From Pristiophorus japonicus (lineage: Eukaryota): DNA of 64,000 nt. The translations under genes were made by a program, and so were the position numbers. Positions 1 to 64,000 of the stretch are shown piece by piece (position 1 is the stretch's first letter; the number at the start of each line of letters is the position of its first letter). The notes beneath the pieces were generated by a model. The model searched no databases. It saw nothing but the letters and a program-made list of their open reading frames with translations, and was not told the origin of the DNA. The DNA lies in assembly GCF_044704955.1 (NCBI RefSeq), contig NW_027251843.1, positions 868,001-932,000 on the forward strand, written 5' to 3'.

Positions 1-451
1 CTGTGCTCGCTGACCTACATTGGCTCCCGGTTAAGCAACGCCTTTGATTTCAAAATTCTCATCCTTATTTTCAAATCCCTCCATGGCCTCACCCCTCCCT
101 ATCTCTGTAATCTCCTCCAGCCCCACAACCAACCAAGATGTCTGCCTCCTCTAATTCTGCCCTCCTGAGCATCCCTGATTATAATCGCTCAACCATTGGT
201 GGCCGTGCCTTCTGTTGCTTGAGCCCCAAGCTCTGGAACTCCCTCCCTAAACCTCTCTGCCTCTCTACCTCTCTTTCCTCCTTCAAGACGCCCCTTACAA
301 CCGACCTGTTTGACCAGCACTAATTTCTACTTATGCGGCTAGGTGTCAAATTTGTATCCCATAGTACTCCTGTGAAGCACCTTGGGATGTTTCACTCCAT
401 TAAAGGCGCTATATAAATACAAGTTGTTGTTGTTGTTTTTGTTGTTGTTGT
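1..451 (+). mobile_element. L2-like LINE 3' end
   Basis: LADLHWLPV...FKIL...GGRAF...PKLWNSLP C-terminal motifs and an AAAGGCGCTATATAAAT-(GTT)n tail. Similar copies lie at ~15100-15512 in each repeat unit. Confidence 0.75.
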
Positions 452-845
452 GGGGGAACAAGGAGAACCAGAAGGAGGCGCTGTCGAGCCTCTGTAAGAA
501 CATAATCCAGTTGAGAGCAGACACCATCCAACTGTTTGCAGACAAATCCCATGCAACGATTCAACCGCTCTGAGATGCCGTGAGATAAAGTGAGGACTGA
601 AGCGCTCAGTGTGCTGGGAAACTTGGCCAAGGGGGGAATCGGAGGGTCCAGGTGTTGCTGCAGGTCACCAGGTCCAGTCGGTCAACACTGCGATCGGTAT
701 TCCCATATATTGGATCTGCCGAGACTTCCTCAGTAACTGAGAATAATCCAGGGGAACCCAACAGGGGCTACATGGACTTCATCAGAGACCGTTGCCAACA
801 ATTGCTGTGTTACTAGGACTGAAATTTCCCAATGCACACACGCAC

Positions 846-978
846 ACCCTCCGACAGTGCGGCACGCCCTCAGTACCACCCCTCCGACAGTGCGGCACTC
901 CCTCAGTACTGCCCCTCTGACAGTGCGGCACTCCCTCAGTACTGCCCCTCTGACAGTGCAGCACTCCCTCAGGACTGC
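846..978. repeat. 33-bp tandem repeat (~4 copies) derived from SINE sequence
   Basis: CCCTCTGACAGTGCGGCACTCCCTCAGTACTGC repeated; the same motif occurs singly in the SINEs at ~3170 and ~28575. Confidence 0.85.
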
Positions 979-2387
979 ACAGTGGTATATGTCTTTATTT
1001 TACGCTCAGGTCCCTGGAGTGGGGCTTGAACCCACGATACAACATTGCATCACTGGATGCCGCACAGTCTGAGCTGTGAGTCATATCCCGACCTCAGTTG
1101 GAACAGCTAACTTAGAACAAACAACAACAGCAATTTTTATACAGCACCTTTAACACAGGAAAACTCCCCGAGCACTTCACAGGAGCGTTATAGAATAAAG
1201 ATTGACAGCGAGCCACGTAAGGAGACATTGAAAATTGCAGCTCAGTCAAATTGTGAGGGAAATTGTCAGTGCTGTCTTCATACCAAAAGGGGGCGATGTT
1301 GATTCTGAAAAGACCAAATTTATGGACAATTTCTGTGTCACTCAATTGATTGGTTTGTAAAACCTGTTTGTACAAAACCTCCAGTCAGGTTTGCAGAATA
1401 ATTTCCAGTTCCCCACGTGTCATTTGATGATGGATTTCAGCGTGTATCTCCTTGTCCGCTCGTGAGGCGGTGTCTCAGACCGATTGGCAGGTCAGTAGCC
1501 ACTCCGCACTGCAGCGAGCATCGGCAGGCCATTCCACTGTGGGAGGCCTCACCGCGGAGCTCGGTGCACGGGGTATATCTACACAGAGACGCTCTGCCAC
1601 CAGGTTCAGCAGCAACAACCTGATTTGCTGTACAACTGGAGCATTAGAACAACATCCCGAGGCAGCTGACAGAGGCGTAATCTGGTCAAAGCGGTGCTGA
1701 GCCAAAGGGGGAGGGGCTGGGAGGGAGAGTCACAGATTGGGTTTGAAGGGAGATCTTAAAAGAGGAGAGGGGTGGAGTGGCAGAGAGGTTTAGGGAGCAG
1801 GGAGTTAGGGCCCAGGCAGCTGAAGGCACGGCCCCCAATGGAGGGGAAGGGAAGGGGGGATGGATAAGAAGCCTGAGCCAGATACAGCGGCCCCTGAACA
1901 CAACAACAACTTGCATTTATATAGCGAGTGTTGTGACAAAGACAGACAGTGAGAATATAACCCTGATAATGTAACACAGTATTTGCAGCACTTGACACTG
2001 TGGGGAAAGCTTGTAATTTTAAATCCATGAGGTGTACATAAGCGAGAGCAGGACCTGTTTGTGGCCGGTGCGGAGATCACCACTTACAGAAGGTAGTTAC
2101 TGCAGGGAATTCAGGGCCACAGTGACCTCCTGGACTAGTTTCCATCGCCTGGTGGCGGGGGCGGGGGTCGGAGAGGAGTTTCCCAGATTTATTTCCCCCA
2201 ATGGGTTTTTTCCCTGGTTTTTCGCCTCTCCCAGGAGATCAGGTAGTTTTGGGTGGGGTGGAGAGTCTATACTGTGATACTCAAGGTATCACAATTGTGT
2301 GGGACGGGCTGGATGGACCACAGGGTCTTTACCTGTCCATCACTGTCCGCGGGTTTGGGTTTCAAAGATGTTGAGCTGAATTGGTAA

Positions 2388-3305
2388 GAAAGACTTGCAT
2401 TTAAATAGCGCCTTTCACCACCTCAGGACGTCCCAAAGCGCTTTACAGCCAATGAAGTATTTTTGAAGTGTAGTCACTGCGGTAATGGAGGAGACACGAC
2501 AGACAGTTTGTGCATAGCAAGCTCCCACATGTGACTATGACCAGATAATGGGCCCAAATTGCATATTGCCCCGGATGGTGCAGTAACTTTTCCCACGCCG
2601 AAGTCCTGCCCCGGAAGCGAAATTGAGGTCACGGCCCCTGACAGGAAGTGGAGCGCAATGTGGTGCACTGCACTTCCCCTGGGAGTGGGCTCGAGGGGGC
2701 GAGTGTTGGGCTGCACCATCGCAGCACCGACCCCGCCACATTGGCACAGAAAGGCCCGACCGGTAATTCGGCAAAATCAAATGGCGACGCGCACATCGCA
2801 GTAAGCTTCACCTCGCCAGCGAAGTGCGGACCGGTTCGTGACCCTCAGGACTGGCACAGACACGGCTCATGGGACGTTCTCCGTTGCGTGTTTCTGCAAA
2901 ATCCCACGGGAGCTGGTAGCTGTCCCCACCTCCCCGGGGAAAACACTGTCACATCTCCTTAGTGGCCCCTGGAGGCACTAATGGTAGGTGCACAGCGGGG
3001 CAATTTCATCCCCAGTCTGATTTTGTGATGTTGATTGAGGGATAAATATTGGCCAGGACACCAGGCAGAACTCCCCGACTCTTCTTCAAAGTAGTGGCAT
3101 GGGATCATTAACACCCACCTGAGAGGACAGGCGAGGCCTCGGTTTAATCTCTCACCTGAAAGACAGCTCCTCCAACAGTGCGTCACTACCTCAGTACTGC
3201 ACTGGGACTGTCAGTCTAGATTTCTGAGCTTAGTCTCTGGAGTGGGACTTGAACCTACAACTTTTGGACTCAGAGGTGAGTGTGCTGCCCATTGAGCCAC
3301 AGCTG
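2388..3305 (-). mobile_element. tRNA-derived Deu-domain SINE (SacSINE1-like), interrupted by an insertion
   Basis: tRNA-like head (TGGCTCAATGG...GTTCAAGTCC), central body and L2-type tail. Other copies at 8660-8960, 13738-14025, 28250-28710, 34395-34680, 36000-36140 and 63070-63265. Confidence 0.75.
2550..3013. mobile_element. Candidate non-autonomous DNA transposon (MITE) inside the SINE
   Basis: CpG-rich insert with imperfect TIRs GGGCCCAAATTGC / GCAATTTCATCCC. SINE sequence resumes on both sides (AAT/AGT flanks). Confidence 0.5.
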
Positions 3306-3469
3306 ACTGAGCTGAAAACTTAAGACCATTAATGGCCCATCGATGATGTTCGCCCTCAGTGGGGTGAACGAATCCACAAATTATGGCCTAACTGATGTAG
3401 GACAGGCTATTATTTGTTTTTTTAATAGTTTTAAGTTTATTTCTGCTCAGTCATTTCTCAGTCTATTAA

Positions 3470-6400
3470 ATAGAGGCATGGCAGGGCAGTTCTGTCCCGT
3501 GGAGAGCACATCCTGTGCCATGTGGGAAGTCCTGGATGCTTCTCGTGGCCTGGACGACCACATGTGCAGGAAGTGTCACCAGTTACAGCAACTCGAGGTC
3601 CGCGTGTTGGAGATTGAGTGGTGGCTGGATTCACTGCGGTGCATCCGCGAGGCTGAGAACTTTATGTATAGCACGTTTCTAGAGATGGCCACCACGCAGC
3701 TTAAGAGTGTGCAGGCAGAGAGGGAATGGGTGACCACCAGACAGAAGAGGAGGTCCAGGCAGGTAGTGCAGGAGTCCCCCGAGTCCATCTCGCTCTCCAA
3801 CCAATATTGTGTTCTGAGTACTGATGGGGGCGATGGTTCCTCTAGGAAGTGCAGCCAGAGCCAAGTCCACGGCACCACGGGTGGCTCAGCTGCACAGGGG
3901 GGAGGAAGAAGAGTGGAAGAGCAATAGTGGTAGGGGATTCGATAGTTAGGGGAACAGACAGGCATTTCTGCGGCCGCAGACGTGACTCCAGGATGGTATG
4001 TTGCCTGCCTGGTGCCAGGGTCAAGGATGTCACTGAGTGGCTGCAGTACATTCTGAGGGGGGAGGGTGAACAGCCAGAGGTTGTGGTCCACATCTGTACC
4101 AACGACACAGGTAGAAAGAGGGATGAGATCCTACAGGGGGAGAGTGGGGAGCAAGGAGAGAGATAAAAAAGCAAGACATCAAAAGGTAGGAATCTCCGTA
4201 TTACTGCCAGTGCCACGTGCTAGTTGTTATATATGTGGACTTGTATTTACTATGGACAGCCACCAAAGGGCTCATCCCCTGGAGTCCCAAGGAATCCCAT
4301 AATCCCTTGGGAGTACAGGTATTTAAGGAGGCTTCACAGGATGCGGGGGCACTCTGCAGGCCTGCAAAAAAGACTAACGTCACACTTTATTTTGAGTTCA
4401 CAATTGTGACTACAGAAATAGGAGGGTAGAGCAGATGACTACATGGCTAGAGAGATGTTGCAGGAGGGAGGGCTTTAGTTTCCTGAGGCATTGGGACCAT
4501 TTCTGGGGCAGGTGGGACCTGTACAAGCCGGATGGGTTGCACCTCAACAGAGCCGGGACGAATATCGTTGTGGGGGGATTTGCTATTGCCTTTGGGGAGG
4601 GTTTAAACTTGCTTGCCAGGGGATGGGAACCTGAGAATGGATTCAGTGGGAAGAGAAGCAAAGCTGGAATTGGAAAGCAGAAAAATAGAAAGTGATTTTG
4701 GAAGACAGAGGAAACAAAGCCTAGAAAATAGACAACAAGGCAGTTTGGCAGTGCTAAATGGTATATACTTCAATGCATGGAGTATAGGGAATAAGGCAGA
4801 TGAGCTGAGAGCACAGATAGACACTTGGGGGTACGATATTATAGCTATTACTGAGACATGGCTGAAAGAAGGGCAGGTATGGCAGCTCAACATTCCTGGT
4901 TACAGGATTTCAGACGGGATAGAGAGGGGGATAAAAAAGGAGGGGGTCGCAGTTGTGAAACAATTGAAAGAAACAATTACAGCTGTGAGGAGGGATGATA
5001 TGTCGGAAGGATCATCAAATGAGGCCATATAGGTCGAATTGAAGAACGAAAAAGGGGTAATCACACTGCTGGGAGTGTACTATAGACCCCCAAACAGTCA
5101 GAGGGAGAGAGAAGAGCAAATATGTGGGCCCATTTCTGACAAGTGCAAAAACTATAGGGCAGTTATAGCAGGGGATTTCAACTACCCTAATGTTAACTGG
5201 GATAAAATTAGTGTGAAAGGTATACAGGGTGCGGAATTCCTAAAATGCCTTCAGGAGAACTTTTTTAGCCAGTTTGTAACAAGCCCAACAAGGGAGGGGA
5301 TGGTTCTGGACTTGGTTTGGGGGGATGAAGAGGGGCAGATGGAAGGGGTATCAGTGGGAGAGCATTTTGGTGCCAGTGATCATAATTCAGTTAGATTGAG
5401 GGTAGTTATGGAAAAGGACAAAGATAGAGACCAGGAATAAAAGTTCTCAGTTGGGGAAAAGCCAATTTTGCTGAGCTGAGATGAGATTTGGCCAAAGTGG
5501 ACTGGAAACGGCTACTTGAAGGTAAATCAGTGTCAGAGCAGTGGGAGGCATTCAAGGAGGAAATCCTGTGGTTTCAGAGTAAGTCTGTTCCCTTAAAGAA
5601 AAAGGGTGGGGCTAACAAATCTAGAGGCCTCTGGATGTCAAGGGAAATACAGTGTAGGATAAAGTAAAAAAGGGAGGCTTATGACAGATATCGAGGGCTC
5701 AATACTGCAGGAACTTTAGAGGAGTATAGAAAGTGCAGGGGTGCAATTAAAAAGGAAATTAGGAAAGCAAAGAGAGAGCATGAAAACATTTTGGCAAGTA
5801 AAATCAAGGAAAACCCAAAGATGTTTTATAAATACATTACGAGCAGGAGGATAATTAAAGAAAGAGTTGGGCCTATTAGAGACCATAAAGATAATCTGTG
5901 TGTGGAGGCGTAAAACGTGGGTCTGGTTCTTAATGAACACTTTGCGTCTGTTTTCACAAAAGAGAGGGGCGATGCAGACATTGCAATCAGGGAGGAGGAG
6001 TGGGAAATATGAGATGAAAGAAACATAGTGAGAGAGGAATATTAAGGAGCTTAGCAGCTTTGAGAGTGGATAAATCCCCTGGCCCGGATGAAATGTATCC
6101 CAGGCTATTAAGAGAATCAAAAGAGGAAATAGCAGAGGCTTTGACCATCATTTTCCAATCCTCTCTGGCTACAGGTGTGGTGCAGGAGGACTGGAGGACT
6201 GCTAACATTGTATCTTTGTTTAAAAAGGGAGAAAGGGATAGACCGAGTAATTACAGGCCAGTCAGCCTAACCTCAGTGGTGGGAAAATTATTGGAAAAAA
6301 CTCCTGAGAGACAGGTTAAATCTTCATTAAGATAGAGGGATTAATCAAGGACAGTCAGGATGGATTTGTTCAGGGAAGATCGTGTCTGACGAACTTAATT

Positions 6401-6975
6401 GAATTCACCGAAGAAGTAATAAGGAGGGTCGATGAGGGCAGTGCATTTGATGTAGTGTATATGGATTTTAGCAAGACTTTTGATAAGGTGCCACATTGCA
6501 GACTGGTCACGAAGGTAAAAGCCCATGAGATCCAGGGCAAAGTTGCAAGTGGGATCCAAAATTGGCTCAGAGGCAGGAAGCAAAGGGTAATGGTTGATGG
6601 GTGTTTTTGTGACTGGAAGGCTGTTTCCAGTGGGGTTCTGCAGAGGTCAGTACTAGGTCCCTAACTTTTTGTGGTATATATCAATGATTTGGACTTGAAT
6701 GTAGGATTCAGAAGTTTGAAGATGACACTAAAATCGGTCGTGTGGTTGATAATGAAGAAAAGAGCTGCAGATTGCAGAAAGATATCAATGAAATGGTTAG
6801 GTGGGCAGAACAGTGGCAAATGGAATTTAATCCGGAGAAGTGTGAGGTCATGCATTTGGGGAGGTCTATCAAGGCAAGGGAATATACATTAAATGGTAGG
6901 ACACTGAAAGGTGTAGAGGAACAAAGGGACCTTGGTTTGCATGTCCACAGATCCCTGAAGGTAGCAGGCCAGGTA
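3470..6975 (+). mobile_element. Degenerate CR1 LINE with ORF1 (Zn finger plus SGNH esterase) and ORF2 (APE plus RT)
   Basis: GDSIVRG, CCLPGARVKDV, TND and DGLHLN in ORF1. ITETWL, GVYYRPP, GDFN, SDH, NYRPVSLTS and DFSKTFDKV in ORF2. Multiple stops and frameshifts. Confidence 0.92.
4224..4403 (+). mobile_element. LTR-like fragment inserted in CR1 ORF1
   Basis: Begins TGTT and shares CATCCCCTG.AGTCCCAAGG.ATCCC...ATCCCTTGGGAG plus a TATA-like box with 44304-44500. Confidence 0.55.
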
Positions 6976-7280
6976 GGTGGGTTTTTGCGACAATCCGGCA
7001 GTTTCATGGTCACCATTACTGACACTCGCTTTTTATTCCAAATCAACTGAATTTAAATTCCCCAGCTGCCGTGCTGGGATTTGAACTCGTGTCTCTGGAT
7101 CATTAGTCCAGGCCATAGTAGTCCACAGCTCTTTCAAAGAGCCAGCACAGGTTTGATGGGCCGAATGGCCTCCCTCTGTGCTGTGAGATGCTGTGATAAA
7201 GGAGCGGGGCTCCAGCAAGCGGAGGCAATGTGGGTTCAAGGGTTGAAAGCAGGGGTTTGGGTGGAGCACAGATAGATGTA

Positions 7281-7294
7281 CCACAAGGGGGCGC
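7281..7294 (+). promoter_or_regulatory. Candidate CTCF site
   Basis: CCACAAGGGGGCGC, one mismatch from the CCACCAGGGGGCGC core, in a short non-TE island. Confidence 0.45.
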
Positions 7295-7404
7295 TGCAGC
7301 ATCAATTGATCCAATTATTGGCAGTGGGGAAACCGGGAACGGAAATAGTTTCAATAAAATGTATGCTGCGTCTTTTAAAGTGGTCAACACCACCAGCACG
7401 ATCA

Positions 7405-8178
7405 TAGAATCACAGAAAATTACAGGACGGAAGGAGGCCATTTCGGCCCATCATGTCCGCGCCGGTCAACAAAGAGCTACCCAGCCTAATCCCACTTTCC
7501 AGCTCTGGGTCCGAAGCCCTGTGGGTTACGGCACTTTAAGTGCACATCCAAGTACTTTTTAAATGTGGTGAGAGTTTTTGCCTCTACCACCCTTTCAGGC
7601 AGTGAGTTCCAGACCCCCACCACCCTCTGGGTGAAGAATTGTTTCCTCATCTCCCCTCTAAACCTTCCACCAATTACTTTAAATCTATGCCCCCTGGTTG
7701 TTGACCCCTCTGCTAAGGGAAATGGGTCCATTCTATCCACTCTATCTAGGCCCCTCATCATTTTACACACCTCAATAAGGTCTCCCCTCAGCCTCCTCTG
7801 TTCCAAAGAAAACACCCCCAGCAGATCCAATCTTTCCCCAGAGCTAAAATTCTCCAGTTCTGGCAACATCCTCGTGAATCTCCTCTGTAATCACATCTTT
7901 CCTGTAATGTGGTGACCAGGACTGCACGCAGTACTCTAGCTGTGGCCTAACTAGTGTTTTATACAGTTCAAGCATAACCTCCCTGCTCTTGTATTCAATG
8001 CCTCAGCTAATAAAGGCAAGTATTCCGTATGCCTTTTTAACCATCTTATCGACCTGGCCTGCTACCTTCAGGGATCTGTGGACATGCACTCCAAGGTCCC
8101 TCCGTTCCTCCACCCCTGTCAGTACCATCCCATTTATTGTGTATTCCCTTGCCTTGTTGCCCCGCCCCAAATGCATTC
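7405..8178 (-). mobile_element. CR1 3' fragment
   Basis: RRLRGDLIEV, FFTQRVV..WNSLP, RDLGVHV. Confidence 0.88.
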
Positions 8179-8659
8179 GAACAAGGCTGCAGTTAGAGCA
8201 GCCTTTCCATCCTCTGACAGCGCTCACTGAGTCTGACTCATGGCATCGATCAGCTGGACATTGATCTTGAAACACCAGCACCCTGGTGAGGGAATCAAGG
8301 CTCTGATGCGACTGATAAAAGTCAAGATGAGGTTGCGGAGAGGTACACAGCTGCTGCTGGACACAATGAACAGGAGGAGGCCATTCAGCCCCTTGAGCCT
8401 GTTCCCCCATTCAATCAGATCATTGCTCATCTGTATCTGAACTCCATCTACCCGCCTGGTTCCGCAAGTTCCAAGGCCTATACTCTCTAGAGTTTCGAAG
8501 AATGAGAAGGGATCCCATTGAAACATATACAATTCTGACAGGGCTTTACAGGGAGGATGTTTCGTCTGGCTAGGGAGTCTAGAACCAGGGGTCACAGTCT
8601 CCAAATAAGAGGTCAGCCATTTAGAACTGAGATGAGGATAAACATCTTCACTCAGAGGG

Positions 8660-9750
8660 TGGTGATAATGTGTTCTTCTGTCATGTTGCTTGACGGATAA
8701 ATATTGACCAGGACACCAGGGGGAACTCCCCTGCTCTTCTTCGAAATCGTGCGCTGGGATCTTTTACATTCACCTGAGAGGGCAGACTGGGCCTCGGTTT
8801 AACGTCTCATCCAAAAGACGGCCCCTCCAACAGTGCAGCTCTCCCTCAGCACTGCACTGCAGTGTCAGCCTAGATTTTTGTGCTCAAGTCCCTGGAGTGG
8901 GACTTGAACCCACAACCTTCTGACTCAGAGGCGAGAGTGCAACACACTGAGCCACGGCTGATACTCAAAATCATATTGTATAAACATCTGCAGTGCATGG
9001 TTGGCACACATTCAGCACTGAAATGGTTAACAGTAAGAGTCGGTAAAGACTGAGTGTCCCGTTAAGACGCTGTTCACTGGCAGGAAGCTCGAACTGTTGA
9101 TGGGTGGATACAGGGGAAACAGGCTCAGCAGTGAGAAAGCTCAGATCACACACAGATCGGGAGAACTTTATCCGGGAACATTGCGACACACTTGTATAAA
9201 CACACTTCAGCAAGGCTTCATGTTGGGTGACGGTGTAGAAGCTTCTAGATTGTATTTAAAAGCTTGCTGCCCAGCACCGGGGTGAGGTCAAGGGTGAGGC
9301 AACAATTAGCCTCAAAATACCGAGGTCAGACAGGGTCACTGCTCCCAATGATCCCGTGACCTCCTGGAAGGTCAGAGTGCGCGGACAATGGGTGAGGGTC
9401 AGGATCAGGGCCCTCCCACTTCAATGAAAGAAAGCCTTGAATTTGTATAGCGCCTTTCACCACCTCAGGACATCCCAAGGTGCTTTACAACCAATTGCAC
9501 ATCGGCAGATTTACGAGGATGTTGCCTGGACTGGAAAATTTTAGCCATGAGGAAAGATTGGATAGGCTGGGGGTGTTTTCCGTGGAACAGAGGAGGCTGA
9601 GGGGAGACCTTATTGAGGTGTATAAACTTATGAGGGGCTGAAATAGAGTGGATAGGAAGTATCTATTTCCCTTAGCAGAGGGGTCAACAACCAGGGGGCA
9701 TAGATTTAAAGTAATTGGTCGGAGGTTTCGAGGGTGTGTGAGGGGAAGGG
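8660..9750 (+). repeat. Segmental copy of the C-proximal J-C intron (paralog of ~28410-29500), same orientation, no exon
   Basis: Same order of SINE, unique ~450-bp segment, SINE tail and CR1 fragment. ORFs 8971-9213 and 9097-9285 are nearly identical to 28785-29012 and 28857-29042. Confidence 0.9.
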
Positions 9751-12700
9751 AGCAGGGAGCAAGCTATCTTAGATCTGGTCCTGTGTAATGAGACAGGAAT
9801 AATAAACGATCTCCAAGTAAAAGATCCTCTCGAAATGAGTGATCATAGTATGGTTGATTTTGTAATACAGATTGAGGGTGAGGAAGTAGTGTCTCAAACG
9901 AGCGTACTATGCTTCAACAAAGGGGACTACAGTGGGATGAGGGCAGAGTTGGCTAAAGTAGACTGGAAATACAGACTAAACGGTGGCACAATTGAGGAAC
10001 AGTGGAGGACTGGACGGAGCTCTTTCATAGTGCTCAACAAAAATATATTCCAGTGAAAAGAAGGGCGGGAAGAGAAGGGATAACCAGCCGTGGATAACCA
10101 AGGAATAAAGGAGAGTATCAAATTAAAAACCAATGGGTATAAGATGGCCAAGGTTAGTGGGAAACTAGAAGATTGGGAACATTTTAAACGACAGCAAAGA
10201 ATGACTAAGAAAGCAATAAAGAAAGGAAAGATAGATTACGAAAGTAAACGTGCGCAAAACATAAAAACAGATAGTAAAAAATTTTACCGATATATAAAAC
10301 GAAAAGGAGTGACTAAAGTAAATGTTGGTCCCTTAGAAGATGAGAAGGGGGATTTAATAATGGGAAATGTGGAAATGGCTGAGACCTTAAACAATTATTT
10401 TGCTTCGGTCTTCACAGTGGAAGACACAAAAACCATGCCAAAATTTGCTGGTCATGGGAATGTGGGAACGGAGGACCTTGAGACAATCACTATCACTAGA
10501 GGGGTAGTGCTAGACAGGCTAATGGGACTCAAGGTAGACAAGTCCCCTGGTCCTGATGAAATGCATCCCAGGGTATTAAAAGAGATGCGGAAGTTATAGC
10601 AGATGCATTCGTTATACTCTACCAAAATTCTCTGGACTCTGGGGAGGTACCAGCGGATTGGAAAGCAGCTAATGTGACGCCTCTGTTTTAAAAAGGGGGC
10701 AGACAAAATGCAGGTAACTATAGGCCGGTTAGTTTAACATCTGTAGTGGGAAAATGCTTGAAGCTATCATTAAGGAAGAAATAGCGGGTCATCTACATAG
10801 GAATAGTGCAATCAAGCAGACGCAACATGGATTCATGAAGGGGAAATCATGTTTAACTAATTTACTGGAATTCTTTGAGGATATAACGAGCATGGTGGAT
10901 AGAGGTGTACCGATGGATGTGGTGTATTTAGATTTCCAAAAGGCATTCAATAAGGTGCCACACAAAAGGTTACTGCAGAAGATAAAGGTACGCGGGGTCA
11001 GAGGAAATGTATTAGCATGAATAGAGAATTGGCTGGCTAACAGAAAGCAGAGATTCGGGATAAATGGATTCTTTTTGGGTTGGAATCAGTGGTTAGTGGT
11101 GTGCCACAGGGATCGGTGCTGGGACCACAACTGTTTACAATGTACATAGATGACCTGGAAGAGGGGACAGAGTGTAACGTAACAAAATTTGCAGATGACA
11201 CAAAGATTAGTGGGAAAGCGGGTTGTGTAGAGGACACAGAGAGGCTGCAAAGAGATTTAGATAGATTAAGCGAATGGGCTAAGGTTTGGCAGATGGAATA
11301 CAATGTCAGAAAATATGATGTCATCACCTTGGAAAAAAAAAACACTAAAAGGAAATATTATTTGAATGGGGAGAAATTACAACATGCTGCGGTGCAGAGG
11401 GACCTGGGGGTCCTTGTACATGAATCCCAAAAAGTTAGTTTGCAGGTGCAGCAGGTAATCAGGAAGGCGAATGGAATGTTGGCCTTCATTGCGAGAGGGA
11501 TGGAGTACAAAAGCAGGGAGGTCCTGCTGCAAATGTACAGGGTATTGGTGAGGCCGCATCTGGAGTACTGCGTGCAGTTTTGGTCACCTTATTTAAGGAA
11601 GTATAGAAACATAGAAACATAGAAAATAGGTGCAGGAGCAGGCCATTCAGCCCTTCTAGCCTGCACCGCCATTCAATGAGTTCATGGCTGAACATGAAAC
11701 TTCAGTACCCCCTTCCTGTTTTCTCGCCATAACCCTTGATCCCCCGAGTAGTAAGGACTTGATCTAACTCCCTTTTGAATATATTTAATGAATTGGCCTC
11801 AACTACTTTCTGTGGTAGAGAATTCCACAGGTTCACCACTCTCTAGGTGAAAAAGTTTCTCCTCATCTTGGTCCTAAATGGCTTACCCCTTATCCTCAGA
11901 CTGTGACCCCTGGTTCTGGACTTCCCCAACATTGGGAACATTCTTCCTGCATCTAACCTGTCTAAACCCGTCAGAATTTTAAACGTTTCCATGAGGTCCC
12001 CTCTCATTCTTCTGAACTCCAGTGAATACAAGCCCAGTTGATCTAGTCTTTCTTGATAGGTCAGTCCCACCATCCCAGGAATCAGTCTGGTGAATCTTCG
12101 CTGCACTCCCTCAATAGCAAGAATGTCCTTCCTCAAGTTAGGAGACCGAAACTGTACACAATACTCCAGGTGTGGCCTCACCAAGGCCCTGTACAACTGT
12201 AGCAACACCTCCCTGCCCCTGTACTCAAATCCCCTCGCTATGAAGGCCAACATGCCATTTGCTTTCTGAACCGCCTGCTGTACCTACATGCCAACCTTCA
12301 ATGACTGATGTACCATGACACCCAGGTCTCGTTGCACCTTCCCTTTTCCTAATATGTCACCGTTCAGATAATAGTCTGTCTCTCTGTTTTTACCACCAAA
12401 GTGGATAACCTCACATTTATCCACATTATACTTCATCTGCCATGCATTTGCCCACTCACCTAACCTATCCAAGTCACTCCGCAGCCTAATAGCATCCTCC
12501 TCGCAGCTCACACTGCCACCCAACTTAGTGTCATCCGCAAATTTGGAGATACTGCATTTAATCCCCTCGTCTAAATCATTAATGTACAATGTAAACAGCT
12601 GGGGCCCCAGCACAGAACCTTGCGGCACCCCACTAGTCACTGCCTGCCATTCTGAAAAGTACCTGTTTACTCCTACTCTTTGCTTCCTGTCTGACAACCA

Positions 12701-13572
12701 GTTCTCAATCCACGTCAGCACACTACGCCCAATCCCATGTGCTTTAACTTTGCACATTAATCTCTTGTGTGGGACCTTGTCGAAAGCCTTCTGAAAGTCC
12801 AAATATACCACATCAACTGGTTCTCCTTTGTCCACTTTACTGGAAACATCCTCAAAAAATTCCAGAAGATTTGTCAAGCATGATTACCCTTTCACAAATC
12901 CATGCTGACTTGGACCTATCATGTCACCATTTTCCAAATGCGCTGCTATGACATCCTTAATAATTGATTCCATCATTTTACCCACGACTGAGGTCAGGCT
13001 GACCGGTCTATAATTCCCTGTTTTCTCTCTCCCTCCTTTTTTAAAAAGTATATACTAGCTTTGGAGGGGGTACAGAGACGATTCACTCAGCTGATTCCAG
13101 AGATGAGGGGGTTACCTTATGATGATAGACTGAGTAGACTGGGTCTTTACTCGTTGGAGTTCAGAAGGATGAGGGGTGATATTGTAGAAACATTTAAAAT
13201 AATGAAAGGGATAGACAAGATAGAGGCAGAGAGGTTGTTTCCACTGGTCGGGGAGACGAGAACTAGGGGGCACAGCCTCAAAATATGGGGGAGCCAATTT
13301 AAAACCAAGTTGAGAAGGAATTTCTTCTCCCAGAGGGTTGTGAATCTGTGGAATTCTCTGCCCAAGGAAACAGTTGAGGCGAGCTCATTGAATGTATTCA
13401 AATCACAGATAGATAGATTTTTAACCAATAAGGCAATTAAGGGTTCTGGGAAGCGGACGGGTAAGTGGAGCTGAGTCTACGGCCAGATCAGCCATGATCT
13501 TGTTGAATGGTGGAGCAGGCTCGAGGGGCTAGATGGCCTACTCCTGTTCCTAATTCTTATGTTGTTATGTTC
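9750..13572 (+). mobile_element. CR1 ORF2 fragment hosting a nested antisense CR1
   Basis: SDH, KSPGPD, QHGF, GVPQGSVLGP and KFADD from 9750-11600. The host resumes at ~13048; AAGTATA at 11599 and 13046 may be the target-site duplication. Confidence 0.88.
11606..13045 (-). mobile_element. Young 5'-truncated CR1 (RT plus 3' tail), copy 1 with a premature stop
   Basis: (TTCTATGT)n tail; RT motifs DFQKAFD, GVPQGSVLGP and KFADD; CAG>TAG at 12286. Confidence 0.92.
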
Positions 13573-13589
13573 CAATGAAATGCCTTGAC

Positions 13590-14875
13590 CCAGAGGATGG
13601 TGGGGGTGGTTTAAGAAGTACTTGGATAGACACTTGAAGTGCCGTAACCTACAGGGCTACGGACCTAGAACTGGAAAGTGGGATTAGGCTGGATAGCTCT
13701 TTGACGGCCAGCGCGGACAAGATGGGCCGAATGGAGTCAGCCAGTGGCTCGGTTGGTAGCACCCTAGTCTCTGAGTCAGAATTTGAGGGTTCAAATCCCA
13801 CTGCGGTGTCCTGGCCAATATTTATTCCTCAATCAACATGACAAAAACAGGTTATTTGGTCATCATCACATTGCAGTTTGTGGGAGCTTGCTGTGCACAA
13901 ATTGGCTCCTGCATATCCGACATTACGACAGTGAGTACACTTCAAAAATTACTTCATTGGCTGTAAAGCATTTTGGGATGTCTGGCGGTTGTGAAAGTCG
14001 CTATATAAATGCTAGTCTTTCTTCCTTTTCTCAGAGACGAGCGTGCTAGTGACTGAGCCACGGCTGAAACCTCATGGTCGATTAGCCTGACACGCTCAGT
14101 ATCTGGGCTCACACTGGGACAGTGAGCCCACTTGGGAGCTCAGTCTCTCGGCTCACACTGGGACAGTGAGCCCACTTGGGGAGGGGAGCTGTGCCCCAGC
14201 CAGAGGTAGTGCCTTCAGTAGTGAGATGGGGAAAAGATGACGGGCAGCCTGTGGTGTAGAGGGGAGACATTTCACCGGCCGAGGGCAGGTGCTGAGCCCG
14301 TTTACCTGTAAGAATGTGGTAAGTGGATGGGGAAAGTGGGTCGGGCACTGAGGTAACGTCCTGTGTTGCTGGTGGAACTCCTGCTGTCTGCTCCGTCACG
14401 TGTGACAAACACGCTGACACATCAGACGGACATCTGGGATAGGGGATTGTCCTTTGGAGAGATTGAGTAGACTAGACCTATACTCTCTAGTGTTTCGAAG
14501 AATGAGAGGGGATCTCATTGAAACATACAGAATTCTGACAGGGCTTGACAGGGTAGATGCAGGGAGGATGTTTCCTCTGGCTGGGGAGTCTAGAACCAGG
14601 GGTCACAGTCTCAGAATAAGGGGTCCTCCATTTAGGACTGAGATGAGGAGAAACCTCTTCACTCAGAAAATGTAGTGAATCGTTGGAATTCCTTACCCCG
14701 GAGGGCTGTGGAGGCTCAGTCGTTGAGTATATTTAAGACGGAGATCGATAGATTTTTGGATATTAAGGGAATCGAGGGATATGGGGACAGTGCAGGAAAG
14801 TGGAGTTGTGATAAATGATCAGCCATGATCTCATTGAATGGTGGAGCAGGCTCGAGGGGCTGAATGGGCTACTCC
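13590..14875 (+). repeat. Segmental copy of the mid J-C intron (paralog of ~34200-35880); also at +4616 and +9232
   Basis: Same order of CR1 tail, internally deleted SINE, 45-bp unit (2 copies), E-box island and CR1 fragment, with the same junctions. Confidence 0.9.
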
Positions 14876-16458
14876 AGTTTGGGAGGGACGGGGGGATGGG
14901 GGGGGGAGGAGGGGCATGTGAGGTAGGGGGGCACGGAGGTGGGGAGGGAGTGCAGGGTGATGGATGGGAGGGTTGGGATTGGGTGGAGGGAGAAGGAGGG
15001 ATGGAGTGTGAGGAGGGCAGGAGTGAGGGAGGGGAGGGAGCGAGGCTTGGGAGCAGCTCGGGGGGGCGGGGGAAAGGGGAGGGTAGAGACCGTCATCAGC
15101 TTCCGGTTAAGCAATACCTCGATTTTTTAAATTCTCATCAATGTTTTCAAATCCCTCCATGGCCTCGCCCCTCCCTATCTCTGTAATCTCCTCCAGCCCC
15201 ACAACCCCCCGAGATGTCTGTGCTCCTCCAATTCTTCCCTCCTGAGCATCCCTGATTATAATCGCTCAACCATTGGTGGCCGTGCCTTCTGTTGCCGAGA
15301 CCCCAAGCTCTGGAACTCTCTCCCTAAACCTCTCCGCCTCTCTACCTCTCTTTCCTCCTTCAAGACGATCCTTAAAACATACCTCTTTGGCCACCTACAC
15401 TAATTTCTTATGTGACTCGGTGTCAAATTTTGTATCTCATATTACTCCTGGGAAGTGCCTTGGGACGTTTCACTACGTTAAAGGTGCTATATAAATACAG
15501 GTTGTTGTTGTTGAATTGAGGCAAAATCTGGTATTCTGGATGTCGCCGCTCCTTTTAACGCCCTCTCCAAAGCACGCACAGCAAATGTAACGTCCCTATT
15601 TAAAAAAGGAGGCAGACAGAAAGCAGGAAACTATAGACCAGTTAGCCTAACATCTGTCGTTGGGAAAATGCTGGAGTCCATTATTAAGGAAGCAGTAGCT
15701 GGACATTTGGAAAAGCGTAGTTCAATCAAGCAGAGTCAGCATGGTTTTATGAAAGGGAAATCATGTTTGACAAATTTGCTGGAACTCTTTGAGGATGTAA
15801 CGAGCAGGGTGGATAAAGGGGAACCAGTGGATGTGGTGTATTTGGATTTCCAGAAGGCATTCGATAAGGTGCCACATAAAAGACACAAGATAAAAGTTCA
15901 CGGGGTTGGGGATAATATATTAGCATGGATAGAAGATTGGCTAACTAACAGAAAACAGAGAATCAGGATAAATGGGTCATTTTCCCTTTGGCAAACAATA
16001 ACTAGTGAGGTGCCACAGGGATCGGTGCTGGGGCCTCAATTATTTCCAATCTCTATTAATGACGAAGGAACTGAGTGTAAAGTAGCAAAATTTGCTGGGA
16101 GGACAGACGCACCAACATTAGTGTCCTCGACCAGGCCAACATCCCCAGCATTGAAGCACTGACCATGCTTGATCAGCTCCATGGGCAGGCCACATTGTCC
16201 ACATGCCAGATACAAGACACCCAAACATAGAAACATAGAAACTAGGTGCAGGAGTAGGCCATTCGGCCCTTCGAGCCTGCACCGTCATTCAATGAGTTCA
16301 TGGCTGAACATGAAACTTCAGTACCCCCTTCCTGTTTTCTCGCCATAACCCTTGATCCCCCGAGTAGTAAGGACTTGATCTAACTCCCTTTTGAATATAT
16401 TTAATGAATTGGCCTCAACTACTTTCTGTGGTAGAGAATTCCACAGGTTCACCACTCT

Positions 16459-17493
16459 CTAGGTGAAAAAGTTTCTCCTCATCTTGGTCCTAAATGGCTT
16501 ACCCCTTATCCTCAGACTGTGACCCCTGGTTCTGGACTTCCCCAACATTGGGAACATTCTTCCTGCATCTAACCTGTCTAAACCCGTCAGAATTTTAAAC
16601 GTTTCCATGAGGTCCCCTCTCATTCTTCTGAACTCCAGTGAATACAAGCCCAGTTGATCTAGTCTTTCTTGATAGGTCAGTCCCACCATCCCAGGAATCA
16701 GTCTGGTGAATCTTCGCTGCACTCCCTCAATAGCAAGAATGTCCTTCCTCAAGTTAGGAGACCGAAACTGTACACAATACTCCAGGTGTGGCCTCACCAA
16801 GGCCCTGTACAACTGTAGCAACACCTCCCTGCCCCTGTACTCAAATCCCCTCGCTATGAAGGCCAACATGCCATTTGCTTTCTGAACCGCCTGCTGTACC
16901 TGCATGCCAACCTTCAATGACTGATGTACCATGACACCCAGGTCTCGTTGCACCTTCCCTTTTCCTAATATGTCACCGTTCAGATAATAGTCTGTCTCTC
17001 TGTTTTTACCACCAAAGTGGATAACCTCACATTTATCCACATTATACTTCATCTGCCATGCATTTGCCCACTCACCTAACCTATCCAAGTCACTCCGCAG
17101 CCTAATAGCATCCTCCTCGCAGCTCACACTGCCACCCAACTTAGTGTCATCCGCAAATTTGGAGATACTGCATTTAATCCCCTCGTCTAAATCATTAATG
17201 TACAATGTAAACAGCTGGGGCCCCAGCACAGAACCTTGCGGCACCCCACTAGTCACTGCCTGCCATTCTGAAAAGTACCTGTTTACTCCTACTCTTTGCT
17301 TCCTGTCTGACAACCAGTTCTCAATCCACGTCAGCACACTACGCCCAATCCCATGTGCTTTAACTTTGCACATTAATCTCTTGTGTGGGACCTTGTCGAA
17401 AGCCTTCTGAAAGTCCAAATATACCACATCAACTGGTTCTCCTTTGTCCACTTTACTGGAAACATCCTCAAAAAATTCCAGAAGATTTGTCAA
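16459..17493 (-). mobile_element. CR1 reverse transcriptase fragment (344-aa open frame), repeat copy 2
   Basis: RT motifs as in copy 1; 5'-truncated with no endonuclease. Confidence 0.92.
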
Positions 17494-20400
17494 GCATGAT
17501 TACCCTTTCACAAATCCATGCTGACTTGGACCTATCATGTCACCATTTTCCAAATGCGCTGCTATGACATCCTTAATAATTGATTCCATCATTTTACCCA
17601 CGACTGAGGTCAGGCTGACCGGTCTATAATTCCCTGTTTTCTCTCTCCCTCCTTTTTTAAAAAGTATATACTAGCTTTGGAGGGGGTACAGAGACGATTC
17701 ACTCAGCTGATTCCAGAGATGAGGGGGTTACCTTATGATGATAGACTGAGTAGACTGGGTCTTTACTCGTTGGAGTTCAGAAGGATGAGGGGTGATATTG
17801 TAGAAACATTTAAAATAATGAAAGGGATAGACAAGATAGAGGCAGAGAGGTTGTTTCCACTGGTCGGGGAGACGAGAACTAGGGGGCACAGCCTCAAAAT
17901 ATGGGGGAGCCAATTTAAAACCAAGTTGAGAAGGAATTTCTTCTCCCAGAGGGTTGTGAATCTGTGGAATTCTCTGCCCAAGGAAACAGTTGAGGCGAGC
18001 TCATTGAATGTATTCAAATCACAGATAGATAGATTTTTAACCAATAAGGCAATTAAGGGTTCTGGGAAGCGGACGGGTAAGTGGAGCTGAGTCTACGGCC
18101 AGATCAGCCATGATCTTGTTGAATGGTGGAGCAGGCTCGAGGGGCTAGATGGCCTACTCCTGTTCCTAATTCTTATGTTGTTATGTTCCAATGAAATGCC
18201 TTGACCCAGAGGATGGTGGGGGTGGTTTAAGAAGTACTTGGATAGACACTTGAAGTGCCGTAACCTACAGGGCTACGGACCTAGAACTGGAAAGTGGGAT
18301 TAGGCTGGATAGCTCTTTGACGGCCAGCGCGGACAAGATGGGCCGAATGGAGTCAGCCAGTGGCTCGGTTGGTAGCACCCTAGTCTCTGAGTCAGAATTT
18401 GAGGGTTCAAATCCCACTGCGGTGTCCTGGCCAATATTTATTCCTCAATCAACATGACAAAAACAGGTTATTTGGTCATCATCACATTGCAGTTTGTGGG
18501 AGCTTGCTGTGCACAAATTGGCTCCTGCATATCCGACATTACGACAGTGAGTACACTTCAAAAATTACTTCATTGGCTGTAAAGCATTTTGGGATGTCTG
18601 GCGGTTGTGAAAGTCGCTATATAAATGCTAGTCTTTCTTCCTTTTCTCAGAGACGAGCGTGCTAGTGACTGAGCCACGGCTGAAACCTCATGGTCGATTA
18701 GCCTGACACGCTCAGTATCTGGGCTCACACTGGGACAGTGAGCCCACTTGGGAGCTCAGTCTCTCGGCTCACACTGGGACAGTGAGCCCACTTGGGGAGG
18801 GGAGCTGTGCCCCAGCCAGAGGTAGTGCCTTCAGTAGTGAGATGGGGAAAAGATGACGGGCAGCCTGTGGTGTAGAGGGGAGACATTTCACCGGCCGAGG
18901 GCAGGTGCTGAGCCCGTTTACCTGTAAGAATGTGGTAAGTGGATGGGGAAAGTGGGTCGGGCACTGAGGTAACGTCCTGTGTTGCTGGTGGAACTCCTGC
19001 TGTCTGCTCCGTCACGTGTGACAAACACGCTGACACATCAGACGGACATCTGGGATAGGGGATTGTCCTTTGGAGAGATTGAGTAGACTAGACCTATACT
19101 CTCTAGTGTTTCGAAGAATGAGAGGGGATCTCATTGAAACATACAGAATTCTGACAGGGCTTGACAGGGTAGATGCAGGGAGGATGTTTCCTCTGGCTGG
19201 GGAGTCTAGAACCAGGGGTCACAGTCTCAGAATAAGGGGTCCTCCATTTAGGACTGAGATGAGGAGAAACCTCTTCACTCAGAAAATGTAGTGAATCGTT
19301 GGAATTCCTTACCCCGGAGGGCTGTGGAGGCTCAGTCGTTGAGTATATTTAAGACGGAGATCGATAGATTTTTGGATATTAAGGGAATCGAGGGATATGG
19401 GGACAGTGCAGGAAAGTGGAGTTGTGATAAATGATCAGCCATGATCTCATTGAATGGTGGAGCAGGCTCGAGGGGCTGAATGGGCTACTCCAGTTTGGGA
19501 GGGACGGGGGGATGGGGGGGGGAGGAGGGGCATGTGAGGTAGGGGGGCACGGAGGTGGGGAGGGAGTGCAGGGTGATGGATGGGAGGGTTGGGATTGGGT
19601 GGAGGGAGAAGGAGGGATGGAGTGTGAGGAGGGCAGGAGTGAGGGAGGGGAGGGAGCGAGGCTTGGGAGCAGCTCGGGGGGGCGGGGGAAAGGGGAGGGT
19701 AGAGACCGTCATCAGCTTCCGGTTAAGCAATACCTCGATTTTTTAAATTCTCATCAATGTTTTCAAATCCCTCCATGGCCTCGCCCCTCCCTATCTCTGT
19801 AATCTCCTCCAGCCCCACAACCCCCCGAGATGTCTGTGCTCCTCCAATTCTTCCCTCCTGAGCATCCCTGATTATAATCGCTCAACCATTGGTGGCCGTG
19901 CCTTCTGTTGCCGAGACCCCAAGCTCTGGAACTCTCTCCCTAAACCTCTCCGCCTCTCTACCTCTCTTTCCTCCTTCAAGACGATCCTTAAAACATACCT
20001 CTTTGGCCACCTACACTAATTTCTTATGTGACTCGGTGTCAAATTTTGTATCTCATATTACTCCTGGGAAGTGCCTTGGGACGTTTCACTACGTTAAAGG
20101 TGCTATATAAATACAGGTTGTTGTTGTTGAATTGAGGCAAAATCTGGTATTCTGGATGTCGCCGCTCCTTTTAACGCCCTCTCCAAAGCACGCACAGCAA
20201 ATGTAACGTCCCTATTTAAAAAAGGAGGCAGACAGAAAGCAGGAAACTATAGACCAGTTAGCCTAACATCTGTCGTTGGGAAAATGCTGGAGTCCATTAT
20301 TAAGGAAGCAGTAGCTGGACATTTGGAAAAGCGTAGTTCAATCAAGCAGAGTCAGCATGGTTTTATGAAAGGGAAATCATGTTTGACAAATTTGCTGGAA

Positions 20401-21074
20401 CTCTTTGAGGATGTAACGAGCAGGGTGGATAAAGGGGAACCAGTGGATGTGGTGTATTTGGATTTCCAGAAGGCATTCGATAAGGTGCCACATAAAAGAC
20501 ACAAGATAAAAGTTCACGGGGTTGGGGATAATATATTAGCATGGATAGAAGATTGGCTAACTAACAGAAAACAGAGAATCAGGATAAATGGGTCATTTTC
20601 CCTTTGGCAAACAATAACTAGTGAGGTGCCACAGGGATCGGTGCTGGGGCCTCAATTATTTCCAATCTCTATTAATGACGAAGGAACTGAGTGTAAAGTA
20701 GCAAAATTTGCTGGGAGGACAGACGCACCAACATTAGTGTCCTCGACCAGGCCAACATCCCCAGCATTGAAGCACTGACCATGCTTGATCAGCTCCATGG
20801 GCAGGCCACATTGTCCACATGCCAGATACAAGACACCCAAACATAGAAACATAGAAACTAGGTGCAGGAGTAGGCCATTCGGCCCTTCGAGCCTGCACCG
20901 TCATTCAATGAGTTCATGGCTGAACATGAAACTTCAGTACCCCCTTCCTGTTTTCTCGCCATAACCCTTGATCCCCCGAGTAGTAAGGACTTGATCTAAC
21001 TCCCTTTTGAATATATTTAATGAATTGGCCTCAACTACTTTCTGTGGTAGAGAATTCCACAGGTTCACCACTCT

Positions 21075-22109
21075 CTAGGTGAAAAAGTTTCTCCTCATCT
21101 TGGTCCTAAATGGCTTACCCCTTATCCTCAGACTGTGACCCCTGGTTCTGGACTTCCCCAACATTGGGAACATTCTTCCTGCATCTAACCTGTCTAAACC
21201 CGTCAGAATTTTAAACGTTTCCATGAGGTCCCCTCTCATTCTTCTGAACTCCAGTGAATACAAGCCCAGTTGATCTAGTCTTTCTTGATAGGTCAGTCCC
21301 ACCATCCCAGGAATCAGTCTGGTGAATCTTCGCTGCACTCCCTCAATAGCAAGAATGTCCTTCCTCAAGTTAGGAGACCGAAACTGTACACAATACTCCA
21401 GGTGTGGCCTCACCAAGGCCCTGTACAACTGTAGCAACACCTCCCTGCCCCTGTACTCAAATCCCCTCGCTATGAAGGCCAACATGCCATTTGCTTTCTG
21501 AACCGCCTGCTGTACCTGCATGCCAACCTTCAATGACTGATGTACCATGACACCCAGGTCTCGTTGCACCTTCCCTTTTCCTAATATGTCACCGTTCAGA
21601 TAATAGTCTGTCTCTCTGTTTTTACCACCAAAGTGGATAACCTCACATTTATCCACATTATACTTCATCTGCCATGCATTTGCCCACTCACCTAACCTAT
21701 CCAAGTCACTCCGCAGCCTAATAGCATCCTCCTCGCAGCTCACACTGCCACCCAACTTAGTGTCATCCGCAAATTTGGAGATACTGCATTTAATCCCCTC
21801 GTCTAAATCATTAATGTACAATGTAAACAGCTGGGGCCCCAGCACAGAACCTTGCGGCACCCCACTAGTCACTGCCTGCCATTCTGAAAAGTACCTGTTT
21901 ACTCCTACTCTTTGCTTCCTGTCTGACAACCAGTTCTCAATCCACGTCAGCACACTACGCCCAATCCCATGTGCTTTAACTTTGCACATTAATCTCTTGT
22001 GTGGGACCTTGTCGAAAGCCTTCTGAAAGTCCAAATATACCACATCAACTGGTTCTCCTTTGTCCACTTTACTGGAAACATCCTCAAAAAATTCCAGAAG
22101 ATTTGTCAA
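21075..22109 (-). mobile_element. CR1 reverse transcriptase fragment (344-aa open frame), repeat copy 3
   Basis: Translation identical to 16459-17493. Confidence 0.92.
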
Positions 22110-25100
22110 GCATGATTACCCTTTCACAAATCCATGCTGACTTGGACCTATCATGTCACCATTTTCCAAATGCGCTGCTATGACATCCTTAATAATTGAT
22201 TCCATCATTTTACCCACGACTGAGGTCAGGCTGACCGGTCTATAATTCCCTGTTTTCTCTCTCCCTCCTTTTTTAAAAAGTATATACTAGCTTTGGAGGG
22301 GGTACAGAGACGATTCACTCAGCTGATTCCAGAGATGAGGGGGTTACCTTATGATGATAGACTGAGTAGACTGGGTCTTTACTCGTTGGAGTTCAGAAGG
22401 ATGAGGGGTGATATTGTAGAAACATTTAAAATAATGAAAGGGATAGACAAGATAGAGGCAGAGAGGTTGTTTCCACTGGTCGGGGAGACGAGAACTAGGG
22501 GGCACAGCCTCAAAATATGGGGGAGCCAATTTAAAACCAAGTTGAGAAGGAATTTCTTCTCCCAGAGGGTTGTGAATCTGTGGAATTCTCTGCCCAAGGA
22601 AACAGTTGAGGCGAGCTCATTGAATGTATTCAAATCACAGATAGATAGATTTTTAACCAATAAGGCAATTAAGGGTTCTGGGAAGCGGACGGGTAAGTGG
22701 AGCTGAGTCTACGGCCAGATCAGCCATGATCTTGTTGAATGGTGGAGCAGGCTCGAGGGGCTAGATGGCCTACTCCTGTTCCTAATTCTTATGTTGTTAT
22801 GTTCCAATGAAATGCCTTGACCCAGAGGATGGTGGGGGTGGTTTAAGAAGTACTTGGATAGACACTTGAAGTGCCGTAACCTACAGGGCTACGGACCTAG
22901 AACTGGAAAGTGGGATTAGGCTGGATAGCTCTTTGACGGCCAGCGCGGACAAGATGGGCCGAATGGAGTCAGCCAGTGGCTCGGTTGGTAGCACCCTAGT
23001 CTCTGAGTCAGAATTTGAGGGTTCAAATCCCACTGCGGTGTCCTGGCCAATATTTATTCCTCAATCAACATGACAAAAACAGGTTATTTGGTCATCATCA
23101 CATTGCAGTTTGTGGGAGCTTGCTGTGCACAAATTGGCTCCTGCATATCCGACATTACGACAGTGAGTACACTTCAAAAATTACTTCATTGGCTGTAAAG
23201 CATTTTGGGATGTCTGGCGGTTGTGAAAGTCGCTATATAAATGCTAGTCTTTCTTCCTTTTCTCAGAGACGAGCGTGCTAGTGACTGAGCCACGGCTGAA
23301 ACCTCATGGTCGATTAGCCTGACACGCTCAGTATCTGGGCTCACACTGGGACAGTGAGCCCACTTGGGAGCTCAGTCTCTCGGCTCACACTGGGACAGTG
23401 AGCCCACTTGGGGAGGGGAGCTGTGCCCCAGCCAGAGGTAGTGCCTTCAGTAGTGAGATGGGGAAAAGATGACGGGCAGCCTGTGGTGTAGAGGGGAGAC
23501 ATTTCACCGGCCGAGGGCAGGTGCTGAGCCCGTTTACCTGTAAGAATGTGGTAAGTGGATGGGGAAAGTGGGTCGGGCACTGAGGTAACGTCCTGTGTTG
23601 CTGGTGGAACTCCTGCTGTCTGCTCCGTCACGTGTGACAAACACGCTGACACATCAGACGGACATCTGGGATAGGGGATTGTCCTTTGGAGAGATTGAGT
23701 AGACTAGACCTATACTCTCTAGTGTTTCGAAGAATGAGAGGGGATCTCATTGAAACATACAGAATTCTGACAGGGCTTGACAGGGTAGATGCAGGGAGGA
23801 TGTTTCCTCTGGCTGGGGAGTCTAGAACCAGGGGTCACAGTCTCAGAATAAGGGGTCCTCCATTTAGGACTGAGATGAGGAGAAACCTCTTCACTCAGAA
23901 AATGTAGTGAATCGTTGGAATTCCTTACCCCGGAGGGCTGTGGAGGCTCAGTCGTTGAGTATATTTAAGACGGAGATCGATAGATTTTTGGATATTAAGG
24001 GAATCGAGGGATATGGGGACAGTGCAGGAAAGTGGAGTTGTGATAAATGATCAGCCATGATCTCATTGAATGGTGGAGCAGGCTCGAGGGGCTGAATGGG
24101 CTACTCCAGTTTGGGAGGGACGGGGGGATGGGGGGGGGAGGAGGGGCATGTGAGGTAGGGGGGCACGGAGGTGGGGAGGGAGTGCAGGGTGATGGATGGG
24201 AGGGTTGGGATTGGGTGGAGGGAGAAGGAGGGATGGAGTGTGAGGAGGGCAGGAGTGAGGGAGGGGAGGGAGCGAGGCTTGGGAGCAGCTCGGGGGGGCG
24301 GGGGAAAGGGGAGGGTAGAGACCGTCATCAGCTTCCGGTTAAGCAATACCTCGATTTTTTAAATTCTCATCAATGTTTTCAAATCCCTCCATGGCCTCGC
24401 CCCTCCCTATCTCTGTAATCTCCTCCAGCCCCACAACCCCCCGAGATGTCTGTGCTCCTCCAATTCTTCCCTCCTGAGCATCCCTGATTATAATCGCTCA
24501 ACCATTGGTGGCCGTGCCTTCTGTTGCCGAGACCCCAAGCTCTGGAACTCTCTCCCTAAACCTCTCCGCCTCTCTACCTCTCTTTCCTCCTTCAAGACGA
24601 TCCTTAAAACATACCTCTTTGGCCACCTACACTAATTTCTTATGTGACTCGGTGTCAAATTTTGTATCTCATATTACTCCTGGGAAGTGCCTTGGGACGT
24701 TTCACTACGTTAAAGGTGCTATATAAATACAGGTTGTTGTTGTTGAATTGAGGCAAAATCTGGTATTCTGGATGTCGCCGCTCCTTTTAACGCCCTCTCC
24801 AAAGCACGCACAGCAAATGTAACGTCCCTATTTAAAAAAGGAGGCAGACAGAAAGCAGGAAACTATAGACCAGTTAGCCTAACATCTGTCGTTGGGAAAA
24901 TGCTGGAGTCCATTATTAAGGAAGCAGTAGCAGGACATTTGGAAAAGCGTAGTTCAATCAAGCAGAGTCAGCATGGTTTTATGAAAGGGAAATCATGTTT
25001 GACAAATTTGCTGGAACTCTTTGAGGATGTAACGAGCAGGGTGGATAAAGGGGAACCAGTGGATGTGGTGTATTTGGATTTCCAGAAGGCATTCGATAAG

Positions 25101-25331
25101 GTGCCACATAAAAGACACAAGATAAAAGTTCACGGGGTTGGGGGTAATATATTAGCATGGATAGAAGATTGGCTAACTAACAGAAAACAGAGAATCAGGA
25201 TAAATGGGTCATTTTCCCTTTGGCAAACAATAACTAGTGAGGTGCCACAGGGATCGGTGCTGGGGCCTCAATTATTTCCAATCTCTATTAATGACGAAGG
25301 AACTGAGTGTAAAGTAGCAAAATTTGCTGGG

Positions 25332-26016
25332 AGGACAGACGCACCAACATTAGTGTCCTCGACCAGGCCAACATCCCCAGCATTGAAGCACTGACCACGC
25401 TTGATCAGCTCCATGGGCAGGCCACATTGTCCACATGCCAGATACAAGACACCCAAACATAGAAACATAGAAACTAGGTGCAGGAGTAGGCCATTCGGCC
25501 CTTCGAGCCTGCACCGTCATTCAATGAGTTCATGGCTGAACATGCAACTTCAGTACCCCATTCCTGCTTTCTCGCCATACCCCTTGATCCCCCTAGTAGT
25601 AAGGACTACATCTAACTCCTTATTGAATACTCGCTCTACTCGGAACTCTTTCACGGCAAACGAGCCAAAGGTGGGCAGAGGAACGTTACAAAGACACCCT
25701 CAAAGCCTCCCTGATGAAGTGCAAAATCCCCACTGACACCTGGGAGACCCTGGCCAAAGACTTCCCGAAGTGGAGGAAATGTATCTGGGATGGTGCTGAG
25801 CACTTCGCATCTCATCGCCGTGGTGCATGCAGAAATCAAGTGCAGGCAGCAGAAGGAACATGCAGCAAACCTGTCCCACCCACCCTTACCCTCAATGATT
25901 GTCTGTCCCACCTGTGGCAGGGACTGTGGTTCTCGTATTGGACTGTTCAGTCACCTAACGACTCATTTTAAGATTGGAAGCAAGTCTTCCCCGATTCCGA
26001 GGGACTGCCTATGATG
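25332..26016 (+). mobile_element. RTE-like LINE 3' end, nested in a CR1 and carrying a short antisense CR1 tail (~25456-25630)
   Basis: KCKIPTDTWETLA..WR, a CPTCGRDCGSRIGLFSH zinc knuckle and a (ATG)n-type end. The host CR1 spans 24815-25330 and 26020-26365. Confidence 0.75.
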
Positions 26017-26944
26017 GTGGCTGGGAAAACACATTGTGAGGAGGACACTAAAAATCAGCAAAGGGATATAGACAGGCTCAGTGAGTGGGCAAAACTTTGG
26101 CAGATGGAGTATAATGTGGGAAAATGTGAGGTTATCCATTTGGCAGAAAGAATAGGAAAGCAATTTATTTTTTAAAAGGAGAAAACTTGCAAACTGCTGC
26201 AGCACAGAGGGACCTGGGGGACCTGGTGCATGAAACACAAAAAGTTAGTATGCAGGTACAGCAAGTGATCAGGAAAGCCAATGGAATGTTGCCCTTTATT
26301 GTAAGGGGGATGGAGTATAAAAGCAGAGAAGTCCTGCTACATCTGTACAGGGTATTGGTGAGACTCCCTGAGAACACCCCCCCAATCGCCCTGGTCCCCA
26401 CCATTCCACACAAGGTCAGCCCCTGATCATCCGACCAGGTCACCCCTCCACTCCCCTCCTCCCCCACAGTCCCTTAAAGACCGCATTACCGCGGAGCACT
26501 CCTCAGGCCGACATAACAGTGCTGGGTAACAGTCACACACACACACACACACACCTACAGGCGGTGCTAGGTAAGCCACACTAACATTCAGGGACATGTA
26601 CACGGTGATACACTGACTGCTCCTCTCCCGAAGCTGAGGCCTCACTCGGTACAGTTTTGTGCTGCTGCAATGAGCCACACGTTAAGGAGAGAGAATGCAA
26701 CGTTGTGACCTTGGCCTCCTGCCCCCAGATTGCTCCCAGCAGTCAGCACAGAGTGCACAGTGCGATCCCACTATCGGGGCTGCCCCAACACCCCCAGTGT
26801 GCAGAGTGAGAGCCAATGCTCAGACTGGGAGGGTTTAATCCCAGCAGCTTTTACTGTCTCTGTGTTTAATCTTGTGCACTCCAGGGGTTCGAGGTCAAAT
26901 TGATCATTTTAAAATGATTGATAATTGGCTTTAAAACAAATCTC

Positions 26945-27045
26945 CTGCTGACGTGCCATTGATTGACAGCCCACCCAGCCAATCAGGACAGACACTTACT
27001 GAAATGCAGCCAATCCAGCTGAGGGGGAGGAGGGGCATTTCCAAA
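26945..27045 (+). promoter_or_regulatory. Promoter/enhancer-like motif cluster just 3' of the light-chain poly(A) signals
   Basis: TGACGT 26949, AGCCAAT twice (CCAAT at 26979 and 27010), CAGCTG 27016, GGGGCATTTCC 27032. Confidence 0.35.
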
Positions 27046-27079
27046 GCACTCGCCAGACACAGACTGAATATTCTTCACG

Positions 27080-27180
27080 TTTATTGCCTTTCACAGATTC
27101 ACATTTAGAGAAACAAGACTTGAATAAACAGCCCAGCGAGAGCGAGCTGGAGACATTCACAGGGAGAATGCAGCTTTATT
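27080..27180 (-). terminator. Two candidate polyadenylation signals for the light-chain mRNA
   Basis: AATAAA on the minus strand at 27175-27180 and 27080-27085, about 500-600 nt after the C stop codon. Confidence 0.65.
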
Positions 27181-27375
27181 AAAACAGTTGTGGGGATTTT
27201 CTCCACACCGTGAGAATCCTGTCCCTTTAAACGGGGACTAAACTTTGAATTGCAACATCAGGGTGAGCAGGGAGAAGATCTGCTAACTGAAGCGGCACTT
27301 TGCAGTTTAACATTAGTTTTACTCTGCTGACAGTCTTCAGCATCTTCGAGAGGTTTTACTTGGCAGCACGAGTCA

Positions 27376-27518
27376 ACACTGTCCCATCAAACACTTCCAG
27401 GGCAGGTACAGCACGGGTTAGATACAGAGTAAAGCTCCCTCTACACTGTCCCATCAAACACTCCCAGGGCATGTTCAGGACGGGTTAGAGACAGAGTAAA
27501 GCTCCCTCGACACTGCCC
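27376..27518. repeat. ~66-bp repeat (about 2 copies) in the light-chain 3' UTR
   Basis: ACACTGTCCCATCAAACACTCCCAGGGCA...ACGGGTTAGATACAGAGTAAAGCTCCCTC occurs twice; a degenerate piece lies near 41850. Confidence 0.8.
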
Positions 27519-27677
27519 CAATAACGTGCCTTACCCCCTGACACTCAGATGCTTTCCCTGACCCAGTCCCGAGAAGGAAGAGAGTAGAAATGCAGTGCTG
27601 ACAATGACCTTTGCCCTCCCGGCTCACCCCCTGTTCTATTTAAAGTTGTGTTTCCCCCGCGGACTGTCCCTGACACA

Positions 27678-28006
27678 CTACGCACATTCTGCTCTCCTGA
27701 CCCCCTTGCTGAGGGGAGAGGAGAGGCTCTCGTGGGTGAGGCTGCAGGAGAAGCTGGCGTTGGACTCCCAGTCGGAGCCAGAGAGGGTCAGCAGGCTACT
27801 GACACTGTAGGTGTTGTCCGAAGCTCGCAGGTAGTCACTGGTCTGGACCCCGGCCGAAATGGTCGCCCCGTCCTTCTTCCACTCCACCTCCACCGCATCG
27901 GGGTAGAAGTGATCGGCGAGGCACACCAGGGTGGCAGTGCCCTTGGTCGTGACCTCCTCCGGGGAGGGGGGCAGCAGGGTCAGCGTGGGTGGTGTCTTCC
28001 CTCGGC
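27678..28006 (-). CDS. IGKC: Ig light chain constant exon, kappa type
   Basis: CCCTTTCAG| acceptor. Translation is (S)RGKTPPTLTLLPPSPEEVTTKGTATLVCLADHFYPDAVEVEWKKDGATISAGVQTSDYLRASDNTYSVSSLLTLSGSDWESNASFSCSLTHESLSSPLSKGVRRAECA*. It has the C1-set motifs (ATLVCL, FYP, W, YSxSSxL, FSC) and a penultimate Cys for the H-L bond; 329 nt is consistent with phase 1. Confidence 0.96.
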
Positions 28007-29041
28007 CTGAAAGGGAGGAGAAGGATGTTTAATAGGTGTATATTAGTCTGTGTGTGTGTGTGTGTGTCACTGTGGGTGTTTCCGTGTGGGGATAATTCAC
28101 ATCTGATAACGGAGAGTTGGGTTAATGAACTCCTGGCTGGTGATTAACCATTAGAGGCGAGCAACACTAATTCTTCATCTTCTTTGCCTCACTTGATCAG
28201 TTTGATCTAAATATAAATGCGTTTGATGTTAAGGTGATTAAAAAAAAAGGAAATATTGCATTTATATTGCAACTTTCACAACCACCGGACATCTCAAAGC
28301 GTTTTACAGCCAATGAAGTACTTTTGGAGTGTAGTCACTGTTGCAATGTGGGAAACACAGCAGCCAATCTGTGCACAGCAAGCTCCCACAAACAGTGATG
28401 TGGTAACGACCTGATAATCTGTTCTTTTGTCATGTTGGTTGAGGGATAAATATTGGCCAGGACACCGGGGAGATCTCCCCTGCTCTTCTTCAAAATAGAG
28501 GTATGGGATCTTTTCCATCCACCTGAGAGGGCAGACGGGGTCTCGGTTTTACATCTCATCCGAAAGACGGCGCCTCCGACAGTGCGACGCTCCCTCAGCA
28601 CTGCACTGGAGTGTCAGCCTCGATTTTTGTGCTCAAGTCCGTAGAGTGGGACTTGATCGCACAACCTTCTGACTCTGAGGCAAGAGTGCAACGCAGTGAG
28701 CCACAGCTGATACGCAAAATCATATTGGACCGTTGTATAAACATCTACAGTGCAGGGTTGGCACACATTCAGCACTGAAATGGTTCACAGTAAGAGTCGG
28801 TAAAGACTGAGTGTCCCGTTAAGACACTGTTCACTGGCAGGAAGCTCGAACTGTAGATGGGTGGATACAGGGGAAACAGGCTCAGCAGTGAGAAAGCTCA
28901 GATCACACACAGATCGGGAGAACTTTATCCGGGAACATTGCGGCACACTTGTATAAACACACTTCAGCAAGGCTTCATGTTGGGTGTCGGTTTCGAAGCT
29001 TCTAGATTGCATTTAAAAGCTTGCTGCCCAGCACCGGGGTG

Positions 29042-29164
29042 AGGTCAATGGTGAGGCTACAATTAGCGTCAGTGTACCGGGGTCAGGCAGGGTCACTGCT
29101 CCCAATGATCCCGTGACCTCCTGGAAGGTCAGAGTGCGCGGACAATGGCTGAGGGTCAGGATCA
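29042..29164. promoter_or_regulatory. Cluster of nuclear-receptor half-sites (DR4, everted repeat-6) about 1.1 kb upstream of the C exon
   Basis: AGGTCA 29042; GGGTCA-ggca-GGGTCA 29080-29095; TGACCT-cctgga-AGGTCA 29114-29131; GGGTCA-GGATCA 29153-29164. Also present in the copies at 9285-9410 and 63843-63966. Confidence 0.45.
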
Positions 29165-29929
29165 GGGCCCACCCACTTCAATGAAAGAAAGCCTTGAATT
29201 TATATAGCGCCTTTCACAACCTCAGGACTTCGAAGTTGCTTCACAACCAATTGCACACAGGAAGGTTTACGAGGATGTTGCCTGGACTGCAAAATTTTAG
29301 CTATGAGGAAAGATTGGATAGGTTGGGGTTGTTTTCTTTGGAATAGAGGAGGCTGAGGGGAGAACTTATTGAGGTGTATAAAATTATGAGGGCCCGAGAT
29401 AACATGGATAAGACAGACCTATTTCACTTAGCATAGGGCTCAATAACCAGGGCATAGATCTCAAGTGATTGGTCGGAGATTTAGAGGGGATTTGAGGGGA
29501 AATGTCATCACCCAGAGGGTGGTGGGGGTCTGGAACTCACTGCCTGAAAGGATGGTAGAGGCAGAAACCCTTAGCACATTTAAGAAGTACTTGGATGTAC
29601 ACTTGAAATGCCGTAACCCACAGGGCTACGGACCAAGAGCTGGGATTAGGCTGCATAGATGTTTGTCGACCGGTGCGGACACGATGGGCTGAATGGCCTC
29701 CTTTCATGCTGTAAATTTCTCTGATTCTATGAAGCTCCCAGACTGCAATGAGATCATGACCAGATCATCAGTTTTAACGATGTTTGTTGTGGGATAAATA
29801 TTGGCCAGGACACTGGGAAGAATCCCCTTGCCCTTCCAGTCGTAATTATGGGATCTTTCATGTCCACCTGAGAGGGCAGACGGGACTTCAGTTTAACGTC
29901 TCATCTGAAAGACAGCACCTCTGACAGAG

Positions 29930-32150
29930 GGAGGATATGTTCGAAGGATCATCAAATGAGTCCATATGGGTTAAAATGATGAACATAAAAGAGGCGATCA
30001 CACTGCTGGGAGTGTACTATAGACCCCTAAACAGTCAGAGGGAGATAGAAGAGAAAATATGTCGGCAAATTGCTGAGAAGGTCAAAAACAATCGGGCAGC
30101 AATAGTCGGGGATTTCAACTCCCCTCACATTAACTGGGATGGAATCAGTGTCAAAGGTATAGAGGTCGCAGAATTCTTCAAATGCATTCAGGAGAACTTT
30201 TATAGCCAGTACATAGCAAGCCCAACAAGGGAGGGGTCGGTTCTGGACTTAGTTTTAGGGAATGAAGCTGGGCAGGTGGAAGGGGTATCAGTGGGAGAGC
30301 ATTTTGGTGCTAGTGATTATAATTCAGTTAGATTTAGCGTAGTTATGGAAAAGGACAAAGATAGAGCAGGAATAAAGGTTCTCAATTGGGGAAAGGCCCA
30401 TTTTACTAAGCTGAGAGGTGATTTAGCAAAAGTGGGCTGGAAACAGCTACTTGAAGGTAAATCAGTGTCAGAGCAGTGGGGGGAGATAGTGAGGGTTCAG
30501 AGCAAGTATGTTCCCACAAAGGAAAAGGGTGGCACTCCCAAATCTAGAGCCCCCTGGATGGCACAGGTCATACAGGGTAGGATAAGGCAAAAAAGGGAAG
30601 TTTATGTCAAATACCCAGTGCTAAATACTGCAGAAAGCCCAGAGAAGTTTAGAAAGTGCAGGGGTGAAATTAAAAAGGAAATTAGGAATGCAAAGAGAGG
30701 GCATGAAAACATATTGGCAAGTAATATCAAGGAAAACCCAAAGATGTTTTATAAATACATAAAGAGCAAGGCAAGAGTGGGGCCTATTGGAGACCAAAAA
30801 GATAACCTGTGTGTGGAGACGGAAGATGTGGGTATGGTTCTTTGTGAATACTTTGCATCTGTCTTCACAGAAGAGAGGGACGATGCAGACATTGTAATTC
30901 AGGAGGAGAAGTGTGAAATATGAGATAAGATAAACATAGTGAGAGAGGAAGTATTGAGGGGCTTAGCAGCTTTGAAAGTGGATAAATCACCAGGCCCAGA
31001 TCAAATGTATCCCAGGTTGTTAAGAAAAGCAAGGGAGGAAATAGCAGAGGCTCTGACCATCATTTTCCAATCCTCTCTGGCTCCAGGTGTGGTGTCGGAG
31101 GACTGGAGAACTGCTAACGTGTACCTTTGTTTAAAAAGTGAGAAAGGGATAGACCGAGTAATTACAGGCCAGTCAGCATAACCTCGGTGGTGGGAAAAAT
31201 ATTGGAAACAATTCTGAGGGAGAGGATAAATTGTCATATAGAAAGCGACAGATTAATCAAGGACAGTCAGCATGGAATTGTTAAGGGAAGGTCGTGCCTG
31301 ACTAACTTGAGTTAATTTTTTGCGGAGATAACAAGGAGGGTCGATGAGTGTTGCACCTTTGATGTAGTCTACATGGATTTTTGCAAGGCATTTGGCAAAG
31401 TCTCATGTGGCAGAAAAGTAAAAGCCCATGGGATCCAAGGGAAAGTAGCAAGTTGGATCCAAAATTGGCTCAGTGGCAGGAAGCCAAGTGTAATGGTCAA
31501 CGGGTGTTTTTGTGACTGGAAGGCTGTTTCGAGTGGGGTTCCGCAGGGCTCAGTACTAAGTCCCTTACTCTTTGTAATATACACCAATGATTTAGACTTC
31601 AATGTCGGGAACATGATTAAGAAGTTTGCAGATGATAGTGAGGAAGAAAGCTGTAGACTGCAGGAAGGTATCAATGGACTGGTCAGGTGGGCAGAACAGT
31701 GGCAAATGGATTTCAATCCAGAGAACTGTGAGGTAATGCATTTGGGGAAGGCTAACAAGGCAAGGGAAGACACATTAAATGGTAGGACCCTGAGAAGTGT
31801 AGAGGAACAAAGGGACCTTGGAGTGCAGGACCACAGATCCCTGAAGGTAACAGGCCAGGTAGATAAGGTGGCTAAGAAGGCATATGGAACACTTGCCTTT
31901 ATTAGTCGTGGCATTAAATATAAGAGCAGGGAGGTTATGCTATAACTGTTTAAAATACTAGTTCGGCCACAGCTAGAGTACAAAGGAGATTTACAAGGAT
32001 GTTACCAGGACTGGAAAATTTTAGTTATGATGAAAGATTGGATAGGCTGGGTTATTTTCTTTGGAGCAGAGGAGGCTGAGGGGAGATTTAATTGAGGTGT
32101 ATAAAATTATGAGGGGCCGAGATAGAGTGGTTAGGAAGGATCTATTTCCC
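29930..32150 (+). mobile_element. CR1 ORF2 fragment in the J-C intron
   Basis: GVYYRP, GDFN, KSPGPD, GVPQGSVL and KFADD. Confidence 0.9.
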
Positions 32151-34105
32151 ACAACTATTTTATTTGTGCACTTTAAACAAATGCCCCCTGAAGGGAGGCG
32201 GGGGGAGGGTCACACACCAAGATACATTTTTCCAGTGCCCTTTTTTTTTTGAGGGCACCAACACACAAATTATACAAGTGTCCCCTGGGCCAAAAAGGGG
32301 GGGCACTAAAACTGGCAAATTAAACAAATTAAACTATAAAATTAAATGATCAAATTAAAATTTGGTTGCCGGGGGTGATGATGCACTCCAGTCCCTCCGG
32401 TGCCCACCTCTCGTGGAAGGCCGCGAGCGTACCGGTGGACACCACGTGCTCCAGCTCCAGGGATACCCTGGCTCGGATGTAACCGCGGAAGAGAGGCAGG
32501 CAGTCAGGATGAACGACCCCTTCGACCGCCCGCTGCCTGGACCGGCTGATGGCCCCCTTGGCCATGCCCAGGAGCAGTCCTACGAGGAGGCCTTCTGACC
32601 TGCCCGCTCCTCTCCGCACAGGGTGCCCAAAGATCAGGAGTATGGGACTGAAGTGCAACCAGAATTTGAGGAGCAGCCCCTTCAAATAACAGAAGAGGGA
32701 CTGCAACCTCACACACTCCAATAAAAACAAGGAACACGGACTCTTCCAGACAGCAGAAATTTCAGGCGGCCTGGGACCCCGTGAACCGACTTAAAAACTT
32801 ATTGCACGGCACTGCTCCGTGTAACACCCTCCAGGCCAAGTCCCCAATAAATAGAGGGAGGACTCCCGCGTAGAGTGTACTCCACTGGGGACCCCCGCCT
32901 CCTCCGGATGACAAGATGGTATGCCATGGTGTGTCTGGATGGCAGACGAGGGTGGAAAGGTGGATAGTGTGCAGGAGCAGCCCGAACAGGAAACCCCTCC
33001 GCGCAGAACTGAAAGGCACGGAGGGGATTTCCCAGATGGAGGCTCAAGCTGGGAGGCGCCGGCTCCCAAAGGAGGTTTCGGGGCTTGGTGCGATGAGGAA
33101 TTCTGTCTGGACGGGGGTCAGTTCGGAGGGGATCAACCCACGTGCTTGAGCCTCCTCGGCACACCTAACGGAGTCAGGGACCAGTGCTGTTTTTAGCGAC
33201 TCGATGACATTGGCCGCGCGCTGGACGTCAGCCCAGTTTAGGCAACGTCCTACCATGTCTGGCACCATCCAGCCCGCTGCTCCGTCATCGAGCAGATCCC
33301 TGACCCTGGTCACCTCGCCAGCCACAGCACTCTCGTCTGCCTGCCACCTAAAACCGCGGTCATGGAGGTACAGATTCCTGAGCAGCGGCTCCTGCAGGAC
33401 AGCTGCCACTCCAGACGGGGGAGACCTGCGCTTGGTGGCGACACTGTTCCAGACTCTGATGAATTCCTGGTAAAAGACAGGAAGCCCCCGTATGGGGGTC
33501 CTGATGCCCCCCAGGCTCAGAAACAGGAGCTGCGTGTCATAATTGTGGCAGTACTGCTGGCAGAAGAAATACGTCCCCAACGCACGCCACGTAGGAGGGG
33601 GCTCGACGTACAGGTATCTCTGTAGGGTCTGAAGATGGAAAGTCGCATGCTGGGTACTGATGCACACCAACGCCTGACCGCCCTCCCTAAGCGGGAGACT
33701 TAAAACCGCAGTAAAGACCCAATGTTTCCTGTTGTTCCAGAAGAAGTCCACCAGCTTCTTCTGTATCTTGGCGACAAACGCAGGGGGAGGGGTCAAAGTG
33801 ACCAGCCAGTACCACAGCATAGCAGCCACCAGCTGGTTTATGACTCGCACTGGACCCCTGCAGGACAGCACTCGGAGCAGTCCTGTCCAGCGCCCTAGGT
33901 GAGCGGCGACTTTGGCCTCCAGCTCCTGGCAGTTCGCCGGCCAGCCTTCCTCGTCAGGGCTAAGGTAGACTCCCAGATAGAGGAGATGGGTCGTGCTCTC
34001 GGCAAAAGGCCTGAGCTCCTCCGGCAGGGAGTCCACCTGCCACTGACCCACCAGGAGTGCGGAACATTTCCCAGTTGATCCTGGCGGAGGACGCGGACAA
34101 GACCT
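32150..34105 (-). mobile_element. Tx1-like (L1 clade) LINE ORF2 3' fragment
   Basis: YLGVYL, INQLVAAMLWY, LVDFFW, LPLREGG and LAWRVLHGAVP; homologous to 52815-53800. Confidence 0.8.
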
Positions 34106-34751
34106 ATTTCCCTCTGCAGTAGGGTCACTAACCAGGTGTCACAGATTTAAAGTAATTGATAGAACGATTAGATGGTAGTTGAGGAGAATCCTTTTCACCC
34201 AGAGGGTGGTGAGGGTCTGGAACTCACTACCTGAAAGGGTGGTAGAGGCAGAAACCCTCACCACATTTAAGAAGTACTTGGATGTGCACTTGAAGTGCCG
34301 TAACCTACAGAGCTACGGACCCAGAGCTGGAAAGTGGGATTAGGCTGGATAGATCTTTGTCGGCTGGCACGGACACGATGGGCCGAATGGTATCAGCCAG
34401 TGGCTCAGTTGGAACCACCCTCGCTTCTGAGTCAGAGATTGTGGGTTCAAATCAAACTCCGGTGTCCTGGCCAATATTTATCCCACAATCAACATAACAA
34501 AAACAGGTTATTTGGTCATCAGCACATTGCTGTTTGTGGGAGCTTGCTGTGCACAAATTGGCTGCTGAGTTTCCCACATTACAACAGTGAGTACACTTCA
34601 AAAAGTACTTCATTGGCTGTAAAGCACTTTGGGATGTCTGGTGGTCGTGAAAGGCGCTATATAAATGCAAATTTTCCTTTTCTCAGAGCCGAGCATGCTA
34701 GCGACTGAGCCACGGCTGACACCTCACGGTCGATTAGCCTGACACGCTCAC

Positions 34752-35196
34752 TCTCTGGACTCACACTGGGACAATGAGCCCACTTGGGGAGCTCAGTCTC
34801 TGGGCTCACACTGGGACAATGAGGCCACTTGGGGAGCTCAGTCTCTGGGCTCACACTGGGACAGTGAGCCCACTTGGGGAGCTCCGTCTCTGGGCTCACA
34901 CTGGGACAGTGAGCCCACTTGGGGAGCTCAGTCTCTGGGCTCACACTGGGACAATGAGCCCACTTGGGGAGCTCAGTCTCTGGGCTCACACTGGGACAAT
35001 GAGCCCACTTGGGGAGCTCAGTCTCTGGGCTCACACTGGGACAGTGAGCCCACTTGGGGAGCTCCGTCTCTGGGCTCACACTGGGACAGTGAGCCCACTT
35101 GGGGAGCTCAGTCTCTGGGCTCACACTGGGACAGTGAGCCCACTTGGGGAGCTCAGTCTCTGGGCTCACACTGGGACAGTGAGCCCACTTGGGGAG
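34752..35196. repeat. 45-bp minisatellite, ~10 copies, in the J-C intron
   Basis: Unit TCTCTGGGCTCACACTGGGACAGTGAGCCCACTTGGGGAGCTCAG, visible as the PKWAHCPSVSPETEL repeats in ORF 34657-35418. Confidence 0.96.
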
Positions 35197-35199
35197 AGG

Positions 35200-35445
35200 A
35201 GCTGAGCCCCAGCCAGAGGTAGTGCCTTCAGGAGTGAGATGGGGAGCAGATGATGGGCAGCCTGTGGTGTAGAGGGGAGACATTTCACCGGCCGAGGGCA
35301 GGTGCTGAGCCCGTTTACCTGTAAGAATGTGGTAAGTGGATGGGGAAAGTGGGCCGGGCACTGAGGTAACGTCCTGTGTTGCTGGTGGAACATCTGCTCC
35401 GTCACGTGTGACAAACACGCAGACACGTCAGACGGACATCTGGGA
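35200..35445. promoter_or_regulatory. Candidate J-C intronic enhancer (E-box/RUNX cluster)
   Basis: Non-TE island with CAGATG 35247, TGTGGT 35263 and 35328, GGCAGGTG 35297 (kappaE2-like), CATCTG 35391 and 35437, GTCACGTG 35401 and ACGTCA 35425. Confidence 0.5.
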
Positions 35446-35449
35446 TGGG

Positions 35450-38100
35450 GGGATTGTCCTATGGAGAGATCGAGTATATTAGGCTTATATTCTCTTGTGT
35501 TTCGAAGAATGAGAGGGGATCTCATTGAAACATACAATATTCTGACAGGGCTTGACAGGGTAGATGCAGGGAGGATGTTTCCTTTGGCTGGGAAGTCTAG
35601 AACCAGGGGTCACAGTCTCAGAATAAGGGGTCGGCCATTTAGGACTGAGATGAGGAGAAACCTCTTCACTCAGAGTGTGATGAATCTGTGGAATTCTCTA
35701 CCCCAGAGGGCTGTGGAGGCTCAGTCCTTGAGTATATTCCGGAGATCGATAGATTTTTGGATATTAAGGGATCGATGGATATGGGGACAGTGCAGGAAAG
35801 TGGAGTTGAGGTAGAAGATCAGCCATGATCTCATTGAATGGTGGAGCAGGCTCGAGGGGCCAAATGGCCTCCTCCTGCTCCTAATTCCCATGTTCTTATG
35901 GAATGTTAATCCGTGATCTGGGGATTTTCTGCTGGGTCCAAGTTTAATCAGCAGGGGAATTGTGTGAGTCCCAGTTAACAAAAAGAAAAGAGAAATTAAA
36001 GAAAGACCTGCATTTATATAGCACCTTTCACACCTCAGGATGTTCCAAAGTGCTTCACAGCCAATGAAGTACATTTTGAAGTGTAGTCACTGTTGTAATG
36101 TGGCCAACACGGGAGCCAATTTGTGCACAGCAAGCTCCCACACACAGCACTGAGGTAAATGATCTCTTCACGGAGGAGGATACAAATAACTTCCCAGAAA
36201 TGCTCGTGAACTATGGGTCCAGTGAACAAGAGGAATTAAAGGAAATGATTATTAGTAAGAAAATAGTGCTGGAGAAACTAATGGGCCTGAAGGCCGATAA
36301 ATCCCCAGGGTCTGATGATCTGCATCCCAGAGTATTAAAAGGGTAGCCATGGAAATAGTAGATACATTGATTGTCATCTTCCAAAATTCTATAGATTATG
36401 GAACAGTTCCTGCAGATTGGAGGGTGGCAAATGTAACCCCACTATTTAAAAAAGGAGGGAGAGAGAACGGGGAACTACAGACCGGTCATTAATAGGGAAA
36501 ATGCTAGAGTCTATTATAAAGGATGTGATAACGGCGCACTTAGATAATATCAACGGGGTTAAAGACAGTCACGTGGATTTATGAAAGGAACCTACTGGAG
36601 TTTTTTGAGGATCTAACTGATAGAATAGATAATGGAGAACACAGTGGATGTTGCATATTTGGATTTTCAGAAGGCTTTCGATAAAAATCCCACATAAGAA
36701 GTTAGTGTGCAAAATTAAAGCACATAGGATTGTGGGTAATGTATTGGCATGGATTGAAAATTGGTTAACTGACAGGAAACAGTCGGAATAAATGGGTGTG
36801 TTTCAGGGTGGCGGGCAGTGACGAGTGGGGTACCACAGGGATCAGTGCTTGGGCCCCAGATATTCACAATGTATAAATAAATGATTTGAATTAAGGAACC
36901 AAATGTAATATTTCCAAGTTTGCTGACAGCACAAAATTAGATGGGATTATGAGTTGTGAGGAGGATGCAATGAAACTTAGATAGGTTGAGTGAGTGAGCA
37001 AACACATGACAGATGTAACATATTGTGGATAAATGTGAAATTACTCACTTTGGTAGGAAAAACATAAGGACAAAGTATTATTTAAATGGTGATGGTTTGT
37101 GAAGTGTCAATGTACAGAGGGACCTGGGTGTCCTTGTACACCAGTCAGTGAAAGCAAACATACAGGTGCAGCAAGCAGTTAGGAAAGCAAATGGTACGTT
37201 GGCCTTCATTGGAAGAAGATTTGAGCAACGAGGTCTTACTACAGGGCCTTGGTGAGACCGCACCTGGAGTATTATGTGCAGCTTTGGTCTCCTTAACTAA
37301 GAAAGGATATCCTTGCCATAGAGGGAGTGCAGCGAAGGTTCACCAGACTGATTCCTGGGATGGCAGGACAGTCGTATAAGGAGAGATTGGGTCGACTGGG
37401 CCTGCAGTCACTGGAGTTTAGAAGAATGAGGGGATCTCAGTGAAACGTAAAAAATTCTGACTGGGTTGGATAGACTGGATCTGGGGAGGATGTTTTCCCG
37501 GGCTGGGAAGTTTAGAATAAGTGGTCACAATCTCAGGATACGAGGCAGGAAATTTAGGACCGAGATGAGGAGAAATGTTTTCACTCAGAGGGTGGTGAAC
37601 CTGTGGAATTCTCTACCACAGAAGGCTGTGGAGGCCAAGTCACTGAATATATTTAAGAGGCAGATCGATGGATTTCTAGAAACATAGAAACATAGAAAAT
37701 AGGTGCAGGAGTAGGCCATTCGGCCCTTCTAGCCTGCACCACCATTCAATGAGTTCATGGCTGAACATGCAACTTCAGTACCCCATTCCTGCTTTCTTGC
37801 CATACCCCTTGATCCCCCTAGTAGTAAGGACTTCATCTAACTCCTTTTTGAACATATTTAGTGAATTGGCCTCAACAACTTTCTGTGGTAGAGAATTCCA
37901 CAGGTTCACCACTCTCTGGGTGAAGAAGTTTCTCCTCATCTCGGTCCTAAATGGCTTACCCCTTGGCTTACAAAAGGCATCAAAGGGTATAGGGAAAAAG
38001 AGGGAATATGGTGTTGAGACAGGGGATCAGACATGATCATATTGAATGTCGGTGCAGACTCGAAGGGCCGAATGGCCTACTACTGCTCCTATTTTCTATG
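35450..38100 (+). mobile_element. Several degenerate CR1 fragments and a SINE in the J-C intron
   Basis: RRMRGDLIE, KSPGSD and WNSLP motifs; a nested antisense CR1 tail at ~37680-37965. Confidence 0.82.
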
Positions 38101-39187
38101 TTTAAGTGATGTAGGTTGAGGGATAAATATCGGCCTGAACTCGAGCCACAGAAACAGCAACTGAGAGTCTCCCCACAACCCTGGAGCACTGCAGCCGCCG
38201 GATTGCGAGCCCTGCTGCCCCTGTTTGTGATCAGAAGTTGGACAGGAGGTGAGCGGGGGCTGGACAGATCAGAGTTGGAGCTGGGGGAGGTGGGACCTCG
38301 GGAGTGTCAGTGTGCTGAGGCTGAGCTCAGTTATATCAGAGACTGTGACAGGAGCACAGACTTCCCCCAGCGAGCTCACTCACTCACACCCACACTCTGC
38401 CCGTGTCTCACACACCGTGTCTGTCACACTGAGACAGGCAGGAGGCTCGGGAGCGATTTCCGTGGATGGTGCAGGGATGGGACCGCAGTGTGCCAACGTC
38501 CAGATCTCCTCCACACGGTGGGTAACAGTTCGTTACTTATACTTTGCTGAGTGAAGGGGGAGTGTGGGTAAAGGAATACAGCCGGGTTCCCTGTCATACA
38601 CAGCACTCTTCAATTAACCCTTTCATTCACCGCAGCTCCCCACCATATTATATAACCCATACACAGGCACTGGAGAGGGTGCAGAGAAGGTTTACAAGGA
38701 TGGGACCAGAAATGCGAGGGTGTACATATCAGGAAAGGATGAACAGACTGGGGTTCTTTTCTCTTGAGGCTGAGGGGTGACCTGATAGAGGTCTTTAACA
38801 TTAGGAAAGGTTTTGATAGAGTGGATACAGAGAGAGTGTTTCCACTTGTGGGGAAGAGCAGAACTAGAGGCCATCAATATAAGATAGTCAGCAAGAAATC
38901 CAATCGGGAATTCAGGAGAAAATTCTTTACCCAGCAAGTGGTGAGAATGTGGAACTGGCTACCACAGGGAGTGATTGAAGTGAATAGTATCGATGTATTT
39001 AAGGGGAGGCTAGACAGGGATATGAGGGAGAAGGGAATAGAGGGTTATGCTGATAGATTTAGATGAGGAAAGACGGGAGGATCGAGTGTAATCATTTGTA
39101 AACTAACACCTTCGCATATTCAGCATTTGTATCGAAGAAAGATTCAGTATTTAAAGTGTTAATAACGGAGCATTGGAGTTTACTTAC

Positions 39188-39222
39188 TCAGTCTGAGCTT
39201 GGTTCCTTTACCGAACGTGAGC
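39188..39222 (-). CDS. IGKJ: Ig light chain J segment LTFGKGTKLRL
   Basis: Minus strand G CTC ACG TTC GGT AAA GGA ACC AAG CTC AGA CTG A|GTAAGT. It has the FGxG motif and a canonical phase-1 donor matching the C exon. Confidence 0.96.
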
Positions 39223-39261
39223 CACAGTGACAGTTTCCAGTGCAGCGGCTGTACAATATCC
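39223..39261 (-). other. J recombination signal sequence, 23-bp spacer
   Basis: Plus strand CACAGTG (39223-39229), 23 nt, ACAATATCC (39253-39261; 7/9 match to ACAAAAACC). V-12/J-23 is the kappa configuration. Confidence 0.93.
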
Positions 39262-39280
39262 TCCGTCCCTGGCTCATTCA

Positions 39281-39520
39281 GTCTCTCTCCCCCTCTCTCT
39301 GTCTGTGTGTGTGTGTGTGTGTCTCCCTCTGTCTCTTTCTCAGTGTCTCACTCTATCTGTTGCTCTCTCGGTTTCTCTCTCACTCTCCTTCATTTTTTCT
39401 CTCTCTCTCACCTTTCTCCTTCACTCTCTCTCTGCATCTTCCCCTCACTCACTCCCTCTCTCACTCAATCCCTCTATCTCTCTCTCTCCCTCATTCTCTC
39501 TCTCCCTCCCTCTCCCTGTG
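39281..39520. repeat. (CT)n/(GT)n low-complexity tract beside the J RSS
   Basis: Pyrimidine-rich microsatellite starting about 20 bp beyond the J nonamer. Confidence 0.85.
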
Positions 39521-39888
39521 TCCGAGCTGTCTGTGGCAGTGCCCAGGAGATCCGACGTGTTTGGGACAAATCTCCCAGCTGCCCTTCCCGCCCCATGAGA
39601 CGGTAACCCTGGGGCCATGGAATTGCTGGAGAATGAAAGTCTCCGTCACACAGGGCTCACCTCTTTGTGCCCCTTGAACAACGGGCTCCGTCTGCAAGCG
39701 AGATGTTTGTGTTGCTGACACAGGCCTTCCTCGGGGATCATTCTAAAATAACGAGTTTTAGGGGCTTTAGAAACCTGTTTGCTCAGTCCGTGACTCGTGT
39801 GCACATGGAGTGTGAGAGGATGCAGCCCCTCTTCCACTATTTGAAGGGGCTGCTCCTCGATTTCTGGCTCACTTCAGTCCCACGCTCC

Positions 39889-40380
39889 TGGGCCTGGTCA
39901 CCCGGTGCGGGGGGAGTGGGCAGGTCGGAGGGCCTCCCCGTGGGCCTGCTCCTGGGCCTGGCCACCCAGTGCCGGGGGAGTGGGCAGGTCGGAGGGCTTC
40001 CCCGTGGGCCTGCTCCTGGGTCTGGTCACCCGCTGCGGGTGGAGTGGGCAGGTCGGAGGGCTTCCCCGTGGGCCTGCTCCTGGGTCTGGTCACCCGCTGC
40101 GGGTGGAGTGGGCAGGTCGGAGGGCTTCCCCGTGGGCCTGCTCCTGGGTCTGGTCACCCGCTGCGGGTGGAGTGGGCAGGTCGGAGGGCTTCCCCGTGGG
40201 CCTGATCCTGGGTCTGGTCACCCGCTGCGGGTGGAGTAGGCAGGTCGGAGGGCCTCCCCGTGGGCCTGCTCCTGGGCCTGGCCACCCAGTGCCGGGGGAG
40301 TGGGCAGGTCGAAGGGCCTCCCCGTGGGCCTGCTCCTGGGTCTGGTCACCCGCTGCGGGTGGAGTGGGCAGGTCGGAGGT
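39889..40380. repeat. 64-bp G-rich tandem repeat (~7.6 copies) between V and J, expanded from a Tx1-like LINE fragment
   Basis: Unit GGTCACCCGCTGCGGGTGGAGTGGGCAGGTCGGAGGGCTTCCCCGTGGGCCTGCTCCTGGGTCT. It encodes GRSEG.PVGLLLG, as in Tx1-like ORF 32350-32730 (GRSEGLLVGLLLG). Confidence 0.92.
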
Positions 40381-40941
40381 GACCATCCACAGGTCTCAGT
40401 TGGAAGGGGCCCATGGGGTGGCCGCACTGCCTGCCTGTCTCCCTTCGGGGGCTTTGTCCACACCCGGGTGGACCTGGGGACGGAGCCCAGGTTAGGTCTG
40501 AGGCCTTCTGCGACGGGTGGGCACCGCAGGGCCTTGAGTGTGGGGTGGGCAGGGAAAGAGCATGACCATTTCACTTGTTCACTGTCCTATCATGTTTATG
40601 CTTTGGGTTTAATAAGTTGTGGCCCTCTCAATAGTGGGGGGTTTGTGAGATTATTTGGATTGAGGACACAGGACCACCCAGTGTCTCCGTGCTGTCTGAA
40701 TGTACAGAGTAGAGCTGTGAGATTCTCAGTGATGAAGACACAGCCCCAACTCCTCTCTGACCCACCCCATCCTTTCCCAATTCACTGCAGCTTCCAGCTG
40801 AATATTCCTGCCGTCACTCCCATCGAGCTGTGTGTCAGTCATGTGTAAAACCGTACAGGAGGTGGGGCTGTGTGTCCATTATTATATATTATATATAACT
40901 GTGGGGTGAGTCAGTACAGGAGGTGGGGCTGTGTATATTGA

Positions 40942-40969
40942 GGTTTTTGTACGGCTGTGTATCACAGTG
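40942..40969 (-). other. V recombination signal sequence, 12-bp spacer
   Basis: Coding strand: CACTGTG (40969-40963), 12 nt, ACAAAAACC (40950-40942). The nonamer is perfect; the heptamer differs from CACAGTG at position 4. Confidence 0.95.
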
Positions 40970-41271
40970 TAGAGGGTAGTTGCTATATTGCTGACAGTAA
41001 TAGTCTGCGACATCCTCGCTCTGCACGTTGCTGATGCTCAGGGTGAACATGTTGGACTGTTGACTGCCGGTGAAGCGATTGGAGGTTCCAGTGAAACGAG
41101 CTGTTGCTGCATAGATCAGCAGAGTGGGTTTCTGCCCGGCTTTCTGCTGGTACCAAGCAACATAACCGCTGCTAACAGATGCACTGGCGGTACAGGTGAT
41201 GGTTGCAGTCTGTCCCTCACTCACTGACAGCACCGGGGGAGACTGGGTCATGATGATGTCCCCACTGATAC
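40970..41271 (-). CDS. IGKV: Ig light chain V exon, kappa type (shark type III/NS4-like), unrearranged
   Basis: TTTCAG|GT acceptor. Translation is (G)[100 protein letters not shown]. Both Cys, WYQQK, LLIY and DxADYYC are present with no stops, and an RSS follows directly. Confidence 0.96.
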
Positions 41272-41460
41272 CTGAAATGGGGAAATGGGGAAAGAAAGTG
41301 AAGTAAGCACTGTCACAGAAAGACGCTGTAAAATGAGAGATTGCTCGAGACACTGAGCTCTCCTCTAGTGTCAGCATTTGCCCTTCAATCACTGGTCAGT
41401 CAAGTTGGACAGAAATCGACAGCAGGGAGATATTAAACGCGGAAGGAGAGAGATTGGTAC

Positions 41461-41509
41461 CTGCGACACAGAATGCCAAAGGCCAGATCAGCTGGATGGG
41501 TGAAATCAT
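41461..41509 (-). CDS. IGKV: Ig kappa-type light chain leader exon (L-part1), MISPIQLIWPLAFCVA(G)
   Basis: Minus strand reads ACC ATG ATT TCA CCC ATC CAG CTG ATC TGG CCT TTG GCA TTC TGT GTC GCA G|GTACC. This is a 49-nt phase-1 hydrophobic exon with a GT donor, 189 bp upstream of the V exon acceptor. Confidence 0.92.
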
Positions 41510-41568
41510 GGTGTCTGCTCCTGTCCCTGTGCCTGCTTACTGATAAACTGCCCTTCACTGGGCTCTGC

Positions 41569-41665
41569 TTTATAAACCTGCAGCCTGTGAGAGTCTCACT
41601 GCCCATCCCTCAGTATGTAAATGTCTTCACACAGAGAAAGCCACGTCAGCACATTTCACTTCCTC
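41569..41665 (-). promoter_or_regulatory. V promoter: TATA, variant octamer, CRE/XBP1-like site, Ets-IRF composite element
   Basis: TTTATAAA 41569-41576; ATTTACAT (light-chain octamer is ATTTGCAT) 41615-41622; TGACGTGG 41641-41648; GAGGAAGTGAAA 41654-41665. All lie 60-160 bp upstream of the ATG. Confidence 0.7.
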
Positions 41666-42254
41666 TTCTTCTCTCCCTCCATCTCCTTCCCGGTTCCTCT
41701 CTCTCTCTCTCTCTCTCTCAGCCTTCATTGCCCTATGTCTCACAGCTTTCCTCTACACCTCTCTGTCTCTGATTCATAGCCTCTCTCTCCCCGTTTCACT
41801 CTCTGTGTCACTCTCCCTTCCCCACAGACTCCCGGTGCAGCACACTAAAATGCAGAGTAAACCTCCCTGTGCCCTGCCCCATCAATGGATGTTAACCGTT
41901 GACCCCAGAAAATGCATTCTCCTGGAGTAAGGCCCCATTCCCCACAGTGGCCATCCCTTGGCCTCTCTCAGTGCACTGGCTGTTTATTGCCCAATTAAGG
42001 GCCTTTTCTCAGTGGAGACCAGTTTGGACAGAAAGCTGATTTCATGAAGGCCCAGCAGAGGGAGGAGATCCTCACCCCATCAGTGTGAGCTGGAGCGACA
42101 GGACAGAGTCTGACCCACTGCCCCATCCTGTCCGCTCAGAACACCTACGAATCCTTTCCCCTTCCATGGCCCCGCTCCAGGTCAGGAGTTTTTGCTGGGA
42201 TCAGGTGCCGACGATCCAACATTTACAACAGGAAGGATGCACACTCCACATCCC

Positions 42255-42680
42255 ACTGGTTCTCCAATAGGGCCCACAAAACATAGCCCCTTCCTATAGG
42301 TCCTCCAATAGGGGCCAGGAAACATGGCTCCTTCCTTTTGATCCCCCAATAGGGACCAGGAAACATCGATCCTTCCTATTGGTCCCCCAATAGGGACCAG
42401 GAACCATCGTTCCTTCCTATTGGTCATCGAATAGGGCCCAGGAAACATGGCTCCTTCCTATTGTTCCTCGAATAGGGCCCAGGAAACATGGCTCCTTCCT
42501 ACTGGTCCTCGAATAGGTCGCGTGAAACATGATACCTTCCTATTGGTCCCCCAATAGGAACCAGGAAACATGGTCCCTTCCTGTTGATCCCCAAATAGGG
42601 ACCAAGAAACATGGCTCTTTCCTATTGGTCCTCCAATAGGGATCAGGAAACATGGCTCCTTCCTACTGGTTTTCCAATAG
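42255..42680. repeat. 41-bp palindromic minisatellite (~10 copies) upstream of V
   Basis: Unit GGAAACATGGCTCCTTCCTATTGGTCCTCCAATAGGGACCA at 42318, 42359, 42400, 42441 and onward; one more unit at ~44150-44198. Confidence 0.92.
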
Positions 42681-43555
42681 TGTGAGGTGGAGCATTGTCG
42701 TTAGGAAGATCGAGAATAGGGTTTGTGCGTTAATGCAGCCCTGCTTGACTCCGGTCCGAATGTGGATTGCGTCTATGATGGATCCGTTGGTTAGGACCAT
42801 GGCTTGCATGTCGTCGTGGTGCAGGCTGAGAATGGGGACAAACTTTTGGGGGCAGCCGAAATGGAGGAGGATGGTCCACAGACCCTCGCGGTTAACAGTG
42901 TCAAAGGCCATTGTAAGGTCAAAGGTGGCCATGGACAAGGGTTGGTGCTGTTCCCTGATTTTCTCTTGCAGTTGTCGCGCCGTAAATATCATGTCCGTTG
43001 TACCCCGTAGTGGACGGAATCCGCATTTTGACTCCGGCAGGAGCTCCTCAGCCACAGGGAGAAGACGGTTGAGGAGGATTCTCGCGATGACTTTCCCAAT
43101 GGCTGATAACAGGGAGATTCCTCTGCTGTTGCCGCAGTCGAACTTGTCCCCTTTTTTAAAGATGGATCACGATTACTGCATCTCTGCGATCTCCCGGCAT
43201 GCTCTCCTCCCTCCAGGTGAGAGAGATGAGGTCATGCATTCATGTCAATAGTGACGCTCTGCCATACATTAATGCCTCAGCGGGGATTCCATCCGTCCCC
43301 GATGCCTTGTTGCTCTTGAGCTGACAGATGGCCTTTTCAACCTCGTGCAGGGCTGGGGTTTTACTGAGAAGGTGATGGGTAGCATGCTGCACGATGGAGT
43401 CAAGGACACTCAGATCTAAGGCAGATTCTCGATTAAGGAGATCTTCAAAGTGTTCCTTCCAGCAGGTTCTGACTGCCTCAGTGTCCTTGATGGGTGTCTC
43501 CTCGTTCTTGGCCAGCAGTGGGGTGGGGCCTTGGGTGCTTGGGCCGTAGGTGGAT
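42680..43555 (-). mobile_element. RTE-clade LINE RT fragment
   Basis: ELLPESKCGFRPLRGTTDMIFTARQLQEK..EQ..PL...FDL..AFDTVNR, GVKQGC. Confidence 0.85.
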
Positions 43556-43809
43556 TGACTGCGGTGTAAGTATTTTACCTACCCCTAAATCCCTAAAATC
43601 CCGTACGCAAGGTCCCACTACCCATCGCCCATCCTCGGCCTACCTTCCAGGTCGACCTGCCTACTGCCATGTCCCTCCAGCTGAACCCTCGCTGCTCACT
43701 CCCCGTTGGCCGACTCAGCTGCTCCAACCTATCCCGGCGAACTCAACAGCTGGGAGCCTCCGACCCGCCCCATCCACAGGTTTGGGCCCGACCTTCACTC
43801 CTCACCCTA

Positions 43810-44000
43810 ACGTACGGGCCTCCCTCCCTCCCTCCCTCCCCCCCGGCGATGCTCGGGCCTCCCTCCCTCCCCCCCGGCGATGCTCGGGCCTCCCTCCCTC
43901 CCTCCCCCCCAGGCGATGCTCGGGCCTCCCTCCCTCCCCCCGCCCCCCACCCGGTGACACTCGTGCCTCCCTCACTCCCGGCGACGCTCGGGCCTCCTTC
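43810..44000. repeat. GC-rich degenerate tandem repeat (~30-35 bp unit)
   Basis: CGGCGATGCTCGGGCCTCCCTCCCTCCCCCC, about 5 copies. Confidence 0.75.
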
Positions 44001-44303
44001 CGGCCGCTGACCCCACTCAGCGGCGGAGTCCATGGTGAGCACAATGTCTGTGGTCTCTCTGACCTTTCCTCCTTCCACAAAATGGATCTCTGACCATCAC
44101 AATACCTGCCCTCAGATAGGCCTTGGTTTTCTCACTGAATGATGCCGCTCCTCCACTAGAGACCAGGAAACATGGCTCCTTCCTATTGGTTCTCCAAAGA
44201 CTGAGCTTCGAACGCCACATCCTCTTATTTCCATCTCCAACGCTGCCCATCTCCGCCCTACATCAGTCCCTTGATGGAAGAAACCCATGGCTCTGCTTGG
44301 CTC

Positions 44304-44500
44304 TGTTGTGTATCTGTAAAGCATGCACTCCCATGTTCTGCCACCAGGGAGCACATCCCCTGAAGTCCCAAGGGATCCCAGCATCCCTTGGGAGCACTGT
44401 ATATAAGCCAGTCCCTAAGGCCTGTTCCTCACTCTGGACTGTCTTGATAAAGACTGAGGTCACTATTAATTTAACCTCCCTGTGTGCAGTCTCATCTCTG
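44304..44500 (+). mobile_element. Solo LTR-like element
   Basis: TGTTG start, GCCACCAGGGAG, TATATAA and a GATAAA poly(A)-like signal; related to 4224-4403. Confidence 0.55.
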
Positions 44501-44600
44501 AACTCGATTATTTCGTTGTCCCCTCCTGGCTTCCTTCATCCGCTCTCCATAAACCCCAACTTTCCAAAATGCAGTGTCCGTACCCTGCCTCACTCCAATA

Positions 44601-44671
44601 TGAACCCTGACCTCACTGACCTACTACCTCTCACCTCACTGACCTACTGCCCCTGACCTCACTGACCTACT
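44601..44671. repeat. 23-bp tandem repeat x3 built from TGACCT
   Basis: TGACCTCACTGACCTACT at 44608 and 44654, with a variant at 44631. Confidence 0.8.
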
Positions 44672-45374
44672 CATCATCATCATTGGCGGTCCCTCGAACG
44701 AGGATGACTTGCTTCCAAATTAGTTCACAGATGTTTCAATGAAGGACCCGATGATCCTGAACTCCAATTGAGGGGCTGGAAGATGCCTGTGCGTGGATTT
44801 TTTTTAACATGTGTGACCGTTGCAAATCAGCCACCACACGGGCTTGACAGAGCTAGGCCTTTATCCAGTGGCAAAGATTAACCCGGATGACTGGAGGCCT
44901 GCTCTGCACGGACCCAGTGCGCTTACATATCGCAGTATGGGCTGGCCCGTGCTGCCCCTGGGCCCTCGGCTCTTTTGGTCCCCGATCCCTCATTTGCCGC
45001 ACCTCCACCACGATCCCTCACCGCTCCACCGCCACCAACATTCGCCGCACCTCCGCCACGATCTCTCGCCGCACCTCTGCGCCAAACAGTCGCCTGACCT
45101 CCACCACGATCTCCCGCCGCACCTCCGCACCAAACATTTGCCGGACTTCCGCCACGATCACCAACCGAATCTCAGCCACGATCCCTCATCGCTCCTCCAC
45201 CTCGATCACTCACCACACTTCCCCGCGACCTTCCCACTCCTCTGCTTTACCTGGGTCCGCCGATGTTCCTGCCCACGCTCCAAATGCCGACCTGGGTCCT
45301 GATGACATCACCCAATCACCCACCTCGAAGCCATCGCTCACTTGGAGCAGCTCGCGCTGGAAGTTCTCATGGTA

Positions 45375-47820
45375 TGATTGTAGTGGGTGATTTTAACCTA
45401 CACATTGATTGGACAAATCAAATTGGTCAGGGTAGCCTTGAAGAAGAGTTGATCGAGTGCATAAGGGACGGGTTCCTTGTACAGTATGTAAAGAAACTAA
45501 CCGGGGGCAGGCTATCTTAGATCTGGTCTTGTGCAATGAGACAGGATTAATAAACAATCTCCCAATAAACGATCCCCTTGGAATGAGTGACCATATCATG
45601 GTTGAATTTCAAATTTAGATCGAGGGCGAGAAAGTTGAATCTCAAACTAGTATACTAAGATTAAATAAAGGAGACTACAAAAGTATGAGGGCAGAGTTGG
45701 TTAAAGTGGACTGGGAAAATAGATTAAAATGTAGGACGGTTAATGAACATTTGAGGAGATATTTAATCACTCTCAAGAAAAATATATTCCAGTGAGGAGG
45801 AAAGGATGTAAAAGAAAAGATAGCCATCCGTGGCTAACTAAAGAAATAAAAGACGGTATCCAATTTAAAAACAAGGGCATACAAGGTGGCCAAAATTCGT
45901 AGGAGGACAGAAGACTGGGAAGCTTTTAAAATCCAGCAAAGAATGACTAAAAAAATGATTAAGAAATGGAAGATGAAAGTAAACTAGCACAAAATATAAA
46001 AACAGATAGCAAGAGTTTCTACAGGTATATAAAAAGGAAAAGAGCGGATAAAATAAATGTTGGTCCCTTAGAGGACGAGACTGGGGAATTAGTCATGGGG
46101 AACATGGGGAACATGGAGATGGCAGAAACACTGAGCAAATATTTTGTAGCAATCTTTACAGTAGAGGACACTAAAAATATCCCAACAGTGCATAGTCAGG
46201 GGTCTATGGGGGGGAGAGGAACTTCACACAATCACAATCACTAAGGAGGTGGTTCTCAGTAAGATAATGGGACTAAAGGCGGATAAATCCACTGGACCTG
46301 ATGGCTTGCATTCTAGGGTCTTAAGAGAAGTAACGACAGGGATAGTGGATGCATTGGTTGTAATTTACCGAAATTCCCTGGATTCTGGGGAGATCCCAGC
46401 AGATTGGAAAACTGCAAATGTAATGCCCATATTAAAAAAAGGATGCAGACAAAAAACAGGAAACTATAGAACAGTTGGGGAAATATTAAAGAAATAGTAG
46501 CAGGACATTTGGAAAATCATAATTCAGTCAGGCAGAGTCAGAATGGATTTATGAAGGGGAAGTCATGTTTGACAAATTTGCTGGAATTCTTTGAGGATGT
46601 AATGAGCAGGGTGGATAAAGGGGAACCAGTGGATGTGGTGTATTTGGATTTCCAGAAGGCATTCAATAAGGTGCCACATTAAAGGCACAGGATAAAAGTT
46701 CACGGAGTTGGGGGTAATATATAAACATGGATAGAGGATTGGCTAACTAACAGAAAACAGAGTCGTGATAAATGGTTCATTCTCGGGTTGGCAATCAGTC
46801 ACTAGTGGGATGCTGCAGGAATCAGTGCTGGGACCCCAATTATTTACAATCTATATCAACGACTTGGAAGAAGGGACCGAGTGTAATGTAGCCAAGTTTG
46901 CTGACAATATAAAGAAAGGAGTAAACACAAGGTATGAGGAGGAAACAAAAAACCTGCAAAAGGACATAGACAGGCTAAGTGAATGGGCAAAAATTTGGGA
47001 GATGGAATATAATGTTGGAAAGTGTGAGGTTATACACTTTGTCAGAAAAAAATCAAAGAGCAAGTTATTATTTAAATGGAGAAAAATAACAAAGTGTTGC
47101 AGTGCAGCGGGAACTGGGGGTCCTGGTGCATGAAACACAAAAGGTTATTATGCAGGTTCAGCAAGTGATCAGGAAGGCCAATGCAATCTTGGCCTTTATT
47201 GCAAAGGGGATGGAGTATAAATGCAAGGAAGTGTTTGCTACAGTTATACCGGGTATTGGTGAAGCCACAACTGGAATACTGCGTGCAGTTTTGGTTTCCA
47301 TATTTAAGAAAGGATACACTTGCTTTGGAGGCATTCAGAGAAGGTTCACTAGGTTGATTCCGTAGATGAGGGCAATGACTTATGAGGAAAGGTTGAGTAG
47401 GTTGGGCCTATACTGAATGGAAATCAGAAGAATGAAAGGTGATCTTATCGAAACATGTAAGATTATGAGGGTGCTTGACAAGGTGGATGCAGAGGCTGTT
47501 TCCACTGATAGGGGAGACAAGAACTAGGAGGCATAATCTTAGAATAAGGGGCCGCCCATTTAAAACTGAAATGTGGAGGAATTTCTTCTCTGAGGGTTGT
47601 AAATCTGTGGAATTCGCTGCCTCAGAGAGTTGTGGAAGATGGGTCATTGAATAAATTTAAGACAGAAATAGACAGTTTCTTAACTGATAAGGGAATAAGG
47701 AGTTATGGAGAGCAAGCAGGGAAGTGGACCTGAGTCCATGATCGGATCAGCCATGATCATATTAAAAGGCGGAGCAGGCTCGAGGGGCCGTAGGCCTACT
47801 CCTGCTATTTCTTATGTTCT
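45375..47820 (+). mobile_element. CR1 ORF2 fragment upstream of V
   Basis: GDFN, GPDGLH, ESVLGP, KFADN and a 3' tail TTCTTATGTTC. Confidence 0.9.
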
Positions 47821-48364
47821 AATCCCTCCTCCTCTCCAGCTCTCTCTCCTCCATCTAACGCCATCCTTTCACCCAGGCCTTCAATCACCCTTCCTAAAGC
47901 CCCCCGAAACCCCGCTCCCCACGTTCTTACAGCAGCGATGTGAAGTGTCTTGTGACCTTTGGCACGTTAAAGGCCCCAGATCAATGCAGACTGTGTGTGG
48001 ATTTCGGGTGAGGACAGTGCTGGACACAGTGGTGAGGCCTCCTGCAGTCAGATATCCTGGTGATATGGTGATAGGGTCCAGGCTTACACACGTGGAATGA
48101 GGAAGTAGGTGAGGTCGGAATGTGCTGTCGGGGACAATGGAACTGGACCCCAGCATGAAGCCTTCCTCAGGAGAGGAGAGGGAATGTTCAGAGCCCTGGA
48201 CTCCATTTCCCACACCAGGCATTTCCTGTCCCAGTGAATGAATGAGATGCCAATGTTGTGCCCAGGTTAGGGGCAGTCTAATGCTGTGGGCCCAGGTCTA
48301 CAAGAGGGAATTGGATATATACTTGAAAAGGAACAATTTGCTGGATTACGGGGAAATAGAGGGG

Positions 48365-48815
48365 GGGTGGGACTAATTGGGTAATTCTTTCAAAGAGCTG
48401 GCACAGGCACGATGGGCCGAATGGCCTCCTTCTGTGCTGTAAGATTCGAGGCTGTGAGCGCGGTTCACAGTTTTCTCCCGCGTCATTAACAAACGTACAG
48501 CTGTGACAACCTCCCTCTTTCACTTCCTCTGTGGGTGAAGTTTTATTCTTCCGATCTGACAGTCTCTTCAGTTATTTTTTGCACGGGGGATTTCTGCTGT
48601 GGTCTGAGTCTCTAATAATAACCGTCCAATCAGGCAGAATAACAGCAGCTCGGACCGGCTAGGACAGCGGACCCAGGCTCAGTGCTGACCTTGCAACGAC
48701 CTCCTCACCAACATCTGGGGACTTGTGTCAAAAGTGGGAGAGCTGCCCCACAGACGAGTCAAACACCAGCCTGACATAGTCCTACTCACAGAATCAGACC
48801 TTTCAGCCAATGTCC
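48365..48815 (+). repeat. Left arm of an inverted duplication (partner 58455-58905) containing a unique regulatory-like segment
   Basis: ORF 48278-48523 (-) is nearly identical to 58686-58979 (+). The segment contains TTTCACTTCCTC, CAGCTG, GGGGGATTTC, TGTGGT and CCAAT. Confidence 0.9.
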
Positions 48816-49129
48816 CAGACTCCTCCATCACCCGAGGTGGTGGCTCAGTAGTATACAGTCGGGAGGGAGTGGCCCTGGGAGTCCTCAACATTGACTCCGG
48901 ACCCCATGAAGTCTCATGGCATCAGGTCAAACACGGTCAATGAAACCTCCTGCTGATTACCACCTCCCGCCCTCCCTCAGCTGATGAATCAGTACTCCTC
49001 CATGTTGAACACCACTTGGAAGAAGCACTGAGAGTAGCAAGGGCACAGAATGTACTCTGGGTGGGGGACTTCACTGTCCATCACCAAGAGTGTCTCGGTA
49101 GCACCACTACTGACCGAGCTGGCCGAGAG

Positions 49130-52100
49130 GGGCGATGCTGACATTGCAATCCCAGGTACCGGAGGACTGGAGGACTGCAAACGTGGTACCTTTGTTTAAA
49201 AAGGGAGCAAGGGATAGATCGAGTCACTACAGGTCAGTCAGCCTAACCTCCGGGGAGGGATAGGAGGAATCTTCATTTAACAAAACACGGATTAATCAAG
49301 GACAGTCAGCATGGATTTGTTCAGGGAAGTTCGTGTCTGAATAACTTGATTGAATTTTTTCAGGGGATAACCAGGAGGGTTGATGAGGGCAGTGCATATG
49401 ATGCAGTGTATTTGGATTTTAACAAGGCTTTTGAGAAGGTCCCACATAGCAGACTGGTCACAAAAGTAAAAGCCCATGGGATCCAGGACAAAGTGACAAG
49501 TTGGATCCAAAATTGGTTCAGAGGCAGGAAGCAGAGGGTAATGGTTGATGGGTGTTTTTGTGACTGGCAGGCTGTTTCCAGTGGGGCTCGGCAGGGATCA
49601 GTGCTGGGTCACTGGCTTTTTGTGGTATATATCAGTGATTTAGACTTGAATGTAGGGAGAATGATTACAGATGATACTAAGTTTGCAGATGATACTAAAC
49701 TCGGCTATGGTTGATAATGAAGAAGAAAGCTGTAGACTGCAGGAAGATATCAATGAACTGTACCACAGCATTTTGTAATCTCTCCCCATTTAAATAATAA
49801 TTTTTATTTTTCCTACCAAAGTGGATAATTTCACATTTTCCAACATTATACTCCATCTGCCAAATCTTTGTCCACTCACTCAGCCTGTCTATATCCATTT
49901 GCAGAATCTTTGTGTCTTCCTCACAACTTGCTTTCTCACCTATCTTTGTACATCAGCAAATTTGGTTACATTACACTCGGTCCCTTCATTCAAGTCATTA
50001 ATTTCGGTTGTAAATAGTTGAGGCCCCAGCACTGATCCCTGCGGCACCCCACTAATTACAGTTTGCCAACCTGAAAATGACCCATTTATCCCGACTCTCT
50101 GTTTGCTGTTAGTTAGCCAATCCTCTATCCATGCTAATATATTACCCACAACCCCGTGAGCTCTTATCTTGGGCAGTAACCTTTTATGAGTCGAGGACGG
50201 CAGGTTTCCTTCCCGAAAGAATGTCACTGAACCAATTGGGCTTTTGTGACAATTTGACAGCTTTGTGGTCACTTTTACTGAGACCAGCTTTTTATTTCTA
50301 GAATTTAAAAAAGAGCTGAATTGAAATAGTCAAAGGGCCATGGTGAGATTGTGGGGATTATTAGTGCAGGCCTGTGGAGTGCTCTGCAGCAACATAACCA
50401 CAACACGACTGTACCCACAAGAGGTGTGTGTGCTGCTGGTGCCCGCGATCACAGGGCAATCATCGGCAAAGCAGCCCTGATAACATTCAGCTTTGGCTTT
50501 ACATTGATCATTGTCCTGGATTGGTGCTGGGCACATCTCCTTGGGTTCTGTCCTCGGGTCTGGTGCTCACATTGTGCATACTATGGGGAGGTTGTGAGTG
50601 CATGATGCCACAATCAATGTTTACAATGTTCCTGTCTTGATACATTGAGTATTCCCAACACTTCAAAGTTCTTGCCTTCAGTGTTTAATTAACAGTACGA
50701 TTTCTTCGGATGAGACATTAAACCGAGGGTAGAGAGGATATATGAGGATGTTGCCTGGACTGGAGAATTTTAACTATGAGGAACGATGGGATAGGCTGGG
50801 TTTGTTTTCTTTGGACAGAGGAGGCTGAGGGGAGACTTGATTGCGGTGTATAAAATTATGAGGGGCCTGGAAAGAGTTGGTAGGATGGACCTATTTCTGT
50901 TAGCCAGGCACAAAAATATGACCTGAAATTGCTCTCTCCTACAATAAAATAAGTTTTATTCCCATGAACAAAATCTTCAACAGAGCATGTAACTTTAATT
51001 ATGCTTCAATTCATACTCAAGGAAGCAATGGTCTGTGCTTGAACTCAGGGTTGGAGTTTCTGAATTTCCTCCTCCAGCTCAACAATCAGGGGGCATAGAT
51101 TTAAAGTGATTAGAGGGGACTTGAGGGGAAATTTCTTCACCCAGAGGGTCGTGGGGGTGTGGCCAGGGGCCCAGGGGTAGCACGGGCCAGCCCACACTGC
51201 GATATGTGTGCACACTCGGTCCGTACAGCAGAGCAGGTCTCCAGTCGTCCTGGTTAACCCTTGCCACTGGACCAAGACCTAGCTCTGTCGAGCCCGTGTG
51301 AAGGCTGGTGTGCAACGGTCACCACATGTTAAAAAAAATCCACGCACAAGCATCTTCCACCCTTCAGGATGTAGGTCAGGACCTGGAATATTAGGTCCTT
51401 CATTAGTAGAGGCAGAAACCCTCACCACATTTAAAAAGTACTTGGATGTGCACTTGAAGTTCCGTAACCTGCAGGGCTATGGACCCAGAGCTGGAAAGTG
51501 GATGTGATGGTCTGAAACGGCCTCCTTCTGTGCTGTAAACCTCTGTGATTCTATAATTCTATGATATATCTGCCAGACTGGGCCCAGAGCAGGTGGGGAG
51601 AGAACCAACACGAGGAAAAACCTACTTGACCTCGTCCTCAACAATCTGCCTGTTGTAGATGCATCTGTCCATGATAGAATCATAGAAATTCACAGCACGG
51701 AGGGAATCCGTTTCGACCCACGCCGGCCAACCAAGAGCTATCCAGCCTCATCCCACTTTCCAGCTCTCTGGCCGTAGCCCTGTAACCTCTGCATCCTCTG
51801 CACCCTTTCCAGAGCAATCACATCTTTCTTGTAATGTAATGTGGTGACCAGAACTGCACGCAGTACTCCTGCTGTGGCCTAACCAGTGTTTTATACAGTT
51901 CAAGCATAATGTCCTTGCTCTTGTATTCCATGCCTCGTCTAATAAAGGCAAGTATTCCATCTGCCTTCTTAACCATCTTACCTTCCTGACCTGCTACCAT
52001 CAGGGATCTGTGGACCTGTACTCCAAGGTCCCTTTGTTTCTCTGCACTTTTCAGTGTCGTACCATTTAATGTGTATTCCCTTGCCTTGTTAGCCCTCCCC

Positions 52101-52800
52101 AAATGCATTACCTCACACTACTCCGGATTGAATTCCATTTGCCACTGTTCTGCCCACCTGACCATTTCATTGATATCTTCCTGCAGTCTACAGCTTTCTT
52201 CTTCATTATCAACCACACGGCCAATTTTAGTTTCAATTGCAAAATTCTTGATCATGCCCCTTACATTCAAGTCCAAGTCATTGATATATACCACAAAAAG
52301 CAAGGGACCTAGTACTGAGCCCTGCGGAACCCCACTGGAAACAGCCTTCCAGTCACAAAAACACCCGTTGACCATTACCCTTTGCTTCCTGCCTTTGAAC
52401 CAATTTTGGATCCAACTTGCCACTTTGCCCTGAATCCCATGGGCTTTTACTTTCACGAGCAGTCTGCCATGTGGGACCTTATCAAAAGCCTTGTTAAAAT
52501 CCATACACACTACATCATATGCACTGCCCTCATCAATCCTCCTGGTTACCTCCTCAAAAAATTCACTTTATTCAGACACGATCTTCCCTTAACAAATCCA
52601 TGCTGACTGTCCTTGATTAATCCGTGTTTTGTTAAATGAATATTTATCCTGTCCCTCAGGATTTTTTCCAATAATTTCCCTACCACTGAGGTTAGGCTGA
52701 CTGGCCTGTAATTACTCGGTCTATCCCTTTCTCCCTTTTTAAACAAAGGTACAACATTAGCAGTCCTCCAGTCCTCCGGCACCACACCTGTAGCCAGAGA
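49130..52800. mobile_element. Mosaic of CR1 fragments on both strands with short unique spacers
   Basis: RT motifs in ORFs 49346-49714 (+), 49940-50272 (-), 51818-52108 (-) and 52118-52510 (-). Confidence 0.8.
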
Positions 52801-52814
52801 GGCTCTGCATGCTT

Positions 52815-53800
52815 TCGGGTTTGGGACACATTTCGTCGCCCGGATCTGACTTTTGTACGCCCCCATGGATTGTCTGATTAAGGTTAACGGGTCTTTGACG
52901 GCGTCCCTTCGCTTTGGGAAAGGGGTGTGCCAGGGATGCCCAATGCCTGGCCAGTTATATGTCATCTGCGTGGAGCCTTTCCTGCGCCTCTTGCGGAAGA
53001 GGTTGACGGGACTGGCTCTGTAAGGGCCGGGCGTGGAGGTTGTCCTCTTGGCTTACACTGATGATGTGCTCCTCATGGTCGAGGATCCCATTGACCTACT
53101 GAGGATGCATGAGTGCCAGGAGATTTACTCGGCCGCATCCTCCGCCAAGATCAATTGGGAGAAATGTTCCGGACTCCTGGTCGGTCACTGGCAGATGAAC
53201 TCACTGCCAGAGGAGTCCAGGTCTTTTTCCTGGAGCATGACCCATCTCCTCTATGTGGGAGTCTACCTTAGCCCTGATGAGGAAGCCTGGCTGGTGAACT
53301 GGCAAGAGCTGGAGGACAAAGTTGCCGCTCGCCGAGGGCGCTGGACAGGACTGTTCCAAGTGCTGTCCTACAGGGGTCGAGCACTAGTCATAAACCAGCT
53401 AGTGGCCGCAATGCTGTGGTACCGGCTGGTCACTTTGCCCCCCCCCCCCCCTGCTTTTGTCGCCAAGATACAGAAGAAGCTGGTGGACTTCTTCTGGACA
53501 ACAGGAAGCACTGGGTCTCTGCTGTGGTTCTGAGTCTCCTGTTTAGGGAGGGAGGTCAGGCGTTGGTGTGCGTCAGTACCCAGCATGCGACTTTCCATCT
53601 TCAGATCCTGCAGAGATACCTGTACGTCGAGCCCCTTCCTAGATGGTGTGCGCTGATGACATATTTCTTCCGCCAGCAGTACTGCCTCAATTATGACATG
53701 CAGCTCCTGTTTGTGAGCCTGGGGGCATCAGGAGCACCATGTGGGGCTGCATGTCTTTTACCAGGAACTCATCAGGGTCTGAAACAGTGTTGCCACCAAG
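52815..53800 (+). mobile_element. Tx1-like LINE RT fragment
   Basis: GVCQGCP, AYTDD, KINWEK, YVGVYL and LVDFFW. Confidence 0.85.
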
Positions 53801-55119
53801 CGAGGAGATGCAGAGGGGGTAGAGATGTTCTCTATCCAAGGGAGCGAGGAGGCTGCACCAGACAAACGTTTCAAAGGCAGTGAGACCAGGACCTGAGGAC
53901 CTGGATGCAGTGCCGCCAAATGTTCAATGACCTAACGGAGTGGTCAAGGTCAGCAAATTCATCTTCAAAGTCCGTGTCCCACCAACAGCACCACTAGCCT
54001 CACACGCTGCTCAATGCACCACGCCCCCATCACCCACCTACCAACAAACTCCAGCAATCAGGACTCGTACACAAGAATATAAGGAAAAGGAACAGGAGTG
54101 GGCCGTATGGCCTCTCGAGCTGGTCCACCATTCAATAAGGTAATGGCTGATCTGATCTTGGCCTCAACGCCACATCCCTACCTGTTCCCCACAACCCGTG
54201 ACTCCCCGTAGTTCAAGAATCTGTCTATCTCCATCTTAAATATATTCAATGACCCAGCTTCCACAGCTCTCTGGAATAGAGATTTCCGAAGATTCACGAT
54301 TTTATTTCAGCACTGTGGCCAAGAGGACGCTGTGATGGTCAGTAACAGAGGGACGCTAAGGTGTGGGACTAATGTTGAAAGGGGATTGGGGATGTGGTCA
54401 CTGGGACCACAGGTGGATGATTCGATCCCGGATATCCCGGCCAGAAAGTGGCTGTCTGGGTTGCCTCCTTCCTTCCACTTCCTCCTCCTCCCTTTGCGAG
54501 CAGAAGCTGGAAATCTGAAATAAAGACAGTAAATGCTGGAAATACTCAGCAGGTCAGACAGCAGCTTGAGCTAAAATGTTAATTCTGTCTCTCTCCATGG
54601 ATGCTGCCTGACCTGCTGAGTATTTCCAGCATTCCCGGTCTTTCCAGGGACCTTTCTTTACCACCCAAGGCCTTGAACACGTCCAGCAGCACACCTTGCA
54701 TTCCCTGCACACTGAAAAAATATTTAACATTTATTGCACCAAGCTACTACTTCCATAAAATATATTGTTTAAAACAGACCAGAGCTTAAATGCAAACATA
54801 CCTGAAAGATGTGTGCCCCATTAAGAAGCACCAACAGCATCTGTGCAGGGCTGCTTCACGCCTGCTTTTCTGTGTGTGCTTAGGGCAGGGCCATATGGTG
54901 AGCGCAAACGCCCCACTTAACAGTCATGGCTCGAGCCAGGCATTGGTGTCACCATCTGACAATCCTCATTTTGAGGCGAGTGCTGTCAACGACAGCGGTA
55001 AGGCCCTTACCAAAATGGTGGATGACGTGTCCCGGGCCGCAAGCAAGGCGGCTGCGATTAGTTGAACAAAACCCTCTTATTGGCTGGTGCTTGTCCGGGG
55101 AAATTCTAGGCCAAAGAAT

Positions 55120-58100
55120 CATAAGAACATAAGAAATAGGAGCAGGACTAGGCCATTTGGCCCCTCGAGCCTGCTCTGCCATTCGATAAGATTATGGCTG
55201 ATCTGATAATGGGCTCAGCTCCACTTCCCTGCCTGCTACCCAGAACCCTTTACTGCCTTATCGTTCAAAAATCCGTCTGTCGCCACCTTCAATATATTCA
55301 ATGACCCAGCCTCCACAGCTCTCTGGGGCAGAGAATTGCACAGATTTACAACCCTCAGAGAAGAAATTCCTCCACATCTCAGTTCCAAATGACCGACCCC
55401 TTATACTTAAACTCTGCCCGCTCGTTCTAGGTTCCCCTATGAGTGGAAACATCCTCACTGCATCTATCTTGTCGAGTCCCCTCAGAATCTTATATGTTTC
55501 AATAAGTTCACCTCTCATACTCTTTGGCGTTTACAAGAATATGTGGAACGGGCGTGGAAGTGGAGCTGAGTCCATGATCAGATCAGGCAAGATCTTATTG
55601 AATGGCGGAGGGGCCGTATGTCCTACTCCTGTTCCTATTTCTTATGTTCAGATTAACCTGCTCAACCTCTCTTCATAAGTCAGCCCCTTCATCTCAGGAA
55701 TCAACCTCGTGAACCTTCTCTGAACTGCCTTCAGTGCAAATATATCCCTCCTTACATAAGGAGACCAAAACTGTACACAGTACTCTCGGTCTGGTCTCAC
55801 CAATACCCTGTACAGATGTAGCAGGACTTCCCTGCTTTTATACTCCATCCCCTTGCAATTAAGGCCAACATTCCATTTGCTTCCTGATTACTTGCTGTAT
55901 CTGCATACTAACTTTTTGTGTTTCATACACAAGGGCCCCCAGGTCCCTCTGTACAACAGCATTTTGTAATCTTTCTCCATTTAAATAATAATTTGCTCTT
56001 CTATTTTTTACACTCATTCCGTTCATCCAAGTTATTAATATAGATTGTAAATAGATGAGGCCCCAACACCGATCCCTGTGAAACCCCACTAGTTACTGGT
56101 TGCCGACCAGAAAATGACCCATTTATCTTGACTCTCTGTTTTCTGTTCGTTGGCCAATCCTCTAACCATGCTAATGTATTAGCACCAACCCCGTGTTCTC
56201 TTATCGTGTCCGGTATTCTTTTATGTGGTCCCTTATTGAATCCCTTCTGGAAATCCAAATACACCGCATCCACTTGTTCCCCCATATCCACCCTGCACAT
56301 TACTTCCTCAAAGAACTCCAGCAAATGTGTCAAACATGATTTCCCTTTCATAAGTCCATGCTGACTCTGCTTGACTGAATTATGCTTTTCTAAATGTCAT
56401 ATTACTGCTTTCTTAATAATGGACACCAGCATTTTCCCAACGACAGATGTTAGGCTAACTGGTCTATAGTTTACTGTTTTCTGTCTCCTTCCTTTTTTAA
56501 ATAGGGTCGTTATATTTGCGGTTTTCCAATCTGCTGGGACATCTCCAGAATCCAGGGAACTTTGGTAGATTTACATAGAAACAGAGAAAATAGGTGCAGG
56601 AGTAGGCCATTCAGCCCTTCAAGCCTGCATCACCATTCAATAAGATCATGGCTGATCATTCCCTTAGTACCCCTTTCCTGCTTTCTCTCCATATCCCTTG
56701 ATCCCCTTAGCAGTAAGGGCCATATCTAACTCCCTCTTGAATATACCTAATGAACTGGCATCAACAAACCTCTGCGGCAGGGAATTCCACAGGTTAACAA
56801 CTCTCTGAGTGAAGAAGTTTCTCCTCATCGCAGTCCTAAATGGCCTACCCCTTATCCTAAGACTGTGTCCCCTGGTTCTGGACTTCCCCAACATCGGGAA
56901 CATTCTATCCACATCTAACCTGTCCAGTCTCGTCAGAATTTTATATGTTTCTATGAGATCCCATCTCATCCTTCTAAACTCCAGTGAATACAGGCCCAGT
57001 TGATCCAGTCTCTCCTCATATGTCAGTCCAGCCATCCCGGGAATCAGTCTGATGAACCTTCGCTGCACTCCCTCAATAGCAAGAACGTCCTTCCTCAGAT
57101 TAGGAGACTAAAACTGAACACAATATTCCAGGTGAGGCCCGTGTACAACTGCAGTAAGGCCTCCCTGCTCCTGTACTCCAATCGCCTAGCAATGAAGGCC
57201 AACATACCATTTGCCTTCCTCACCGCCTGCTGTACCTGTATGCCAACTTTCAATGACTGATGAACCATGACACCCAGGTCTCGTTGCACCTCCCCTTTTT
57301 CTAATCTGCCACCATGTCTTCGCGTTTTTACCCCCAAAGTTGATAACCTCACGTTTATCCACATTATACTGCATCTGCCATGCATTTGCCTACTCACCTA
57401 ACCTATCCAATTCACCCTGCAGCCTCCTAGCGTCCCTTTCACAGCTCACACTGCCACCCAGTTTAGTGTCATCTGCAAACTTGGAGATATTACACTCAAT
57501 TCCTTCATCCAAATCATTGATGTATATTGTAAAGAGCTGGGGTCCCAGCACTGAGCCTTGCGACACTCCACTTGTCACTGCCTGCCATTCTGAAAAGGAC
57601 TCATTTATCCCGTCTCTCTGCTTCCTGTCTGCCAACCAGTTCTCTATCCACGTCAGTATATTACCCTCAATACCAAGTGCTTTGATTTTGCACACCAATC
57701 TCCTGTGTGGGATCTAGTCAAAAGCCTTTTGAAAGTCCAAATACACCACATCCACTGGTTCTCCCTTGTCCACTCTCCCAGTTACATCCTCAAAAAATTC
57801 CAGATTTGTCAAGATTTCCCCTTTATAAATCCATACTGACTTGGACCGATCCTGTCACTGCTTTCCAATTGCGCTGCTATTTCATCTTTAATAATTGATT
57901 CCAACATTTTCCCCACTACTGATGTCAGGCTAACCGGTCCATAATTATCCACTTTCTCTCTCCCTCCCTTTTTAAAAAGTGGTGTTACATTAGCTACCCT
58001 CCAGTCCAAAGGAACTGATCCAGAGTCAGTAGACTGTTGGAAAATTATCACAAATGCATTCGCTATTTCTCGGGCCACATCCTTAAGTACTCTGGGATGC

Positions 58101-58335
58101 AGACTATCAAGCACCAGGGATTGATCGGCCTTCAATCCCATCAATTTCCCTCACACAATTTCCCGCCTAATAAGGATATCCTTCAGTTCCTCCTCCTCAC
58201 TAGACCTTCTGATGCATTTCAACCAATGCATCCACTATCTCTGCAGCCACTTCATTTAAGAGCCTAGGATGCAGGCCATGAGGTACAGGGGACTTGTCCA
58301 CCTTTAGTTCCATTATTTTACCGAGTAACTTTTTC
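55120..58335 (-). mobile_element. Nested CR1 fragments
   Basis: [27 protein letters not shown] and RNFFTQRVV; CR1 tails at ~55120 and ~56575. Confidence 0.85.
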
Positions 58336-58454
58336 TCTCGTGATAGTGATTGTTTTCTCACCCAGAACTTCAATACAAACTGTTCTTCAAAAGGGTTCCT
58401 GTTTAAGGATTCACGGATTTTGGGGGAAGGAAGGTCAGGGGTGGGGGTGCAGTA

Positions 58455-58905
58455 GGACATTGGCTGAAAGGTCTGATTCTGTGAGTAGGACTATGTCAAA
58501 CTGGTGCTTGACTAGTCTGTGGGGCAGCTCTCCCACTTTTGGCACAAGTCCCCAGATGTTGGTGAGGAGGACGTTGCAGGGTCAGCACTGAGCCTGGGTC
58601 CGCTGTCCTAGCCGGTCCGAGCTGCTGTTATTCTGCCTGATTGGACGGTTATTATTAGAGACTCAGACCACAGCAGAAATCCCCCGTGCAAAAAAAACTG
58701 AAGAGATTGTCAGATCGGAAGAATGAAACTTCACCCACAGAGGAAGTGAAAGAGGGAGGTTGCCACAGCTGTACGTTTGTTAATGACGTGGGAGAAAACT
58801 GTGAACCGCGCTCACAGCCTAGAATCTTACAGCACAGAAGGAGGCCATTCGGCCCATCGTGCCTGTGCCGGCTCTTTGAAAGATTTACCCAATTAGTCCC
58901 ACTCC
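58455..58905 (-). repeat. Right arm of the inverted duplication (partner 48365-48815)
   Basis: Reverse-complement identity that includes the CR1-tail/unique/LINE junctions; GAGGAAGTGAAA at 58740-58751. Confidence 0.9.
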
Positions 58906-58919
58906 TCCTCACTTTAAGA

Positions 58920-61445
58920 ACATACGAAATAGGAGCGGGAGTAGGCCACACAGCCCCTCGAGCCTGCTCCACCATTTAATACGATCATGGCCAATCCGAT
59001 CATGGACTCAGCTCCACTTCCCTGCCCGCTCCCCATAACCCCTTATTCCCTTATCGGTTATGAAACTGTCTATCTCTGACTTAAATATATTCAATGACCC
59101 AGCCTCCACAGCTCTCTGAGGCAGCAAATTCCACAGGTGTACAACCCTCTGAGAGAAGAAATTCCTCCTCATCTCAGTGTCCTCTACCGTAAAGACTGAT
59201 ACAAAATCTTTGTTCAGAGTTTCTGCCATCTCCATGTTCCTCATCACTAATTCCCTGGTTTTGTCCTCTCAGGGACCATCTTTAGCCACTCTTTTCCTTT
59301 TTATATACTGATAGAAACTCTTGCTATCTGTTTTTATATTTTGTGCTCGTTTACTTTCATCGTCTATCTTCCCTTTCTTAATCATTTTTTTAGTCATTCT
59401 TTGTTGGCTTTTAAAAGCTTCCCAATCTTCTGTCCTTCCACTAGTTTTGGCCACTTTGTATGCCCTTGTTTTTAATTGGATACCGTCCTTTATTTCTTTA
59501 GTTAGCCACGGATGGCTATCTTTTCTTTTGCACCCTTTCCTCCTCACTGGAATATATTTTTCTTGAGAGTTGTGAAATATCTCCTTCATATGTACGCCAC
59601 TGTTCATCAGCCGTCCTACACTTTAATCTATTTTCCCAGTCCATTTTAGCCAACTCTGCACTCATACCTTTGTAGTCTTCTTTATTTCAGCTCAGTACGC
59701 TGGTTAGAGATCCACCTTTCTCACCCTCCATCTGAATTTAAAATTGAACCATGTTATCATCACTCAGTCCAAGGGGATCCTTTACTGGGAGATTGTTTAT
59801 TAATCCTGTCTCATTATACAGGACCAGATCTAAGATAGCTTGCCCCCTGGTTGGTTCCATTACATACTGCTCAAGGAACCCGTCCCTTATGCACTCTATC
59901 AACTCTTCCTCAAGACTACCCTGACCAATTTGATTTATCCAATCAATGTGGAGGTTAAAATCACCCATAATTATTGCTGTTCCATTTTTACAAGCCCCCA
60001 CTATTTCTTGGTTTATTCTCCGACCAACAGAGTTGCTACTGTTAGGGGACCTATAGACTATGCCCACCAGTGACTTTTTCCCCTTATTATTCCTTATCTC
60101 CTCCCAAACAGTTTCAACATCCAGATCATTTGAGCCAATATCATTTCTCACGATTGCAGTAATTCCATCCTTTGTCAACAGAGCTACCCCACCTACTTTA
60201 CCTTTCTGTCTGTCCTTTCCGGATTGTCAAGCACCCCTGAGTATTTAGTTCTCAGTCCTGGTCACCTTGCAACCACGTCTCTGCAATGGCTATCAGATGA
60301 TATTTATTTGTATCTATTTGTGCCATCAACTCAGCTATTTTGTTATTTAGGCAAAGAGCCTTTAAATTTGTTTTTTTATCCTTTTTATCTGCTTGTTTCC
60401 TCTCTCCTTCAAACTCACTTTCCTTATTTTTGCTTTCTAATTCCAGCTTTACTCCCCTCCCTACTGAATCTATTCTCTGGTTCCCATCCCCCTGCCAAGC
60501 TAGTTTAAACCCTCCCCAACAGCACGAGCAAATGCTCCACTCGTAGATATTGGTCCCGGCTCTGTTGAGGGGCAACCCGGTCGGCTTGTACAGGTCCCAA
60601 TGCCTCAGGAAACTAAAGCATCCTGCCTGCACCATCTCTCCAGCCACGCATTCATCTGCTCTATCCTCCTATTTCTGTATTCACTAGCTCATGGCATCGG
60701 GAGTAATCCAGAGATTAGAGAATAATTAGAGATTAAAGATTCTGAGAGAAGAAATTCCTCCTCATCTCAGTTTTAAATGGGCGTCCACTTATTCTAAGAT
60801 TAAGCCCCCTAGTTCTAGTCTCCCTTATCAGTGGAAACATCCTTTCTGCATCCACCTTGCATGGCCCCTCATAATCTTACATGTTTCGATAAGATCACCT
60901 CTCATTCTTCTGAATCCCAATGAGTCGAGGCCTAACCTACTCAACTTTTCTTCAAAAGACAACCCCCCTCATCTCTGGAATCAACCTCGTGAACCTTCTC
61001 TGAACTGCCTCCAAAGCAAGTCTATCCTTTCTTAAATATTGAAGCCAAAACTGCACGCAGTATTCCAGCTATGGCCTCACCAATACCCTGTATAACTGGA
61101 GCAAGACTTCCCTGCTTTTATACTCCATCCCCATTGCAATAATGGCCAAGATTCCATTGGCCTTCCTGATCACTTGCTGTACCTGCATACTATCCTTTTG
61201 TGTTTCATGCACAAGTACCCACAGGTCCCGCTGTACGGCAGCACTTTGCAATTTTTCTCCATTAGAATAATAACTTGTTCTTTGATTTTTTTCTGCCAAT
61301 GTGCATAACCTCACACTTTCCAACATTATACTCGATCTGCCAAATTTTTGCCCACTCACTTTGCCTGTCTATGTCTTTTTGCAGGTTTTTTGTATCCTCA
61401 TCACACATTGCTTTTCCTCCCATCTTTGTATTATCAGCAAACCTG
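58920..61445 (-). mobile_element. CR1 3' half interrupted by a 1.56-kb tail-less CR1 fragment (59179-60740)
   Basis: A 31-bp direct repeat at 59148-59178 and 60741-60771 flanks an ORF1-end/APE fragment. Confidence 0.82.
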
Positions 61446-61449
61446 GCTT

Positions 61450-64000
61450 GAAACCCCACATGAAACAGCCTTCCAGTCACAAAAACACCGTTGATCATTA
61501 CACTTTGCTTCCTGCCACTGAGCCAATTTTGGATCCAACTTGCCACTTTTCCTTGGATCCCTGGGCATTTTACTTTTCTGCCATGTGAGACCTCACCAAA
61601 AACCTTGCAAAAGTCCATGTGTACGACATCAAAGATGCAAAACTCATCGACTTTCCATGTTATCTCCGCAAAAAATTAAATCAAGTAAGTCAGGCACGAC
61701 CTTCCCTGAATAAATCCATGCTGACTGTCCTTGATTAATATGTCCCTTTCTATATGACAATTATTGTTTCCAATAATTTTCCCTCCACCAAGGTTCGGCT
61801 GACTGGCCTGTAATTACTCGGTCTATCCCGTTCTCACTTTTCAAACAAAGGTACACGTTAGCAGTCCTCCAGTCCTCTGGCACCACACCTGTCGCCAGAG
61901 TAGATTGGAAAATGATGGTCAGAGCCTCTGCTATATCCCCGCTTGCTTCTCTTAAAAGCCTGGGATACATTTCATCCGGGCCTGGTGATTTTTCTACGAT
62001 CAAAGATGCTAAGTTCCTTAATACTTCTTCTCTCACTATGTTTATCTCATCTAATATTTCACACTTGTCCTCCTTAATTGCAATGTCTGCATCGTCCCTC
62101 TCTTCTGTGAAGACAGATGGAAAATATTCATTAAGAACCATTACCCCGTCTTCCGCCTCCACACACAGGGTACCTTTTTGGTCTCCAATAGGCCCAACTC
62201 TTTCTTTAGTTATCCTCTTGCTCTTTATGTATTTATAAAACATCTTTGAGTATTCCTTGATTTTACTTGCCAGTATTTTTTCATGACCTCTCTTTGCATT
62301 TCGAATTTCCTTTTTAATTTCACCCCTGCACTTTCTATACACCTCTGGGCTTTCTGTAGTATTTAGCTCTGGGTATCTGACATAAGCTTCCCTTTTTTGC
62401 CTTATCCTACCCTGTATGCCCTTTGCCATCCAGGGGGCTCTAGATTTGGGAGTGCCACCCTTTTCCTTTGTGGGAACATACTTGCTCTGAACCCTCACTA
62501 TCTCCCCCTTGAATGCCTCCCACTGCTCTGACACTGATTTACCTTCAAGTAGCTGTTTCCAGCCCACTTTTGCTAAATCACCTCTCAGCTGAGTAAAATT
62601 GGCCTTTCCCCAATTGAGAACCTTTATTCCTGCTCTACCTTTGTCCTTTTCCATAACTACACTAAATCTAACTGAATTATAATCACGAGCACCACAATGC
62701 TCTCTCACTGATCTGCCTTCCACCTGCCCAGCTTCATTCCCGAAAACTAAGCCCAGAACCGCCCCCTCCCTTGCTGGGCTTGCTACGTACTAGCTGTAAA
62801 AGTTCTCCTGAATGCATTTGAAGAATTATGCACCCTCTATACCTTTGACACTGATTCCATCCCAGTTAATGTGAGGGGAGTTGAAATCCCCGACTATTGC
62901 TGCCCGATTGTTTTTGCACTTCTCAGCAAATTGCCGACATATTTTCTCTTCCATCTCCCTCTGACTGTTTAGGGGTCTATAGTACACTCCCAGCAGTGTG
63001 ATCGCCCCTTTTCTGTTCATCATTTTAAACCATATGGCCTCATTTGATGATCCTTCAAACATATCCTCCCTCTGTCAGAAGTGCCGTCTTTCAGATGAGA
63101 TGTTAAACCGAAGTCCCATCTGCCCTCTCAAGTGAACATGAAAGATCTCATAATCATTATTGGAAGGGCATGGGGGTTCTTCCCAGTGTCCTGGCCAATA
63201 TTTATTCCACAACTAACATAGTTAAAGCCGATGATCTGGTCATGATCTCATTGCAGTCTGGGAGCTTCATAGAATCAGAGAAATTTACAGCATGAAAGGA
63301 GGCCATTCGACCCATCGTGTCTGCACTGGCCGGCAAAGATCTATCCAGCCTAATCACACTTTTCAGCTCTTGGTCCATAGCCCTGTAGGTTACAGCACTT
63401 CAAGTGTACATCCAAGTAATTTTTAAATGTGATGAGAGTTTCTGCCTCTACCACCCTTTCAGTCAGTGACTTCCAGACCCCCCACCCCCTCTGGGTGAAG
63501 ATATTTCCCCTCAAATCCCCTCTAAACCTCCAAGCAATTACTTTAAAATCTATGCCCTGGTTGTTGGCCAATCTGCTTAAGGAAATAGGTCCGTCCTATC
63601 CACTCTATCTCGGCCCCTCATAATATTATACAACTCAATAAGGTCTCCCCTCAGACTCCTCTATTCCAAAGAAAACAACCCCAGCCTATCCAATCTTTCC
63701 TCATAGCTAAAATTTTCCAGTCCAGGCAACATCGTTGTAAATCTTCCTGTGTACAATTGCTTGTAAAGCACCTTGGGACATCCTGAGGTTGTGAAAGGCG
63801 CTATATAAATTCAAGGCTTTCTTTCATTGAAGTGGGAGGGCCCTGATCCTGACCCTCGGCCATTGTCGGCGCACTCTGACCTTCCAGGAGGTCACGGGAA
63901 TATTGAGAGCAGTGACCCGGCCTGACCTCGGTACACTTAGGCTAATTGTAGTCTCTCCTTTGACCTCACCCCGGTATGATTTTGAGCATCAGCCATGGCT
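61450..64000 (-). repeat. Inverted segmental copy of the J-C intron (~28700-31540)
   Basis: ORFs 62826-63062 and 61761-62723 match 29937-30923 and share the same SINE/CR1 junction. The unique RGGTCA module is inverted at 63840-63975. Confidence 0.92.

Follow-up and report, generated by a model that had tools for sequence, protein, structure and literature searches.

An intact kappa cluster and its surroundings

The minus strand of the window (the whole 64-kb stretch of Pristiophorus japonicus DNA that was analysed) carries an intact shark Ig kappa cluster, with V, J and C each present once, in a single orientation, and 12/23 RSSs, like the known V-J-C clusters of shark Ig kappa (NS4 / type III). 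The features of this main copy are as follows.

27678..28006, minus strand: C kappa exon, open frame, PF07654
39188..39222, minus strand: J (LTFGKGTKLRL), 23-bp-spacer RSS at 39223
40970..41271, minus strand: V kappa, open frame, PF07686, 12-bp-spacer RSS at 40969
41461..41509, minus strand: leader exon
just upstream of the leader: promoter, Ets-IRF word at 41654 and variant octamer at 41615
45384..47820, plus strand: upstream CR1, ORF2 aa 149-958 and 3' UTR
48359..48815, minus strand: upstream block, core 48451-48689

Protein matches place the main C closest to kappa/NS4/type III chains, with about 76-92% identity to named kappa/NS4-type chains of other sharks (77% for the nurse shark chain) and 98-100% to three P. 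japonicus light-chain models that bear the automatic name 'lambda-1-like'. No L, V, J or second C was found elsewhere in the 64-kb window, and Rfam gave no matches. CR1 ORF2 accounts for 48% of the window, which also holds a tripled 4616-bp unit with only 3-9 differences between copies.

An inverted kappa relic at 58455-64000

The segment 58455-64000 is an inverted relic in which an upstream block, CR1 pieces and J-C intron DNA follow one another in cluster order. It differs from the known shark kappa clusters in having no promoter, L, V or J, the missing span being 15,350 bp in main-copy coordinates.

58455..58910, plus strand: copy of the upstream block (main 48815-48359)
58915..59178, minus strand: CR1 3' end, ORF2 aa 903-958 and 3' UTR, 89.5% to 47565-47820
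59179..60740, minus strand: CR1 5' half out of order, ORF2 aa 13-425, with a 31-nt duplication at its flanks
60741..61449, minus strand: C-terminal half of the CR1 RT, beginning shortly before FADN and ending at aa 912, 88.5% identical to 46890-47594
61449..61452, no strand: main junction, with the intron CR1 broken at SG|VPQG and joined there to AKFAD of the other CR1
61452..63975, plus strand: paralogue of the C-proximal J-C intron (CR1 5' part, SINE piece, CR1 3' end, unique DNA)
63976..64000, plus strand: intron resumed after a 309-bp deletion (main 29032-28724 missing)

As the initial annotation had proposed for 58455-58905, the first of these inverts DNA upstream of the main V: 58455-58910 matches 48815-48359 at about 96.3-96.5% over 456-457 positions. 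Situated about 7 kb from the kappa leader on its upstream side, the block is composed of a LINE endonuclease start, a low-copy core and an old CR1 3' end; homology with the main copy ends abruptly at 58455. The proposed switch near 61450 to the inverted J-C intron is equally sound, 61452-63975 inverting 31540-29033 at 89.3% by BLAST across several nested repeat boundaries. Identity to the main intron is 88-92% by block; at 92.2% it is above that of an unrelated CR1 copy of the same subfamily (84.5-85.4%). The intron had been traced back to 28700, which is right since 63976-64000 matches main 28723-28699, yet it is reached only across the 309-bp deletion, which had been left out. This last match holds 21 of 25 positions; the third relic described below, at 23 of 25, is the sole better match in the window, and all others reach at most 17. 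Between the relic CR1 end and the upstream block another 540 bp, present in the main copy at 47821-48358, is missing, and private differences are spread evenly along the relic.

The segment had been read as a decayed kappa-cluster paralogue, and this is well supported: the unique DNA and nested-repeat boundaries that it has in common with the kappa cluster exceed same-subfamily background, intron and upstream block stand in cluster order and orientation, and it is an inverted derivative of a shark kappa cluster rather than an intact gene. None of the 32 contig pieces listed (93%; repeat-family contigs dominate, with 514,039 further pieces) bridges a junction. A search of sequencing runs gave 24 rows, of which 4, all from one sample, contained at least half of the query words; no RNA sample was among those listed, a result uninformative on expression.

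The window contains a third relic.

8663..25629, minus strand: pieces of J-C intron in main orientation, cut by CR1

Its pieces are the equivalents of 28412-29501, 34266-35875 and 37677-37964. No C or J belonging to it was found in the window; its C side was lost at the 28412 equivalent, and it is bounded by a join between co-oriented CR1s about 2 kb out of register. The inverted relic had been taken for a special sister of the main cluster, but the three copies are equidistant: private differences in 469 shared columns number 25 in the main copy, 24 in the inverted relic and 26 in the third relic, and only 2 of 246 columns group main and inverted relic against an outgroup. Head-to-head palindromic arms were also considered and rejected, the 9.6 kb between the clusters having five inverted matches, all at 68-84%, below relic-level identity.

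The CR1 mosaic and the main junction

The relic CR1 is a scrambled mosaic of four pieces, 88-90% identical to the main copy. It had been described at 58920-61445 as a single element collinear with 46890-47820, whereas its minus strand reads aa 727-912, then 13-425, then 903-958. The 1.56-kb middle piece is bracketed by the 31-nt duplication; its part at 59176-59967 is 89.8% identical to 45384-46172, and nothing in the main cluster corresponds to 59968-60740. The join at 59178/9 has 3-nt microhomology, and at 60741 there are about 20 nt of filler in which an 8-mer is repeated, both reminiscent of end-joining. The 3' terminus of the relic CR1 is intact and abuts an older element, and its flank differs from that of the main copy right at the terminus.

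Two marks had been offered for the kinship of these CR1s. Both FADN and the run of seven A are indeed present in both copies, but the FADN codons differ (GAC AAT versus GAT AAT), and we regard both as weak markers of relationship. Among the contigs listed, in tables that are incomplete, a still longer A run makes up 6-11% of depth and no shorter run occurs, and the A7 was treated as non-diagnostic. Among 120 listed RT protein matches (best identity 69%, with no same-subfamily null), 112 have FADD, 2 FADG, 6 are unmatched and none has FADN, although these are mostly intact proteins and so an unfair null for decayed copies. A 25-nt CR1 pattern had no matches in metagenome and genome contigs. Within the window, the relic and main CR1s are mutual nearest copies among 8 and 9 copies (support 100/98 and 96/95). 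Only 1 of 8 relic-private CR1 letters, a rare letter at 59900, is found in the main copy, and the intron control is also low (2 of 6).

At the main junction, the text quoted in the initial annotation is as in the sequence, and 2-3 nt fit neither side cleanly. The two CR1s had been said to meet at nearly equivalent RT positions, and recombination between them was proposed. The join is offset by 78 nt (26 codons), and the elements are 62% identical (247/397) with a longest identical run of 8 nt; the offset and the low identity together argue against homologous recombination. A homologous repeat-mediated deletion was likewise rejected, the junction being neither an in-register chimera nor a tract of long, high identity. 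It resembles repeat-mediated non-allelic homologous recombination in that co-oriented repeats flank the lost DNA, and differs in that it is out of register and of too low identity.

Probable loss of the promoter, L, V and J

The loss is best explained by end-joining between diverged CR1s, with CR1 insertion-mediated deletion as a close rival. The ancestor would have been one of many kappa clusters, and probably remained functional through most of its history, because its repeats are about 10% diverged and its upstream core only 2%. In the repair of a break, two diverged, co-oriented CR1s would then have been end-joined out of register, the join perhaps guided by loose pairing of the two, and the scrambled CR1 may have arisen by template switching or successive deletions. 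The full reading, namely an inverted kappa paralogue whose promoter, L, V and J were lost in this way and which has a probably silent C predicted near 64,694, stands in our view at about an even chance.

Several observations favour it: the three blocks keep their collinearity and are inverted together, no long identity accompanies the out-of-register junction, the joins show 0-3 nt of microhomology or short filler, and the two CR1s group together among the window copies and have FADN, the seven-A run and one rare letter in common. In simulated deletions removing L-V-J from the main cluster, 16.6% had both ends in co-oriented CR1 ORF2, and 1.0% overall (6.2% of the co-oriented) fell within 78 nt of register; for the one event observed, the near-register join is a modest sign of homeology guidance. 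Alu pairs offer a parallel. In PMC4356517, Alus diverged by 15-30% shift from recombination to homeology-influenced end-joining, giving, as here, deletions between co-oriented diverged repeats with a junction inside both and out of register. That system consists of human cell reporters with mostly microhomology at the joins, whereas the relic concerns a germline CR1 pair with extra rearrangement, whose divergence of 38% lies beyond the 30% up to which Alus were tested. Also against end-joining are the intact CR1 3' terminus and differing flank, as expected for a separate insertion, since a second deletion must then start exactly there, and the scarcity of relic-private CR1 letters in the main copy. 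With CR1 ORF2 so abundant in the window and a second co-oriented CR1-CR1 join at the third relic, such joins are common here, which likewise counts against it.

The same observations make retrotransposition-mediated deletion an unlikely but serious contender. Priming of a new CR1, not a sister of 45384-47820, would have taken place close to the upstream block, and attachment of its 5' end to the intron CR1 would have removed about 16.8 kb (31540-48359 equivalents) at once. The single event would account for both the 15-kb and the 540-bp losses, for the intact terminus abutting an older element with a flank unlike that of the main copy, and for the 7 of 8 private letters that the main copy does not share; copies of the CR1 family are also very plentiful (summed depth 10^5-10^6). 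PMC7058536 describes 90 deletions mediated by L1, from 0.5 kb to 53 Mb in size, that lack target duplication and whose 5' joins have 1-5 nt microhomology or short inserts. The relic is alike in its intact 3' terminus, truncated 5' end, lack of target duplication and short filler, and differs in that those events are L1 in tumours and this one a CR1 with a similar CR1 near that site in an intact paralogue. It is this coincidence, a same-subfamily, same-orientation CR1 end only 540 bp away in the main cluster, that weighs against insertion, together with FADN, the A7 and the letter at 59900 common to both CR1s; insertion alone also leaves the out-of-order 5' half unexplained.

We consider it improbable that the segment arose as a patchwork between clusters, or by partial templated duplication, without ever having been a single whole cluster that then died. 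The six junctions within 5.5 kb, the dead stop of homology at 58455, the absence of symmetric arms between the clusters and the intron-only third relic would suit such an origin, but piece order and orientation fit one cluster. The higher identity of the upstream block (96.5%) than of the intron (88-92%) seems to point the same way, except that the contrast recurs between the main copy and the third relic (core 96.8%, repeats 87%), so identity follows the element and not the event. An assembly chimera between near-identical repeats is more improbable still. The region is repeat-dense, as the tripled unit illustrates, but the joins contain filler bases and link DNA that is unrelated or 62% identical, not long identical repeats, the relic's private differences are evenly spread, and a separate contig exists with 1 difference from the relic upstream core.

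The model in its original strict form, in-register CR1 recombination in a head-to-head sister duplicate that leaves an expressible orphan C, is very unlikely. The co-oriented CR1s, near-register join and nearest-neighbour CR1s in the window agree with it, but it already fails on register, identity and run length, distances are star-like, the intron core is deleted and the promoter is absent; promoters appear to be associated only with V segments (PMC5192425). Although RAG is active on kappa (NS4) genes in the shark germ line (PMC2193156), a RAG-mediated germline deletion via cryptic signals, like that of the kappa-deleting element, is hardly credible, since no RSS-like site is listed at 31540 or 46890 (the nearest, at 46926, lies inside the retained part) and no CAC-starting heptamer abuts either break (+/-12 nt, by eye).

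The predicted C exon

The initial annotation placed an orphan C at about 64.7 kb, and its arithmetic is correct, a collinear C falling at 64,694. We consider it rather likely that a C exon is present there on the plus strand, beyond the window; the odds are lowered by the third relic having lost its C side. Such a C would probably be silent. It had been suggested that it could accept splicing, which is unlikely: it would lack both a promoter and the conserved intron core, and would sit on the opposite strand and upstream of the live VJ. Strand and order rule out cis-splicing of the live VJ to the predicted C.

The relic is ordinary birth-and-death debris, plus one useful lead. Nurse shark kappa copies number about 50 (PMC2193156) to 60 (PMC5192425), some of them pseudogenes, in the parts of these papers available; the NS4 pseudogenes in that part of PMC2193156 are germline-joined genes, unlike this V-J-less relic. 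Repeat-associated deletion that yields an Ig pseudogene is expected in a family turning over by duplication and loss, and the relic is a base-level example of such a deletion in a shark kappa array. No description of V-J-less kappa relics, nor of shark light-chain enhancers, was found in the titles and abstract openings searched; this scope excludes most subscription journals, and absence from print is not claimed.

Conserved cores as candidate enhancers

Two short cores are held at 97-98% across kappa copies whose repeats differ by about 10%.

58581..58818, plus strand: upstream conserved non-coding core, relic copy, Ets-IRF-type word at 58740 and E-box at 58766
28724..29032, minus strand: intron core, unique, 0.7-1.0 kb before C, candidate intronic enhancer

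The upstream core has 4 differences in 238 positions compared with 386 in 4000 in the flanking repeats (Fisher p=2e-6), and the intron core has 10 in 310 against the third relic compared with 80 in 626 in its flanking repeats (p=8e-7). It is these most conserved 309 bp of the intron that the relic deletion removed; of the two cores, the upstream Ets-IRF one is retained in the inverted relic and the intron one in the third relic. As a conserved non-coding block with Ets-IRF and E-box sites, the upstream core has the sequence features of a B-cell Ig enhancer, and it shares a 13-nt Ets-IRF-type word with the kappa promoter; no Ets-IRF or E-box motif was found in the main-copy intron core. The shark kappa promoter and the upstream core each contain an 11-nt match (AGGAAGTGAAA) to lambdaB, a PU.1 site in the mouse Ig lambda 2-4 enhancer (PMC4872103). 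The putative element of the shark differs from lambdaB in its position, 6.9 kb 5' of the leader.

Judged by sequence, both cores are candidate shark kappa enhancers. It is doubtful, though conceivable, that the two make each kappa minilocus autonomous, and that relics leave spare enhancers flanking a live cluster, which could bias a B cell's choice among tens of miniloci. Limiting promoter-enhancer complexes have been proposed to explain exclusion among shark miniloci (PMC2435157), and the cores would be concrete candidates for testing that proposal. The comparison of three paralogues serves as a natural footprint and is the more useful part of the finding.

An inverted kappa relic beside an intact cluster

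The window contains a single intact Ig light-chain cluster, on the minus strand (the main cluster), and 48% of its sequence is CR1 ORF2. The main cluster comprises:

Segments of the main cluster
41509-41461, minus strand, leader (L) exon
41271-40970, minus strand, V with 12-spacer RSS (Pfam V-set)
39222-39188, minus strand, J with 23-spacer RSS
28006-27678, minus strand, C exon (Pfam C1-set)

Its C exon matches three Pristiophorus japonicus light-chain models at 98-100%, covering 64-100% of C length ("lambda-1-like" being an automatic name), a Squalus chain at 92% and named shark kappa chains at 76-85%. From this C similarity we read the cluster as kappa (NS4/type III), of which the nurse shark has about 50-60 clusters (PMC2193156, PMC5192425). 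V or C is truncated in three P. japonicus light-chain models, which stem either from additional disrupted kappa clusters or from artefacts in modelling unrearranged ones. Contamination probably accounts for the shark-like kappa C proteins (81-85%) recorded for Aeromonas and Salmonella, which come from contigs <1 kb.

The promoter octamer (41615-41622) is a one-mismatch variant; an octamer without mismatch occurs solely at 34665 in the window, within the J-C intron. There are two mismatches in the J nonamer and one in the V heptamer. A 64-bp minisatellite (39884-40379), akin to another repeat found at 32559-32720, lies in the V-J gap (39223-40969, about 1.75 kb), and a 41-bp minisatellite lies 5' of the promoter (42257-42680), with a lone unit 1.5 kb off (44149-44197). 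A non-LTR element other than CR1 has two inverted copies (88%), at 53133-53802 between the clusters and at 33429-34096 in the J-C intron.

Self-BLAST and alignments to the main cluster confirmed the three inverted blocks of the initial annotation at 58455-64000:

Blocks of the relic and their counterparts in the main copy
58455-58910, inverse of 48815-48359, copy of the block upstream of the leader, 96.5%
CR1 pieces, inverse of pieces in 45384-47820, 88.5-89.8%
61452-63975, inverse of 31540-29033, J-C intron copy, 88-92% by block

For the intron copy, the comparison level is 84.5-85.4%, that of an unrelated copy of the intron CR1 subfamily. Two losses had been overlooked. Between the relic CR1 end and the upstream block, 540 bp of main-copy DNA are absent, and the last 25 nt of the window match 28723-28699 at 21/25 (the third relic, an intron-only remnant, at 23/25; all other window sites at <=17), so the intron resumes past a 309-bp deletion. 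The order and orientation of the blocks are those of one cluster minus promoter, L, V and J, and each of L, V, J and C was found just once in the 64 kb. We regard 58455-64000 as very probably a real-looking dead kappa relic with L-V-J absent. The literature searched, with most subscription papers outside it, gave no account of shark kappa relics without V-J, nor of shark light-chain enhancers; the relic is a further example of an already known kind.

Probable loss of the leader, V and J

What had been taken for a single CR1 at 58920-61445 is a mosaic (58915-61449), with ORF2 aa 727-912, 13-425 and 903-958 in that minus-strand order. The middle piece is bordered by a 31-nt duplication, and one of the joins has 3-nt microhomology; the other contains filler, about 20 nt long. 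At the main junction (61451/61452), the intron-side CR1 breaks at 31540 (SG|VPQG), homologous to 46812, and the second CR1 joins at 46890. This 78-nt offset, together with 247/397 identity and a longest identical run of 8 nt, rules out in-register homologous recombination, and the relic most likely did not originate by the CR1-CR1 recombination at nearly equivalent RT positions that had been proposed. When all breakpoint pairs able to delete L-V-J from the main cluster were simulated, both ends fell in CR1 ORF2 in 20.3% (co-oriented in 16.6%) and within 78 nt of register in 1.0% (6.2% of co-oriented pairs); a CR1-CR1 join is thus unremarkable and a near-register one only mildly remarkable.

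End-joining between diverged CR1s, which would have deleted L-V-J, is the most likely origin, and we hold it with even confidence. Alus 15-30% diverged promote out-of-register end-joining (PMC4356517), and this may be the closest process to the main junction. The close rival, itself rather unlikely, is a CR1 insertion-mediated deletion. It stays close because the relic CR1 has an intact 3' terminus and a flank departing at once from that of the main copy, which suits a separate insertion and resembles LINE insertion-mediated deletion (PMC7058536).

Relationship of the copies

The relic had been taken for a direct sister duplicate of the main cluster. In sets of 8 and 9 copies from the window, the relic and main-copy CR1s do form a group, but this may mark a subfamily only, since the CR1 family is very abundant. 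Both carry the shared FADN and A7, as had been noted; the FADN codons differ (GAC AAT, GAT AAT), the site probably being a CpG, and the A run varies in length across the family. The CR1/intron variant test covered 32 variant rows out of 50, of which 40 were listed and 8 of these set aside as lying in the piece without main-copy counterpart. Among the listed variants are 9 CR1 sites where >=90% of family depth is unlike the relic; here the main copy carries the relic letter at 1, the majority letter at 7 and a gap at 1. This test is weak because the known-paralogous intron, as control, likewise shows the relic letter in the main copy at just 2/6 listed variants, one beside a gap. Private differences over 469 columns are 25 in the main copy, 24 in the relic and 26 in the third relic, and the 9.6 kb separating main cluster and relic have no symmetric arms, which argues against a direct sister duplicate. 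Nine listed intron contig pieces, selected for likeness, differ from the relic at 27/920 letters, against 71 for the main copy. By sequence, the relic reads as one paralogue among many and no special sister of the main cluster.

Third relic and predicted orphan C

The third relic (8663-25629) consists of intron pieces (89-96%) oriented as the main cluster, is bounded on both sides by CR1 cuts and retains the 309-bp conserved intron core at 96.8%. No C or J of it was found in the window; such relics can therefore lose the C side. At 11607-25629, a 4616-bp unit stands in three tandem copies with 3-9 differences between them, either a very recent duplication or an assembly artefact. The intron also carries a 45-bp minisatellite, with 10 copies in the main cluster (34746-35196) and 2 per third-relic unit (14094-14180).

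If the inverted relic stays collinear with the main intron, its C is predicted to start at 64,694. We lean towards its presence because just 694 bp of further collinearity are needed, yet the third relic broke within that stretch. Among the contig pieces listed, which were dominated by repeats, none crosses one of the relic joins or extends the sequence beyond 64000. If present, this C would likely be silent: a promoter is missing, the conserved intron core is gone, and its position is upstream of the live VJ, on the other strand. According to PMC5192425, promoters seem to go with V segments.

Candidate enhancer cores

The candidate enhancers are the part of the finding worth following. The non-repeat upstream core (48451-48689) has 4 differences/238 vs 386/4000 in its flanks (p=2e-6) and the non-repeat intron core (28724-29032) 10/310 vs 80/626 (p=8e-7), both p-values being optimistic as block limits were set after the alignments were viewed. 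The contrast persists outside CpG sites and could be due in part to gene conversion or to mutation rates being lower there. Contig depth is 460-670 over the upstream core vs 14 for a relic-like contig, which suggests tens of near-identical copies, depth being no copy measurement. We only infer, from sequence comparison, that the two cores may act as enhancers.

Promoter and upstream core have 13 nt in common, and the 12-mer GAGGAAGTGAAA, which we take to be an Ets-IRF composite, has three sites in the 64 kb: promoter (41654), upstream core (48518) and relic core (58740). A 12-mer in common with the promoter occurs in 5/265 window blocks, these being the upstream core, the relic core and a single site that recurs in the tripled unit. 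Eleven nucleotides of the promoter/core word match the mouse lambdaB PU.1 site (PMC4872103).
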